Translations under genes and position numbers: made by a program | In this document: positions 1 to 64,000 of the stretch, one piece after another | Numbering within the stretch: the stretch's first letter is position 1 | How the letters are laid out: every line of letters starts with the position of its first letter | Assembly: GCA_963751455.1 (NCBI GenBank) | Contig: CAVVUN010000001.1 | Span: forward strand, 640,001-704,000 | Source of the DNA: Nitrospirota bacterium | Lineage (GTDB): Bacteria > Nitrospirota > UBA9217 | DNA length: 64,000 nt | Direction: 5' to 3' | Notes under the pieces: generated by a model | Databases searched by the model: none | Told to the model about the DNA's origin: nothing | The model's input: the letters and a program-made list of their open reading frames with translations, nothing else

Positions 1-1019
1 ATAGGAATCGTTATCAAACGGCGCACATCGTATGTTTCCTTGGCTGAAGGATTCAGCTTCTCAAGGATCTCCAGGCTGTTCAACGCCTCTCTCCGGCGGT
101 TCCCATAATGTAAAGCTATTGTGCGTGAATAAAGGACATTATAGTCATCCGGGGCGCCTTTGAGGAGCTCATCGGTCAACTCCAAAGCCTCTGTAGAACG
201 GCCTGCCCAGGCAAGAATACCTGCTTTCACCTTCCGGAACTCCGCGGTCTCTCCGAAATGCTTTCTGTATTCTTCCAAAAGATCGAGCGCTGCCGGATAG
301 GCGCCCCTCCATCCCTCCACCCTGATAAAATCGAGCATTGCTTCGCCGTCATCGGGATGATGATCGCAGTATTTTTTATAATGAATGACCGCATCGTCAA
401 GCTCTCCTGCCCAGCCCTGCGTTCTCGCCAGATCCAAAAGCGCCTTTTCATTGTCCGGCGCACGTGCGAGAATTCTTTTATAACTGTCCCTCGCGACATG
501 ATACTTGCCGAGTTCATTCGCGAGGGACCCGCGCGCCTGCAAATACTCTATGTTGCGAGGAGCAAATGTTACTGCCTTCTCTATAGCCTGAAAAGCCTGC
601 TGTTTCTTGTCCATGATAGAATACGCCTGGCAGAGCCTGTAGTAGAGAGAAGCATTTTTCGGAGACAGATCAAGCGCCCTTTGGAGCGCCTCGGCGCTTT
701 CTACCGCATTTCCCCGGGCCCACTCGATATCGACAATGCGCAGCCAAAGATCGAGCTGCTCCGGCTCCTTTTTTAGAATCGCTTTATAGATTTCAAGCGC
801 CTTTTCAGTTTCTCCCCTCATCTCTGCCTGAAGCCCGCTCGCTTTTGATAAAGACTGTTTTGACGTGCGGATCGAAGATACGGTGGACGCCGGGAAGACC
901 GGCTGATCTTCTGCAAAAACAGGCACGTATGCGAAAGAGAGAACCGCGCAGAGAAGCAGCCTTCTTATTACGCAGTTTCCCGGCGCTTCTCCGCATTCCG
1001 GCGATAGTCTTGTTGGCAT
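1..1019 (-). CDS. TPR-repeat exported protein, 3' end outside the window; candidate PgaA/AlgK/BcsC-like polysaccharide export scaffold
   Basis: Absent from the ORF track because it runs off the edge. Manual translation from ATG 1019 stays open to base 1: MPTRLSPECGEAPGNCVIRRLLLCAVLSFAYVPVFA-EDQP...KALEIYKAILKKEPEQLDLWLRI...ALQRALDLSPKNASLYYRL...YKRILARAPDNEKALLDLARTQGWAG. It has a signal-like stretch and TPR helical pairs, and starts 2 nt after the GT2 stop. Confidence 0.8.
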   Translation of the reverse strand, partial: MPTRLSPECGEAPGNCVIRRLLLCAVLSFAYVPVFAEDQPVFPASTVSSIRTSKQSLSKASGLQAEMRGETEKALEIYKAILKKEPEQLDLWLRIVDIEWARGNAVESAEALQRALDLSPKNASLYYRLCQAYSIMDKKQQAFQAIEKAVTFAPRNIEYLQARGSLANELGKYHVARDSYKRILARAPDNEKALLDLARTQGWAGELDDAVIHYKKYCDHHPDDGEAMLDFIRVEGWRGAYPAALDLLEEYRKHFGETAEFRKVKAGILAWAGRSTEALELTDELLKGAPDDYNVLYSRTIALHYGNRRREALNSLEILEKLNPSAKETYDVRRLITIP

Positions 1020-1021
1020 AG

Positions 1022-2359
1022 TCATTTTCGCCATTTTCTGTTTTCCGAAACCCACAGGTCTTTTCCGAAACGAAAGAAGGTCACTATGTCGTAAAAAACA
1101 GCTGCATACCGGATCGGCGAAGATAATAATCCAAGGACGACGGCATTGATACGATCCCCGCGTGATATAACAGCAAGAATGACCGCAGTAACTGTGATTT
1201 CCGCAAAAACCGTCACGATGAGCGGCTCCCACAACTGCAGCAGAATCATGAGCGAGAGCACAAGCGGAAAGAAGCCTTTCTCAAATGCGGCTGTAAAAAC
1301 CAGCCAGCCTACGGGCCGGTCACAGGCGGCCTCAGATGCTCCTGCAGAGACAGGCTGACTCAATTGATCTTTTATACTGCTTCTTTTCTTCATGCTGAAG
1401 AGGCTCCTCAGCAGCGGATCAAAATAGTAGCAGCTCTGTAAAAACGCTGAAGACCACAGGTAGAACTGACGCGGCAACCTTGTTACTTCCGGCTCTTCCG
1501 ACCGCGCGTAAACGTCTCTTACCTGAACATTGCTGTACCCCGCATTGAGGAGCGCAAACCCGATGAAGATATCTTCTGAATTGGTCAGGTTGTCGCCGAA
1601 AACGGGCTGATAGGCGTCGAACAGTTGTTTAAGATAGGAACGCCGGTATGCGACGGCGCATCCTACCGGGTTGATTATGGACCCGAACAACGCAATCTGT
1701 CCCGGGTAAATGAATTGCTGCAAAAATCTGTAGAGCGTGGCGCGAAAAATATTTGTCAACCCTCTTTTGAACCGTTTCAGCGCACTCCCCGGCAAAGAGA
1801 TCGGCGCATCCGGAACTTCTCTGACGAATTGCTGTACTGATTCAGCATGAAGCACCGCACTGCGGTCTCGTTCCCGCAAAGGAGCAACAGCGCCGCAAAC
1901 ACTCGCAATTCCCGGGTGCCGGTACAGCTCCTGAACCACCCGTTCCAGGTAATTTTCCGATTCAAGCACGGTGTCCGCATCAAGAACGAATTCCACGTCA
2001 GAGTCTAATTCATTTGCCTGCCGTCTTAACGTAGGCGTCTTTCCCTGCGGTTTCCGGCGTTTTATCGCTATGAGCTTCATGCTGTTGAGTTCGCAGAACT
2101 TCTTTGCAAATTCGGTGGTCCGATCCGTACTGCCGTCGTCAACGAGGATAATAAACCGGGGCTGCAGCGTCTGCCGGGCAATGGAAGAGAGGCACAGGAC
2201 GATATTGCGTTCCTCGTTCAGGGCAGGGATAACGATATCAACGACAGCCTCCCGCCCTTCAGGGGATGAGATGAGATCCCGCTTTCTTCTTCCGGTCATC
2301 AGCCCTATGATGCCGATGATGGAACTGGGGCTGAAAACGAACCAGGGGATGACTGCCAT
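1022..2359 (-). CDS. Processive family 2 glycosyltransferase (HAS/NodC/PgaC-like) with C-terminal TM helices
   Basis: Motifs IPALNEE, DDGSTD, DAD, SED and RQFYLW (QxxRW position). Start placed at ATG 2359 behind AAGGAG; the ORF track start is 2398. Confidence 0.85.
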   Translation of the reverse strand: MAVIPWFVFSPSSIIGIIGLMTGRRKRDLISSPEGREAVVDIVIPALNEERNIVLCLSSIARQTLQPRFIILVDDGSTDRTTEFAKKFCELNSMKLIAIKRRKPQGKTPTLRRQANELDSDVEFVLDADTVLESENYLERVVQELYRHPGIASVCGAVAPLRERDRSAVLHAESVQQFVREVPDAPISLPGSALKRFKRGLTNIFRATLYRFLQQFIYPGQIALFGSIINPVGCAVAYRRSYLKQLFDAYQPVFGDNLTNSEDIFIGFALLNAGYSNVQVRDVYARSEEPEVTRLPRQFYLWSSAFLQSCYYFDPLLRSLFSMKKRSSIKDQLSQPVSAGASEAACDRPVGWLVFTAAFEKGFFPLVLSLMILLQLWEPLIVTVFAEITVTAVILAVISRGDRINAVVLGLLSSPIRYAAVFYDIVTFFRFGKDLWVSENRKWRK

Positions 2360-2360
2360 G

Positions 2361-3422
2361 TCAAACTCCTTGAAACAGTAATTTCCGGGCGCTCTCAATC
2401 AAGTCATCCACGGTGTCTTCGAGCCGCCAAGCGTGTACATACTTGGTAAGACTGTAGAACTTCTCCAGTGAGGGCGTTCGCCGGTAAACCTCCTCAAACT
2501 CCTCTCCATAAGCCTCTTTATAGGGAATGTGCTCGATAGGCGATTTGCTGCCCGCCCGCTCGCGTATCAATTCAGCCAGCTTACGAACCGAGATCGGTCT
2601 TTGATGGCCGACATTGACTATCTGTCCCTTGCTGGCAGGGTTATTGGCAAGCAGGTCCAGGCCGGCGACAGTATCACGAACATCGCAAAAACAACGTTGT
2701 TGCGTGCCGTCGCCAAAGACTGTGATAGTTTCTCCATTGACCGCCTGCTCAACGAATCTCGGTACGACCATACCGTAGCGGCCTGTTTGGCGCGGACCGA
2801 TCGTATTAAAAAACCGGACAATCATTACGTGGATATCGGATTTGTGCGCATAGGCAATGCAGAATGCTTCATCCGCAAGCTTGCTGACTGCATAACCCCA
2901 GCGCAGCACCTTCGTCGATTCAACAGTGAGTTTCAAATCTTCGTGAAATTGGCAAGCCTGCGCTGTGAGACCCCCTTCGTGGGGCTCTTCCAGGCTGCCT
3001 GGCTCGGCAGCGCCGGGCAAAACCGTGGGCTTATTGCCGCAGCCGTACACTTCCGAGGTCGAGGCGACGATGAGCTGCTGTCGCCAGCTGTTCGCGCGAA
3101 CCGCTCGAAGCAGCCGCTCGCATCCTGCAATGTTGACCGCCAAGGTGTTGATCGGATCGGCAATGACCCTGAACACTCCTACGACAGCCGCCATATGATA
3201 GATGCGGTCGGCCCACGTTACCGCTTTCTCCAGACCGTTCCACGTAAGAATATCAGCTTCATCGAATTGAAAATCAGGCTTATCCTTAAACGGCTCGATA
3301 TTATCGAAAGAACCTGTGCTGAGATCGTCTACAACGTGTACCTTGTCTCCCTTTCTCATATGGTATTCAACCAGGTGAGAGCCTATGAAACCCGCGCCTC
3401 CAGTGATAAGTATATGCACCAC
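2361..3422 (-). CDS. NAD-dependent nucleotide-sugar epimerase/dehydratase (extended SDR)
   Basis: TGGAGFIGSH nucleotide-binding motif, STSEVYG, YAVSK catalytic YxxxK, RFFNTIGPRQ; AGGAG RBS. Confidence 0.92.
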   Translation of the reverse strand: MVHILITGGAGFIGSHLVEYHMRKGDKVHVVDDLSTGSFDNIEPFKDKPDFQFDEADILTWNGLEKAVTWADRIYHMAAVVGVFRVIADPINTLAVNIAGCERLLRAVRANSWRQQLIVASTSEVYGCGNKPTVLPGAAEPGSLEEPHEGGLTAQACQFHEDLKLTVESTKVLRWGYAVSKLADEAFCIAYAHKSDIHVMIVRFFNTIGPRQTGRYGMVVPRFVEQAVNGETITVFGDGTQQRCFCDVRDTVAGLDLLANNPASKGQIVNVGHQRPISVRKLAELIRERAGSKSPIEHIPYKEAYGEEFEEVYRRTPSLEKFYSLTKYVHAWRLEDTVDDLIESARKLLFQGV

Positions 3423-3867
3423 TATCTCCTTTTCTACACCTTACTTGTGGTGTTTGCTTCGCACTATATAGTTCTGCTGTGAAGGTGAGCAGTGCCCGGT
3501 AGTGAACGCAGACATTAATACTTTGTTGGAACAATTAGAATCAAGCTGCTGTTTTAATGTTAAGGAGCCAAGCATATGCTGTCAAGTGAAGCACTTTTTT
3601 CAAGCCATAAGTCGTAAGCTCAATTTTGTTTGCACATTCTTTTTCCTCATATTTGCCCGGAAATACCAGACGAAAAGTCAAACTGTACTAAAGTCCAATT
3701 GACTGCATATGAATATAACGGTTAGCATAAGTATGTACAGATGAAATCTCGCGCGAGTCCTCGAGCGGATCAAGCAAGCTGGACTATCATGTTGCCTGCT
3801 AAAGGGATCTAATGAATCACCACAAGATCAACTCGCGCTGACAAGAACAGAAAGGAGAGTCTCTCAA

Positions 3868-4719
3868 ATGCCTTATATAACTATTGACAAGGAAAACTCC
3901 GGCAACATTGATCTCTATTATGAGGACCATGGCGCAGGCAAGCCCGTTGTATTGATCCACGGCTGGCCGTTGAGCGGCGCCTCATGGGAAAAACAGGTCC
4001 CTGTCCTGCTCGATGCGGGTTACCGGGTCATCGCATATGACCGCCGCGGATTCGGCCACTCCGGTAAGCCGATATTCGGATACGACTTCGACACACTCGC
4101 CGCGGACCTGCACAAGCTCATCACGAAGCTCCACCTGCGTGACATTACCCTGGTCGGCTTCTCCATGGGCGGAGGCGAGGTAGCCCGCTATCTTGTTCAC
4201 GGATCCGAACGCGTAAGCAGGGCGGTCTTCATATCTGCCATTCCACCCTTCCTGCTCAAAACGCCCGATAATCCGGACGGCGTAGACGGCAGTGTGTTCG
4301 AGGGAATCAAGCAAGGCATAATTGCAGACAGACCGGCGTTCCTTTCCCGGTTTCTTTCCGATTTCTACAACGTCGACGTCCTGGCGGGCAAGAAGGTAAG
4401 CGATGAAGTCGTCCGGCTCAGTTGGAACATCGCGGCCGGAGCCTCTCCCAGGGGCACGCTCGATTGCGTTTCGGCCTGGTTGACCGACTTCCGAAGCGAT
4501 CTCAAGCGAATCGACATGCCGACTCTGGTGATTCACGGTGATGCCGACCGGATAGTACCCATCTCCAGCGGGAAGCGCATACCTGAGTTTATAAAGGAAA
4601 GCAAGCTTGTGGTCGTGCAAGGCGGGCCGCATGGTCTGAACTGGACCCATGCAGAGGAAGTCAACCGTGAGCTTGTGGAGTTCCTGGGGCAGGCGATCAC
4701 GAAGAAAGCAGCAGCCTGA
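3868..4719 (+). CDS. Non-heme haloperoxidase/arylesterase-type alpha/beta hydrolase
   Basis: HGWP, YDRRGFG, GFSMGG nucleophile elbow, HGDAD, GGPHG; AAGGAG RBS. Confidence 0.92.
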   Translation: MPYITIDKENSGNIDLYYEDHGAGKPVVLIHGWPLSGASWEKQVPVLLDAGYRVIAYDRRGFGHSGKPIFGYDFDTLAADLHKLITKLHLRDITLVGFSMGGGEVARYLVHGSERVSRAVFISAIPPFLLKTPDNPDGVDGSVFEGIKQGIIADRPAFLSRFLSDFYNVDVLAGKKVSDEVVRLSWNIAAGASPRGTLDCVSAWLTDFRSDLKRIDMPTLVIHGDADRIVPISSGKRIPEFIKESKLVVVQGGPHGLNWTHAEEVNRELVEFLGQAITKKAAA

Positions 4720-4763
4720 ATGTACTCTTTTATCGATCGGTGCGGAGTGGACCGGCGCGGTCC

Positions 4764-5846
4764 TCAGGTGGCAGGAGCAGACTGGGCTTGTTTGTAGTGT
4801 GCACCGATCCATTGTACGATTTCAGGCCATATTCGCCGGTGGGCCGTTCTTCCGACCAGCAAACCTGCATGCCTCAACGCTACTCCGGTTTCACCCGTGT
4901 ACCAGAGCAGCAGCTTGTCGGTTGAGCGCACTGCTTCGTGAAACGGCAGAATCGACCGGGGCGGAACAACCGCGCATTCCGAATCAGCTACGGTCAGGAT
5001 TGGGGCATTTTCGTTCTCGGGTACGGCGCGTTTGCCGTTGATCTCAAGAGTGCCTTTCATAAAACGATCGTCGCGATACAGCAATTCGACGATATCTTCG
5101 AACAAATGCCGCGCAAGCGGCATCTCATCCAGCGACCATCGCTCGACGCAGAAGTGGATCCTCAGGGCTTCACTGTCGCCGAGACTCAGGAACAAGTCCA
5201 TCAGCCTCGACCATCCGAACACAACCGGCGCGGCAAGATAACTTATCGTATCCAGAAATGTCCCGGGTACATTGCCTGAAGGAAGCGGTACAGCGCGCGA
5301 AGATGGTGCCCGTGCAACCATCGGCGCAAAGATCCCGGTATCAGGGCCAAAGTGCATCGGTGCGCCGAGCGTAATAAGTCCCTGCACCAGGCCGGGATGG
5401 AGGGTTGAAAATATTGCAGCCAAGGTTCCCCCGAGAGAATGGCCTGCCAAAAATACCTTCTGTGTTCCGGTTTCCTTCTTGATCGTGTCAATGCTTTCAA
5501 GGATAAATGTATCGGAATATTCGGATAGCCCGATGTCCTGCGCGGAAGCACCCGGGGTTTTCCATTGGATCACATAAGGCCTGATTCCGCTCGATAGGCA
5601 CTTTCGGACAACACTGACCTGTGGAAGCAAATCCCATAGGTAAGCTTGTTTAATCGGGGCGGGAATAAGGAGGAGTACGGGGCAGTCTTTGCCGTTTTCA
5701 TAAGCCCTGACATTGAACAACGGCTTTGAGAGAACAATGCGGGACGGTGTTTCCACAGGACAGAGTCCCAGAGTATCGAGAGAAATACCGAACTGCCGCC
5801 GGTATATATCCATGAAATGGTATAGGCTGGGACGTGCATACTGCAT
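4764..5846 (-). CDS. PHA synthase (class III PhaC)-like alpha/beta hydrolase with a Ser nucleophile
   Basis: PVLLLIPAPIKQAYLWDL..SVVR, GHSLGG, ERWSLDEMPL, LYRDDRF, H-x-GLLVG resemble PhaC. Start taken at ATG 5846 to avoid overlap with the upstream lipase. Confidence 0.7.
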   Translation of the reverse strand: MQYARPSLYHFMDIYRRQFGISLDTLGLCPVETPSRIVLSKPLFNVRAYENGKDCPVLLLIPAPIKQAYLWDLLPQVSVVRKCLSSGIRPYVIQWKTPGASAQDIGLSEYSDTFILESIDTIKKETGTQKVFLAGHSLGGTLAAIFSTLHPGLVQGLITLGAPMHFGPDTGIFAPMVARAPSSRAVPLPSGNVPGTFLDTISYLAAPVVFGWSRLMDLFLSLGDSEALRIHFCVERWSLDEMPLARHLFEDIVELLYRDDRFMKGTLEINGKRAVPENENAPILTVADSECAVVPPRSILPFHEAVRSTDKLLLWYTGETGVALRHAGLLVGRTAHRRIWPEIVQWIGAHYKQAQSAPAT

Positions 5847-5857
5847 CAGAAACTCCG

Positions 5858-6655
5858 TCAGACACTTGCATCTGCTTTTTCTTGAGCGCGGTCCAGGACC
5901 CCCTGTTCGCTCAAATAATCCAGCAGGGCCAGATAGCGCGGAGTCATGTCTTCCGGGACATAACCTGAAAAATAGTTTTGGGGCCAATTGACCAATTCCA
6001 GGTGATCGGCCGGCCAGGCGCCGAGGAACTCTCCCCATTGCGCGCTCGCAACCGATATGTGCCCGTCATTTTCGCCCTCCGCTTCCTCGATGATCTTGTA
6101 TGATAACCATAACGCCGGTGGGATACGCTCTTCCGGACATATTCCGGCTATCGAGAAATAGCGGATTCCGGGCATATCCGGCAACTCAGCATTGAGGGTA
6201 CGACACCGCGACGGCGTTGCATCCCAGATCGCTTCCACATCCACGATCATTTCAGTAAATATGCGGAGTGGTCCGAGGCTGTCGAAGTTCCGGACGAGCC
6301 ACTCACAATACGAACTACCCCGGTGTCCTGTGCCTACAGTAATGAGTGCAGCTACCCGCCCGGCCATATCAAGACGGCTGATCATATAGCGGGCATCCAC
6401 TCCGCCCATTGAATGAGCAATGATAATCACCGGTTCGTTCCTGTTGCCGATTTTTTCAAGCCTGGAGAGAATGTGGGACTTGAGCTCCTTTGCCCTGCGC
6501 TCGACGCCCGCAGTCGGGTGAACCTGCGTCGTTATCACCGGATACCCGCGTTGAGCGATTGCATGATCGATCCCGTTCCAGTAGTGAATGCGAAGCAAGC
6601 CAATCTGCACAACATCGAATCCCCACATGCCGTGGTGTAATACAATGGGCGTCAT
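5858..6655 (-). CDS. Triacylglycerol lipase/esterase family protein
   Basis: PIVLHHG, AHSMGG, ENDG, ADHLE give a Ser-Asp-His triad; GGAGG RBS precedes ATG 6655. Confidence 0.85.
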   Translation of the reverse strand: MTPIVLHHGMWGFDVVQIGLLRIHYWNGIDHAIAQRGYPVITTQVHPTAGVERRAKELKSHILSRLEKIGNRNEPVIIIAHSMGGVDARYMISRLDMAGRVAALITVGTGHRGSSYCEWLVRNFDSLGPLRIFTEMIVDVEAIWDATPSRCRTLNAELPDMPGIRYFSIAGICPEERIPPALWLSYKIIEEAEGENDGHISVASAQWGEFLGAWPADHLELVNWPQNYFSGYVPEDMTPRYLALLDYLSEQGVLDRAQEKADASV

Positions 6656-6781
6656 CCTAACCTCCAAGCGTCGATGTTTGCAACAATTCCCACTGCGATA
6701 TTTTTTAATATAGCATAGCCCCAAGTAAAACCGGCCCTCTGGTCCGCATATTTTCTCTGCTCGAAGACTCTCGGCCTCTCT

Positions 6782-7276
6782 CTACGCCGCAACAGGCATG
6801 CTTTTTTCCTCGACCTCCTGACGTTCGAGTTCCTCGATAAGTTCCTGCAGGAAATTGATCTGGCGGTTTCTCTGTGCGCGATCGCCGGCGCTCCACTTTT
6901 CGCTATCTGCCCGTTTATGGGCAATCTTGAATTTAATACCGCTCATTAAAGTGGTGTAGTCATTCGCATTCAGTTTTTTAACGTTTTGATGCGCTGCAAT
7001 AAACCAATGATACTCCGTCCCGACGGGAACCCCGGAACCTTCCGGAGCTTTTCCAATCCTCCGTTTTTTCACCGCGTAGTTGAATTCCCACTTATCCGGC
7101 GTCACCTTCGTCTCCTTCCATTCGCCTGGATCGTACTGCCACTTATGGCTCCTGCCGATCTTCATGCCTGTGTACCGCTTCCCCTCGAATTCCTTGAATT
7201 CGTTGTACGTTGAAGCGAGCCCTTTCTCGATCTCTTCGTTCTTTTGTTTTTTCCCTATGCGCGTCACGGTCTTCAT
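6782..7276 (-). CDS. Hypothetical basic protein (GMKIGRSHKWxYD.GEW motif)
   Basis: Clean 164-aa ORF with a strong AAGGGAGGG RBS and natural protein-like composition. Confidence 0.75.
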   Translation of the reverse strand: MKTVTRIGKKQKNEEIEKGLASTYNEFKEFEGKRYTGMKIGRSHKWQYDPGEWKETKVTPDKWEFNYAVKKRRIGKAPEGSGVPVGTEYHWFIAAHQNVKKLNANDYTTLMSGIKFKIAHKRADSEKWSAGDRAQRNRQINFLQELIEELERQEVEEKSMPVAA

Positions 7277-7391
7277 AGAGTCCCCTCCCTTTTACTGAAT
7301 TAGCTGATCACGTTGAACTTCGTGAACGGCAGTAGAAGGGCTCCCGCGAATCTGAGCCAGATCTCCCCTCGAGCCAGCCAACCGAATTACT

Positions 7392-8381
7392 TTATGCTGC
7401 TTTTTTCAGTTCGTATTTCCTAAGAAGTTCGGCGAGACGATCCATGGTCTCTGCCGCCCCTTCTTCCATCCCGGATTTGACCATCTCGTCCCGGTCCTGG
7501 ACTGACTGGAACACCGATTTGGTCACGAGCTTGGTTTTGCCTCCATGCTCTTCGAGCGTCATAGTTTCCATCGAGACATGGCCAGGCGTACCTTCGAATT
7601 CAAAGGTGTCCACGATTCGCTCCGGCGAGCGGATCTCGTGATATACGCCGTGAAACGCGTATTCATTGCCCTCAGCATCACGGTTGATAAAGCGCCACAT
7701 GCCTCCCGGTCGAACGTCCATCTTGTCAACAATGGTCGTAAACCGTCTCGGGCCCCACCACTCCGATATAAGGTCCGGGTTGGTGCACGCCTCGAACACA
7801 CGATTGCGGGGTGCATCAAAGAGCCGCGTGAGCACAATCTCCTGTTTTCCCGGTTCAGCTATCAGCGTAAAATCCTTCTTTATTATGATGCTTTGGGCAA
7901 GTTTGTCGAAAGACTCGTTCCAGCCTGCCCGGGTGTCGTCGCTCATTTTCCCTGACGGGATGCCGGCATGCTGCAGAGTCATTCTTGTCCTTCCTTCAAT
8001 CTCTTCGAACGTCACCGTGACCAGCAATTCCAGCGGCCATTCTCCGGGCATTCCATAGTGAGATGCTGGAACAATGTTCCCTTTCTCATCGGCAAAACTG
8101 TCGGTTACAACAAGCCGCTCCATCGGAACGATTTCGCGATAGACGCCTGTGCTCCAAAACTCCTGTCCTTCGGCCGAACGCATGCAATTGAGGTACTTGC
8201 CTCCCTCCCGAAGATCGATCCTGACTACCGGAGCGGTGAAGTTTTTCGGCCCCCACCAGCGCATGAATAGATCGGGAACGGTCCAAGCCTTCCAGATGAG
8301 TTCGCGCGGAGCATCGAAGACACGCGTGATTATAAGTCCTCTCTCTGTTTGCTTTTTTATCGGTTCTTTTTTTGTCGCCAT
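7392..8381 (-). CDS. Tandem SRPBCC (AHSA1-like) domain protein
   Basis: Two repeats of TRxFDAPR...W/CTxPD...WWGP...D.R.GG; start at ATG 8381 behind AAGGAG. Confidence 0.9.
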   Translation of the reverse strand: MATKKEPIKKQTERGLIITRVFDAPRELIWKAWTVPDLFMRWWGPKNFTAPVVRIDLREGGKYLNCMRSAEGQEFWSTGVYREIVPMERLVVTDSFADEKGNIVPASHYGMPGEWPLELLVTVTFEEIEGRTRMTLQHAGIPSGKMSDDTRAGWNESFDKLAQSIIIKKDFTLIAEPGKQEIVLTRLFDAPRNRVFEACTNPDLISEWWGPRRFTTIVDKMDVRPGGMWRFINRDAEGNEYAFHGVYHEIRSPERIVDTFEFEGTPGHVSMETMTLEEHGGKTKLVTKSVFQSVQDRDEMVKSGMEEGAAETMDRLAELLRKYELKKAA

Positions 8382-8572
8382 GGTTTTTCTCCTTTTTAAA
8401 GGCAAAAGGGACTAATTGTATCCTTTTTTAAAGGATAGCACCGGCCCTTGCAGGCGTCAACGGAAGCCTGTTTTTATGATAAGAAAGGGATAATGAATCC
8501 GTAGATACTGATGAGGGAGTTGGGGTGTCGGAAGGAAAGCAGAAATCAGGGATAATACTTACCCGCCGTGCT

Positions 8573-8956
8573 TCAGCCTATTTCGCTTTCTTTTGGCGGA
8601 ATAATGCAGAGAAAACCTAATGGTTCGTCACCGAGAGTATGCAGCTGATGCTCTTCGTTCGGGCTTATATAAACCACATCTCGGGGACCGACCTCGACTT
8701 CCTTATCCCCAAGCCGTACACGCGCCCTGCCGTGGAGAATCAGTACACCGTGGTCATGGGGGTGTTTCTCATGCGCGGTCCAGCCGCCCGGCTCGACTCG
8801 GAAATAACGCATAATGAACTGCCTGGCTCCGTCGGCCTTGCCGATCAGCACTTTGCCGTCAGCGCCCCTGGTATTCGATTTGATATACCCCCGCGGGATT
8901 GCCCCTTCCCAGTTGAAATTTCCCTCTTCCCCGGTAAAGCGATGCACTACACTCAT
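8573..8956 (-). CDS. Cupin domain protein
   Basis: HEKHPHDH and PNEEHQ metal-binding cupin motifs; GGAGG RBS. Confidence 0.88.
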   Translation of the reverse strand: MSVVHRFTGEEGNFNWEGAIPRGYIKSNTRGADGKVLIGKADGARQFIMRYFRVEPGGWTAHEKHPHDHGVLILHGRARVRLGDKEVEVGPRDVVYISPNEEHQLHTLGDEPLGFLCIIPPKESEIG

Positions 8957-9078
8957 TACGCAACCTCCGAAATTTGAATAATATACATCGTATTTTGATT
9001 TTTTACCTCTCTTTTTGAAGGAGAAGGGTTCGGACAGGAAAGCTGAATAAAACAGAGCTTATCAGGCCATCCAAGAAA

Positions 9079-9211
9079 GATGATCTCGTAAAAAGTCGTC
9101 TCCCCGGTGAAAACCGGGATCCAGTGGTTATCGAACTTATTGAAAAGACTGGATACCGGCGTTCGCCGGCATGACGAAATTGGGTGTTTTCTGACTTCTT
9201 ACGAATGCATC
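9079..9211. mobile_element. MITE with imperfect 19-bp TIRs, 6-bp target duplication AAGAAA and an internal CGTC-type REP doublet
   Basis: Left end gatgatctcgtaaaaagtc versus reverse complement of right end gatgcattcgtaagaagtc (15/19). aagaaa at 9073-9078 and 9212-9217. Internal cgtc..ccggtgaaaaccgg..tccag / ctgga..ccggcgttcgccgg..tgacg at 9097-9176. Confidence 0.75.
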
Positions 9212-9245
9212 AAGAAAGCTGAAGACAATAATAATTGCTTTGCAG

Positions 9246-11579
9246 CTATCTTTTATCCACCAATTCCCTGAGTTTATCGGCCGGTAAAGGTTCACTGAAG
9301 AGAAAGCCCTGCATCTCGTCGCAGCCCGTCTTGCTCAGGAATTCAAGTTGCTCCTCCGTCTCCACACCCTCGGCCACGACCTTCATCTTCATGCTATGGG
9401 CCATTGCGGTTACTGTCTGGACGATCGTTCTGTCATCGGCGTCGGTAGTGATATCCCGAACAAAGGACTTGTCGATCTTGAGGCGCTCTATCGGCAGCCG
9501 CTTAAGATAATTCAGGGATGAGTAGCCTGTGCCGAAATCATCTATCGAGATATGAATCCCCATTTTCGTCAGCTCTTTCAGCCGTGCTACTGACCGCTCG
9601 ACGTCACTCATTGCGGTCGTTTCCGTGATTTCAAGGTCCAGGTAGGCTGGAGGCATCCCGGTCTCCTCAAGGACCTTTGTTATGTTACTGACGAACTCCG
9701 GGCTCTGGAACTGACGGGCTGAGAGGTTAACCGTGAGGCAGAGAGGAGGCAATCCGGCATCGATCCATGACTTGAATTGGGTACAGACAGTCCGCAAGAC
9801 CCACTTGTCTATGGCGGTAATGAATCCTGTCTCCTCGGCTATAGGAATAAAGCTGGCTGGTTCCAGAAGTCCCCTTTCGGGGTGCCGCCACCTGACCAGT
9901 GCTTCAGCGCAAACGATACGCCTGGTACTGATATTCACCTGCGGCTGGTAGTCCACGGAGAGTTCATTGCGCTCGACTGACTGGCGCAGCCAGCTTTCCA
10001 TCAGCATGCGCTCAAGGGAGCGTACATTGATGGCCGTATTGTAGAACTGGAAATTGTTCCTGCCCAGCTCTTTGGCGTAATACATGGCAATATCGGCATA
10101 CCGGAAGAGCGTGTCCATATCTTCGCTGTCATCCGGATAAACGCTGATGCCGATGCTCGTCGTCATGTGGAGCTCATGGCCCGCAAGCAAAAAAGGTTTC
10201 CTGAACGACTCGATGATCTTTCGGGTAATATCCCCAATGACCTCCGCCTTGGTGATATCGGCAAGGATGATATTGAATTCATCGCCTCCGGTGCGCGCAA
10301 CGGTATCCGATTCCCTGACAGTGGCTTTAAGCCGGGTGGTAACCTCTTTCAGGAGCATGTCCCCTACTTCATGGCCGAGAGTATCGTTGATCTCCTTGAA
10401 ACGGTCGAGGTCCATAAAAAGAAGGGCCATGCTTGTCCGGTGCCTTCGGGCTTGAGCGGATTCAATACGGATGATATCGATAAAAAGACGCCGGTTCGGC
10501 AGATCGGTCAACGCATCGTGATGCGCCATATGCCGCATCTCTTCTTCTATCAGCATGCGGTCATTGTAGAGTCGGGCATTTGCGAGAGCAAGCGAAAGAG
10601 AGGCGGAAAGCTTTCTGGCAAAATCAACGTAGTCGTCATTAAAATAGAATGGAAATGCGCTATAGAAGTTTATAACGCCCAGCACATCTCCCCTGCTGAT
10701 CAAGGGAGCAGCCAGTAGAGACCGGATGCCGAATTTTCTTATGTCCTCCTGACTCAGGCGATCGTCATTATAGGCGTCATTAAAGACAATGATATCCCTG
10801 CCGGAAACCGCATAGTGTGAACTCTTAAAGCGTTCGGCGCTGATATGAGCGCCGATAAATTCTTCAGGGATATTATAGCCGTACTTGACGACAAAAGAGC
10901 CGTCTTGCAGCAGTGAGATCGTGATTGCATCCGCTTTTAATATAGCTCCCGACTCATGCACAGCTCTTTGCATGATTTCATCGTAGTCGAAGGTTGAGTG
11001 GATGGTCTCGTTGATTTTATTGAGGGCATCACTAAGTTCCTTTGATTCTATTAATTTCTCCTCGGCCCGCTTGCGGTCGGTGATCTCATCCTGAAGAGAG
11101 GCGGTAAGCCTGGATAATTCCGCCGTCCTTATTTCAACACGGCGCTCCAGGTCGGCATGGGCCTTCAACAATTCATGCTCGGCTTTCCTGCGTTCGGCCC
11201 TCTCGGTGGCTTCAAGAATTGCCCGCCGTACAGCCGGCCCAAGTCTCCGGAGCCGATTTTTGAGCACATAATCCGTTGCCCCTTTTTTCAACGCCTCTAT
11301 CGCAAGGTCTTCTCCAATTACCCCGGATACAAAAAGGAAGGGAGTCCCCGGGCTCTTTTCAACAGCCAATTCTAAAGCCGAGAGACCATCGAATTCGGGA
11401 AGAGAGTAATCCCCGAGAATGAGATCGAACATACCCTCCTCCAGGGCGTGGACATATTCTTCTTTTGTGTCAACGCGCACGACCTCGCATTGAATACCGT
11501 CCTCATGAAGGCGTGCCTGAATGAGCTCGGCATCGTAGGCATTGTCTTCCAAATTCAATATGCGCAGCTTATTGTCCAT
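9246..11579 (-). CDS. REC-GAF-GGDEF-EAL diguanylate cyclase/phosphodiesterase
   Basis: N-terminal receiver (LEDN...D..LP), GAF region, intact GGDEF, AEALVRW and DDFGTGYSS. Start uncertain (11579-11630). Confidence 0.93.
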   Translation of the reverse strand: MDNKLRILNLEDNAYDAELIQARLHEDGIQCEVVRVDTKEEYVHALEEGMFDLILGDYSLPEFDGLSALELAVEKSPGTPFLFVSGVIGEDLAIEALKKGATDYVLKNRLRRLGPAVRRAILEATERAERRKAEHELLKAHADLERRVEIRTAELSRLTASLQDEITDRKRAEEKLIESKELSDALNKINETIHSTFDYDEIMQRAVHESGAILKADAITISLLQDGSFVVKYGYNIPEEFIGAHISAERFKSSHYAVSGRDIIVFNDAYNDDRLSQEDIRKFGIRSLLAAPLISRGDVLGVINFYSAFPFYFNDDYVDFARKLSASLSLALANARLYNDRMLIEEEMRHMAHHDALTDLPNRRLFIDIIRIESAQARRHRTSMALLFMDLDRFKEINDTLGHEVGDMLLKEVTTRLKATVRESDTVARTGGDEFNIILADITKAEVIGDITRKIIESFRKPFLLAGHELHMTTSIGISVYPDDSEDMDTLFRYADIAMYYAKELGRNNFQFYNTAINVRSLERMLMESWLRQSVERNELSVDYQPQVNISTRRIVCAEALVRWRHPERGLLEPASFIPIAEETGFITAIDKWVLRTVCTQFKSWIDAGLPPLCLTVNLSARQFQSPEFVSNITKVLEETGMPPAYLDLEITETTAMSDVERSVARLKELTKMGIHISIDDFGTGYSSLNYLKRLPIERLKIDKSFVRDITTDADDRTIVQTVTAMAHSMKMKVVAEGVETEEQLEFLSKTGCDEMQGFLFSEPLPADKLRELVDKR

Positions 11580-11656
11580 ACCGGTTATTGCTTCCGGCAT
11601 CGTGGCTATGTCCGGAATCCAATTCAGCATTTAGTTTGGTTGCGCTATGTGCGTGG

Positions 11657-12106
11657 TCACTCAGGGGTCCTGCCGGGCGGTGGTTCATTGATAATGGCCC
11701 AGAATACCCCGAGTCCTTTCACCGCACTGGCAAACTCATGAATGGCTATGGGCTTTACCACGTAGGCGTTTACGCCGAGCCGATAGCTCTCGACAAGATC
11801 CCGCTCCTCGCGTGACGAAGTAAGCACCACGACCGGAATTATTTTGAGTTTTTCATCGGATTTTACGGTCCTGAGCACTTCAATCCCGTCTATTTTAGGC
11901 AGCTTAAGGTCTAAAAGAATGACCGCCGGATTTTCCTCGCGCCGCTTTGCGAATGTTTCGCGCCGATACAGATAATCGAGGGCTTCGGCGCCATCACCCG
12001 CCACCACCACCTCATTGGCAATGTTGTATTCGGCAAGCGCTTTGAGTGTCAGTTCTACGTCATAGCGGTTGTCCTCAACCAGCAGAATCCGTCTTAGCTC
12101 CATCAT
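11657..12106 (-). CDS. Single-domain response regulator (Rcp1-like)
   Basis: LLVED, LLDLKLP, LTSS, YVVKP; GGAGG RBS. Confidence 0.93.
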   Translation of the reverse strand: MMELRRILLVEDNRYDVELTLKALAEYNIANEVVVAGDGAEALDYLYRRETFAKRREENPAVILLDLKLPKIDGIEVLRTVKSDEKLKIIPVVVLTSSREERDLVESYRLGVNAYVVKPIAIHEFASAVKGLGVFWAIINEPPPGRTPE

Positions 12107-13539
12107 GTCTCACGCCTCCTTCGCGGATTAGAGAGAAATAGAACGTCGTTCCTTCCCCAATGACGCTTTCGGCCCATACACTGCCTCCGTGGCGGTGGAT
12201 AATACGCTGCACATTCGCGAGCCCCACGCCTGTGCCTTCGAACTCCTCGGACTTATGCAGGCGCTGGAAGAGGCTAAAAAGCTTATTTTTGTATCTCATA
12301 TCAAACCCCACCCCATTGTCCTTCACAAAAAATACTAGTCTGTTTTCTTCATCCCTGCTCCCTATCTCTATTATCGCATGTTTACGGGGACGCGTAAACT
12401 TAAGAGCATTTGAAATCAGGTTGGCCCATACCTGCCTGAGGAGCGTAGGATCTCCGAAGACCACGGGCAAGCTCTGTATCTTCCACTCCACCTCTCTTCC
12501 TTGCGCTTCCACGCTGAAATCACGAACAACCTCACTCACAAGGGCGTTAAAATCAACAGGCTGCCTTTTCATTTCGACGCGGCCTGCCCGTGAAAAGGCC
12601 AGGAGATCATCAATCAGATTGCCCATCTTGCCGGCTGAATCCGTAATCACCTCGAGGTAGTGCCTGCCTTCTTCGTCCAGGCCCTCTCCGGATCCTTTGG
12701 TTATCAGATCAACGAACCCCGTAATGTGCCGGAGCGGAGCGCGTAAGTCATGCGAAACCGAATAGGAAAAAGCCTCAAAGTTCCCTGTTTGCAGCCTGAA
12801 GCCGGCCGATGGTGCGCTGCAATTCGGCATAAGAATGCGCCAGTTCTGCGGTCATGTGATTGAGCGCCTTCGCAAGCTGCCCGATCTCATCACCCGAATA
12901 CTCCGGTGCGCTCACTTTAAGATCCCCGCCGGCGATGCGCCGCGCCATATATGAAAGCCTTAGCAGCGGCTCGGAAATCAACCGTCGCAACGATATCTGA
13001 AGCAGAAACGCGCCTCCCGCAAGTGCAAGCGCCACCACGAGCATTATGCCGGCATAGCCCCTCAGCCGTGAATAAACGCCAACCATATCGGCGCGCAGAT
13101 AAAGTGTGCCCAGGGGGAGTCCCTTTTCCTTAATGGCTCGGACCAACTCAACATGCCGGCCCGTGGTTCGCAGGCCTTCGGGCCCGGGCTTTGGCGGCGA
13201 GATCAATGCCTGACCTGCTCGTACATAAGAGGCAAACACACGGCCGTGAGTGGTGTACACGGCAGCGAAAGAGACGGCGGGCGAGGCCTTCAGGGTATTC
13301 AATATTTCCTGCGCGGTCTTCGCATCATCAAACGCCAGTGCAGGCGCAGTGTTATCGGCGAGAAACATGCCTCCCTCATTCACTTCCTTGATCAGGCGGC
13401 TGCGATACGTGGCGATTTCATAAGATGCAATGCCGGCCATAACCAGTAACAGCGACGAAAAAACGGTTGCCAGGATGATCAGAAGCAGCTTGCGCTGAAT
13501 AGGCCAATTGCGAAGATGAGAAGTGCGAAATATCCTCAT
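12075..13539 (-). pseudogene. Membrane sensor histidine kinase (periplasmic sensor-HAMP-HisKA-HATPase) split by a +1 indel at about 12778; possibly an assembly error
   Basis: Removing one T from GAA CTT TGA G gives the canonical ANRELEAFSYSVSHDLR, joining ORFs 12775..13539 and 12075..12830. N, G1 and G2 boxes are present. Confidence 0.88.
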
Positions 13540-13540
13540 A

Positions 13541-14134
13541 CTATAATACCGCCCCGCATTCCGCGGATCTCGCTATCCGCTTCAGTCTGGAGTCGATCTT
13601 CAGTCCCACCTGCGCTGTGGCCTTCGAATTCAACTCAAAACCCACTTTACCGCCTTCCATTACCAAACCGACCATACCACCTTGCCGGCAGAATTCACCG
13701 ATGTCGAGCACATCGCTCACGATCAACATGCTGATGTTTCTGATCGGGGCCAGTACCTGCTGCATCCGCGGCTGCTCCGAACTGCTTACGAACAGCATGT
13801 GGCACTCCCGGCCGGCTTCCGCATTTTCCGGATGGCGAATTTCTACGGGATGAGCGCCTACGCTTGTTTCGCCCATTTCCCGCTGCAGCCACGGTCCGAA
13901 CGGGTCTTTGCCCAACACGCAGACGACGAACGGGCTGGTGTCCGCGGAGAATGCATCGACGGGCCACTCCACGAAAAGAGCGAATTTGTACAGCATTGCC
14001 GCCTTGACCTGGTATTCGGGGGCCTGAGCGTACACCAACGTGAATCGCACCAGAAGGATGAGACCCAAAGAAATATTTTTGATCACGGAAGCACCTAAGA
14101 CCAAGACAAAATCAATTTTCGCGCAAAGCCGCAA
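13541..14134 (-). CDS. YfiR-family (DUF4154) periplasmic protein
   Basis: EYQVKAAMLYKFALFVEWP, CVLGKDPFG, FELN...GLKIDSRL. True start probably near 14060-14080. Confidence 0.85.
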   Translation of the reverse strand: MRLCAKIDFVLVLGASVIKNISLGLILLVRFTLVYAQAPEYQVKAAMLYKFALFVEWPVDAFSADTSPFVVCVLGKDPFGPWLQREMGETSVGAHPVEIRHPENAEAGRECHMLFVSSSEQPRMQQVLAPIRNISMLIVSDVLDIGEFCRQGGMVGLVMEGGKVGFELNSKATAQVGLKIDSRLKRIARSAECGAVL

Positions 14135-14266
14135 AGTCGCAAAGAAAAGCTAACTTTTTTATGTTTTATAAAATCAAGATCAAGACTTAAATATTTCTTT
14201 GCGCCTTGGCGGCTTTGCTTGCACCCCAGTCGTTTGCGAGTGTTCCGCGAGCACAGGGCGCGCGAG
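14120..14266. repeat. Palindromic element with 8-mer (cgcaaagN) arms and a nested 43-bp element
   Basis: cgcgcaaagccgcaaagtcgcaaagaaa ... tttctttgcgccttggcggctttgc[14218-14260 insert]gcg. Confidence 0.65.
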
Positions 14267-14354
14267 ACACTTTTGTTTTATGGTTTATCCGTCGGAATCC
14301 TGTCTCATTAAGATTTAACCTGAAACATTAAACCGGAGTCTCGAAACTGCAGTT

Positions 14355-16495
14355 TCAAAACAGCCACGTAACTTTTCCGTAAACGTCGCGCTCGATCTCG
14401 GCCGGTTCACTTCTGAAAAACGGGTTCGTTCCGAATTCAGGGTGATGATCATCGAGCAGGTTCCTGCCGACGATTTCCAGGGTCAGGTTTTTCCGAAGCT
14501 TTCGTGCCAAACGCGCGTCGAGAGCTATATATGAATCAACCATGTTCCCTACTCCGGGCGCATTGCCGGGAATGAGTGCCTTGATCCGGTCTACGTACCG
14601 GCCGCTGAGATCGAATTCCACATTACCCGTCAGGTTCCAGGAGGATTGCAGGTATACCTGGTTTTGAGGGCTTTGCCCCTCGGCAGCTTCGGCATCAGGC
14701 GGCAGCCCCGGCTCTTTCCGCTCCAACTGCATCTTAAGATAAGTATAAGCCGCATAAAGCCGCATCCTTGTGTCACTTGCCATGTGGCGGCCAGTTCTGC
14801 GCCATATGTCCTGGCATCCAGGCCGTTAATCGACATCAGCGGGAGCGAAAGTGTCCCATCCGGTCCCGGCTGAATAGCGCCGGGCTGAACAGTAGTAATA
14901 TCGTGATAACGATTGTAAAAAAATGCGCTGTCCACCGAGAAATCCGGCTTTGCCTGGACCCGATAGCCGAGCTCGTAGGCCCACAGTTTTTCCGAATCGA
15001 GGTCGGGATTTCCTACGACGACCGGAAAAACCGGCGGGACAATCGAGACCGGAAGGGAACTGGCCCTCATTACGCCGGATTCGGCCTCGTGCGGCGTGCG
15101 CACAGCCCGCGACACTGCGGTCCATACGGTTTGGCGTTTACTGGGCGTCCAGAGCAGGCGAAGGGTAGGCTGCGCCTCGAAGTCCGTTTTATCGTTATGC
15201 TCAAATTTGGAGCCGAGTATGACGCTCACTTTGTTCTCGACCAGCGCGATTTCGTCATGCACAAACGCGCTGCCTACATGGGAATACCGCTGATTCCGGT
15301 CCCAGCTCAGGAAAAATCCGTTGTCTCTTTCGCTGTTGCTCGCAAACATGTCGGTCAGGCGATAACCCACCCCGTAAACGATTTTGTGCCGGTCTCCCCA
15401 TTTCAACTGATGCTGGAAATCCAGGTCATAGATGTCCCATTCCAGTTTTATCTGCATGCTTTCCAGCTCCCGATCGAACCGCTCCCAATAAAAATGCACG
15501 ATCCAACCGGAATCACTGTCCACCTGATGCGTCCAGCGGCCCAGGAGATTTACATCAGTCGTGGGTTCCGAATCAGCGCTCGTGAATGCATACGGCGGCG
15601 CGGTTTGAGGAAGGAGGCTCTTGCTGCCGGGCTCGCTCCGGAGGTAGTCGCCTTGGAAGGTCACCAGGTCCTGTTTGGTCTTTTGCCAGTCAGACCGGAA
15701 TCCGCCGCTTCTGCCCTTCCAATCGTCACTGGTATTGCCCACGCCCGAAAACTGTTCATCCCGGTCAAAGCCCTTTCCATACGCGCGGAAGAAGCGGTCT
15801 TCGCCGATTTTGCCGCCGTAGCGGAGCGTGCCGAAGCCTTTCTCCTCGGTTCCGCCACCGATGCTCAGCATACCGCCCTGGGTGTCCTTCGCCGGCTTGG
15901 TGATGATATTGATGATACCATTGACTGCGTTGGCTCCCCACAGGCTCGCGCCCGGTCCGCGAATAACCTCAATGCGTTCGATGTCCTCGAGCGGATAATC
16001 CACCGAGTCCCAGAAGACGCCGGAGAACAGCGGGTTGTACAGAACGCGCCCATCTATCTGTACCAGCAGTTTGTTAGCCAAGCGGTCATTGAATCCCCGC
16101 GAGCTAATTGCCCATTTGTTGTTGTCCATGCGCGCGACGTTCATCCCCGGAACCCTTCGGAACAGCTCAGGGATTGTCGTGGCGCCTGAGCGCCGGATAT
16201 CCTCCTGAGTGATAACGTAAACTGCAGCGGCCGACTCACCGACCGTGCTTTCCCTGCGTGTAACGGTGGTAACCTCAATGTTCATCAACTGTTCCAGCTC
16301 CAGCTCCCTCAGGCGCGTCGGCAGCTGCGATTCTTTTCCCGTATTCTGAGTCGTCTGTTGTTCTGGAAAACCGGCGGTGGTTTCGGCAGCCTCCGCGTTT
16401 ATGGCAATCTTTAATATCAGCAGCAAGATGATACTGCACTTCCAGTCTCTCCATAGGGGTGTGTTCCGCTTCAAGACAGGTATTCGGTTCATCAC
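14355..16495 (-). pseudogene. TonB-dependent outer-membrane receptor split by a -1 indel at about 14765; possibly an assembly error
   Basis: Plug motifs LEQLMNIEVT..., IERIEVIRGPGASLWGANAVNGIINII and a C-terminal Phe. Restoring one G gives WQVTQGWRLYAAYTYL and joins ORFs 14630..16495 and 14355..14783. Confidence 0.88.
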
Positions 16496-17015
16496 TCCTC
16501 CATTCTTCTTATGCAGATCATGAAATACTCTTCTTCATCTTTTAGTTGCCATAATGAACCCTACATAGCTGTATATAAGAATAGTACCGATTTGCGGATA
16601 GCACAACTTAGCGGCTAGCACAGGGAGCATCGGCCTGGTCGATCCGTGGTGGTTCGACGCCAAATGATTCGTTTATCTGCAGCTATTGCACCGGCAGCCG
16701 CTTCAGATTCGATATAGAGGGCTGGATGCAATCTGTAAAGAAAGCTTGTCAAAGGGAGATTATGAAACCGACCGGGTCACTGAGAGGTGAAGGGAGAGAG
16801 GAGAGTGTGAACAGTCAGGGCGATCGAGAGGCATGGTAACGGTTCCAGGAAACGTTCCTCTTATAAGGAAGGCTGTATCTCTTGCGGGAAAGCGCGACCA
16901 AAGTGGGAACAGAGATAGTTAAGGTGGGGTCTATCGGAGATGTATGGATGTATGGATGAAGTCAGGATAAATTACAGGAAGAGGCCCGGACCTGCTCCCG
17001 GGCCACTTCAAGGCC

Positions 17016-17393
17016 TCACGCCGCTTTCTTCAACGCATATTCAACCATGCCCTGAAAATCCACTACCACGGCCGGTTCATCCCCGACCACCCAGGCGTCA
17101 TGTCCTGTCGGCAACAGGGACACATCACCGGCCTTGCATTCGATCTGCGTCCCGTCATCCATCTGCACCATGATCGTTCCCGACACATGATACTGGAAAT
17201 GTGGCGCTTCACAGCTCTTTGTCTTTGCCAAAGGCTGCACGGACGTCGACCATTTCCAGCCAGGGTCGAACGTAGCGCGGCCGATCATGGCCCCTCCTAT
17301 ATTTACGAGCTCCAATTTTCCTTTTGGAAAAGTTCTCACTTCGTCGGGTTTTGTAAAATGCTTGAGTTCCGCATTGGCTGCCTTTACCGGCAT
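17016..17393 (-). CDS. Cupin domain protein
   Basis: PGWKWS..V.P...SCEAPH and PTGHDAWVVG. Start at ATG 17393 behind AAGGAG; alternative start 17432. Confidence 0.85.
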   Translation of the reverse strand: MPVKAANAELKHFTKPDEVRTFPKGKLELVNIGGAMIGRATFDPGWKWSTSVQPLAKTKSCEAPHFQYHVSGTIMVQMDDGTQIECKAGDVSLLPTGHDAWVVGDEPAVVVDFQGMVEYALKKAA

Positions 17394-17559
17394 TGAACTC
17401 ATCTCCTTATCAGTAAAGCGGCGAAACTTCATAATCTCCGCCTCCTTCAAGCATACCCGAATAATACCGCATCCGTCTCTAACCTCTAACAAGGACATGG
17501 TGCGGTTTTTACCATAACGGTTTATAATGAACAGTAAAAAGACTATTTGAAGGAGCAAC

Positions 17560-18078
17560 ATGGCTTATATAATGGTCGATATAGAAGCAGATGGACCGAT
17601 TCCCGGAGATTATTCGATGATATCTTTTGGCGCGGTCCTCGTTGAACCGGGTCTAAACCATGTTTTTTATGGGCGATTGAAACCGATTTCTGACAAGTGG
17701 GCCCCCCCTTCTCTTGCGATAGCAGGTTTTTCCCGAGAGGAAACGCTGAAATTCGATGAACCGAAGACGGTGATGGAAAATTTTACTATCTGGATCAAGA
17801 ACGAAGTGAAAGCCGAACCGATGTTCATTTCAGATAACACAGGGTTTGATTGGCAGTTCATGAGCTGGTACTTTCACCATTTTATGGGATCAAATCCGTT
17901 CGGATTCAGATCCACTGATCTTGGATCACTTTACAAGGGCCTGCTCAAAGACACCCGTGCGAATTTTAACCATTTAAGAAAAACGAAACACACGCATCAT
18001 CCGGTGGACGATGCCAGGGGCAATGCCGAAGCACTGCTGCATATGAGAGACGAGCTGGGTCTTAAGATCATGCTGTAA
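17560..18078 (+). CDS. DEDDh 3'-5' exonuclease family protein
   Basis: VDIEADG (ExoI), FDW (ExoII), HHPVDDA (ExoIII, HxxxD); AAGGAG RBS. Confidence 0.88.
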   Translation: MAYIMVDIEADGPIPGDYSMISFGAVLVEPGLNHVFYGRLKPISDKWAPPSLAIAGFSREETLKFDEPKTVMENFTIWIKNEVKAEPMFISDNTGFDWQFMSWYFHHFMGSNPFGFRSTDLGSLYKGLLKDTRANFNHLRKTKHTHHPVDDARGNAEALLHMRDELGLKIML

Positions 18079-18093
18079 GTGGATCCCCTCCCT

Positions 18094-18112
18094 GGAGCCG
18101 GAGGCTCCTTTT
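18094..18112 (+). terminator. Probable intrinsic terminator
   Basis: ggagcc-gga-ggctcc followed by tttt, just after the exonuclease stop. Confidence 0.55.
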
Positions 18113-18188
18113 CACGTCGCATTACCCCGGCAGGAGTCGGGGATTGCAAGTCGCGGGATTCTGCTATTGAACAGTGTAAACCTTGCCC

Positions 18189-18380
18189 CTATTTCCCGCT
18201 CTCGATAATTTCCCGGAACTCGTCAGCAGGAAGCGGCTTGCTGAAGAGAAATCCCTGAATCTCGTCGCACCCGGCGGTCTTGAGGAATGAAAGCTGCTCG
18301 ACCGTTTCAACCCCTTCGGCGATAACGTCCAATCGGAGTTTGTGCCCCATCGCGACCATGGCGTTCACAATCGCCTGGCG
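18189..18380 (-). pseudogene. Orphan C-terminal fragment of an EAL domain
   Basis: AIVNAMVAMGHKLRLDVIAEGVETVEQLSFLKTAGCDEIQGFLFSKPLP is present, but the EAL and DDFG motifs are absent. Confidence 0.8.
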
Positions 18381-18579
18381 GCACAAGCTATTCTCCGCCT
18401 TTTGTAACATCGAGAGCTCTATCCTGGAATCTTGTGCTAATATATTTTCCTGATCCTTCGATCGCTTTTTTAAAGACATTTCGCAATTACATTTAAACGG
18501 TTTATAATTATATTGATAAACTTACAGATGAGGACTCGTTTTATCCGGCAATTCATTTTCTTCTCAAAAAGGATAATTT

Positions 18580-19056
18580 ATGGATCACGAAAACAATATC
18601 AACAGTATCAATGAACGGCACCGCGAATTTCGGAGAAGAAGCGATATCGATAAAAACAATGCAAGCGCTCTGACGAGCGATGACGAATTCAGGACCGCGA
18701 TCGAAGCGACCGGCCTCGGCATCATGGACTATTATCCGTTGACCGGAGAACTGTACTGGAACAGTTCAGCTAAGGAACACTTCGGACTTGCTCCGGATGC
18801 ACAGGTAAACTACAACGTGTTTCTTGTCGGTCTGCACCCAGAGGACCGGGAGCGTATCGAGCTGCTATTTCAGAACGCGCTTGAGCCCATAACCGAAGGC
18901 AACTTCAGGGCGGAGTATCGGACGATCGGCATTGAGGACGGGAAGGAACGCAGGATTGCGATGCGCGGCAAAGCGTTTTTTAATCGTCACGGAGAAGCTG
19001 TCCGATTCATAGGGACGACTCAGGATTTAACCGAGTTTAGACCGGAAGGACGATGA
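18580..19056 (+). CDS. Stand-alone PAS domain protein, probably a truncated sensor
   Basis: LHPEDRE...FRAEYR...RFIGTTQDLTE PAS/PAC signature; the ORF ends right after the PAC. Confidence 0.75.
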   Translation: MDHENNINSINERHREFRRRSDIDKNNASALTSDDEFRTAIEATGLGIMDYYPLTGELYWNSSAKEHFGLAPDAQVNYNVFLVGLHPEDRERIELLFQNALEPITEGNFRAEYRTIGIEDGKERRIAMRGKAFFNRHGEAVRFIGTTQDLTEFRPEGR

Positions 19057-19373
19057 CGGCGAGCGTGATCATGATTGATGTAAAAGAAGAAACGAGAACG
19101 GCAGAAATACTTCTCGTAGAAGACAATCCAGCTGACGTCGTCCTGATGAAGGAGGCGCTCAAGCGGGGTAACATCTCGAATAATATTTCAGTAGCCGTCA
19201 CGGGTGATGAGGCCTTCGATTTCCTGCATAAGAGAGGCAAGTATGATGGCAAGGCCGACCCCGGCGCCGGAATACTCCTCACGCGTATGCAGCCTCTGGA
19301 AGATGGAGAAAATACGGTCGTAATAATCCGGATCTATCCCGATCCCGTTGTCGTGCACGCGGTGGCCAAATAA
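19053..19373 (+). pseudogene. N-terminal half of an Rcp1-like receiver fused to antisense sequence
   Basis: EILLVEDNPAD...[14 protein letters not shown], then homology stops before the phospho-acceptor Asp. Confidence 0.75.
19245..19358 (-). pseudogene. Inverted fragment of a histidine kinase HATPase_c domain (G1-F-G2 boxes)
   Basis: Minus strand reads [38 protein letters not shown]. Confidence 0.85.
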
Positions 19374-19392
19374 GAATTCTGCAGTCCCGGCG

Positions 19393-19782
19393 CTACGCCG
19401 CTTTTCCTGTCCGCATAAAAAGGTTCCGTATTTCTTTGGGAAGCTGTTCAAACGTATCGACCAATTCGTCTTTCGGCGCATTATCAGCGAGCGTCGACAG
19501 TACTGCACGTGCATGTTCTTCTGCCGTCGCCGGGTCAACACCCTCCCTATCCGCGATCTGGGCAAGAAATTCATCGATCCCGAACGGTTGCGCCAGCGGG
19601 GATTGCTTGAGAAACCGCTTGAAGTCTGCAGGTAGCGCGGCAGCCAGGTCATCGGCCTGGCCGAATGTGATCCGTTGTCCGAGAACTTCAAGAGCTGCTC
19701 GTATCGCCTTCACTACATCGATATCGGATGTGAACCGGGCCCGGTCGCGCACTGACTTTATATAGTTATTATAATAATCCAT
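19393..19782 (-). CDS. DUF2267 family protein
   Basis: [11 protein letters not shown]...ADDLAAALP...[11 protein letters not shown]...ARAVLSTL...QLP. Confidence 0.85.
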
Positions 19783-19816
19783 CGCTGTTCTCCTGCGCGG
19801 TCAACCTGAAATCGGG

Positions 19817-20302
19817 TCATGCGGCCCTTCTCCGTTCTGCCTGGACCGAGAAGTCCATGATAGTCGGATTCACCATTCTCATGTAGTCGTCAAAGGAAAG
19901 CCTTACCAGTTCCGAAAAGGAGCATGCATTAAAGGCTATTTCCTTGTCTTGCGTCAGCGCCCGTGAAACAATAACATCCATGCCATACAGGTTTCCGAAA
20001 GGAGGCTGCGATCCAGGCTGGCAATCAGGAAACATATCTTTATATTCGTCCTCCGGCATCAGCACCGCCTCGCGGGCGCCTGAATTGTCTTTCAAGAGGG
20101 CGAAATCAATATAGTGAAATGCGGGCAGGATGCACATGACTATCTTCCCGTCAAGTTTGACAATCACCGTTTTTGCCAGATCCTGCCCTTTTACGTGGGC
20201 CGATGCAGCGATCTCCTGGGCAGTGTACGCGGGAGAATGAGCAATACTTACATACTTCACGTTCTGACCGTTCAAGTAATCCTTTATTTTAATTGAAGGC
20301 AT
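19817..20302 (-). CDS. YbaK/EbsC aminoacyl-tRNA deacylase family protein
   Basis: HSPAYTAQEIA, LAKTVIVK, FPDC.PG..PPFG, IAFNA; AAGGAGG RBS. Confidence 0.9.
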   Translation of the reverse strand: MPSIKIKDYLNGQNVKYVSIAHSPAYTAQEIAASAHVKGQDLAKTVIVKLDGKIVMCILPAFHYIDFALLKDNSGAREAVLMPEDEYKDMFPDCQPGSQPPFGNLYGMDVIVSRALTQDKEIAFNACSFSELVRLSFDDYMRMVNPTIMDFSVQAERRRAA

Positions 20303-20426
20303 GACACACCTCCTTATGTTCCTTGGCGTTCGTCGCCCTCATGTTGCTTTAAATCAGGAGGCTCAATCCGGATGCGGTAAATAATTCAAATCCGGCAAAC
20401 CGTCTAGGTTGAAGACGGGAAGAACA

Positions 20427-20957
20427 CTATGCAGCTTTCTTCTTTACGGCTTTCTCGCCTTCCGGAAGACTCGGCGTCTCGATCTCGATCTTTTTAGGCT
20501 TCACCTCTACCGCCGAAGGAACGGTGATCTCAAGCATGCCGTTGACGTATGTTGCCTTCATCTGATCGATCTTGGCGCCCGTCGGCAGCGTGAACCGCCG
20601 CTCGAACTTGCCATAGGAGAGTTCCCGGCTGATATAGTCCTCAGTCTTGGTTTCTTTATCCTGTTTCCTCTCCCCCTTGATGATGAGCTGACGCGAGTCT
20701 TCATCGAAGGAGACGTCGACGTCCTTGGGATCGATGCCGGGCAATTCGCATTTCATAATCAGGTTGTCGCCTTTAATGTACGTCTCGGCCAGCGGCGTCC
20801 GTGCTCCTGTGACTTCCGGGGCTGGTATATTTGCGCCAAGGAACTGGCTGAACATTCTCGCCATATCGCGCTGCATTTGCTGTAGCTCGCTCAACGGGTT
20901 TCCTCCTCTTAAAATATTGAAAGGATCAAAAAGGCTCAGGTTTGCCATGTTATTCAC
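20427..20957 (-). CDS. Hsp20/alpha-crystallin small heat-shock protein
   Basis: ELPGIDPKDV, IKGER, YGKFERRFTLP, ATYVNGMLEITVP. Start may be ATG 20948. Confidence 0.93.
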   Translation of the reverse strand: MNNMANLSLFDPFNILRGGNPLSELQQMQRDMARMFSQFLGANIPAPEVTGARTPLAETYIKGDNLIMKCELPGIDPKDVDVSFDEDSRQLIIKGERKQDKETKTEDYISRELSYGKFERRFTLPTGAKIDQMKATYVNGMLEITVPSAVEVKPKKIEIETPSLPEGEKAVKKKAA

Positions 20958-21167
20958 TCCTTTCGATCAGCTATCTGGATTGAAGCACCCCACCCGATGG
21001 AGCAAATAACTTTAACAATTATATTGTCCATCCATGAGAAACTACACCTTTCGCTGAACAATCTCATTCTTGTATTCTAATTCAACTTTATCGCCCTCTT
21101 CCGGGAATGGTCAAGCGGTCTTTAGTATCCGGCTGCGACTATATTTTCGGGCGTGCGGGGAACCTCA

Positions 21168-21290
21168 TCAGCTGTATATTCCCTGGATATCCGCCCTTCG
21201 CAGCCTGAGAGCATTTCCTATAACGGACACCGAACTAAAGCTCATTGCGGCAGCGGCGAAGACAGGGCTCAGCAAGATGCCCAGAAACGG
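21168..21290 (-). pseudogene. C-terminal remnant of a P1B (CopA-type) heavy-metal ATPase
   Basis: Not in the ORF track. The minus strand reads [40 protein letters not shown], the MxxSS last-TM signature; nothing homologous lies upstream. Confidence 0.8.
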
Positions 21291-21498
21291 AACTCAGGGG
21301 TTACTTTATTAAAGCATAATATCCCTACAGAAGCTGTCAACCTGCTCTACACCTAAGGTTTTCTGCTTCTTGAAAAATAAGACAATGTGTTTCGAATCTA
21401 TGTGAGAATTCCAGGAATTAGTTACGATTTTCATACTTTGTTTCAAAACTCTTTTCTTCATTCCTTGACTGCTTTTGCTCTTATGGTAGGTTTTACCT

Positions 21499-21882
21499 AT
21501 GAAGATAATCAGCACTGTATTTTTTTTCTTTTTGGTTTTATCTTCGTCCGTTCTGGCCGACGACAGACATACATGGACAACCGGCGATTCGCTTCTGCAG
21601 TCGGCCCTGATCGGCCTGATAGTCGTCGACTGGCACCAAACCAGGGAGTTTACAAGTAAGCGGCAAAAATATCCGACCAAATATGAAAGCAATCCGCTGC
21701 TGAAGGCGCATCCCTCCGCTCGCGAAGTTAACAGTGTAATAGTCGGGTGCATACTAGTGCATACCGGCATAGCATACCTGCTGCCGAAACCCTACCGGAC
21801 AATATGGCAGAGTTTATGGCTCGGCGTCGAAGTGGACGCGGTCTATGCCAATTACAGGGCCGGAATCACTTTCAGCTTTTAA
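21499..21882 (+). CDS. Small exported/membrane hypothetical protein, paralog 1
   Basis: Signal peptide (..SSVLA-DD); W...D..LQ, DWHQTREF, YESNPLL..HPS, LPKPYRTIWQS; C-terminal Phe. Confidence 0.75.
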   Translation: MKIISTVFFFFLVLSSSVLADDRHTWTTGDSLLQSALIGLIVVDWHQTREFTSKRQKYPTKYESNPLLKAHPSAREVNSVIVGCILVHTGIAYLLPKPYRTIWQSLWLGVEVDAVYANYRAGITFSF

Positions 21883-21912
21883 CAGTGCGACTTCAACGAG
21901 GGGACCGGAAAC

Positions 21913-22312
21913 AATGAACATCAAGCAGCGAGCTGCCAGCGTCCCGTTATTGTTACTTTGTTTATTGCTTGCTGCGCCGGTCTCTGCCGCTGATAACCAT
22001 GCGTGGTCGGCATCCGACACTGCGCTGCAAGCTACATTCATTCTGCTCACGGCCATGGAATGGCGGCAAACAAGGGAATTTACAAATCATCGAAGCAGAT
22101 ATTCCGAAACGTACACCGTCAGCCCGTTCTTAAGCGAGCATCCCACAGCCCACGATGCTAACAGGCTGGCTGCGGCTTCAATAATTGTTCATACAGGCCT
22201 GGCCTACGCGCTTCCCAGGCCGTACCGTACGATCTGGCAAAGCTTCTGGATCGGCGTCCAGGGAGGCTCGGTTCTTTCAAATTACGTGGCCTGCATCAGT
22301 GTCAGATTTTAA
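21913..22312 (+). CDS. Small exported/membrane hypothetical protein, paralog 2
   Basis: Signal peptide (..PVSA-AD); EWRQTREF and LPRPYRTIWQS are shared with paralog 1. Start at ATG 21913. Confidence 0.75.
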
Positions 22313-22354
22313 ATCACTCAATTTATTGTTCAGATAGATGCGAAATCTCTCGAA

Positions 22355-22468
22355 CGTCATTGCGAGAAGCGCTTTTTACGATGTGGCATTCTCGAAGTTT
22401 TGATTGAACCCGGGTTCGAGAGTTATCGAGATCGACCAGTCCAGCTCGCTTCGCTGCGCGCAATGACG
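22355..22468. repeat. CGTC-type REP-like element
   Basis: Inverted ends cgtcattgcg ... cgcaatgacg. Confidence 0.6.
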
Positions 22469-22553
22469 GCGAGGGGCCTGATCGCAAGAAAGGATTTTTT
22501 CAACGTTGACAATGAATATTAAATGCATACAATGAGAGTATTTCGTTCCTGAT

Positions 22554-23963
22554 ATGCGGAGGCACTTGATGAATAATAACCTCACTGAAGCCCTTGATCA
22601 TTTCGCGCAACACCAGACCAGGCATTTAGACGACCTCAAGGAACTGGTCCGAATCCCGAGCATCAGTTTCCCAGGCTTTGATCCGGAGGCGGTCAGGAGG
22701 AGCGCGGAAGCCGTACAAAGGCTTCTCTCCCGAAGCGGCCTGAAAGATGTCCGCCTCCTGGAAACAGGAGCCGGCCACCCCTCCGTATTCGGAGAATGGA
22801 CGGACGCTCCCGGTAAACCCACGATCCTTCTGTATGCTCATCATGATGTCCAGCCTGCCGGCAGAGAATCGGTCTGGACAACGCCTCCTTTTGAACCAGT
22901 CGAACGAAACGGGAGACTTTTTGCGCGGGGCGTATCGGACGACAAGGCAGGAGCTGTCATGCATGCTGCCGCAGTAGAATCGTATCTTGCATCAGGGAAA
23001 CGGCTGCCGATAAATGTAAAAGTGCTGATCGAAGGCGAGGAAGAAGTGGGATCCACGAACCTCAATAAACTGCTGGATACGAATCATGAGCTTTTCTCAG
23101 CGGACCTCGTCCTGATTGCTGATAGTGAAAACTTCGACAGCGGTGTTCCGTCGCTCACCGCCTCTCTTCGCGGCATTGTAACCGTGAATCTGGAAGTACG
23201 CTCTCTGTCGTCCAGCGTCCATTCCGGCACATGGGGCGGCCCGTTGCCCGATCCTGTGATCGCCCTTTCTAAAATCCTAGCGACCCTTCTTGATGACGAG
23301 GGCCGGCCTGCCATTCCTGGTCTATTAACTAAGGTCAGGAAATTGTCCCCCGCTGAAAAGGCGGAGCTTGAAGCATTGCCCTTTAATGAGCAGCTTTACA
23401 GGAATCAATCCACGCTTCTGGATGGTGTTACTATTACAGGAGGTGAAAGCGGGGTCTATGAAAAGATGTGGTATGAGCCGTCGATCGCGGTCAACGTTAT
23501 CGAGGCAAGCAGCAGAAAGCAGGCTTCGAACATCATCAATGATTCGGCATATGCCCGTATAGGCATCAGGATCGTTCCCGATATGGACCCTTTTGAAACG
23601 CTGGAACTCCTGAAGAAGCATCTGATAAAGAATGCTCCCTGGGGCGTACACGTAAACATAGAGCCTGAAACACCGTCACGCTGGTGGCGTACCGATACGA
23701 AGGGCCCCGTGTTCGAAGCAGCGAGAGCAGCACTCGAGAAAGGCTACGGCACGAAACCGGCCGTTGTCGGCGCAGGCGGGTCGATACCGTTTGTCCAGAC
23801 CATCACGGATGCGCTCGGCGGCGCCCCTGCCCTGCTCTTCGGCGTGGGAGACCGGTATTCAGCTGCTCATTCCGAGAATGAAAGCCTTTTGCTTTCCGAC
23901 TGGGAAAAGGCCTGTAGGAGCCTTATCTACTTGCTTGCAAAACTCGCAGATCTGAAGATTTGA
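22554..23963 (+). CDS. M20/M25/M40 metallo-dipeptidase
   Basis: YAHHDVQP, RGVSDDK, EGEEE, HSG, AHSENE. Start may be ATG 22569. Confidence 0.93.
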   Translation: MRRHLMNNNLTEALDHFAQHQTRHLDDLKELVRIPSISFPGFDPEAVRRSAEAVQRLLSRSGLKDVRLLETGAGHPSVFGEWTDAPGKPTILLYAHHDVQPAGRESVWTTPPFEPVERNGRLFARGVSDDKAGAVMHAAAVESYLASGKRLPINVKVLIEGEEEVGSTNLNKLLDTNHELFSADLVLIADSENFDSGVPSLTASLRGIVTVNLEVRSLSSSVHSGTWGGPLPDPVIALSKILATLLDDEGRPAIPGLLTKVRKLSPAEKAELEALPFNEQLYRNQSTLLDGVTITGGESGVYEKMWYEPSIAVNVIEASSRKQASNIINDSAYARIGIRIVPDMDPFETLELLKKHLIKNAPWGVHVNIEPETPSRWWRTDTKGPVFEAARAALEKGYGTKPAVVGAGGSIPFVQTITDALGGAPALLFGVGDRYSAAHSENESLLLSDWEKACRSLIYLLAKLADLKI

Positions 23964-23997
23964 TTGTCTAGACATATAAAAGATGCAAACAAAAAAC

Positions 23998-24032
23998 TAG
24001 GGAGGCTTCAGAATAATTCTAAAGCCTCCCTA
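23998..24032. terminator. Hairpin terminator between convergent genes
   Basis: tagggaggctt...aagcctcccta stem preceded by an A-run, which is the U-tract on the minus strand. Confidence 0.75.
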
Positions 24033-24045
24033 TCAACGTACATTG

Positions 24046-27000
24046 CTACCTCAACCTGATTCCGGTATTCCCGCCTGACACCTTCACCCCATACTTCAAA
24101 CTATCAGGATACGCAATCAGGTTTCTTATTTCCGTCCCATCAGCCTTGAATATCTTCACTGTCGGATCGTTCTGCGGACAGGGTCCCGCGCCGGCAATGA
24201 CTTCATCCACTCCATCGCCGTCAAGATCAGCGCTCGATACGTTCACGCCATACTTCAAGCTCGATTCATACGCTGCAAATTCCCGGACCAGGGTCCCATC
24301 GGCTTTATATATCCTGATCGCTGATGAATTCTTTGGGTCAGATCCGGCGCCGGCGATAATCTCTGATTTCCCGTCTCCATCCATGTCTCCAGACGTAATA
24401 TTTACTCCATAAGTTCCTTCAAATGCGGTGAAGGTGGTTAGCGGAGTAAGGTCGCTAGACTCATATTTCCATATAGTAACGGATGCGTCGTTATTCGGTC
24501 CGGGTCCGGGCGCTGTAATGATCTCAGGTATGTTGTCTCCATCGATGTCTCCGGCTGTTATATTCAGCCCGTAAGAACTCTGGCTATTCACAGTGTGGGC
24601 TATTATCTGAGTGAATCCGGCGCTCGTATATTTAAGCACTTTCAGGATGCCAGGATTCTTCGGGTCAGGGCCGGCGCCCACGATCAATTCATCGACCCAG
24701 TCCCCGTCCAGATCGCCGGACGCAAGCGTCAACCCGTATTTCGTGTCAAACGCCGCGTATTCAGCAAGGAGCGAACCGTCTCTCTTGAAAGCCCTGAACG
24801 TCGCGCCGTTCTTCGGGTCCGGTCCCTGTGCGACGATTATTTCGTCATAACCGTCGCCGTCGATATCAGCCGAAATTGCATTTGCGCCGTACTTCGTATC
24901 GAACGCCTTGAATTCCTTAATAAGCTCCGCGTTGCCGTCATAGAGCCGTACCAGCGCCTCATTCTGCGGACCCGGCCCGGCTGAAGCGATAATGCCAGGA
25001 GCGATATCCGGGTTCTGCTGGATAACCAGATTCAGGTTCAAGTCATGGCGGACTAGTCCATCGTCTCCAGTCACCGTGAGGGCATACGTGCCCGGCTTAA
25101 CGTATTTCGATGTCAAAACAGTCAAAGCAGCCTGTCCAGGGACTGAGGTTTGAGCACTATCCAGGGACGCTCTTACACCATACGGCAATCCTGTAACTGT
25201 CAAACCCACAACGCCTTCGTAACCATTGAGCGCCGAAATGCTTATCGGCAGAGCCGAGGATTCGAGTTGCTTTATTGTCCGGCTCAACTCCGCTGCTTCC
25301 ATTCCGAAACCGGACACATCGAGGGTAAGCGGTACTGTATGCGTCACGATTTCGCCCTCATCCGTCCCCTGCGCAGTCAGGTACAAGGTATGCGTTCCTG
25401 TAACCGTCTTGTCCGTTGCAATCACTAAAGTCTCTGACTGGCCGGGTAGCATTAATCTATCCGGGTTGAACGTTACAGTCGCGCCGGCCGGTAAACCATC
25501 AATGTTCATCGACGTTTCATTGTTCCATCCATTCAAAGGTGTCAAAGTTGCGATGAATGAGGCTGTTTCCCCCTGTTTAATCCTTGCACTGGTTTCGTCG
25601 AGGATAATGGTAAAATCTGGCGCTTTGTTAAGAGCTATGAGCTTCGTGCTCGAAATTGAACTTTCGATCATGGTATCGGCTATAGTGTATGCGCCGTCCA
25701 CTGCCAGCCCTGCTGTGTTCCACACTTGTGAGAAGGTGGTCCTCATTGATGGCGGCAGCGCGCCTAGATTCGTAATGTTCGTATATGCCGCATTGCCTGA
25801 GGAGTCCTTAGCAGTCGTCATTATGGCAGCTCCATTATAGGTGGTTGATGCCGTCAGGTTCATGATGGTGGAGGTGATGTATACCTTCTGCCTGATCTTA
25901 TAGGTATCTTTGTCTGTTTCGGTAAGAATCGCAAGCTCAGGTATTTTAACAGCCATGCTTCCGCTGTTATTATTTTCATTGAACTCTGTAACTGTATTCC
26001 CTTCATTTACTTTTACCGTGATCGAATGATCTCCAGCCTTGCCGAGGATATTCCAAGAAACCGCAACAGTTTCATATTCTCCCAAATTCAGCGCTCTAAC
26101 CGATTTAGTGTCAATCAGAGTTTCACCATCATGGAAAGCTACGATCGCATCACCGGAGGCAGTCCTGCCCTGATTCATGATAGTTGCTGTAATTTGGATG
26201 GTGCTATCCGGTTTGATATCAGTCACCCCTACGCTGGTAATTTTCAAATCCGGCAAATCGCTTCCGTAAATAAAACTTGTCTCTTTTGTGCTGGTGAGAC
26301 CGTCAGCGGTCAAAACCGCTTTAAGAATATGAGAACCGGGTGATACGTCTGACAAATCATAGCTCACAGTTGCGAAACCATCGAGCGGGGCCGTTTCTGT
26401 GCGAACTAAAGCGCCGTCTACCAGCAGTTCGAGTGCAGCGTCAGCGGTACCGAACATATTCGCCTTTACGACAACCGGCTCCGATGTGAGGTTGTAAACC
26501 GTCTTATCTGTGCCAATCCCCAGAAGCACCGCGTCACCTACATCGAACGCCTCTGACCCGGATGACAGAAGCAGATCACCCGAATAGAGACCGTACACCA
26601 GGCGATGGATTCCGCTTAATGCAGTTCGGAGTTGTGAGTTCACAGTTGTGAGTAAGGGTTCAGACGGAGAAAGTATAATCGCGCTCTCCCCTGCAGGTGT
26701 ATACTTTTCCATTGGATCTACAACCCAGCTCTTAAGGATCACCGGAAGATCGATATTGCTCGTTAGAGTAAGGTTAGCGGTGATGGCGTCTGTTTTTGTG
26801 TATTTGCCCTTATCCAGTTTTGCTTCAATTATCTTGACTTGAATGCCGCTTACGTCAATAGGATGTGAAACAGTAATGGATTCAGAGTTTTGAGTTTTAA
26901 GTTGAACGTTTATGTTATACGTTCCAGCCGTCATTGTTGACGGAAGAGGAATGTGCTTCGATGCCGATCCGGTAAACCCAACAGTCTCAGAATATCCGCC

Positions 27001-27717
27001 AGGTCCTGTTAAAATCATCTGCCCGCTCACACCCATCCGCACGCTGCTTACTGTGACGTTTACTGTATCGCCGGGATTATACACCTGTTTGTCCGCAGTG
27101 ATCGTCAGTACATCTCCGGCTTTATAGAGATAGATGGAATTCAAATGTATTGACCGGCCTCCAGCGTGATAGACGCCGTAGAAAAGCTTCTCTCCGGTGA
27201 TCTGATCGAGTGGAATGTCAAACGTGAGCGACTGATTGCCGTTTAAGGTCAAGGATTTTTGTTCTTCATGACCTGAATAATTGACTCTTGCAAACAGATC
27301 GAAGCTGGTCAGCTGCTCTCCATTGTCCTCAATCCGGAGAGTTAATCTCGCCGTATCTCCGACTGAATAGATCTGCTTATCCAGCGAAGCGGTAACGGCG
27401 ATGTTGATTCCCTCGAGATGGTACTTCACTTGACCTTTTGCTACGCCTGCGTCCGCAGTGGAGAGAGCCGGGGTGAGGGTATACTGGGCAAAGTAATCAT
27501 TTTCCTCCAAGTCTTCGGGTAAGAGAATCCCGAACGTCACCGTCGTCTCTTCTCCGGGCTTAAGCCAAACCGGTTGAGTTGAGTCGATGAGGTCGTATGC
27601 ATTGAAAGTAAAATCGAAGCTCCCTTCCTGATTGCCGGTGTTCCTGACCCTGAAGTCAAACGTTCCTTCCTCTCCTGCCCTAAAGGTCTGATATGGCGGC
27701 AGCTGAGTAATCTTCAA
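24046..27717 (-). CDS. C-terminal third of giant secreted protein 1: Ig-like domains, CARDB and about 6 FG-GAP/VCBS-like repeats
   Basis: LPDLKI...NQG...EFNENNN (CARDB) and repeated GDxDGDxxxEIIxGxGPxPxN. No signal peptide or RBS; continues ORF 27680..35278 after a +1 indel (GCA ACA CTT GAA G versus GCA ACA CTG AAG). Confidence 0.85.
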   Translation of the reverse strand: MKITQLPPYQTFRAGEEGTFDFRVRNTGNQEGSFDFTFNAYDLIDSTQPVWLKPGEETTVTFGILLPEDLEENDYFAQYTLTPALSTADAGVAKGQVKYHLEGINIAVTASLDKQIYSVGDTARLTLRIEDNGEQLTSFDLFARVNYSGHEEQKSLTLNGNQSLTFDIPLDQITGEKLFYGVYHAGGRSIHLNSIYLYKAGDVLTITADKQVYNPGDTVNVTVSSVRMGVSGQMILTGPGGYSETVGFTGSASKHIPLPSTMTAGTYNINVQLKTQNSESITVSHPIDVSGIQVKIIEAKLDKGKYTKTDAITANLTLTSNIDLPVILKSWVVDPMEKYTPAGESAIILSPSEPLLTTVNSQLRTALSGIHRLVYGLYSGDLLLSSGSEAFDVGDAVLLGIGTDKTVYNLTSEPVVVKANMFGTADAALELLVDGALVRTETAPLDGFATVSYDLSDVSPGSHILKAVLTADGLTSTKETSFIYGSDLPDLKITSVGVTDIKPDSTIQITATIMNQGRTASGDAIVAFHDGETLIDTKSVRALNLGEYETVAVSWNILGKAGDHSITVKVNEGNTVTEFNENNNSGSMAVKIPELAILTETDKDTYKIRQKVYITSTIMNLTASTTYNGAAIMTTAKDSSGNAAYTNITNLGALPPSMRTTFSQVWNTAGLAVDGAYTIADTMIESSISSTKLIALNKAPDFTIILDETSARIKQGETASFIATLTPLNGWNNETSMNIDGLPAGATVTFNPDRLMLPGQSETLVIATDKTVTGTHTLYLTAQGTDEGEIVTHTVPLTLDVSGFGMEAAELSRTIKQLESSALPISISALNGYEGVVGLTVTGLPYGVRASLDSAQTSVPGQAALTVLTSKYVKPGTYALTVTGDDGLVRHDLNLNLVIQQNPDIAPGIIASAGPGPQNEALVRLYDGNAELIKEFKAFDTKYGANAISADIDGDGYDEIIVAQGPDPKNGATFRAFKRDGSLLAEYAAFDTKYGLTLASGDLDGDWVDELIVGAGPDPKNPGILKVLKYTSAGFTQIIAHTVNSQSSYGLNITAGDIDGDNIPEIITAPGPGPNNDASVTIWKYESSDLTPLTTFTAFEGTYGVNITSGDMDGDGKSEIIAGAGSDPKNSSAIRIYKADGTLVREFAAYESSLKYGVNVSSADLDGDGVDEVIAGAGPCPQNDPTVKIFKADGTEIRNLIAYPDSLKYGVKVSGGNTGIRLR

Positions 27718-30700
27718 GTGTTGCGCCTTGAATTACAAGCGATGAGTTTCGTGCCGTTAACTGGGTGCCGCTTTTGTTCAGGAGTGACATCTTTACCGTA
27801 AACGCACCCGGCATCATGGCTGCTGGATTAACGTTAAAAGACATAGTTAGTGAGGTGCCCGTTGTGAGTTGACTTATAGTTTGTTCAGCATTCCAAACAA
27901 CATCGCCATTCTCATTTGTAATTTCGCATCTAGCGTTTCCTTCGATCGTGTTGTATCCGTTGTTCAAAAAATTGACGGAGACAGGGATCAACTCACCATT
28001 CTGCGACCCGACAGTTAATGCCATGTCAACCACATTCTCTTTGCGGACAGAGAAATTGACATTCGTTGTCGCTGTTGGAGATGAGCTTAGAGCCATGAGT
28101 TGATAATCGCCTTCGGTAAGATCGTAATACAGCATGTCGGAAATACTCGCGCCTAGCTGTAAATAGTAAGATTTTGAAGTTACATTCGGCATATCTCCAT
28201 TTTTACGTAATTCGTAGCTGACGTCGAGCGACGCATCCAACTGTCCTGTATTTACAATCGTTACAGGGACGATGATCTTGCCTTCAGGATATACTGTTTG
28301 AGAACTGACGGTCATCATCGAAGCAAGACCGTAGGCAACGGTCTTCGTCACTGTCTGGTTTAAATCGCCGCTGAAAGTAAACGTGTATTCTGTATTACTT
28401 GCTATCTGCTGCGAATATTGCAATTGCTTCGTTTCACCGGGCTGCAGCCGAATCTGCTGCACGTCTTCAAATCCAGCACTTTGAACGCCACATCCTACAG
28501 ATGCCGCGATCTTTCCCTCGTTCTGGAGTTCAACGTTTATGTCAAACGGCTCGTTTCCCGTCACTTCAGGCATTGAAATGGCTGTTGAAATGTTGGGGCT
28601 AGCCACTTCAAACTGGTCAGCAATCTCCACAAGAGTGGAATTATTTTGCGTCACCCTGCCGGTCAGAACGACCGTTCCATCCGTCACTGCTATTGTTGTT
28701 GCGGAGAATGGATAATTTCCTCCTGCTGCAACGCTGAACGTTTCGGCGTAGATCGTTTCTGTGGTTCCATCTGGCCTCTGTTGGCCAAGCTCTGTCGTCT
28801 GATTCACCGCGTCGACACTCGCCAAATTCCGCACTTCTCCGGTTATGGTCACCGCCTCACCCGGTCTATAAACTTTTTTATCCGTAGCGACCGACAGGAT
28901 CGTATTTCCGGAGACAATGTAAAATGGATATTCCACATTGGCTAAGGTCTGACCAAGGCTGTTTTTGAGTTCCGCTTGGAGGTAAAGCTTTCCTGTAGTA
29001 TTCACGGCCCCGATATCCGTTAAATAGTCCTGCGTCATATCGCCTTCTTGATTGATCGGTAAGCTTGCTGCAAAGAGCGTTTCAATTCCTCCTGGTTGTG
29101 AAAGAGCCATATTCTGGACACGATTGTTCCCGTTATCCACAGCGTAAATTGAACCATCGGATCCGGCAGCCAGACCTCCTGGATAAACAAATTGTCCATT
29201 GTCACTGCCGTATTCGCCCCATTTGGCTAAAAAAGTGCCATTACTGTCAAATTTCTGGATTCGATAGTTTCCAGTGTCTCCAACATAAACCGAGCCATCG
29301 GAATCTATGGCGACCCCTTCCGGCCAGGAAAATTGACCATCACAAGGCTGGTCGGCCACTCCATCACCATCAGAATCAGTACTGCAATAATTACCCAATT
29401 TGCTGATGAAGTTGCCGTCGCTGTCAAATTTCTGAATACGGTTATTTCCATCCGATACATAGATGTAACCTTCAGGACTGATCGCTAAACCCGAAGGATA
29501 ATAAAAATTGCCATCACATTCCTTGTCGGGTATGCCATCCCAATTCGAGTCGGCAATACAACGGGTTCCCCATTTTGATATAAAATTTCCATTCCCATCA
29601 AATTTCTGAATTTGGTGATTAATGTAATCAGCAACATATAAAAACCCTCTCTGATCTGCTCCTATGCCGTATGGGCCAAGGAACCCCCCCTTGCATTCCC
29701 TGTCAGGTATGCCGTCCCAATTCGTGTCCACAATACAACGGGTCCCCCATTTTGATATAAAGTTTCCATTCGCATCTAATTTCTGGATAAGATTATTATC
29801 ATAATCGGTAACATACACGGACCCGTCTGTGCTTACAGCAATACCCATAGGCCATGAAAATTTTCCGTCACATTCTTTGTCAGAAATCCCATCCCAGTTA
29901 CTGTCTGTACGGCAATAATTACCCGTTTGACTTACAAAATTGCCGCTGGCATCATATTTCTGAATACGACTGTTATAACTGTCAGTCACGTAGAGGGAGC
30001 CATCTGGCGCTGCTGCTACCCCATATGGCGAATATAACAGACCTTCACATAGATGTTCAGGATTGCCGTCATAGTTGCTGTCCGTCTGGCAGTAGCTCTC
30101 CCATGTAGTAACTAAATTTCCATTATTGTCAAATTTAAGAATATTATCTATCCCCTCAACAGTAGCTTCAGCATATATTGATCCATCACGAGTAATAGCA
30201 ATGCCATAAGGCGAACCATCCAAATCCCACGAAGTGACATAGTTTCCATTTTCATCAAATTTCAGGATACGTTTAGCACCGTAATCAGTTGAATATACAG
30301 AACCGTCAGGACCTACACCAAGCCCAAATATCCAAGAGAGCCCTCCGTAAGCAGTGTTATCGTCTCCCCAACTCATTATAAAATTCCCACTGCTGTCAAA
30401 CTTCTGAATCCGATGATTACCTGCGTCCGCTACATACAAAGAACCATCAACTCCTACACATAAACCTTCAGGGGTCATAAACTGCCCATCAAGCCATCCC
30501 CAATCGCCGATTATCGCAATAAAATTCCCATTGCTGTCGAATTTTTGAACGCGATCATGGCCGGTATCCGACACATAAACAAAACCGTCAACGCTTACGG
30601 CTACACTCTTAGGAGTGTCGAATTGTCCGTTCAGCCATCCTGAAGTGCCCCAGGCAGCGATAAAATTTCCGAACGCGTCAAACTTCTGAATACGGTTGTT

Positions 30701-33700
30701 GCCGGTATCCGCTACATATACAGATCCATCTGGTCCCACAGCAATACCCATTGGGTAATTGAATTGCCCGTAATTTTCTCCACTGCGACCCCAAACAGAG
30801 ACCAATTTTCCGGTTTTATCAAGCCTTAAGATGCGGTCGTAAGCGGAATCAGTTACGTAAAGAGAACCATCAGAACCAGCGGCTATACCATATGAACCGA
30901 AAGGAGGAAACCAGTTTTCATTGGGTAGAAAATGAACAAATCCTCTCGACGATTCCCCGCTTTTTTGCATTCTCTTCACGGCGAGTTCTAAACTGCCGCC
31001 GTTTATGCCGAATTTCCCATTAGCAATATTCGACAATGCAGTCAGTGATTCATTTTTTAAATAGACACCTTTATTCGTACTCGACTGTAATTGAGCCGTC
31101 GGCCCTTCGATGTCAAGTTGCCTATAATAAGTGGAATGATTTCCTGTTCTCACATCCTTCACTTGAACGTCCAACTGAGCAGGTCCGTTTAAAGTCTGTG
31201 CTGGCATTTGAACATCGAGCATCTGAGCTGATCCAGCCAGGATCTCACCGCTGGCATTGCCGGAAAAAACAACTATTCCTTTATTGTCATAGACAGCAAT
31301 TTTTTCCGCTAGATACGTTGTATCCACTCCACCTGTATTTTTTATGCTTAGGTTAATGGAATCACCGGCGATGATTGAATCGGAACCAGTGTAGTCTATA
31401 CCTAACAGCGATTCGGGTACTGTGAACACGACATTTTTTGCGATCTCACTTCCGGTCGGAAGTGTCAAAGCTATAGCGACTGCATGCTGGCCCGGTAAGA
31501 TAGAAGCAGGGATAGGAATGGCTAGTTTGACTGTTGAAGTTTGGGCAGTGGCGACAGTTTCTATCTCACTATGGCTATAGTTTATATCTGGGGCTGCTAC
31601 TGACACTGAAAGATTGTCAAGATTAAACTTCCCTCCATTGATAATGGCAATGGTGAGATACGATGTTTCTCTTACACTATAAGATGACTTGTCAAAAGAA
31701 GCCATAACTGTAGGAGTATTTGGGATAATAATTCCACCGCTTTGTGTTTTTCCTTGATTGTTCAAAGAATAGATTAGGCTATAATCCCCGAAGCGAGGGT
31801 TTTCGATTGGTATCGAAACATTAATTGTCGCCGTTTGGCCTGCCTGTAGAGACTGAAGCTGCTCATGGCTATCCCATATCACGGCCCCATCTGGATCTTT
31901 GAGAGATAGTGAAAGGGTAGCACAAGAAACTGGTAAAAGACCATTGTTTTTGATAGCAAAAGTTATATAGCTATTCGATCCAAACACGGGAGGGGTAATT
32001 GGCGTAACAGAAAGTAGTGTTTTGATCAACTCAAAGCTTGATCTCGTGTAGCCAATTTTTCTTGTCCCTAAATATGCATCTACTGAAACAGAGTAGAAAC
32101 CATATTTCGCGGCAGAAGGGAGATAAAAATTTAAGGTCCGCGTGGTTATCTCGTCAGCAAGAAGGTTTATATCAAGAGTTGAGCTGAAAATCTCGTCATT
32201 GTAAGGATCTGTCACACGCACCTGAAGCGCGGATGGATAACCGATATCCAATTTATTTTGAATGTTCAGTTCAATCTTTACTTCCTCTCCTGCCTCATAA
32301 CGGATATCGTTGGTCATCGAAGATACATAAATTGAAGGATTTATCATCCATATTCCTCTTTCGGCATATCCAATTTGCATCCCGCGTTCATCTAATAATT
32401 TCGCTCTCAATCTGTCTGTACCACGAACATTGTCTAAAATGTAATCAAAGCTGAGATGACTGTTTGCCGGAATCGTAATGGCCTTATTAAAATAACTATC
32501 CCATCCGAAAGAATGATGTGCTAAACCCCAGGTTACGGTAAGGTTTCGTTCGGTACCGCTATTATTCCAAATATGAAAAGTAAACGACGCACTTGAACCT
32601 GCGAAATAATTCTCAGAAGCGCTCTGAACCGATAAATTTAAATCCGGGCTCTTAAACGGATTGCTTAGCGGATTGTTTACGACAAATCTCCCTGAATCGG
32701 TCTCTGCCAGAGACTGAATGATATTGCCATGATTATCTAATAGTGTATAATCAATCTGCCAAATACCCACTGGACTTGCGGATGAGCTTGCGAACATGAA
32801 TGGCACTGAAATCAGTTGCCCTGCGGGAACAAGCTGTGATATGTCCTGTGTCAGCTGAACGTTTTTTGCTGGATCGAGCACCTTCAATTGAACATAGGAG
32901 GCATCTGTAGTGGTAGTGTTCGAAACAACGAGCAATAGCGAAGCTGTTTCACCGGGTTTTATATCCGGCAGCAGTACGGCTGATTTCGCCCAGGTTATCA
33001 TGTCCCTTACCAGAGACCGTTCTTCAGCACTGGCCTGTCCGTGCCCAAAAGCCCAATCCGAATACATACTGGTTACTATTACTCTACCCTGACCGTGTTC
33101 ATACATGATCAGTGCAGGCTGCCCATTGGCCGTCCTACGCAAAATTACGGTCGCGGTTGAAGGGAAACTCGTAAAGTATCCATCCACATTGATGGTTGGT
33201 ATGGGCCAACTTTGACCTGACAAAATCTGATGCCAGGTATCAAAGTAAACCGCATTAGTAAAACACGATTGATCTTCAGTCCATCCATACCCTGAAATTG
33301 GTTTGCCATCGGGCGTAGGCAACACCTCGAATTCATATCCATGCTGTTGTGCAAAAACTATTAACGTGCCTCCGACTTTCACATACTCATCCAACTGGGT
33401 TTTGAGGACAGATGAACCGTTGAGACCGTACAGGCCCGCCGAAGGGACAATCAATACCGGATGGTTTTGCACGATATCCGGTGAAAATGATGTCTCTACA
33501 AGCGTGTATGGTTCACCCATCTTATATAACATCATTTGCAAAGACCCGCTGAACCCGTTTGCAAGGATCGCCAGATCGGGAATCGTCTTGAATTCAGACT
33601 TCTCCGCTTTATTCAGACCGTCTAATTCTCTGATGACTTGCAGCTTTCGTGCATTCATTTCCTTGAGCGTCGGGTCGGTTATCTCTAACACCTGCTTGAG

Positions 33701-35263
33701 GTCACGGGTTATCGCCTCTTCGCCGTCCAATACAGGTTGATTGCGATAGTATTCTTCCTCACTGCGTTCCAAATTCTCCAGCTCTTTTTTCAGGAGATAG
33801 CTTTTGACTGTTGCAGTCTTGTTTTTCTTCACTGCCAGGCGCACCAGTTTATCTGCGGTAGCCGGTTGTGCATCTATTATTGAAGTCGAAGCTACATCAT
33901 AATTATCGTCGGGATGATCATTGCCCGGACAGTCCGGCGGAGGAGCCCCTTCCGCCAGGGGTTTGATCACCAAAAAACTCGGTATCAGGGTTCCCTTATC
34001 CTGGGAATCGGTTACAAACAGATCCACGTGAAAACTTTTTTGCGTATTCGTAACATTGCACGGGTCGGATGCAGGAACTGCCACATTGAATGAGAAATCG
34101 TAATTCGGCATAGCGGCAGGATTTATATCGTATGGTGAACCAACAGGGAGAACCTCGGGATCGCTATCAAGAGTGCTAGCACCCACGCTTTGGTTCACAA
34201 AATTGGACACAAGAGATACACTTTTCCATTCAGGAAGATAATGATACCTGCCTATTGCTTTCGACACTCCTGTTCCATATATCGGTTGCAAAGTGTATAC
34301 CTTTTGACCAATTCCGGTATTGTCATAGTTCAGCATATAGGATATGGATTTTATCAACAGATCGTTATCGTCAAATACTCCTCCCAGTTCTATTGTGGCA
34401 GGACCCTGTGTATAAATTACATTCGTCAGATTCGCGTTCATATTTGAATAAATTGCCTCACCGTTGTTGTCCATGACTTTTACATAAGAAAGCTGCGAAA
34501 TGGGCGCGCCTGCATCTGGTAGGTATCGCAACGGGTCTTGCAATGTGCCCGCCGCATCTCTTACTTCGAAGTGGAGATGAGGTCCGCCCAGATTGGCTGA
34601 ATAGGCGTCGACGCCATAGTTGCTTCCATTCCATGTTACCGTTGCATTGCCTGATGCGCCGCTTCTAGCCAATCTAGTTCCAGGCGCAACGATTATTAAA
34701 GTGGAATCCTGTGTAAACTGAGTGAGATGCGCATATAATGTGCTAAATCCTGAATATTGAGCCGAATTGTGAGTCACCCTTGCATACAGACCATAGCCTG
34801 TATTTATGCGGTATGGGCCCTCTCCGACTTGAAGATTGTTATATTGAAATGTCACTGTGCCAGCATCGACTGCATAAACGTCGGTTCCTATAGGCGATGC
34901 AATATCCAGACCGCTATGGCTTCCACCTGCCCTGGATCCAAATAGCCCATGAGTGCTTATGGTCCAGCCGTTCTGTTTATACCAATAAGACTGGTGGCAG
35001 GCGGCATTACTGCACTCTCTATAGCCCCGAACCTTATCGACCGCAAAAGTTTCTGAAACGGGTGCCGGGTCCGGCGTCGCCAGTGAATCCGTTTGATGGT
35101 AGGTATAAGCATATCCACTCTCATTTCTGAGCGGGTTATTCAGCTTGATCGTGTCGGGCAAAGGATTGCTGGGAAAAGCAGCATACGCAACAGAGATAAA
35201 CGCGTCCAAAATCACGAAAGCTGATAAAACTACTGAGCTATAAAGGCGTTTTGTCCTATTCAT
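27680..35263 (-). CDS. Giant secreted protein 1, N-terminal 2,500 aa: signal peptide, M23 peptidase, GATase-like fold, Ig-like domains and NHL propellers
   Basis: Start ATG 35263 behind GGAGGG; signal ends ..AYA-AF. M23 motifs HSGLD, YAHL and GPHLHFEVR. About 11 NHL repeats (P.GIAV..DG.VYV.D..N.RIQKFD) at roughly 29110-30900. Confidence 0.88.
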   Translation of the reverse strand: MNRTKRLYSSVVLSAFVILDAFISVAYAAFPSNPLPDTIKLNNPLRNESGYAYTYHQTDSLATPDPAPVSETFAVDKVRGYRECSNAACHQSYWYKQNGWTISTHGLFGSRAGGSHSGLDIASPIGTDVYAVDAGTVTFQYNNLQVGEGPYRINTGYGLYARVTHNSAQYSGFSTLYAHLTQFTQDSTLIIVAPGTRLARSGASGNATVTWNGSNYGVDAYSANLGGPHLHFEVRDAAGTLQDPLRYLPDAGAPISQLSYVKVMDNNGEAIYSNMNANLTNVIYTQGPATIELGGVFDDNDLLIKSISYMLNYDNTGIGQKVYTLQPIYGTGVSKAIGRYHYLPEWKSVSLVSNFVNQSVGASTLDSDPEVLPVGSPYDINPAAMPNYDFSFNVAVPASDPCNVTNTQKSFHVDLFVTDSQDKGTLIPSFLVIKPLAEGAPPPDCPGNDHPDDNYDVASTSIIDAQPATADKLVRLAVKKNKTATVKSYLLKKELENLERSEEEYYRNQPVLDGEEAITRDLKQVLEITDPTLKEMNARKLQVIRELDGLNKAEKSEFKTIPDLAILANGFSGSLQMMLYKMGEPYTLVETSFSPDIVQNHPVLIVPSAGLYGLNGSSVLKTQLDEYVKVGGTLIVFAQQHGYEFEVLPTPDGKPISGYGWTEDQSCFTNAVYFDTWHQILSGQSWPIPTINVDGYFTSFPSTATVILRRTANGQPALIMYEHGQGRVIVTSMYSDWAFGHGQASAEERSLVRDMITWAKSAVLLPDIKPGETASLLLVVSNTTTTDASYVQLKVLDPAKNVQLTQDISQLVPAGQLISVPFMFASSSASPVGIWQIDYTLLDNHGNIIQSLAETDSGRFVVNNPLSNPFKSPDLNLSVQSASENYFAGSSASFTFHIWNNSGTERNLTVTWGLAHHSFGWDSYFNKAITIPANSHLSFDYILDNVRGTDRLRAKLLDERGMQIGYAERGIWMINPSIYVSSMTNDIRYEAGEEVKIELNIQNKLDIGYPSALQVRVTDPYNDEIFSSTLDINLLADEITTRTLNFYLPSAAKYGFYSVSVDAYLGTRKIGYTRSSFELIKTLLSVTPITPPVFGSNSYITFAIKNNGLLPVSCATLSLSLKDPDGAVIWDSHEQLQSLQAGQTATINVSIPIENPRFGDYSLIYSLNNQGKTQSGGIIIPNTPTVMASFDKSSYSVRETSYLTIAIINGGKFNLDNLSVSVAAPDINYSHSEIETVATAQTSTVKLAIPIPASILPGQHAVAIALTLPTGSEIAKNVVFTVPESLLGIDYTGSDSIIAGDSINLSIKNTGGVDTTYLAEKIAVYDNKGIVVFSGNASGEILAGSAQMLDVQMPAQTLNGPAQLDVQVKDVRTGNHSTYYRQLDIEGPTAQLQSSTNKGVYLKNESLTALSNIANGKFGINGGSLELAVKRMQKSGESSRGFVHFLPNENWFPPFGSYGIAAGSDGSLYVTDSAYDRILRLDKTGKLVSVWGRSGENYGQFNYPMGIAVGPDGSVYVADTGNNRIQKFDAFGNFIAAWGTSGWLNGQFDTPKSVAVSVDGFVYVSDTGHDRVQKFDSNGNFIAIIGDWGWLDGQFMTPEGLCVGVDGSLYVADAGNHRIQKFDSSGNFIMSWGDDNTAYGGLSWIFGLGVGPDGSVYSTDYGAKRILKFDENGNYVTSWDLDGSPYGIAITRDGSIYAEATVEGIDNILKFDNNGNLVTTWESYCQTDSNYDGNPEHLCEGLLYSPYGVAAAPDGSLYVTDSYNSRIQKYDASGNFVSQTGNYCRTDSNWDGISDKECDGKFSWPMGIAVSTDGSVYVTDYDNNLIQKLDANGNFISKWGTRCIVDTNWDGIPDRECKGGFLGPYGIGADQRGFLYVADYINHQIQKFDGNGNFISKWGTRCIADSNWDGIPDKECDGNFYYPSGLAISPEGYIYVSDGNNRIQKFDSDGNFISKLGNYCSTDSDGDGVADQPCDGQFSWPEGVAIDSDGSVYVGDTGNYRIQKFDSNGTFLAKWGEYGSDNGQFVYPGGLAAGSDGSIYAVDNGNNRVQNMALSQPGGIETLFAASLPINQEGDMTQDYLTDIGAVNTTGKLYLQAELKNSLGQTLANVEYPFYIVSGNTILSVATDKKVYRPGEAVTITGEVRNLASVDAVNQTTELGQQRPDGTTETIYAETFSVAAGGNYPFSATTIAVTDGTVVLTGRVTQNNSTLVEIADQFEVASPNISTAISMPEVTGNEPFDINVELQNEGKIAASVGCGVQSAGFEDVQQIRLQPGETKQLQYSQQIASNTEYTFTFSGDLNQTVTKTVAYGLASMMTVSSQTVYPEGKIIVPVTIVNTGQLDASLDVSYELRKNGDMPNVTSKSYYLQLGASISDMLYYDLTEGDYQLMALSSSPTATTNVNFSVRKENVVDMALTVGSQNGELIPVSVNFLNNGYNTIEGNARCEITNENGDVVWNAEQTISQLTTGTSLTMSFNVNPAAMMPGAFTVKMSLLNKSGTQLTARNSSLVIQGATLEDYSAAAISDL

Positions 35264-35278
35264 ATTATAACCCTCCAC

Positions 35279-36577
35279 TTAGAAAGCAATTAAGTTATAA
35301 TTCTTACCGTTCGCGGACAGATATCGTGCATTCTTGGAAAGCGAAAATCCTAAGCTCTTTAAACGAAATGCATAAAGCTCGTTATTTTTTACTATCAAAA
35401 GAACGTTAGCATAGGGATTCGTTTTATCGTGAACAAATTCAATTCCGTTTAAAGCCCACAAATAAATAACTGATCCATCGTCATTCATCGCTATTTTTTC
35501 TACTATCAACCCCACAGTCGAAGGATCCCCAAAATTCAGTGGAACCATAATGTTTGTCTTTATACCGCCATCATTGGCATCAAAGAGATAAAGTTCCATG
35601 TACTTTTTGCGAATGGGAGGTTCTGTTTTTCTTTCGGCAATATATTTCAAGGCAAAAATGCGATACTCGTCATTCGTAATGATTGCGTCATAAAGGTTAT
35701 CGAGCAAATTTGGGAATAAATTTTCATTGCTCCATACCTTGTCTCCATTTCCGGCTTCAAAAACAGCAAGTGTCCGTTGTGATTTTACGAGAATCCGTTG
35801 TCCATCTTTAAACATCTTTCCCCATGTTTCCGAACTGGTCTCTGATTTGCTTTTCATATACTCTCTAATAAATCCACTTTGACATGAAAACAGCTTAACG
35901 CCTACCTTTGATGGGAATTTCAGAATCTTCTTCTCAAAATAGTAAGAATGATCCACCGCAAGGCGGGACAGGATGAATACATCGGACTCGTTGGCAAAGT
36001 GGATTTCGGCTGCAGGATTCGTCAACCCAGGCTCATCATATTTCCAGTGCACTTCGCTCGTCCCGGGATCTATGCTTCTGATCCAATCGTGTCTCTGTTT
36101 CTTATCATCAAAATAACCTCCAAATTCGACGACACATTTGCCATTTAGACTTTGAATCGCATAGAGATGATTATAGTGGCCCTCGTCGCCGAATGCGTCT
36201 CTCTCAAGCCACTTTTTTATCTGCTTTCTCTCTTCCGTTTCAGGAAGCTTTACTTCGGGCTTTTTCTCTTCCTTCGGGAACTCCACTCCGTCAGGAAGTT
36301 TATCAACCACTGGAAATACATCATCCAGCGTGGGCAAATCTTTCAGACTGCCCCATGTAACGACCGGCAACCCTTCTTCACTCACCACTTCCTTGCCGCG
36401 AGCACGTTCGAGAGCCGATAGTTGTTGTTTCGCCTTTGCGCCTGCTTGTTGCTCAGACTGTTGAGTGGCACTATTCTGTGGTTGGACTGGAGTGCCACCC
36501 TCTTTTGTTTTCTTACAAGCGAAGGAGAGAAAGCAGATAACAGATAGCGCGATACTAACGAATATGATTTTCTTCAT
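35279..36577 (-). CDS. Lipoprotein B, candidate immunity/partner protein of the giant
   Basis: MKKIIFVSIALSVICFLSFA-C lipobox, Q/P-rich tether, beta-propeller-like C-terminal part; directly upstream of the giant gene. Confidence 0.8.
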   Translation of the reverse strand: MKKIIFVSIALSVICFLSFACKKTKEGGTPVQPQNSATQQSEQQAGAKAKQQLSALERARGKEVVSEEGLPVVTWGSLKDLPTLDDVFPVVDKLPDGVEFPKEEKKPEVKLPETEERKQIKKWLERDAFGDEGHYNHLYAIQSLNGKCVVEFGGYFDDKKQRHDWIRSIDPGTSEVHWKYDEPGLTNPAAEIHFANESDVFILSRLAVDHSYYFEKKILKFPSKVGVKLFSCQSGFIREYMKSKSETSSETWGKMFKDGQRILVKSQRTLAVFEAGNGDKVWSNENLFPNLLDNLYDAIITNDEYRIFALKYIAERKTEPPIRKKYMELYLFDANDGGIKTNIMVPLNFGDPSTVGLIVEKIAMNDDGSVIYLWALNGIEFVHDKTNPYANVLLIVKNNELYAFRLKSLGFSLSKNARYLSANGKNYNLIAF

Positions 36578-36593
36578 TTTTTCTTTCCTCCAT

Positions 36594-37132
36594 CGTCATA
36601 TGAGCATATAGTGTGCTTACTCCGGAATATTAAACAGAATTGTGAGTCACCCGTACGTATAGACCGTAGCCCGTATTGATACGGTATGGTCCTCTCCGAC
36701 TTGTAGATTGTTATATTGAAATGTCACAGTGCCAGCATCGACTGCATAAACGTCGGTTCCTATAGGCGCTGCAATATCCAGACCGCTATGGCTTCCACCT
36801 GCCCTGGATCCAAATAGCCCATGAGTGCTTATGGTCCAGCCGTTCTGTTTATACCAATAAGACTGGTGGCAGGCGGCGTTACTACATTCTCGGAACCCTT
36901 TGACTTTATCGACAATGAAATTTTCAGAAGCCGGCGACGGATTCGGCATAGTAAGAGAATTTGTTGGAACGTATGAATACGTATAGCCAGCTTCATTCCT
37001 GAGTGGATTGTTCATTTTAACCGTATCAGGTAGCGGGTTATTGGGGAAAACGGCAAAGGCGGGATAAACGCAAACAAATAACAGAGAAATAAAAAGAATA
37101 CCCGGCAGAAAAATTGTATTCATGCTTTTCAT
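36594..37132 (-). pseudogene. Truncated duplicate of the giant's N-terminus (signal peptide plus first half of M23)
   Basis: Matches 34730-35200. Carries a -1 indel at about 36690 and an in-frame TAA where the giant has CAA, and breaks off after STLYAHMT at the RBS of lipoprotein B. Confidence 0.88.
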
Positions 37133-38445
37133 TTTCTCCCCTCCCCTGATATTAATTGCAAACTATAATATTTGCCGTCAGCAGCCAAGTATTTACCATC
37201 GCTGGAAAAGGCAAAACCAAAAGATTCTATTCGAAATGCATACGCGGCTCCAGCATGAGTCACCAAGAGTAGGATATTATCGTATGGATTTTTAACGTCG
37301 CCTTTAACTTGCCAGGAGGCATATTTATAGTCCATTAACCAAATGCCTGTGAGTAATCCGTCTTTTGAAACATCAAATCTTGTGTTCGTTAAATACAAGG
37401 CGTTTTTGTCACCAAGATTCGTATTTACTTTATTAGACCAGACCTCTTTTCCCGTTTTCAGCTCAAGAAGTCGATATATATCGCAGCACATGTTCTTCTT
37501 TGCATGTTGCGGGTCATGGTAGTCCACAAACAAATACGTCCCATCTGGTGAACTATTAATGGTTTGAACAACATAGCCGCTGTATTCATTTTTTTTTTGC
37601 CATTCCAAATGCCCGCCAGTATCAAACGACTCAATAGTGCCCTTAGTAGTGGCAATAATCATGTCTTTACCTTTGTCGCTCAGTATCCCCGCTACCATGG
37701 AACCAACTTCTTCTTCGCTCTTCATATATTCAAAAAGAAGTCCACTCCGGCAGGAAAATACTTTAACCCCTCTCCTTGGAGGGTATGCAACGAGTTTCTT
37801 TTCAAAATAATAAGAATGGGCCGTTCTTACATCGGACAGTAGAAAGATATCTGCTTCCAGTGCAAAAACTACCTCTACCCCCGGATTCGTCAGCCCAGGC
37901 TCATCGTACTTCCAGAGAATCTCATTCGTTTTTGGGTCGATTGACCTCAACCAGTCTTCTCGTTTTCTCTTAGCATCGAAGTAGCCGCCAAACTCGACAA
38001 TGCAATTCCCGTTGGGGCTTTTAAGTGCGTACAAGTGATTGCGACGTCCTTCATCCCCCTCTGCGTCCCTCTCAAGCCATTTCTTTATTTGCTTCCTCTC
38101 ATCCGTTTCAGGAAGCTTTACTTCGGGCTTCTTCTCTTCCCTTGGGAACTCCACCCCCTCAGGAAGCTTATCGACGACCGAAAAGACCTCGTCCAGCGAC
38201 GGCAAATCTTTCAAGCTCCCCCAGGTAACGACCGGCAAGCCCTCTTCGCTCATTACTTCCTTGCCGCGAGCGCGTTCGAGAGCCGATGGTTGTTGTTTCG
38301 CCTTTGCGCCTGTTTGTTGCTCGGGCTGTTGAGTGGCGCTATTCTGTGGTTGGACTGGAGTGAAACCCTCTTTTGTTTTCTTACAAGCGAAGGAGAGAAA
38401 GCATATAATAGATAGCGCGATACTACAGAATATGATTTTCTTCAT
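37129..38445 (-). CDS. Lipoprotein A, paralog of lipoprotein B
   Basis: MKKIIFCSIALSIICFLSFA-C lipobox behind GGAGGG. N-terminal half highly similar to 35279..36577, C-terminal half diverged. Confidence 0.8.
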   Translation of the reverse strand: MKKIIFCSIALSIICFLSFACKKTKEGFTPVQPQNSATQQPEQQTGAKAKQQPSALERARGKEVMSEEGLPVVTWGSLKDLPSLDEVFSVVDKLPEGVEFPREEKKPEVKLPETDERKQIKKWLERDAEGDEGRRNHLYALKSPNGNCIVEFGGYFDAKRKREDWLRSIDPKTNEILWKYDEPGLTNPGVEVVFALEADIFLLSDVRTAHSYYFEKKLVAYPPRRGVKVFSCRSGLLFEYMKSEEEVGSMVAGILSDKGKDMIIATTKGTIESFDTGGHLEWQKKNEYSGYVVQTINSSPDGTYLFVDYHDPQHAKKNMCCDIYRLLELKTGKEVWSNKVNTNLGDKNALYLTNTRFDVSKDGLLTGIWLMDYKYASWQVKGDVKNPYDNILLLVTHAGAAYAFRIESFGFAFSSDGKYLAADGKYYSLQLISGEGRK

Positions 38446-38755
38446 TTTCTTCCCTCCATCGATCACTGACCGATGATTGATTAACAACTCAGTTTTTTAT
38501 TAGCTGATTTTTTTGACTCGTTGGTAGGGATACAAGGTGCATTTCAGCAAAGCTTTACAAACGGGTGGAACGAAAAACGAAAATTTGTATTGCTTGACTT
38601 GAATGCTTGTGCGGATACATTCTGGAATGTAACCTGATTATTGTCGAGCTGAACTAGTTTGTCAAGGTTTTCGATGGTATTATATACGTATGCCTGTCAA
38701 ATTGAAGATATAGAAAATGTGTTAATGAAGGTATTATGACATGAAAATATCGAAG

Positions 38756-38789
38756 AAAAAACCCGCCGGAGAGTTATTAATCCAGCGGG
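38756..38789 (-). terminator. Probable intrinsic terminator after the SurA-N gene
   Basis: cccgc.gga...tcc.gcggg stem with a 6-A run on the plus strand. Confidence 0.55.
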
Positions 38790-38813
38790 CTCTTAAAGGC
38801 TCTAAGAATTTTT

Positions 38814-39506
38814 TTACGAAGCAAGCTCTCTATCTTTAATCTTGATCTCAGCCTTGTTTTTCAGGCTTTTTACGAAAACATCGAGTGCATCGCGCTGTTT
38901 TTCATCGAGAAGCGTCCGCTTGAAACTCTCCTTGTTTTTTTCATAATCGCCCTTTTTGGCCTTCGGATTCCTGGCCGCGTATGCCGCAGCAAGCTCTGCA
39001 TCGATTACCGCTACCCCGTCCTGGACCAGCCGCTCCAGTTTTTGCCTCTTGAGATATTCGCGCTGGCTCGCCTCAAAAACAGCCGGCGTCATGTTAATAT
39101 TTTGGAGCGCCCGTTCATATATCCGCTTGTCAAATTTTCCCTGGGGACTGAAGGACGGAATCTGCATGATATAGGCCTGGAGTTCTTCATCGGTTATCCG
39201 TATACCCTGTTTCTCTGATTCCTGGACGAGCAGCCGGTTTTCGATCAACTGCTGCAAGGCCTGGCTCCTGAGCATCTTGACCAGATTGTCGTTCATCTGG
39301 TCTTTGAATAACTGCCGGTAGTTTTCATACATGTTCTGATAAACGCGGTTGTAGTCATCCGCGGTTATCACATACCCGTCCACCTTAGCTACCGTCCTTC
39401 CGGCAACATCTGACGGATAAATTCCGAAAAACAAAAACGTTACCGTTACGAGCACCACAATCAGCCACATGATCCATTTCATGTGTCTATGCATTTGTTC
39501 AAGCAT
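38814..39506 (-). CDS. SurA N-terminal domain protein (PpiD-like chaperone N-terminus)
   Basis: N-terminal TM, VAKVDG..IT, ALQQLIENRLL, I.D.EL...I...P.F...GKFD. Confidence 0.85.
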   Translation of the reverse strand: MLEQMHRHMKWIMWLIVVLVTVTFLFFGIYPSDVAGRTVAKVDGYVITADDYNRVYQNMYENYRQLFKDQMNDNLVKMLRSQALQQLIENRLLVQESEKQGIRITDEELQAYIMQIPSFSPQGKFDKRIYERALQNINMTPAVFEASQREYLKRQKLERLVQDGVAVIDAELAAAYAARNPKAKKGDYEKNKESFKRTLLDEKQRDALDVFVKSLKNKAEIKIKDRELAS

Positions 39507-39582
39507 TCTCTTAACCCCCTATCAAATTCGGATTGCGGAATAAAAAAGCATGCATCCCTGCATCCTGCATCAGTCTATCACT

Positions 39583-41010
39583 TCATTCGCTCAGTTTCTT
39601 CTTGAGCAATTGGTTCACCAGGTCCGGGTTCGCCTTCCCTTTGCTCGCCTTCATAACCTGTCCCACAAAGAACCCGAAGAGCTTTTCCTTGCCGGATTTG
39701 AATTCGGCAGCCTGGCCGGGGCTGGCCTTGATCACCTCGTCTATGATCTTCTCGATGGCGCCGGTGTCCGAAACCTGCACGAGGCCCTGCTCCTTGACTA
39801 TCGTCTCGGCGTCCTTTCCGGATTTGTACATCTCTTCGAACACGGTTTTCGCAATCTTGGTGCTGATTACGCCGTTCTCAATCATCTTTATCATGCCCGC
39901 CAGCAGTCCCGGCTTGATCGCAGAGTCGTCAATCTCCCTGGACTCCGCATTCAGGAGACGCATCAACTCTCCCATCATCCAGTTGGACACAACCTTGGGC
40001 TGGCCGGAAAGCGCGGCCGCTTCTTCGAAATACGATGCCATGGCCCTGGTTTGCGTCAGCATGTCGGCGTCATATTCGGGCAGACCGTAATCCTTTGCAA
40101 AACGGGCCCGTTTCGCGTCAGGAAGTTCGGGAATGGTCTTTCCTATGCTTTCAACAGTTTCTCTTGAAACAACGATTGGTACGAGATCCGGCTCCGGGAA
40201 ATAACGGTAGTCGTGGGCCTCTTCCTTGCTCCGCATGGAGAAGGTTACGCCCTTGGTGGAATCAAAAAGTCTTGTTTCCTGGATTACCCTGCCGCCCTCA
40301 TCCAGTATCTGCGCCTGGCGCTTTATCTCGTACTCCAGCGCCTTTTGAACAAACTTGAAGGAGTTTACGTTTTTTATCTCGGCCCTTGTCCCGAACTCTT
40401 TCGCCCCGACCTGCCGGATGGATACGTTCGCGTCGCACCGGAAGTTCCCCTTTTCCATATCCGCGTCGGATACTTCTATATACCGAAGGATCGACCGGAG
40501 CTTTTTCAGATACTCCGATGCTTCTTCGGAGCTGCGAATGTCGGGTTCTGACACGATCTCCATAAGCGGCGTGCCGGCTCGGTTCAGGTCCACGAGACTC
40601 GCGCCGCCCTGCCCGTGAAGGTTCTTTCCGGCGTCTTCTTCGAGATGGATACGCGTGAGCCCGACACGCTTCACCTTCCCGTCGACCACGATCTCGACGT
40701 ACCCGTGCTCGCAAACCGGAAGTTCGTACTGCGAGATCTGGTATCCCTTCGGAAGGTCCGGATAAAAATAATTCTTGCGTGCAAACCTGCTGTAGGGAGT
40801 AACCGTGCAATGCGTGGCGATGCCCGTCTTGACAATGTACTCCACGGCCTTTTTATTCAACACCGGCAGTACGCCCGGCATGCCTATGCAGACCGGACAG
40901 GTGTGCGAGTTCGCTTCTTCGCCGAAGCGGGTTTCGCATCCGCAGAATATCTTCGTCTTTGTCTGGAGCTGCGCATGCACTTCCAGGCCGATCACTGCTT
41001 CGTATTTCAC
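39583..41010 (-). CDS. gatB: Asp/Glu-tRNA amidotransferase subunit B
   Basis: [42 protein letters not shown]. Confidence 0.98.
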
Positions 41011-41032
41011 GATGTTTTACCTCTTTGCTTAT

Positions 41033-41090
41033 TTGGACCAAGGCAACCATGTTGCCGTTTGTCTTACGCCGACACGGTCGGCTTGCTCCA
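41033..41090. repeat. About 60-bp hairpin element, copy 1 (copy 2 at 43017-43077)
   Basis: ttggacca..caacc...acgccgacacggtcgg(c/a)ttgctccat is shared by both intergenic copies; the ends are imperfectly inverted. Confidence 0.7.
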
Positions 41091-41095
41091 TATCA

Positions 41096-42556
41096 CTACA
41101 GCTTCGGTTTCACCCTGTGCCACTCGGTCGCCTGCTCGTACGCGTACGCCGCATGCAGAATCGCTTCTTCATCGAAGTGCCTGCCGAGCAGCTGGAGCCC
41201 GATCGGCAGATTCGACGGGGTGAACCCGCAGGGTATTGATATCCCCGGGATGCCAGCCAGGTTCACGCTTATCGTGAATATGTCCGACAGGTACATCTGG
41301 AGCGGGTCAGCTGACTTCTCGCCGATTTTGAACGCCGCGCTGGGCGCCGTGGGTGTCGCGATAACGTCAACAGCCTTGAATGCTTCATCGAAATCGCGCT
41401 TGATAAGGGTCCTCACCTGCTGGCCTTTTTTGTAATACGCCTCATAATAGCCGGCCGACAACGCATAGGTGCCCAGCATGATTCTTCGCTTTACCTCGGG
41501 GCCGAAGCCCTGGTCGCGGGTCTTCTTATACATTTCCAGAAGGTCTTTGTAGCCCTCCGCGCGAAAACCGTACTTGACTCCGTCGTATCGGGCGAGATTA
41601 GAACTTGCTTCCGATGTGGCCAGGATGTAGTACGTTGCCACCGCGAAACGTGTGTGCGGAAGCGAAACATCGACAACCCTCGCCCCGAGGCCCTCAAGAG
41701 TCTTAACTGCGTCCCTGACTGCCTTTTCCACTGCGGGATCCATGCCCTCAATAAAGTACTCTTTCGGAAGTCCGATCTTCATGCCTTTGACGTCTTTTTT
41801 GAGCGCTTTCATAAAATCGGGCGATGGTAAGTCTGCCGAGGTTGAGTCTTTCGGGTCATGCCCGCCTATAACGTTCATCAGAAGAGCGCTGTCCGTAACG
41901 TCCTTGGTGATGGGCCCGATCTGGTCGAGCGAGGATGCGAACGCAACCAGGCCGAAACGTGAAACCCTGCCGTACGTCGGTTTCAGCCCCACGACCCCGC
42001 AGCAGGCCGCGGGCTGCCTGATCGACCCCCCCGTGTCTGAACCGAGAGAACCGATGCATTCATCGGCCGCGACCGCAGCAGCCGAACCTCCGCTCGACCC
42101 GCCGGGAATCCGTTCCAGGTCCCATGGATTTTTCGTTATGAAAAAACCGGAATTCTCTGTGGACGATCCCATGGCAAACTCGTCCATGTTCGGCTTACCG
42201 CAGAGAACATAGCCTGCCTGCTTCAGGTTTCGGACAACCGTCGCATCATACGGCGGCACGAAGTTGCCGAGTATCTTGGAAGCGCACGTAGTCTTCACGC
42301 CTTCTGTACACATATTGTCTTTTACGGCGATCGGAATGCCGAGCAGGGGCGAAGAATCATCTCCGGACTTCAACCGTTTGTCCGCCTCCTCGGCCTGCTG
42401 CATGGCTGTCTCTTCAGTAACGGTTATGAACGCCTTCACTTTCCCGTCGACTGCTTTGATCCTCGCAAGCACTGATTCGGTCACGGCGCGGGATGTTGTC
42501 TCGCGCTTCTTAAGCATGTCATGCAATTCATGGATGGTGAGCCGATACAAGTCCAT
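41096..42556 (-). CDS. gatA: Asp/Glu-tRNA amidotransferase subunit A
   Basis: Amidase signature [28 protein letters not shown]. Confidence 0.98.
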
Positions 42557-42650
42557 TAAAAGTCCTCATTTCAAATCTCAAGTGAAAATCAAAACTATAA
42601 ATTTCTTTCCAATAATTTGCGATTTGCAATTTAATATTTGCAATCTGCAA

Positions 42651-43001
42651 TTAGCTTTTGACCTTGTTTTTCTCATCCACCAGGACGATCCTCGGTTTGA
42701 ACGTCTTGAGCTCTTCTTCGTTAAAGAACTCGTAGCAGAAAACAATAACCTTGTCGCCTTTGACGCCTTTTCGCGCTGTCGGCCCATTCAGCACCATCTG
42801 TCCGGAACCGGGCTTGCCCGGTATCACGTACGTTTCGAACCGCTCTCCGTTATTCAGGTTTGATACGCTGACCTTCTCGTACGGCAGAATTCCCGCTTTT
42901 TCCAGAAGCAGCGGATCAATGGTCATGCTCCCCTCATACTCGAGGTTCGAGTCCGTCACAGTTGCCCTGTGTATTTTTGATCTCAACATTACTCTGAACA
43001 T
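42651..43001 (-). CDS. panD: Aspartate 1-decarboxylase
   Basis: [22 protein letters not shown] (Gly-Ser self-cleavage site), [13 protein letters not shown]. Confidence 0.95.
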
Positions 43002-43016
43002 GTCTTTTATCCTTTT

Positions 43017-43077
43017 TTGGACCAAGACAACCGCATCATCTTATTCTTTCACGCCGACACGGTCGGATTGCTCCATG
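43017..43077. repeat. About 60-bp hairpin element, copy 2
   Basis: See 41033-41090. Confidence 0.7.
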
Positions 43078-43078
43078 G

Positions 43079-43366
43079 TTATTCTATGATCAACGGCACT
43101 CGATAGTGCCCAGCAGTCTTGTCCGGTGCGTTTGCAAGCGCTTTTTCCTGCGCAAGGCTCTCATGCGGAATATCTTCACGCATAACATTGCTGATGTCAA
43201 GCACATGCGAAGTCGGGTCTACCCCTTTGGTATCCAGCTCATTCAATTGCTCTACATAGGTGAGTATATTCGAAAGCTGGTCAATAAGATTTGCCTTTTC
43301 GTTATCGGAGAGTTCGAGCCGCGCCAGGCCCGCAACGTGTTCGACTTCCTGTTTCGTTATTTTCAT
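43079..43366 (-). CDS. gatC: Asp/Glu-tRNA amidotransferase subunit C
   Basis: VEHVAGLARL, ILTYVEQLNELDT, MRED, ANAP. Confidence 0.96.
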   Translation of the reverse strand: MKITKQEVEHVAGLARLELSDNEKANLIDQLSNILTYVEQLNELDTKGVDPTSHVLDISNVMREDIPHESLAQEKALANAPDKTAGHYRVPLIIE

Positions 43367-43387
43367 TCTGACTCCTCAGATTTCTTT

Positions 43388-43471
43388 GGACACGGATTTA
43401 CACGGGAGATTCGGATAATATTTTTCTCTTCTACTTTTTCTCATCCGGTTTTTCAGAACTTATCCGTGTCC
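43388..43471. repeat. Palindromic element with 9-mer (acacggatt-type) arms
   Basis: ggacacggatttacacgg ... tatccgtgtcc. Confidence 0.55.
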
Positions 43472-43483
43472 CGATTTCAGTTT

Positions 43484-45730
43484 TTATATCACTTCCAGGT
43501 TCGCGTACTTCACAGCCAGTGTTTTGACCCCGTGTCCCGGAAAACTTACGCTGATCTTAAGGTCGTCTCCGGCCCCTTCGGACCGCTGTACGGTCCCAAG
43601 CCCGAACTTCGCGTGGCGAACCACAGCCCCTTTATAATACCGCCCGTCCGGGTCTGTTTTCTTTGTCTGATCCGGGACGCAGGCCGCTTCCTTTGCAGGC
43701 TTCGACCCGGTGCTGAACAGGCTGGTGTTCCAGCGCGAATGGTCCCGCATAGCATGGGCATCGAAGCTGTTTCCGCCTCTCTTCTCCATCGCTTCATCAG
43801 GAATCTCCCGGACAAAGCGCGAAACCAGGTTCGCCTGAGGGTAGCCGTACAGTCTCCGTTCGGAAGCATGGGTAAGCACGAGTTTTTCCTTTGCCCGGGT
43901 AATTCCGACGTAGCAAAGCCGCCGCTCTTCTTCAAGTTCCTCCTCGCTCTCCGCGGAACGCGAGTGGGGAAACAAGCCCTCTTCCATCCCCGACATAAAC
44001 ACAACCGCGAACTCGAGGCCCTTCGCATTATGGAGCGTCATCAGAGTAACAGAGTCGTCCCGGCCGCGCCTGTCGTTGCGTGCCGTCTGTTCTTCCGCAT
44101 CGGTAATAAGGGCGACCTGGTCCAGGAAGGCCGCCAGCGAGGCATCCCTGTTCTGTTCCTGAAAATCCTCGGTTGCAGTCATCAGCTCGTTCAGGTTCTC
44201 GAGCCGTATCCGCGCTTCCACCGTTTTATCATGCTCGAGGGCGGCCCCGTATCCCGTTTCGTGGATCACCCTCCGCGCGAGATCGGTTACTGACGCTTTT
44301 CCAAGGTCGGACCGCATTCGTTCCATGACTGTGGTGAATTCACCCAGCTTTCTCCTGGCGGAAGGGGATATGTCTGCTCCATCCGGATTCAGGACCGCAT
44401 CATAGAGGCTGCTTCCGGCCCTGTTTGCCGATTTTTCGAGTTTCTCCACGGTCGTATCGCCGATACCGCGCGCGGGCACGTTGATAATGCGGCGCAGGCT
44501 TACGATATCTGCGGTATTCTGCAGGACGCGCAAATACGCGATAACGTCCTTGATCTCCTTGCGGTCGTAGAACCGCAGACCTCCGAAAATCCGGTAAGGA
44601 AGGCCGCGGTTTCTGAGCGCGTCTTCAAGCGCCCGGGATTGCGCGTTGGTGCGATAGAGCACCGCAATCTCCCGAAGACTCCTGCCTTCGTCGACTTCCT
44701 GCTCGACGGACCTGCAGATAAAACGCGCTTCGTCCTTCTCGTCCTGGGCCTGGTAACAGACAATCTTGTCGCCGCCCGCCTTGCGGGTCCAAAGCTCCTT
44801 GGGTTTTCTTCCCGTATTGCGGGCCACGACCGCCCCCGCCGCGCCAAGTATGTTCTGCGTAGAACGGTAGTTCTGCTCAAGCTTGATCACGCGGGCATCC
44901 GGATAGTCCTTTTCGAAGTTCAGAATATTCGAAATGTCAGCACCGCGAAATTTATAAATGCTCTGGTCGTCGTCTCCGACAACGCACAGGTTTTTCCGGC
45001 TGCCGGTCAGCAGCCGCACGAGCCGGTACTGGGCGTGGTTTGTATCCTGATACTCGTCGATCAGCACATGGTGGAACAGTCCCTGGAAATACCCAAGGAT
45101 ATCGGGATGTCGTTCAAAAAGCCGCACGGTGAGCATCAGCAGGTCGTCGAAATCGACTGCGTCAGATGCCGTCAGCTTTTCCTGGTAGAGTGAATAAACC
45201 CGGGATACCGCCTCGTCGAACCCGAACCCGGCATTCCTTTTCTGGAACTCTTCCGGGTCGGTCAAATTGTTCTTCAGAGCGCTTATTTTAGCGCCGATCG
45301 CCCGCGGCTGATACCGCTCGGCGTCTATGTTCAAATCCGCTGCACAGGCCTTCATCAGCGACGACCTGTCGGTCTCGTCGTAAATAACGAACTGCCGTTT
45401 ATACCCTATCCGGTCGCTGTATTGCCGCAAGACCCTGACGCAGGCCGAGTGGAAAGTGCTGATCCAGAGTCCCCCATATCCGATACCGCGACCCAGCCGC
45501 ACATCGAGCATGCGCTCGAGCCTCTCCCTCATCTCGTTGGCGGCCTTGTTGGTGAAGGTGACGGCGAAGATATGGCCCGGATCGACCCCGCGCTCCCTGA
45601 TCAGATGCGCTATCCTGCAGGTGATGACGCGAGTTTTGCCGCTCCCCGCCCCGGCCAGGATCAACAACGGACCGTCGCCGTACAGCACTGCCTCACGCTG
45701 GGGAGGGTTGAGACTTTCCAGATAATCCAT
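43484..45730 (-). CDS. pcrA: ATP-dependent DNA helicase PcrA/UvrD
   Basis: AGAGSGKT, DEYQD, VGDDDQSIY.FRGA, LEQNYRS, KGLEF, EERRLCYVGITRA, C-terminal Tudor-like domain. Confidence 0.95.
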   Translation of the reverse strand: MDYLESLNPPQREAVLYGDGPLLILAGAGSGKTRVITCRIAHLIRERGVDPGHIFAVTFTNKAANEMRERLERMLDVRLGRGIGYGGLWISTFHSACVRVLRQYSDRIGYKRQFVIYDETDRSSLMKACAADLNIDAERYQPRAIGAKISALKNNLTDPEEFQKRNAGFGFDEAVSRVYSLYQEKLTASDAVDFDDLLMLTVRLFERHPDILGYFQGLFHHVLIDEYQDTNHAQYRLVRLLTGSRKNLCVVGDDDQSIYKFRGADISNILNFEKDYPDARVIKLEQNYRSTQNILGAAGAVVARNTGRKPKELWTRKAGGDKIVCYQAQDEKDEARFICRSVEQEVDEGRSLREIAVLYRTNAQSRALEDALRNRGLPYRIFGGLRFYDRKEIKDVIAYLRVLQNTADIVSLRRIINVPARGIGDTTVEKLEKSANRAGSSLYDAVLNPDGADISPSARRKLGEFTTVMERMRSDLGKASVTDLARRVIHETGYGAALEHDKTVEARIRLENLNELMTATEDFQEQNRDASLAAFLDQVALITDAEEQTARNDRRGRDDSVTLMTLHNAKGLEFAVVFMSGMEEGLFPHSRSAESEEELEEERRLCYVGITRAKEKLVLTHASERRLYGYPQANLVSRFVREIPDEAMEKRGGNSFDAHAMRDHSRWNTSLFSTGSKPAKEAACVPDQTKKTDPDGRYYKGAVVRHAKFGLGTVQRSEGAGDDLKISVSFPGHGVKTLAVKYANLEVI

Positions 45731-45738
45731 AATTTTCA

Positions 45739-45858
45739 TTGCGAATTGCAGATTTCGCCCTGCACTCGCGCAGTCGCACTCGTAAGCGCCGGGTGCAGGC
45801 GGACTGCGGATTTAAACTGCTTTTCAATCCAAAATCCGAAATCCGCAATCCGAAATCG
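45739..45858. repeat. Heptamer-arm palindrome (tgcggat/aatccgc) with a nested 47-bp element at 45756-45802
   Basis: tgcgaattgcagattt[insert]actgcggattt ... aatccaaaatccgaaatccgcaatccgaaat. Confidence 0.65.
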
Positions 45859-47688
45859 TTACTCCACCGTCACGCTCTTTGCCAGGTTTCTCGGCTGGTC
45901 CACGTCCGCTCCCCGCAGCACTGCAATATGGTATGCGAGAAGCTGAAGCGGTACGGACATCAGGATAGGCATCAGCAGCTGATTTGTGGCCGGAATCGGT
46001 ATTGCGTAATCGAGCATGGTTCGGATCTCGTTGTCCCCATCGGTTATGATCGCGATCACGATCCCGCCCCGCGCCTTGACTTCCTGAATATTCCCGAGAA
46101 TCTTGTCGTAAACCCCGTTTTTCCCGGCAAGCACGACAACCGGCATGTTCTCGTCAATCAGCGCGATCGGGCCGTGTTTCATCTCTCCAGCCGGATAGCC
46201 TTCTGCGTGGATGTACGAAATTTCCTTCAGTTTGAGCGCGCCTTCCAGTGCCACGGGGAAATTGGGCCCCCTTCCGAGATAAAGAAAATCGCTGGATTTA
46301 AAATATCGTTTCGCGATCTGGTCAATGTTCTCATTTTCCTCAAGGCACCGCTCGATCAATGAGGGTATGTGCACAAGGTCCGCGAGTCTTGTTTTCATGT
46401 CGTCGACGCTCACCGTGCCGCGCTGCCGCGCGAAAAAGAGCGAAAAGATATACAGCGCTGTAAGCTGTGCCGTGAAAGCCTTGGTCGAAGCTACGCCGAT
46501 TTCAGGCCCTGCGTGAGTATAGACCACGCCGTCGGCCTCGCGGCTTGCGGTCGAGCCCACGACATTACAGATCGCAATTACGGTGGCGCCCTTCTTTTTC
46601 GCTTCGCGCATGGCTGCAAGCGTGTCGGCGGTCTCTCCCGACTGGGTGATCGCGATGAACAGAGTGTCTTTGCCGACAAGCGGGCACCGGTAACGAAATT
46701 CCGAGGCGATATCGACTTCGGTCGGGATGCACGCAACTTCCTCGAACATATACTTGCCCACAAGCCCGGCATGCCACGATGTGCCGCAGGCCACGATGAA
46801 TATTTTTTTCACGCCGCTCAAACGCTCCGGGCCAAGCCCGATCTCTTCCAGGTGGATTTCACCGGTGTCCTGCGATATCCTGCCCCTGATCGTGTCCATG
46901 ACCGCCCGGGGCTGCTCATATATCTCCTTGAGCATGAAGTGACGGTAACCGCCCTTCTCCGCCATTACCGGGTTCCACATTACGCGCGTGATTTCACGTG
47001 TCAGTTCGGTGCCGGCAAGGTCCGTTATCCTGACGCCTTCACCCGACAGCACCACCATCTCGTCGTCGTTCAGAAACAGCATGTCCCTGGTGCGGTGCAG
47101 TACGGCCGGAATATCCGACGCGAGAAAGAATTCTCCCTGTCCCAGTCCGACCACCAGCGGACTGCCCTTGCGCGCGCCGATCACAACATCGGGTTCCCGT
47201 TCATCTATAACAGCCATCGCATACGCGCCTTCGAGGTGTTTGGCCGCTTCCCTCACTGCCTGTTCGAGCTTCATTCCGTTCCGGGCTATGCTGTCGATCA
47301 GATGTGCGATCACTTCGGTGTCCGTCTCAGACTGGAACTTCCTGCCCTGTGCTGAGAGGTCTCTCTTCAGGGACAAATAGTTTTCAATGATCCCGTTGTG
47401 CACTACGACAACGCTGCCTGCCCGATGAGGGTGGGCGTTCTCTTCAGACGGCCTCCCGTGCGTAGCCCATCGCACGTGGCCGACGCCGACGCTGCCCGAG
47501 AGCGATTCGCCCCGCAGAAGCGTTTCAAGGTTCTGCAGCTTGCCGACGGCCCTGCGTACTTCGACCTTTCCGTTCTGGAGCACAGCTACGCCGGAGGAAT
47601 CATAGCCCCGGTACTCAAGCTTCTTCAAGCCTTCAATAAGGATGGGAACCGCTGAATCCCTGCCTATATAACCGATAATACCGCACAT
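45859..47688 (-). CDS. glmS: Glutamine-fructose-6-phosphate aminotransferase
   Basis: [27 protein letters not shown]-terminal [11 protein letters not shown]. Confidence 0.99.
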
Positions 47689-47716
47689 TGATCTTTACTC
47701 CAATTCTTAGAATCAC

Positions 47717-47847
47717 TAACTACTCACCCAAAAAGACTTTGGTCCGCAGATTTCACAGATGAACGCAGATTAATACCGGAATTCTGATTTGCTTTTATCC
47801 GCGTAATCTGCGCAATCTGCGGATAAAAAATGACCTGAGCAGTTACA
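47717..47847. repeat. Nested palindromic elements between glmU and glmS
   Basis: Outer ends taactactca / tgagcagtta; inner tccgcagatttcacagatgaacgcagat ... atccgcgtaatctgcgcaatctgcgga (47743-47823). Confidence 0.6.
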
Positions 47848-47871
47848 ATTTATTTATAATTCAGGTGCTTG

Positions 47872-49269
47872 TTATTTGGTATTTCTGTCGTTTTTCTGTC
47901 TCATGCGCCTTCTCCGGCTGGCAAAACCTTCGCGGACGTCCTGGGGTGCGCGACTGATGGCGAGCGCATCCGGGGGAACATTGCGGGTTATGGTTGCGCC
48001 CGCAGCGATGAGCGCTCCCTTCCCGATTGTTACGGGCGCAACCAGCTGTGCGTCGCTCCCGACGAACACGCCGTCTTCGATCACGGTCGGATACTTATCG
48101 AACCCGTCGTAGTTGCACGTGATCACCCCGGCGCCGATATTAACGTCTCTGCCGATTGTAGCGTCGCCGATATACGAAAGGTGGTTCGCTTTACTGCCTT
48201 CACCGACCGTCGATTTCTTTACTTCCACGAAATTGCCGATCCTCGCCCGTTCCCCGATGACGCATCCCGGCCGCAGGTGTGCAAAGGGACCGATTGAAGC
48301 ACCGGCTGCAATATCGCTCTCTTCGATCACCGAACAGTCCTTCACGGTGACGCTCCGGCCGATAACGCTTTTCTCGATGCGGGAACCGGAATACACAATG
48401 CAGCCCTCGCCGAGCCTGGTCCTGCCTTCCAGACGGACATTCGGATACAGAATAGTATCTCGACCCAGCAGGACCTCGTCCCCGATAAAGGTACTGTCCG
48501 GGTCGATCATCGTCACGCCTTCGAGCATCCATTTCCTGTTAATCCGATCGCGCATGAGCGCTTCGGCCCTGCTCAGATCTTCTCTGGTGTTCACCCCAAG
48601 AACTTCATCGACAGTGTCGCATACGAGGGCCGAGACCTTTAATCTTCTTTTCCGGGCAAGGGCAATCGTGTCCGGGAGATAATATTCGCCCTGGGCGTTG
48701 TTTTTTCCGAGGCGGTCGAGAGCAGCGAGAAGAAAATTCTTTTCAAAACAGTAGATGCCCGCGTTGATTTCCCTGATTTTTTTCTGCGTGCGGCTGGCGT
48801 CCTTTTCCTCGATGATCCGGGCAACACCGGATCTGGACCGCACAACCCTTCCGTATCCGAAAGGGTCGTCGACCTCGGCCGTAATCAAAGTTACCGCAGC
48901 CCGGGTCTTTTCGTGAAGCGAGATCGTACGTTTCAACGTGTCCACGGTAAGCAGAGGGGTATCGGCGCACAGGATCATCACGGGACCTGAAGCCGCGGCT
49001 ATCGACTCTTTCGCCTGGCGTACCGCATGGCCTGTTCCAAGCTGCTCGTGCTGAAGCACGTATTCCGGCTTGTAGTCCTCAACGGCTTTTTTCACCGTGT
49101 CAGCCTGATGACCCAGAACGAGGATTATTTTGCCCGGTTCCAACGCGGTTGCGGCGTTCAGTACATGATGGACCAGCGGGCGGCCTGCAACAGAATGAAG
49201 CGCCTTGGCGGTTACGGACTTCATGCGGGTGCCCAGTCCCGCGGCAAGAACGACGACGGTCGGCTTCAC
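47872..49269 (-). CDS. glmU: Bifunctional UDP-GlcNAc pyrophosphorylase/GlcN-1-P acetyltransferase
   Basis: LAAGLGTRMKS, QLGTGHA, EYYL.D, GNFVEVK, HLSYIGD, NYDG. Confidence 0.98.
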   Translation of the reverse strand: MKPTVVVLAAGLGTRMKSVTAKALHSVAGRPLVHHVLNAATALEPGKIILVLGHQADTVKKAVEDYKPEYVLQHEQLGTGHAVRQAKESIAAASGPVMILCADTPLLTVDTLKRTISLHEKTRAAVTLITAEVDDPFGYGRVVRSRSGVARIIEEKDASRTQKKIREINAGIYCFEKNFLLAALDRLGKNNAQGEYYLPDTIALARKRRLKVSALVCDTVDEVLGVNTREDLSRAEALMRDRINRKWMLEGVTMIDPDSTFIGDEVLLGRDTILYPNVRLEGRTRLGEGCIVYSGSRIEKSVIGRSVTVKDCSVIEESDIAAGASIGPFAHLRPGCVIGERARIGNFVEVKKSTVGEGSKANHLSYIGDATIGRDVNIGAGVITCNYDGFDKYPTVIEDGVFVGSDAQLVAPVTIGKGALIAAGATITRNVPPDALAISRAPQDVREGFASRRRRMRQKNDRNTK

Positions 49270-49955
49270 TGCAGCACACCCCCCGGAACGACATGTCCTG
49301 GTGCGGCTTGCTTGGCGCGATTGAAGGTGTCCGGGTCGGTAATAGGAACAAGGCCCAGGGAGATAATAAATTTCATGCCCTGCTCCACGGTCATATCGAG
49401 CTGAATTATCTCGGATTCAGGCAGAATGAGGAGGAACCCGGCGGTCGGGTTCGGGGTGGTTGGGACGAACACACTTACAAACTTGCCGTTCAAACCGATC
49501 GATGTGCCCTGCATTTCTCCGGTCATGAAACCCATGCTCCAGCAGCCCTTGCGCGGGTATTCGACCAGTGCCACTCCATGGAAATTATGCTTCACTGAGA
49601 AGGTCTCCATGATCTGCTTGATCGTGGTATACACGCCGCGAACCAGCGGGACCTTCTGCATCAGGTTATCGCTGTACCGGACAAGGCGGGTTCCCATATA
49701 GTTAGCGGAAAGCATGCCGATGGTCAGCACGACGACAATCAGCGTGATTATGCCCAATCCCGGAAATTTGAGTCCGAAAAAATACGTCGGAACATCGCCT
49801 AATATGCCGTCTATAACTCCGAGAAGGGCGGAAAGCACATAATACGTCGCCCAAATAGGAATCATAACGAGCAGCCCGGTGATAAAATATTTTTTGAAGA
49901 AGTCGTTGATTTTTTTCACGTTGATAATATTACTGATTTTGTCTCCTGGTTGCAA
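49266..49955 (-). CDS. DUF502 membrane protein
   Basis: FITGLLV.IP, VEYPRKG, VFVPTTPNPTAGF; start uncertain. Confidence 0.88.
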   Translation of the reverse strand: MQPGDKISNIINVKKINDFFKKYFITGLLVMIPIWATYYVLSALLGVIDGILGDVPTYFFGLKFPGLGIITLIVVVLTIGMLSANYMGTRLVRYSDNLMQKVPLVRGVYTTIKQIMETFSVKHNFHGVALVEYPRKGCWSMGFMTGEMQGTSIGLNGKFVSVFVPTTPNPTAGFLLILPESEIIQLDMTVEQGMKFIISLGLVPITDPDTFNRAKQAAPGHVVPGGVLQ

Positions 49956-50139
49956 GCTTTTTTTCGGGAAAAATTGAATGTTTTGCGCTATTTTGCGAAA
50001 GAAACGTTTTCAAATTGTAAAAAAAGAAGGCGTCTCCAGACCATCCTCCGGGAAACTAAGCGGGGCGCCCGCAGCTGTAGCAACAAGGCATTTCTTTTGG
50101 AAGGAAATCGGAGAAACTACGAAAAGGAATGACGATAAA

Positions 50140-50670
50140 TTACCATGTATTGTAAGCCGTGCCATCGACAGCAAGCAGGTCACTGGCGCTATGCACATCG
50201 AATACGCCGCCATCTGCGCCATCGGCCGGACTGACCGTAATCCAGTCGGCTTCACCGGTGAAAGGGTCCTTCGGCAAATCGCGCAGATAGCTGCGGGAGC
50301 GGTCTTCGCTATTTATCAGATCTGCCAGCTGCTCAGGGTACTTGCCGCTGTCCGCGTAAAACTGATCGATCGCCTCCCGCATCTGGAACAGGTCCTCTTT
50401 CAAAACCGACTCCCTGGCCTTGACAATCGACTGTTTCAGGTTGGGCTGAGCGATCGTAATCAGGATGCCCATGATCGCCATAACTATCATGAGCTCGAGC
50501 AGGGTAAAGCCGTTTGATTTCGGATTGCAGATACTTGCACCCGATGCCTTCGAGTGCGTCGGCGCGAGAGTGGGGTGTTCGGATTGCGGATTGCTACTGC
50601 CAAACGGCGCACGCATCTTTTCCTGCCTGTTTGAGTTTTTCTCGATTATTCTCATAAGCCATCTGATCAT
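50140..50670 (-). CDS. Type II secretion pseudopilin (OxpG/GspG-like)
   Basis: Class III prepilin site G-FTLLE; ARESVLKEDLFQMREAIDQFYAD.GKYP, YLR.LP.DPFT. Confidence 0.88.
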   Translation of the reverse strand: MIRWLMRIIEKNSNRQEKMRAPFGSSNPQSEHPTLAPTHSKASGASICNPKSNGFTLLELMIVMAIMGILITIAQPNLKQSIVKARESVLKEDLFQMREAIDQFYADSGKYPEQLADLINSEDRSRSYLRDLPKDPFTGEADWITVSPADGADGGVFDVHSASDLLAVDGTAYNTW

Positions 50671-50906
50671 ATGGACTTGCCGTCTTTCATAGCTATGCTT
50701 TATGCAAAGATATTTTTACTCAATCCGCCTGCACCCAGCCTGTGCCCAGCGATTACGAGTGCATTTGCGCGAGTGCAGGGTACGTTTATGAGACCCTTGA
50801 TTCCCGTCTCTGCGGTCATTGATTCCCGTCGCACGTATCTCAGCGCGATGGCCGATAAAGAGTCTAAGCCTTACTCAGCGAGATGGTACGACAATGAGTC
50901 TAAGTA

Positions 50907-51036
50907 GAGTTTGTATTTTAACTTCCATTTCATCATGTACCGTCATTCCAGCGAAAGCTGGAATCCAGTCTTTTCATAACCTTCTGGATGCCGGATCAAG
51001 TCCGGCATGACAAAGAAGACATTTAAAAACAGACTC
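50907..51036. mobile_element. MITE with imperfect 15-bp TIRs, 6-bp target duplication TAAGTA and an internal CGTC-type REP doublet
   Basis: gagtttgtattttaa versus reverse complement of right end gagtctgtttttaaa (12/15). taagta at 50901-50906 and 51037-51042. Internal cgtcattccagcgaaagctggaatccag...ctggatgccggatcaagtccggcatgac. Confidence 0.7.
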
Positions 51037-51087
51037 TAAGTATTGCGGCATCGCGAGTGCAGGGTGAAATTCGAAATGTTTTTATCC

Positions 51088-51666
51088 CTACCACGTCTTG
51101 TACGCCGAGCCGTCGATGGAGGTGGCGTCGCTTTTGGAGTATACGTCGAACACGTTATCGCCGCCCCACTCCGTTGAATTAGGCTCGTCCTTATAGGAGC
51201 GAAGTCCCCAGTTATTCGGATCTTCAGCGGACGAGAGCGGCACCATGGGATCGCGCGGTATACGCCTCAGATACTTCTTCGTCTTGTCGACGGCCCCGGC
51301 CATTTTGAGCGGCTCCGTGAGCAATTCGAGCGATTCCGGGTAATAGTCGAGGTCCGCCTTGCAGTAATCCGATGAGAGCTTTTCCGTCCCGGCACCGGGA
51401 GTACAATCCTTGCGGAATGCGTCGATCGCTCCGCGAAGAACACGAAGAGCGCTCCTCAGTTCCATCTCTTTCACTCGCTTCACGGTAATGCGCGATAGGG
51501 GCATGGCAGCGCTTGCAAGTATGCCCACGATCGCAATAACAACGAGAAGTTCTATCAGGGTAATCCCCTTTTCGGCCTTCATTGGAAATTGGAAATTGAA
51601 AATATCAAATTTTAAAAGTTTATTGTTCATTGTTTCATAATTCAATTTCCACTCTTCAATCTTCAA
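51088..51666 (-). CDS. Type II secretion pseudopilin (PulG/GspG-like)
   Basis: G-ITLIE prepilin site; KEMELRSALR, YLRRIPRDPM, WGLRSY. Start uncertain (51582-51666). Confidence 0.88.
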   Translation of the reverse strand: MKIEEWKLNYETMNNKLLKFDIFNFQFPMKAEKGITLIELLVVIAIVGILASAAMPLSRITVKRVKEMELRSALRVLRGAIDAFRKDCTPGAGTEKLSSDYCKADLDYYPESLELLTEPLKMAGAVDKTKKYLRRIPRDPMVPLSSAEDPNNWGLRSYKDEPNSTEWGGDNVFDVYSKSDATSIDGSAYKTW

Positions 51667-51696
51667 TTTTCAATTCGGCATTCTCAAGTGCGTTCC

Positions 51697-54042
51697 TTAC
51701 TTCACGACAACCTTCGCGCCACGAAGCTCGGCCTTGATCTGCTCGCGGTTGAAGCTTGTCAACTTTGCGTTCTTCAGGGCAACATCGGTTGAACCGCCCG
51801 ACTTGCCCTGGAATACCGCGCTGCACAGGTTTCCGTCGCCGGCAATGCCGCCCACGTCGCCGATACGGGTAAGATAAATGTCAACGGTTCCTGCTTTGAT
51901 GTTGTTCGAGAACAGGAATGAGGTTTGTTGGCCGTCCTTATTCAGAAGAGTCCCTTCGCTTGCCGCCTTGAATTCAACTACTTTCGGATCGTAGCTGAGT
52001 GTCAGGATCCCGCCGTACAGGTTTCTAACAGCCGACGCGGAAAGATCGAACCTGATTTCCTGTCCGACTGCCGCGGATATTTCCAGCGGCTTGATCTCCA
52101 CGACTGTTCCCGGAACGGTTGCCTGCGGGGCCGCTTGGGGCTGCCCGGGCGCCGGTTTCTGCTCAGCCGGCATGGGTGGCGCAGCTCCCGGCCCTGCTTT
52201 TGCCATATTTTCGAGCACGGTCGACTTATCAAGAGGTTTAGTCGCCGGTTTGGAACTCCTGCTTGTCGTCGTTACAAACAGCGGTTTTGTAGCATAGGTA
52301 TCTTCGGTCCCCGACCAGAAGTCTTGTACGTCCTTGGCGGGAATTTCCATGTTGCGGACGATATTGGGCGTAATCGACATCAGGATATCTGTCTTGATGG
52401 TATCATCACTCGACGAGGAAAAAAGCTTGCCGAGAATCGGGATATCGCCGAGGACAGGGATTTTCATGCGTCCTTTTCGTTCTTCGTCCTTGATCAGCCC
52501 GCCGATAATGACCGTCTCGCCGTCGCGAAGATTTATTATCGTGTCCGTATTCCGGGTCCCGAATTTGTACTGCCGCTGACCGTTTCCGAAATCCAGCGCA
52601 TCACCGAGGGTGCTGATTTCCAATCCCATTTTTAGCGTTACCGTATTATTGAGGTGTACGGTTGGTTCGATATTGAGCTTGATACCTACGTCCTTATACT
52701 CGAACGTCGACGTCACTGCCACGGCTGTCGTTGACTGGACGGTCGAGGTCTGGATCGGGATGCGGTCACCGATATGAAACTTGGCCTGTTTGTTGTTCAG
52801 AACTCGTACCCGCGGATTAGCCAGCGTCTGCGCGTCCGAGTCCTGTTTGATAAGGTTCAGGATAATGCCGGGGAGCGTCAGAAAAATATTTTCCGACGAG
52901 AGGTCCCGTACGTCTGCAAGCGTGAGGCTGGAAACCCCCGAAGTGCTCGTCCCGCTCTTGCCTACCGAGGCGCTCGCTGAAAGCCCTGGATTGAAGTTCC
53001 ACCCGTACTTCAAGGTATTGCTCCTCGATATTTCGAGAATTTCCACGTCGAGGATGACTTCTGCCTCTTTCAGGTCGTTCGCGTTGATTATTTTTTCGAT
53101 CAGCTTGATTTTCTCGGGAGTGTCCCTCACTGTGATGCAGTTCAGGACATCGTTAACATAGACCTTCTTGATATCGAGCATGGATCGAACCAGGTTCACG
53201 GCTTCCTTCGCCTTTGCATTGTTCAAATAGAAAGTTCTAACCACAAGGTCCTCGTACTGGTTCATCTTGGCCTTGTTCTTCGGGATAATAATGATTGTGT
53301 CCGTGTTCACTTTTTTCATAAAAAGTTTATTGGTCGAAAGCAGCAGGTTCAGGGCGTACTGAAACGACACATCCTTCACAAAAACCGTCACCGGCTGCGC
53401 TTTGACTTCTTCGTCAAACATGATATTGATGCCGGAAAGTTTCGAGAGCAGCTCGAAAACCTCCTTGATGTTGGTATTTTTAAAGTTCAGGGTAATCGGC
53501 TTGTCCGATACCAGCGTGAGCGCATCGTCCGGTTCCACCTCGGCCTTCATTTTCTGGAGTTTGTCGAGGGCATCGTGGTATTTCGCGTTTTCCGCGTCGA
53601 GTTCGACCGCCTGATTCAGTTCCGAAATGGCGTCCGATAGTCTGCCGAGTTCCATGAACGTCAGGGACGTTCGGTAGTGTTCCTCTGCCTGCTTTATGTT
53701 GAGCACCGATTTCAGCGCGCTCTGAATGGCGGCGTTTGAAGGGTTGAGGAACAGGGCCTGCTGCAGTTCCACAATCGCCTGGTCGAGCTTGCGCTCCTTC
53801 AGAAAGGCCCGGGCTTTTTTATAGTGCTGGTTGGCAGCGGTTTCCTCGGCACGGAGGAGTGCCGATCGGTACTCGATGTCCTGCGGCTCCTTTTTATTCG
53901 CCTCGCGATATTCCTTGACCGCGAGGTCCCATTCGTTTTGCCGGGAGTAATTTTCGCCGCGCTGGAATGCACGGGAACCTGCGCACCCGCCGACCGATAA
54001 GGCAACCACAAGCGCCATGATCGGAACCGCAATCTTCTTCAT
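51697..54042 (-). CDS. gspD: Secretin (GspD/PulQ-like) lipoprotein with N-terminal TPRs and a C-terminal cohesin-like domain
   Basis: VGG-C lipobox, TPR region, TLANPRVRV...AKFHIGDRIP, DVGIKL, DGETVIIGGLI, KIPVLGDIPILG.LF; SYDPKVV...G.LC..VF cohesin-like end. Confidence 0.9.
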   Translation of the reverse strand: MKKIAVPIMALVVALSVGGCAGSRAFQRGENYSRQNEWDLAVKEYREANKKEPQDIEYRSALLRAEETAANQHYKKARAFLKERKLDQAIVELQQALFLNPSNAAIQSALKSVLNIKQAEEHYRTSLTFMELGRLSDAISELNQAVELDAENAKYHDALDKLQKMKAEVEPDDALTLVSDKPITLNFKNTNIKEVFELLSKLSGINIMFDEEVKAQPVTVFVKDVSFQYALNLLLSTNKLFMKKVNTDTIIIIPKNKAKMNQYEDLVVRTFYLNNAKAKEAVNLVRSMLDIKKVYVNDVLNCITVRDTPEKIKLIEKIINANDLKEAEVILDVEILEISRSNTLKYGWNFNPGLSASASVGKSGTSTSGVSSLTLADVRDLSSENIFLTLPGIILNLIKQDSDAQTLANPRVRVLNNKQAKFHIGDRIPIQTSTVQSTTAVAVTSTFEYKDVGIKLNIEPTVHLNNTVTLKMGLEISTLGDALDFGNGQRQYKFGTRNTDTIINLRDGETVIIGGLIKDEERKGRMKIPVLGDIPILGKLFSSSSDDTIKTDILMSITPNIVRNMEIPAKDVQDFWSGTEDTYATKPLFVTTTSRSSKPATKPLDKSTVLENMAKAGPGAAPPMPAEQKPAPGQPQAAPQATVPGTVVEIKPLEISAAVGQEIRFDLSASAVRNLYGGILTLSYDPKVVEFKAASEGTLLNKDGQQTSFLFSNNIKAGTVDIYLTRIGDVGGIAGDGNLCSAVFQGKSGGSTDVALKNAKLTSFNREQIKAELRGAKVVVK

Positions 54043-54080
54043 CGTCCTCCTCCTGACCGTTCTTGTGCCATTCCCATCTC

Positions 54081-54689
54081 CTATTTCGCCGCTCCGGAAA
54101 GTTCAACACGCAATTCGACGCGGGTAGCTGTGTCGAGCAGGATCACAAAATCGTTGCCCGCATCCTTAATCGTGTAACTCTTGACGACCGTGTCTCCCCG
54201 CTTGTTTATGAACAGCTCTCCGTCCTTGGACAAAAAGAGTGAACTTTCCTTGTCCGTCACGTAACCCAGGAATCGGAACTTCGCGAGTTCGGCCCGTGCC
54301 GCTTCGGCCGCAGCCCGTGCTGCTTCAGCCGCGATCTCCTCGGGCGTCTTGACCGGGGGCGGCGGGGGCTCAGTGGGGGTAGGAGCGGTCACGGGTACCG
54401 GTACAGCTTTGGGCTTCGGCGGCGCAGGGTTCTCCATTCTGAAAATATCACGACTAACACCGGCGTATTTTTCCTGCCGGCGGCTGAGGAACATTTGAAG
54501 CGGGTCTGTAACGTCCGCCGGAGCTGCTATTCCTGTTCGGAGCGATGAAGTGGCAACCGCTCCCCGGGTGTATGTGAGAGGGGCAGTGGCCGGCTTATCT
54601 GCTGAGATGAAGCGGTATGTTATCAGCGCCGCCAGAACGGCAAACAGTGCAATCAGCGCTTTCTTCTGTTGTTCAGGGCTCGCTATCAT
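54081..54689 (-). CDS. PulP/PilP-position membrane-anchored Pro-rich protein
   Basis: N-terminal TM, RDIF, Pro-rich linker, FRFLGY; located between the PilO-like gene and the secretin. Confidence 0.7.
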   Translation of the reverse strand: MIASPEQQKKALIALFAVLAALITYRFISADKPATAPLTYTRGAVATSSLRTGIAAPADVTDPLQMFLSRRQEKYAGVSRDIFRMENPAPPKPKAVPVPVTAPTPTEPPPPPVKTPEEIAAEAARAAAEAARAELAKFRFLGYVTDKESSLFLSKDGELFINKRGDTVVKSYTIKDAGNDFVILLDTATRVELRVELSGAAK

Positions 54690-55261
54690 TGTTCACTACG
54701 CCCCTTCACATAGGTCACCAGTTTAATAAGGAGCTTTACCGTGCCCTTGTCTGAATCCATCTTGACGTCTTGAATCCCGATTGGTCGGTCAGAAGTTTCC
54801 ACTTCGAAGATAAAGCGCTTCACGTCCGCATACCTGCCTTCGACCGGAAACGAAAAGGTCAGTACCGCGACCTCTTCTCCGCCGAGATTTGGGATATCGT
54901 AATCAATCCCGGAAACAGCGAGATTCAGTCCGCGCGCTTTCTGAACAAGCTCTTTCACAATCAGCGGCATATCTTTTTGTGTCGGCATCCCTGACTTGAT
55001 GCCCATAAGCTGCTGTCTTTGCTTTTGGAAGAGCACCGCTTCGGTGCGCCTTTTTTTAAGCTCGGCGTACTGGGTTTCGCTGATTTTCAGCCTCTCGGTT
55101 GCCGGAACGATGAACGTAGAATACAGGAGCAGGTCCAGGAAAAGAAGCGCCGCGCAAATGAAAAAAACATTGCGCAGCCCGCTATTTTCCTTGAGCCACG
55201 CCGGCACTTTTATTTTCGGAATAGTGTGCGACAACATTAAAGGATATACTCCCCTTGTCAA
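54686..55261 (-). CDS. PilO/GspM-like assembly protein
   Basis: TM plus coiled coil, FPVEGRYADVKRFIFEVE; start uncertain. Confidence 0.8.
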   Translation of the reverse strand: MTRGVYPLMLSHTIPKIKVPAWLKENSGLRNVFFICAALLFLDLLLYSTFIVPATERLKISETQYAELKKRRTEAVLFQKQRQQLMGIKSGMPTQKDMPLIVKELVQKARGLNLAVSGIDYDIPNLGGEEVAVLTFSFPVEGRYADVKRFIFEVETSDRPIGIQDVKMDSDKGTVKLLIKLVTYVKGRSEQ

Positions 55262-55724
55262 TCGACTGGTGTTTGAGATAGGGATCTTTGAACCGGGCGG
55301 ACTTTTCCAGTCCTACTATCAGGTTCCTGAGCGATTCAGGCGAGTGCGCCAACCCGTCAAGCGTCAGGACACGGTCCCGGGGGTTTAAATCGATATGATC
55401 GACCGCCACGCCGACGGGGAAACTATTTTCAATGTCGGTCAAAAGCCTTGTCCAGGAAAACCTGCGCGTTTCCATGAGGCCCGACATGGAGATGAGGTCC
55501 TGCATGACCCGGTCGCGTTCGGCCAGGAGAGGACTCAGGGCCTCCTCGGCGGCTTTAAGTTCTTTGACTTTCCGGTCCAGCAACGCGCTTTCCGTGCGCA
55601 GCCCGGCGCCGACCCGGATGATCAGCACAGACGCAATAGCCAGCAGAACCGCGCCTATAGTCAGTCCATTCTGAATCCGGGTGATAAGACGGTAACTCTT
55701 GCTGGAGAAATTGATCGATATCAT
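55182..55724 (-). CDS. PilN-like assembly protein
   Basis: INF motif at the N-terminus, TM, coiled coil, SWTRLL.DIE..FP.GV. Confidence 0.85.
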   Translation of the reverse strand: MISINFSSKSYRLITRIQNGLTIGAVLLAIASVLIIRVGAGLRTESALLDRKVKELKAAEEALSPLLAERDRVMQDLISMSGLMETRRFSWTRLLTDIENSFPVGVAVDHIDLNPRDRVLTLDGLAHSPESLRNLIVGLEKSARFKDPYLKHQSIDKGSISFNVVAHYSENKSAGVAQGK

Positions 55725-56662
55725 AGGGCGCCTCCAGCCCCGAAGGCAGCCGCCATTTCCGGTCCGGTTTCCGCAGCAGAGGGAAAAACCCGGGCCGGAA
55801 CGAGTACTTCGGCGTTGAGCGTTGAAACCGCCCCCAACTCTTCGACAAGATGGTCACGCAGAGGCGATTCGCCTGAAATGTAAAGATGCGGCGCTTCGGC
55901 TTGCTGGCCACGGTCAAGATGCGTATAAAAATGAAGCGAATCTTCGATTTCCCGCATCATTCGCGACCGGATATCGATCGAATTCCCCCGTTTTATCTCC
56001 TTAAAGCGGTAAAATCGTACGCTGCCATTCTCCGCGATGATTGTTGTGAGCGAATCCTCGGTCACATGCATCAAAGCCGCTAATTTTGATTTCTTGATTA
56101 TGTAGGGGGCATAGAAATTCAGGGTATGAAAGGACGAGAGTCCCACGCTCCAGGGTTCCAGGCCCAGTCCCTTGAGCAGGGTTTCGTATTGCGATAGTAC
56201 ACTCTGCTTTGCAGCGCAAACCAGGACCGTAAAACCGTTACTCTGGCGCAGAACCTGGTGCCGAACCACGCTGTCGGCAATGTCGAATGCAGCTGTCTTT
56301 TCCAGACGCCACCGGATGAGTTGCTCGCGCTCCCGCCCGCTTCTGGGAAGTTGATCGAACTCAAGCGTTTGTACACGAAAAATGCCGTCAGACAGGCTCA
56401 GTCCGGCCCGACAGGCGTTTTTTGCGGACAGACTGTCCATGCAATCGTGGAGAACACGGTTCAGCCCTTCAGGATCCTGGATATTGGGTGATCCGTAATT
56501 TTCAGAAACCATGTTCTCCGGCAGGTCGACCTTTTTAACGGAAAGAACACCGGGACGCAGGCCGTTGCCTGACAGAGCAACCATTCTCACCGCGGCAGAG
56601 GTTATTTCTAAACCCAAAACCGGTCTTCTGGTAAAAAGCAATGAAATCGGCAACATTGCCAT
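55721..56662 (-). CDS. PilM/GspL-like cytoplasmic actin-like assembly protein
   Basis: LGLEIT...VRMV, IRWRL, EIEDSLHFY, AAAFGA; first gene of the M-N-O-P-Q run. Confidence 0.82.
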   Translation of the reverse strand: MAMLPISLLFTRRPVLGLEITSAAVRMVALSGNGLRPGVLSVKKVDLPENMVSENYGSPNIQDPEGLNRVLHDCMDSLSAKNACRAGLSLSDGIFRVQTLEFDQLPRSGREREQLIRWRLEKTAAFDIADSVVRHQVLRQSNGFTVLVCAAKQSVLSQYETLLKGLGLEPWSVGLSSFHTLNFYAPYIIKKSKLAALMHVTEDSLTTIIAENGSVRFYRFKEIKRGNSIDIRSRMMREIEDSLHFYTHLDRGQQAEAPHLYISGESPLRDHLVEELGAVSTLNAEVLVPARVFPSAAETGPEMAAAFGAGGAL

Positions 56663-56741
56663 TTATAATATCAAGGTATGAGGGGGAAGTCAATTAGTAA
56701 TACGGGGAATGCTCCCGCAGCCGCGGGTTAGAGAGGGATTT

Positions 56742-56931
56742 TCGCGCGAAAGCGCCAAGATGCGAAGAATGCATAGTCAAGATACTGATGCCTTCGTAAA
56801 AAAAGTCCGTCTCACACAAAGTCACGAAGCCACAAAGAAAAAGATACGTCTTTATGGAATTATCTTCGTGTTTCCGTGCCTCCGTGTGAAAATCTGATTT
56901 TATTTTGAAAAATCCGCCCCAATCCGCGTCC
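56742..56931. repeat. Cluster of degenerate 8/9-mer palindromic elements
   Basis: tcacacaaagtcacgaagccacaaag ... cttcgtgtttccgtgcctccgtgtga, plus flanking partial arms. Confidence 0.55.
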
Positions 56932-56972
56932 AAAGGCTCTTTCCAGGTTCATCGGTTTGAGACATTGCCTCA

Positions 56973-59875
56973 TTATGGTATCACTCTTATATTGTCCACT
57001 CCCTCGAACGTCATCGTCCCCACCCTCCCTGTTACATGCACCGGCACCTGCTCCCCATTCGAGAGAAGATTGATGACCTCGCTCCGGTTGAACTTGACCA
57101 TAAGGTCGGGAATTCGATCTTTATCATGATCTCCGATTGCATACGGCCGCGCCTCGGCCGGTACCTGTCCTGAGCCTGTCGAAGGGCCCTCCAGCCGGAC
57201 CGATGAGATATCGATATCTGCCGGCTTATAATCGCCGGGCATTTCAATATAAACCACTACCCAGGTGCCCTTGCTCGCTCTGTTCAGAGTATCAGGATCG
57301 AAATCGATCGTGGCGTTGATGCTGGTTTTCGGCATGTGAATGGAGAACGCAGCCATGCTCATCCAGGGACCGTACCCGTCCCCATCAAAGGCCCGTGCCC
57401 GCCACTGATACGTCTTGTTATCAGACAGCGGATCATTGAGGGTTATTGATGTGATTCCTGTGTTGTCCTGGGCAACGCCGCTGATCGATTGCACCAGTAT
57501 GCCTTCGCTGTAGATCTCGAAATCGCAGGTAAGATCATCGCTGTCCGGATCCACTGCATTCGTTATCGAGAGCGTGGGCGTCGTTGTTGAAAGGCTGCTC
57601 CCTTCAGCAGGCGATGAGAGGCCCGGCGCGCCCGGTGAGTCATTGGCGGTATTTACGGTGAATTGGGAAAGGGCAGTCCAGGCGCTTACGGCTATTCCGT
57701 CAAAGGACCGGGCGCGCCAGTAATAAATCTGGTTTTCAATAAGCGATACCGGCACAGTCCACGAGGTAATTTGAGCTGTTTCAGCAAGGCCTGAGGCATT
57801 CCGGACCGGGTTCAACATAGCCGCATCACTATAGAGCTCGAATTCGTAAGTGAGAGCGTCTCCGTCAAGGTCCGCCGAGTTGTGCACGGACAATGTCGGC
57901 ATGAAAACATTCACGCCGGCATTGTTGGAAGGATTTGCGGGCAGCGGCGCTGTCGGGGCGTCGTTGGCAGTATTAGCAAAGAAAGATACCACTGACGACC
58001 AGGCGCTTTCGGCAGCGCCGTCGCTTGCCTTCGCTCGGAGATAGTATCGGGTATTGTCCCGGAGCCCATCCACGTGCCACATTGTCGTATCCTGCCCTGA
58101 GCCTGTCGAAGAGGCCTGTCCTGCCATAACAGCGCCCGACCTGATCACATTACCGGAATCGAAGGTCATGGCTGTATCAAGCTCGATAAAGTAGTTAATA
58201 ACCGCAGAATCAGGGTCAGTGCTGTTTGCGACAATAATATCGGCAGTAAGGGCAGACACCGTAGAATTATCGGCCGGCATGGTTATCGAAGGCGCAGTAG
58301 GCGCGTCATTAGACGTGTTCACGAAGAACCGGGAAGTGACTGACCACGGTCCTTCATCCAGCCAGTCATCAGCCTGCGCTCTCCAGTAATACCAAACATT
58401 CTCCTCAAGGCTCAGGGTCGGCTGCCACGAAGTATTGCCTTGGCCGCTCAATACGCCTTTTGCAGATATCACGATGCCGGCAAAATCAGGATCCTGTGCC
58501 ACATCGAAATTATACGTGAGGCTGGCGCTGTCCGGATCAGCCGCATTGGTGACAGTCAGAATTGGAGTAAGAACGGACACATCTGTGCCATCTGCAGGGC
58601 TCGTTGGAATAGGCGCAGTCGGCGGATCATTCACGGTGTTGACCCTGAAAGATGCCGGCCTGTCCTGAGCAGAGTCGATGGACATCCATGGCCCGTACAA
58701 CTTCCCGTCATATGCTCGTGTACGCCAGTAATAGGTCTGGTTTTCGGAAAGGGCCACGGCTACGATCCATTTTGTGATTCCGGCCTGTTCGGAGACCGTG
58801 CCGGAGGAACTGGTGATGAGATTCGCTAAGCCGGGGTCGCTGTACACCTCAAACTCATACAAGAGCTTGTCGTCGTTCGGATCTGACGCATTATTCACAG
58901 AAAGCTCAGGAAAGAAGGTCAGGACATCCGCAGCCTGTCCGGGCCCGGCGAGCGACGGCGCGGACGGCGCCCCTTCGACCCTGAAGTAGGTCCCGGCAAG
59001 GGTCTCTTCCACCCCGGCGATATTTGCCCGCAGAATAACCAGGTAATCCCTGGCGCTGTAGTTTGTGGTGTTGATTGAAGCGGAATTGCTGGACGTTGCA
59101 CCCATGGCAACGCTAGCTTGATCAGTGATCGTGTCGTATATCGACTCGTTTACTGCATGGACGGTCAGGACCGAGAGCGCAATGTTCTCAAGATCGGTAT
59201 TTCCCGTGTTCGTTACGCCATACGAGATCGTCACTGTCTCGCCGGACAGCAGGCTCTGCTTGTCTACGGCAATCTGGCCCTTGAGCATGGCTGAAGGTTT
59301 GAGCGTATTCGCGATCACAACGTTCTGCGTGCCCGTGGCAATGACCGTACCTGTCGCATCTTTTATCTCAAGAGTTACGGGATATGTCCCCGAAGCATAG
59401 GTTCCCGTGTTCCAGTAACTCTTGAACGTGTACGCGGCCCCGGGCATGAGGGTGGATATGGTCTTCGTTTCGACGAAGACCGGACCGTTTAAACCGATTA
59501 AACTGTTTGATCCGCTTGAACTGATCTCTACCCGGGCCGACAGGTTTTCAAAAGCATAGTTCCCGCTCAAGCTCGTAACTGTCGAAGAAAGCGTTATTGT
59601 CTCGTTCGGGCTGTAGGAGATTTTGTCTACAGTCACCATTGCGTCCATCCGCTTGTCCGGGGCAATGGTAAAGCCGGCGCTCGCTCGTGATATGATTCGT
59701 CCTTCCTCAATGAGCTCCGCAATTAATTTGTAATCCCCTGCCAACGTCTTGCCAGTATTCCATGTCTGCGGAATGGTCCCGCTCCCGTTCGGCCCAAGGC
59801 TGACAGAAACGGCCTGCGCAATCGTCGCAATGAGGTTCCCGGCATTGTCCTGGACAACCAGGTTGAGGCTGAGGC
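56973..59875 (-). pseudogene. Giant protein 2, C-terminal segment: Ig-like domains, five Fn3-like repeats and a C-terminal IDFDPDTLN domain
   Basis: Repeats P.AP....P......P.L.V.N..D.D.D.L.Y.FE...Y.WR.RA.DG...W. The frame opens upstream of the track start (LSLNLVVQDNAG...) back to an indel at about 59873. Confidence 0.82.
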
Positions 59876-60895
59876 GCGCGAGGAATCTAAGGTGTTGGCT
59901 GCAGCAATGGTTATCCGCGCATTCTCATTAGCCTGGTACCCGGTCTTGTCCAGGCTGATTGACGAAGTCAATCCCGAGGACTGGATAAAGAGCGCCTGTG
60001 ACACGCTATTATTTTCCTCTTTGCTTTCCGCTATGGCATTCGCGGGATCAATCGTGATGACAATGCTTTTCTGACCCGCCATTCCCGTGGTATCGATGAC
60101 AGCCTGTATTGTCGCTGTCTGACCGAGTTCGAGTACGGGATAAATCGTCTTCGTTTCGCCGAAGACTTCACTCCCAGCTCCGGAATCATCGCTCCGGACC
60201 GATACACGCACGGAAATGTTTCCTGTCCTGCTGCCGCGGTTCGTGATCGTGGCGCTGACAGCGACCTGATCGCCCTCCCTTGGAGAAGCAGGAGCGATCA
60301 CGATGTTTCCGCTACTAATCGAAAGATCCGGAAGCATAGGCGACTGGACGGATAATTCAACAAGCGCGAGGTTGTTCGCCTTGCCTGATTCAGAGAGGAT
60401 ATTTTCCGGGTCGATCGCGACATACAGCATGTTCGTGCCCGGATGCCCGAGGGTGTCGAAGGTAAATAACGCTGCTGCCGATGTTCCGGGATTGAGGGAG
60501 AAAATGACCTGGTCCGCTCCGATTCTCTGTCCCCCGTTTAATGGGTTCCCGTTATAAAGTCTGACAGCGATGTTCGATGCCGCTGATGCGCCGATGTTCC
60601 GGATGTTCGCTGTTATGGGAATGATACTGCCTTCTGTATACGGCCCTGCGGGAAGGGTGATGTCCTCTGATGTTATGGCAAGGTCCGGCAGACCCTCAAC
60701 GAACGTGATATCAATTGCCGCCTGGTTGTCGTCCTCGCGGCATTCCGGAATCAGATTCGCGCTGTCCATAACCGCGTAAACATGATGCAACCCGATGCTG
60801 CCGCCTGCCCAGCTGTATCCAAGGTCCTGGTACTCTCCAGGCGCAAGGGCTTTCGTGGTGGATATTGTACCGATGACGATATTGGCTGTTGGATT
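59870..60895 (-). pseudogene. Giant protein 2, middle segment: tandem CARDB domains
   Basis: LPDLAI...NIG...DPEN...E..K.NN occurs twice; bounded by -1 indels at about 60894 and about 59873. Confidence 0.8.
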
Positions 60896-61530
60896 CCGTC
60901 AAAGAATGTGACAACCGCGCCGGCAGGCGCCTCTACAGCCCCGCCGTTGCCGATCCTGATTGTGAGGTCAACCGACACGCCCTTCTGCTCAGCGCGCAGA
61001 TACGAGGCCGTAAGGTTGGGTGTGAGATAAGGATTCGGATTCGGCGCGATCGCAGCCTGCGTGCGGTAGGTGTTGTTCAAAAGCCAGCTCGGGGCCTCGT
61101 ATTGAGGGATAGTTGTGTCGTCGTTCACGTTCGTGACGTGGTAGGAGGGCTGGTTCCATATCTTGCGCGCTCCGATCCAGGGCATGGATCCGGGCTGGGT
61201 GGTGTCCGCCTTGTATACGCGTATGCTCTCTTGATTGCCGTAATAGTCGTACCCATGAGCAATGATCTCTGCCTGGCCGTCCGCGTCCACGTCCGCGACG
61301 ATCACGCTCTGATAAATATTCCCGCCGCCGAAAGTCTCTGAATAGAGAAGCTCCCCTGTCTTTCCGTCGAAGATCCTGAATTTGCCGTGGCCGTTGTCCA
61401 TGACCTCGGGCCGGCCGTCCCCGTTCAAATCGAATACCGTGGCTGAGGATGCGGAGCCCTCCCAACCTTCAGCATAGGGCATGGATAGGGTCTTCTTGAG
61501 CCTGCCGTTCTTGTCGACGATTAAATATTT
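60890..61530 (-). pseudogene. Giant protein 2, segment downstream of the IS: end of the FG-GAP/VCBS propeller
   Basis: KYLIVDKNGRLKKTLSMPYAEGW..FDLNGDG..ADVDADG..WIGARKIWNQ.SYHVTNV; in frame with 62920-64000 once the IS and one target copy are removed. Confidence 0.82.
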
Positions 61531-61574
61531 GGTAGTGTAGAAAAGGAGAGACTTTGGACATGAAGTAACAACAA

Positions 61575-61636
61575 ATTGCCCTCCATTTTATGGATAATAG
61601 TTTTGGACGAAACTAACCATAAAACAGGAGGGCAAT
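61575..61636 (+). promoter_or_regulatory. Hairpin sequestering the transposase RBS
   Basis: attgccctcc-attttatgg-..tagtttt / gaaacta-accataaaa-ca-ggagggcaat, ending immediately before ATG 61637. Confidence 0.65.
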
Positions 61637-62869
61637 ATGGGTGTTACCCCACAAAGGAAAGGTATCACCATCAGTTTTGATTGTCAATTTGAAGTGCATT
61701 TGAAGGACAGCTCTCTTTCATCAATACTCGCCGCCTTTGCCGAGCTTTTGCCGCAGATTTTGACGGACTTCATTCAGAAAGTGCTTGTAGGCTTTGGCGA
61801 GCATGTGATGGCTCTTAAGAAAAAGCCTTTTGCCTGCGGGTGCGGCAATGATCGGGAATTCACATGGAAGACGCGGCACGGGAAAAAGACTAAGATTCAT
61901 GCCTTTTACCAATGGGTCTGGTTACAGCAGCTCCAGGTTGTTTGCAAACGCTGTGGGAGTAAGCTCTACATCACCCGAAAGCTGCTCGGAATGAAGCCGA
62001 AAAAGCGAATAGCGGCAGAAATTTATCGAAAGCTTGGGCTTCTGGGTTCCTTGACAACCTTTCGTGTGGCGGAGAAGATCGGCAAGATGTTCGGCTGGGC
62101 CGTGGACAAGATGACGGTCTGGAGCGCTGTCCAAAAGACGGGGTCGGAAATAGAGTTCAAGGTTGATGAAAAGGAGCTTCCCCAGGGCGAGGCTGACGGG
62201 ACCGGGATCGGCATCAAGGGAATCAAGAAGCGCGGGAAGGAATTGAAGGCGTTCATACAGTACAAGAAGGGTGGCGGCGTGCGGGTGGCGGGCCTTGATA
62301 TCGGGAATTATAACGGGTCCTGGGACAACCTTTTCAAGAAGAGTCTCAAGGCTCTGGGGAGCTTCACCCGTCCGTTTTCCTTAATCACCGACGGCGACAC
62401 CTCCATCCTGGATGCTCTTAAGGGGAAGGTGAAGATAATTGTTCAGCGCTGCTTGTGGCATATTCCCTATCAAGCGAAGTATGTGTTGTGGCAGGACAAA
62501 GTGAAGCGTAAGAGCGAGGACTGGTTGTATGTGATCGTGGAGCTGATGGAAATCTGCGCGATACGGCCGTTTGTAGACGACAAGCAGACGATAGCCGCGA
62601 TGATCGCTTCGAAGAAGGCCCGGCTGGATGAACTGATAAAGCGGTGCGCTGAGAGAGAATATACTCACACAGCCGCTTATCTTGAAAATGCCCGCCCGGA
62701 TATGTTTACGGCGATCAAGAAGAGATTAGACGGTAAGACCACGAGCAAGGTGGAGCGACTCATGCGCACGGTCAATATGCGGGTAAACGTGAGCAAGTGG
62801 ACCGAGGCCGGAGCGCTGAATGTCATGAAAGTCCGGCTGGCTTATTACTATAACGGATTTGATGCATAA
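61637..62869 (+). CDS. DDE transposase
   Basis: Zn-ribbon (CGC..CKRC), EADGT, ITDGD, QRCLWH, TTSKVER; lies within the TIRs. Confidence 0.9.
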   Translation: MGVTPQRKGITISFDCQFEVHLKDSSLSSILAAFAELLPQILTDFIQKVLVGFGEHVMALKKKPFACGCGNDREFTWKTRHGKKTKIHAFYQWVWLQQLQVVCKRCGSKLYITRKLLGMKPKKRIAAEIYRKLGLLGSLTTFRVAEKIGKMFGWAVDKMTVWSAVQKTGSEIEFKVDEKELPQGEADGTGIGIKGIKKRGKELKAFIQYKKGGGVRVAGLDIGNYNGSWDNLFKKSLKALGSFTRPFSLITDGDTSILDALKGKVKIIVQRCLWHIPYQAKYVLWQDKVKRKSEDWLYVIVELMEICAIRPFVDDKQTIAAMIASKKARLDELIKRCAEREYTHTAAYLENARPDMFTAIKKRLDGKTTSKVERLMRTVNMRVNVSKWTEAGALNVMKVRLAYYYNGFDA

Positions 62870-62919
62870 TGCGCGTAAAATGGGGGGCTTTTGTCAGGTC
62901 TCCACTTGACAACGCTACC

Positions 62920-64000
62920 AAATATTTGTTGAATCCTCTCACCCCGATCTCGGGCACACCGTCGCCGTCGAAGTCCGCGATGAGGGGCGGTCCCCCGAAG
63001 CCGGAAATCTGCGCGCCTTCCAGATTTTTCAGGCTCACCGGCCCCCACAAGACCTTGCCGTTGTGGTCGAGAAGATACAGATAATAAATACCTGACTGGA
63101 ACGTGAGCAGAACGACTTCAGGATAAGGATCGTCGTTGAAGTTCGCGACCGCGTTGATCCCGTCGGGCAGGCTGGTATTCCACCATTTGGTCTTGAGGTC
63201 CTTTACGCCGTTAGCGTCGACTGTATAGGTATACGCTGTATTGCCAGCTACTATGTCCGGCGTGCCGTCAAGGTCCAGATCAGCCGCGATCGGCGTCGTA
63301 CCCATAAAATTAGCTGCACCAGAGCCGTACTTGTAATCGCTTGCCCAGGTCCTGACGCTCCCGTCGGCATTGAACATGGTCACACCCATCAATATCTCCG
63401 GCGATCCATTCTTGTCCAGGTCGGCAAGTACGGGTGCGTCGTAGTCAGTAAACGGCGGATTCCAGGGAGAAGTGGCAATCATCACGTTTTTGACTGCCTG
63501 ATAATTGTCCCATTTTAGTTTAAAGGCATTTTGAGCGGTATCAAAATCATACGCAAGAAGACCCGGGCCGGACCCGGTGGACATGTTCCTCGTCGTTATG
63601 ATCTCGGGTTTTCCGTCACTATCGATGTCACCCACAACCGGATAGGGATAGATTCCGAGCGGGCGCACGGGGTCTTTAAGAGAGGTTATCACAGCCCCGG
63701 TATCTCCCCGCAAGGCCACCAATGCTGTATCATTAGCATTGGAATAATTTACCCACCCAAAGACAACAGCGGGAACGTCTTTTTCGTCAGCCTCGCCGTC
63801 GCCGTTCGAATCAAAGAAATACGGGACCACGGCGGGGAGGAAAACGCTGCCGAATGCCTTTTTCCAAGACCACTTTTTCGTCAATTGTATCCTGCTCTGG
63901 GGCGCTGTTTCGCAGTCCTTGCATGAGGCAAGGATGTTGTTCGTCTCATCCTGTTCGCGGACTGCGTCCCCTGAATCGATCAGGGCGTACAGGGGCGAAT
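62920..64000 (-). pseudogene. Giant protein 2, segment upstream of the IS (5' end outside the window): CARDB end plus FG-GAP/VCBS repeats
   Basis: Frame is open from the window edge (SPLYALIDSGDAVREQDETNN...); repeats GDIDSDGKPE, ADLDKNGSPE, ADLDLDGTPD, ADFDGDGVPE. Confidence 0.82.

Follow-up and report, generated by a model that had tools for sequence, protein, structure and literature searches.

The family of giant secreted proteins with a swappable front enzyme to which this Nitrospirota locus belongs spans bacteria and archaea and has apparently not been described before. Judging from sequence comparison, the locus is probably a polymorphic antibacterial toxin built back to front: an exchangeable N-terminal head would cut the cell envelope, while an exported partner encoded upstream would bind and block that head. 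In the window, i.e. the whole 64,000-nt stretch analysed, the genes follow one another on the minus strand in the order given by the earlier note, with lipoprotein A preceding a broken M23 head, lipoprotein B and the M23-tipped giant gene, which starts 16 nt beyond the end of lipoprotein B. In order of transcription, the features are:

38637..38665, minus strand: sigma-70-like promoter match (11/12); weak evidence, because the region's total matches stay below the shuffled expectation
37129..38445, minus strand: lipoprotein A, 438 aa, ATG at 38445; the displaced head's orphan partner and its putative immunity protein
36595..37132, minus strand: truncated, decayed M23 head, from signal peptide to YAHx; its start overlaps the lipoprotein A stop
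35279..36577, minus strand: lipoprotein B, 432 aa, with a predicted beta-propeller fold; the cognate partner and, putatively, the immunity protein
27680..35263, minus strand: giant gene, first ORF (2,527 aa), which stops at the frameshift
33920..35263, minus strand: variable head, comprising signal, M23 Zn-peptidase and an extension of ~200 aa
33905..33919, minus strand: DHPDD junction, the head/scaffold border; family consensus PG[GN]D[HN]PD[DE]
32981..33589, minus strand: domain with a class I glutamine-amidotransferase (GATase)-like fold and a conserved EDQSC
29099..30910 (limits approximate), minus strand: block of NHL beta-propeller repeats, a module that is optional in the family
24046..27717, minus strand: second ORF, 1,223 aa, with MG2-like/Ig, CARDB and C-terminal FG-GAP repeats
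23998..24032, minus strand: terminator-like 16-bp hairpin with T-tail, closing the unit

The head of the giant protein follows a Sec-type signal (judged by eye) and is an intact M23 domain, as had been proposed: HSGLD (34918), YAHL (34735) and HLHFE (34579) are all in place, HxxxD and HxH zinc ligands included, and Pfam M23 matches at E 4.5e-13. The stalk modules named previously were likewise recovered as Pfam-type matches after M23, namely NHL, MG2-like (Ig-like), CARDB and FG-GAP. An assignment to alpha-2-macroglobulin was rejected: neither ORF contains CxEQ, GCxEQ occurs in 0/120 homologues and the matches concern MG2/BRD Ig-like domains only.

The expected single protein of ~3,740 aa holds as regards length, with 3,738 aa on read-through, but not as regards continuity, for the assembled gene is broken by a +1 frameshift near 27,720 into ORFs of 2,527 and 1,223 aa. 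Homologues read without this interruption, including the closest relative P0005 (3,708 aa, same head type); 25/96 scaffold ORFs of relatives stop early. It is about an even bet that the shift is real and removes the C-terminal third, making the copy in the source genome a decaying, disarmed locus of a toxin family, a reading compatible with the others discussed below. The shift lies outside a homopolymer, and related loci of the same genome are IS-broken. Moreover, rampant indel errors are unlikely because the genome contains 18 intact ORFs of >2,000 aa and is 100% complete by markers. Against decay, neither half shows further damage, and both match P0005 throughout at ~49-54% identity, so the frameshift is either very recent or an assembly error. 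The giant gene may therefore be disarmed or shortened in its source genome.

Across relatives, the shared scaffold carries the variable lytic N-termini that the earlier note had predicted. Their heads comprise three Zn-phospholipase-C (PLC)-like types, M23, amidase/NlpC, lipase, M10, Rhs and thioredoxin, or are missing altogether; they form 12 multi-member BLAST clusters plus singletons, among which the Pfam names Zn-phospholipase C, M23, Amidase_6, NlpC/P60, lipase, M10 and EEP appear. The largest cluster matches a solved phospholipase C (E 5e-7), and metal-site motifs are retained in 24/29, 8/8 and 6/6 of the aligned PLC-like heads. That these three clusters have a common fold rests on Pfam and PDB matches and on motifs read by eye; hhalign of the three gave no link (probability ~7%). 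For the window's own head type, a search of proteins of 1,392-4,431 aa returned only the window's protein and P0005. Because headless and thioredoxin-headed members exist, the scaffold evidently works without a hydrolase. What relatives with unrelated heads have in common is the junction motif and a GATase-fold domain. Unrelated toxin-like domains are exchanged on a common carrier, which is a defining trait of polymorphic toxins.

The sequence at this border, initially taken for a Pro/Asp linker, turned out to be the family's conserved junction motif, after which the GATase domain is the next domain. The proposed fold of the latter is upheld by an AlphaFold model (pLDDT 90.6) and fold searches; as read from the alignment, its conserved Cys is off the canonical position and the nucleophile elbow lacks a Cys. 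A junction profile had no significant match among PDB sequences, and the ESM Atlas search yielded unnamed clusters or weak leads only. The notion of a constant stalk had to be abandoned: variation affects both the C-termini and the NHL block, and the exchanged unit usually takes in the GATase-like domain. T9SS and archaeosortase (PGF-CTERM) signals occur at the C-termini of some relatives, and headless relatives of ~1,400 aa sit in a gspF-gspE-gene-pseudopilin operon in 14/15 loci fetched; the score for T2SS GspK remained below the cut-off.

Hydrolase heads rarely come alone. A tightly coupled upstream exported gene is present in 58/62 hydrolase-headed loci versus 0/15 loci with thioredoxin, Rhs or one unassigned head, a comparison confounded by lineage because the control group is mostly archaea and Chloroflexota; such a gene also accompanies 6/14 headless members. 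As anticipated, the partner co-varies with the head: in 62 dereplicated loci, same-family heads have same-family partners in 352/362 pairs (shuffled mean 78, maximum 153), a pattern that could equally come from plain linkage of a co-transferred cassette, kin not being independent. Within the largest family, partner identity follows head identity (rho 0.86; 0.80 with the scaffold held constant) and does not track the scaffold (0.13). Partner folds include TPR, HEAT and beta-propeller as well as one small membrane protein, and related PLC-like heads are served by unrelated partner folds.

Both head swaps and upstream orphan cassettes, two further predictions, could be demonstrated among relatives. 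From 55 nt before DHPDD onward, the DNA of L123 matches that of L129/L130 at 97-98% identity, whereas their heads are only 40% identical and their partners differ. Similarly, P0066 and P0081 have heads of different clusters and GATase domains of 45% identity on distal stalks that are 88% identical. With 73 rows and 8 states, the GATase tree requires 10 changes of head type, compared with 24-26 on four downstream trees (shuffled mean ~35). Head types come out nearly monophyletic (8 changes, 7 states) when the tree is built from the first 330 scaffold residues, implying that cross-family swaps exactly at the junction are rare. As for orphans, a truncated old head lies upstream in 12/40 loci, mostly behind its own partner as in the window, and L116, L159 and L090 carry orphan cassettes of a differing head type; 8/10 assessable orphan partners look full-length and 2/10 are broken. 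Contig C6 of the window's own genome repeats the layout with a different head and partner. Such remnants arise as a by-product of displacement, which does not in itself prove selection.

Within the window, lipoprotein A has a lipobox, LSFAC (by eye), and is 54% identical to lipoprotein B overall, yet this similarity is a mosaic of 90/62/30% over three successive parts. A simple tandem duplication of B was rejected as its origin, the last part being 30% identical to B and 51% to P0122. The head remnant behind it is identical to the intact M23 head over a run of 108 nt and is damaged by a 1-nt deletion near 36692 and an in-frame stop at 36632. Its homology ends at 36595, immediately beyond YAHx, leaving it without the HxH zinc motif, junction and scaffold. 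In L110, a gene of the lipoprotein B family likewise precedes a head of this type. A search of 40 related genomes did not find the lipoprotein family, for which just 11 relatives, lipoprotein A included, score at E up to 1e-10.

Under the toxin reading, the giant protein would be exported by Sec and fold in the periplasm, where the lipoprotein would keep the enzyme inactive. Exit would then use the host's own route, i.e. T9SS or archaeosortase where such tails exist and probably T2SS here. Because sorting and anchoring are C-terminal, the warhead would need to sit at the far N-terminal tip. New cassettes (partner, head and junction, usually with the GATase-like domain) would recombine in where scaffolds are homologous and truncate the old head, whose remnant would stay upstream together with the old partner. 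This would mirror the effector displacement proposed for the V. cholerae T6SS (PMC5361080). Old partners that are kept would shield against kin still bearing the old head. No route by which the head would reach the periplasm of a Gram-negative target is evident.

An unlikely alternative is that the head is a surface-displayed enzyme for scavenging, predation or biofilm remodelling that digests envelope material from dead cells, prey or matrix; the role of the partner would be limited to protecting the producer's own wall and membrane while the enzyme passes through the periplasm, and swaps would reflect substrate range rather than kin conflict. Every named hydrolase head indeed acts on envelope polymers or lipids, the stalk contains adhesin-like modules and the exposure of the producer's own periplasm during Sec export would by itself call for an inhibitor. 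This reading also fits the apparent lack of an injection system: the T6SS marker VipB, the only marker searched, was not found in the source genome (100% complete by markers). It leaves unexplained, however, why old partners remain undamaged once their head has been destroyed (window, C6 and the 8/10 assessable cases) and why heads and partners diverge jointly and rapidly, at ~42% identity versus 62% for the scaffold within one enzyme family. Highly improbable, finally, is an upstream gene that acts as head-specific chaperone, activator or assembly partner of what is mainly an adhesin or pilus-tip protein: the generic binding folds of the partners and the pseudopilin operon of headless relatives agree with it, but it gives no reason for keeping the chaperone of a lost head, and unrelated folds for related PLC-like heads plus a small membrane partner are what immunity genes would show.

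The toxin reading has several precedents in part. The bacteriolysins lysostaphin and zoocin A are secreted with the M23 catalytic domain before the binding part and have a linked immunity gene; however, they are small and not polymorphic, and their immunity is Fem-like wall modification instead of a binding lipoprotein. The earlier note knew of no described system with this layout, a claim that does not stand: toxin-first, immunity-upstream arrangements are known from X-T4SS effectors and from WHIX subclass II. According to PMC6536674, Xanthomonadales X-Tfe place the toxin N-terminally (variable M23, NlpC/P60, lipase, M10 and amidase domains before a conserved C-terminal part), with X-Tfi immunity genes usually upstream and encoding periplasmic lipoproteins. 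The family studied here matches them in combining a variable N-terminal envelope hydrolase with an upstream lipoprotein. X-Tfe differ by their ~120-aa C-terminal XVIPCD and injection by a VirB/D4 machine (PMC6536674), and the present family by its Sec-type signal, modular stalk of ~3,000 aa, DHPDD/GATase junction and upstream remnant arrays. No XVIPCD match was found in the C-terminal ORF, which yielded only CARDB, MG2 and FG-GAP and ends in FG-GAP repeats.

WHIX subclass II T6SS effectors, e.g. Awe1/AwiU, also pair a toxin at the N-terminus, M23-like or NlpC/P60, with an exported immunity protein that is encoded upstream and has been shown to bind the toxin; they differ in being delivered by a T6SS and in having a WHIX domain plus another toxin at the C-terminus (PMC12135965). 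The window's protein has no second C-terminal toxin evident and is predicted to be Sec-exported. CdiA, Rhs, MafB and TANFOR share a giant conserved carrier whose tip is exchangeable at a conserved border motif, an adjacent co-varying partner and orphan cassettes (PMC3482391 and PMC7073777). Here, this orientation is reversed, with an N-terminal tip and the partner and orphans upstream, and the named hydrolase heads are directed at the envelope and not at nucleic acids. Of the classical hallmarks, the family shows an adjacent co-varying gene and orphan cassettes (window, C6 and 12/40 loci), but not a C-terminal toxin with downstream immunity. In the V. cholerae T6SS, the arrival of a new effector-immunity module likewise ousts the resident effector but leaves its immunity gene and part of the effector itself in place; that array grows downstream, whereas the present one grows upstream (PMC5361080). 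In VARTIG (PMC8416519), it is the C-terminus that varies, and the associated genes lie downstream. The scaffold and its upstream remnant arrays were not found described in the literature searched, and the giant-gene preprint 10.1101/2023.11.21.568195 gave no hit for M23, polymorphic, lipoprotein or Nitrospir.

The toxin reading would add a contact-range antibacterial protein family in uncultured Nitrospirota, Desulfobacterota, WOR-3, Bacillota and archaea, from which hardly any weapons are known. Culturable carriers exist as well, with two Paenibacillus loci, L057 and L063, and a member of the Geobacteraceae. The toxin reading would also offer a rule whereby C-terminal sorting pushes toxins to the front along with immunity genes and orphan arrays, so that screens restricted to C-termini would overlook toxin-first systems. 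In addition, the family supplies many candidate enzyme-inhibitor pairs (M23, phospholipase C and amidase) and a conserved junction module as a candidate for functional study. A bolder extension, possible but doubtful, would see surface-tethered toxin-first weapons across both domains, with DHPDD and GATase as a universal socket for docking at a T2S/type IV filament tip or for self-cleaving release of the head; the socket would take any cargo up to a whole Rhs toxin, and the C-terminus would be swapped per host sorting system (T2SS, T9SS or archaeosortase).

The AT-richness ascribed to the lipoproteins and the 5′ part is real in that the locus has a GC content of 44.5% versus 51.4 +/- 3.3% for the genome (4% of 1,271 windows are lower), but low GC is not confined to the 5′ part and spans most of the stalk. 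GC3 is 0.38-0.53 in the locus versus 0.57-0.71 in 8 neighbouring genes.

The gene order described in the earlier note, i.e. lipoprotein A, broken M23 head, lipoprotein B and giant, was found on the minus strand in a GC-poor region, with a surA-like gene on one side of the unit and, on the other, a terminator-like hairpin of 16 bp:

38445-37129, minus strand: lipoprotein A
Between lipoproteins A and B, minus strand: M23 head fragment, its start overlapping the stop of lipoprotein A
36577-35279, minus strand: lipoprotein B
Starting 16 nt past lipoprotein B, minus strand: giant gene, two ORFs as assembled

The intact head of the giant carries the M23 zinc motifs; the head fragment contains a 1-nt deletion and a stop codon and terminates ahead of the HxH motif. 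The giant had been taken for one protein of roughly 3,740 aa, yet a +1 shift near 27,720 divides it, as assembled, into ORFs of 2,527 and 1,223 aa; the shift may be a mutation or an assembly error. Homologues read straight through this site, and the alignment with P0005, the closest homologue and of the same M23 head type, covers both halves. The copy in this window may no longer be armed. The closest named relatives among the matches listed come from Nitrospirota and Desulfobacterota assemblies. At 21499-22312 (plus strand), the window also holds tandem, similar-looking genes for small membrane proteins of 127 and 155 aa, neither with a Pfam match above the cut-off.

A family search with scaffold residues 560-1150 matched 126 proteins, of which 120 were listed, while genome and metagenome scans gave 158 loci, taken from the best 80 of 103 and the best 80 of 255 confirmed matches and including WOR-3, Chloroflexota, Paenibacillus and several archaeal groups. 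Among the 112 listed matches with at least 30 residues ahead of the scaffold, 102 carry a D[HN]PD[DE]-type motif (loose pattern), the junction, 15-106 residues N-terminal to a conserved domain. The structure model of this domain (pLDDT 90.6) adopts a class I glutamine-amidotransferase-like (GATase) fold, aligning over 175-193 residues (VIA Z 15-16, rmsd about 3), mostly with non-catalytic GH42, IFT52 and ThuA-like domains. The Cys of its EDQSC motif is present in 108/108 aligned rows, but because these rows were picked partly via the junction and EDQS patterns, the independent figure is the EDQSC-like motif in 92 of 120 listed homologues, truncated proteins included. In another family, three secreted proteins of 376-387 aa (L196-L198), adjoining ppx and recG-like genes, consist of a signal, DQPDD and a GATase-like domain; since they stand alone, the junction module would have a head-independent role.

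Ahead of the junction, the scaffold search returned the varied lytic N-termini that had been anticipated. The N-termini fall into 12 clusters with several members each, besides singletons, or into 30 clusters when only the first 200 residues are compared. In 42 scanned heads, the Pfam names are Zn-phospholipase C (PLC), M23, Amidase_6, NlpC/P60, lipase, M10, EEP, thioredoxin and Rhs, with no Pfam match in 12; the largest cluster matches a phospholipase C of solved structure. Headless members have only 40-80 residues after their start, and Rhs-headed members place an Rhs core and a variable tip ahead of the junction. At five archaeal and Chloroflexota loci (L052, L058, L060, L067, L099), a complete Rhs protein, its tip variable, is fused ahead of the DHPDD scaffold, and none of the five has a coupled upstream partner. 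In Paenibacillus, whose carriers are cultured (L057, L063), the heads lack a signal peptide, end in a long hydrophobic stretch and have a separate upstream partner family of their own.

The stalk, proposed to be constant, is instead modular: C-termini differ among relatives (FG-GAP, PKD, T9SS sorting domains in L094 and L065, CHU_C in L061, PGF-CTERM in L055), and crude motif counts place NHL-like repeats in 29/120 and FG-GAP-like repeats in 28/120 listed proteins.

The partner analysis used the 100 of 158 loci that are non-redundant, have a complete 5′ end and a recognised junction, and extend at least 450 nt upstream; a coupled partner was taken as a co-oriented gene of at least 120 aa ending -70 to +60 nt from the giant's start. 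Such a gene is present at 58/62 loci of the six clusters containing hydrolase heads, three of the four misses having a broken head whose ORF begins internally. It is found at 6/14 headless, 3/7 singleton and 2/2 Paenibacillus loci, and at 0/15 with thioredoxin, Rhs or unassigned heads. Most partners have a lipobox or Sec-like signal (crude pattern), and their fold depends on the head: carboxypeptidase-regulatory-like plus TPR, HEAT, beta-propeller or small membrane protein. Lipoprotein B is modelled as a beta-propeller (pLDDT 78.7), and in L110 a member of its family also precedes the same type of M23 head.

The expected co-variation of head and partner was borne out. After dereplication to 62 loci, a shared partner family went with a shared head family in 352 of 362 pairs, against a mean of 78 and a maximum of 153 in 2,000 shuffles; in the 24 loci of head cluster N1 and partner cluster U1, partner identity follows that of the head, not of the scaffold. 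Because linkage and kinship inflate such counts, we read them as evidence of a cassette, not of binding. At the level of sequence, a genuine genomic signature of modular putative toxins and partners is well supported, and the heads and partners probably have antibacterial and immunity roles, respectively.

Heads have been swapped between scaffolds. L123 and L129/L130, from three assemblies, are 97-98% identical from a point 55 nt ahead of the junction onward, with heads 40% identical and partners different; P0066 and P0081 have heads of different clusters, and their identity is 88% in the distal stalk as against 45% in the GATase domain. The near-monophyly of head types on a 56-row tree built from the first 330 residues of the scaffold, where 7 states change 8 times, counters a model of plain exchange at the junction. 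Segment trees resolve the conflict: on those of 72 proteins with every segment plus the window, head type changes 10 times for the GATase domain versus 24-26 times for four downstream segments (shuffled mean about 35); downstream segments agree with one another at rho 0.47-0.68 and with the GATase domain at 0.20-0.48. Together, these values argue that the usual mobile unit is partner, head, junction and GATase domain.

Among 40 non-redundant loci whose partner has 700 nt or more of sequence upstream, 12 (orphan list picked by eye) show the arrangement of the window, in which a cut-off old head, in most cases following the partner that belongs to it, precedes a current partner and full gene. 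The remnant stops short of the scaffold in 12 of 13 checked, L093 retaining 114 scaffold residues, and derives from a different head type in L116, L159 and L090. Of 12 orphan partners examined, one had no match and another lay at a contig edge; among the 10 assessable, eight appear complete and the other two are broken. Lipoprotein A does not simply copy lipoprotein B but is a mosaic. These upstream remnants mirror the displacement model of V. cholerae immunity arrays (PMC5361080).

The statement that no described system has this layout was too strong, since toxin-first order with upstream immunity is established for X-T4SS effectors, where it is a lipoprotein (PMC6536674), and for WHIX subclass II (PMC12135965). 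No description of this scaffold surfaced in full-text literature searches, which cover few subscription papers. Identities as X-Tfe for the locus and as alpha-2-macroglobulin for the giant were rejected. The WHIX class, compared by description, is T6SS-borne, and the T6SS marker VipB was not found in the window's source genome, G000. The locus would work like polymorphic toxin systems, but its putative toxin is not C-terminal.

Export of the giant by a T2SS is plausible because G000 has five secretins, including a GspC/D/E/F cluster and a T2SS-like operon in the window (50140-56662; two pseudopilins, TPR-secretin-cohesin, PilO, PilN), and because 14 of the 15 loci fetched (L199, L200, L203-L215), among 21 family genomes with a match, have a headless relative of ~1,400 aa flanked by gspF-gspE and a pseudopilin-like gene. 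These relatives have the junction, the GATase domain, the first Ig module and a more weakly matching CARDB region; L200 instead has a lipoprotein and a PLC-headed 861-aa gene upstream. The gspF-gspE-pseudopilin operon of G000 (contig C15:1089593-1092992) is without the large gene.

G000 holds a second locus of window-like layout (L191, contig C6:46370-61207), ordered as a BNR-propeller gene, a frameshifted head that an IS truncates, another propeller at 48% identity to the first, and a 2,501-aa giant. The head of this giant is papain-like (weak C39 match, E 0.07), and it has the family's distal stalk without the GATase junction. On contig C9 (229575-233850), an IS breaks a PLC-like head gene that comes after a U1-like secreted gene. 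Contig C4 (51500-72616) encodes a 7,038-aa secreted protein sharing a C-terminal end motif with the C6 giant. Finally, directly upstream of the window's T2SS-like operon lies another giant FG-GAP/CARDB/fn3 gene in pieces (56973-64000, on to C1:707969); a 410-aa IS-like ORF, of which the genome has 8 copies, interrupts it, and a secreted gene of 430 aa lies 24 nt ahead of it.
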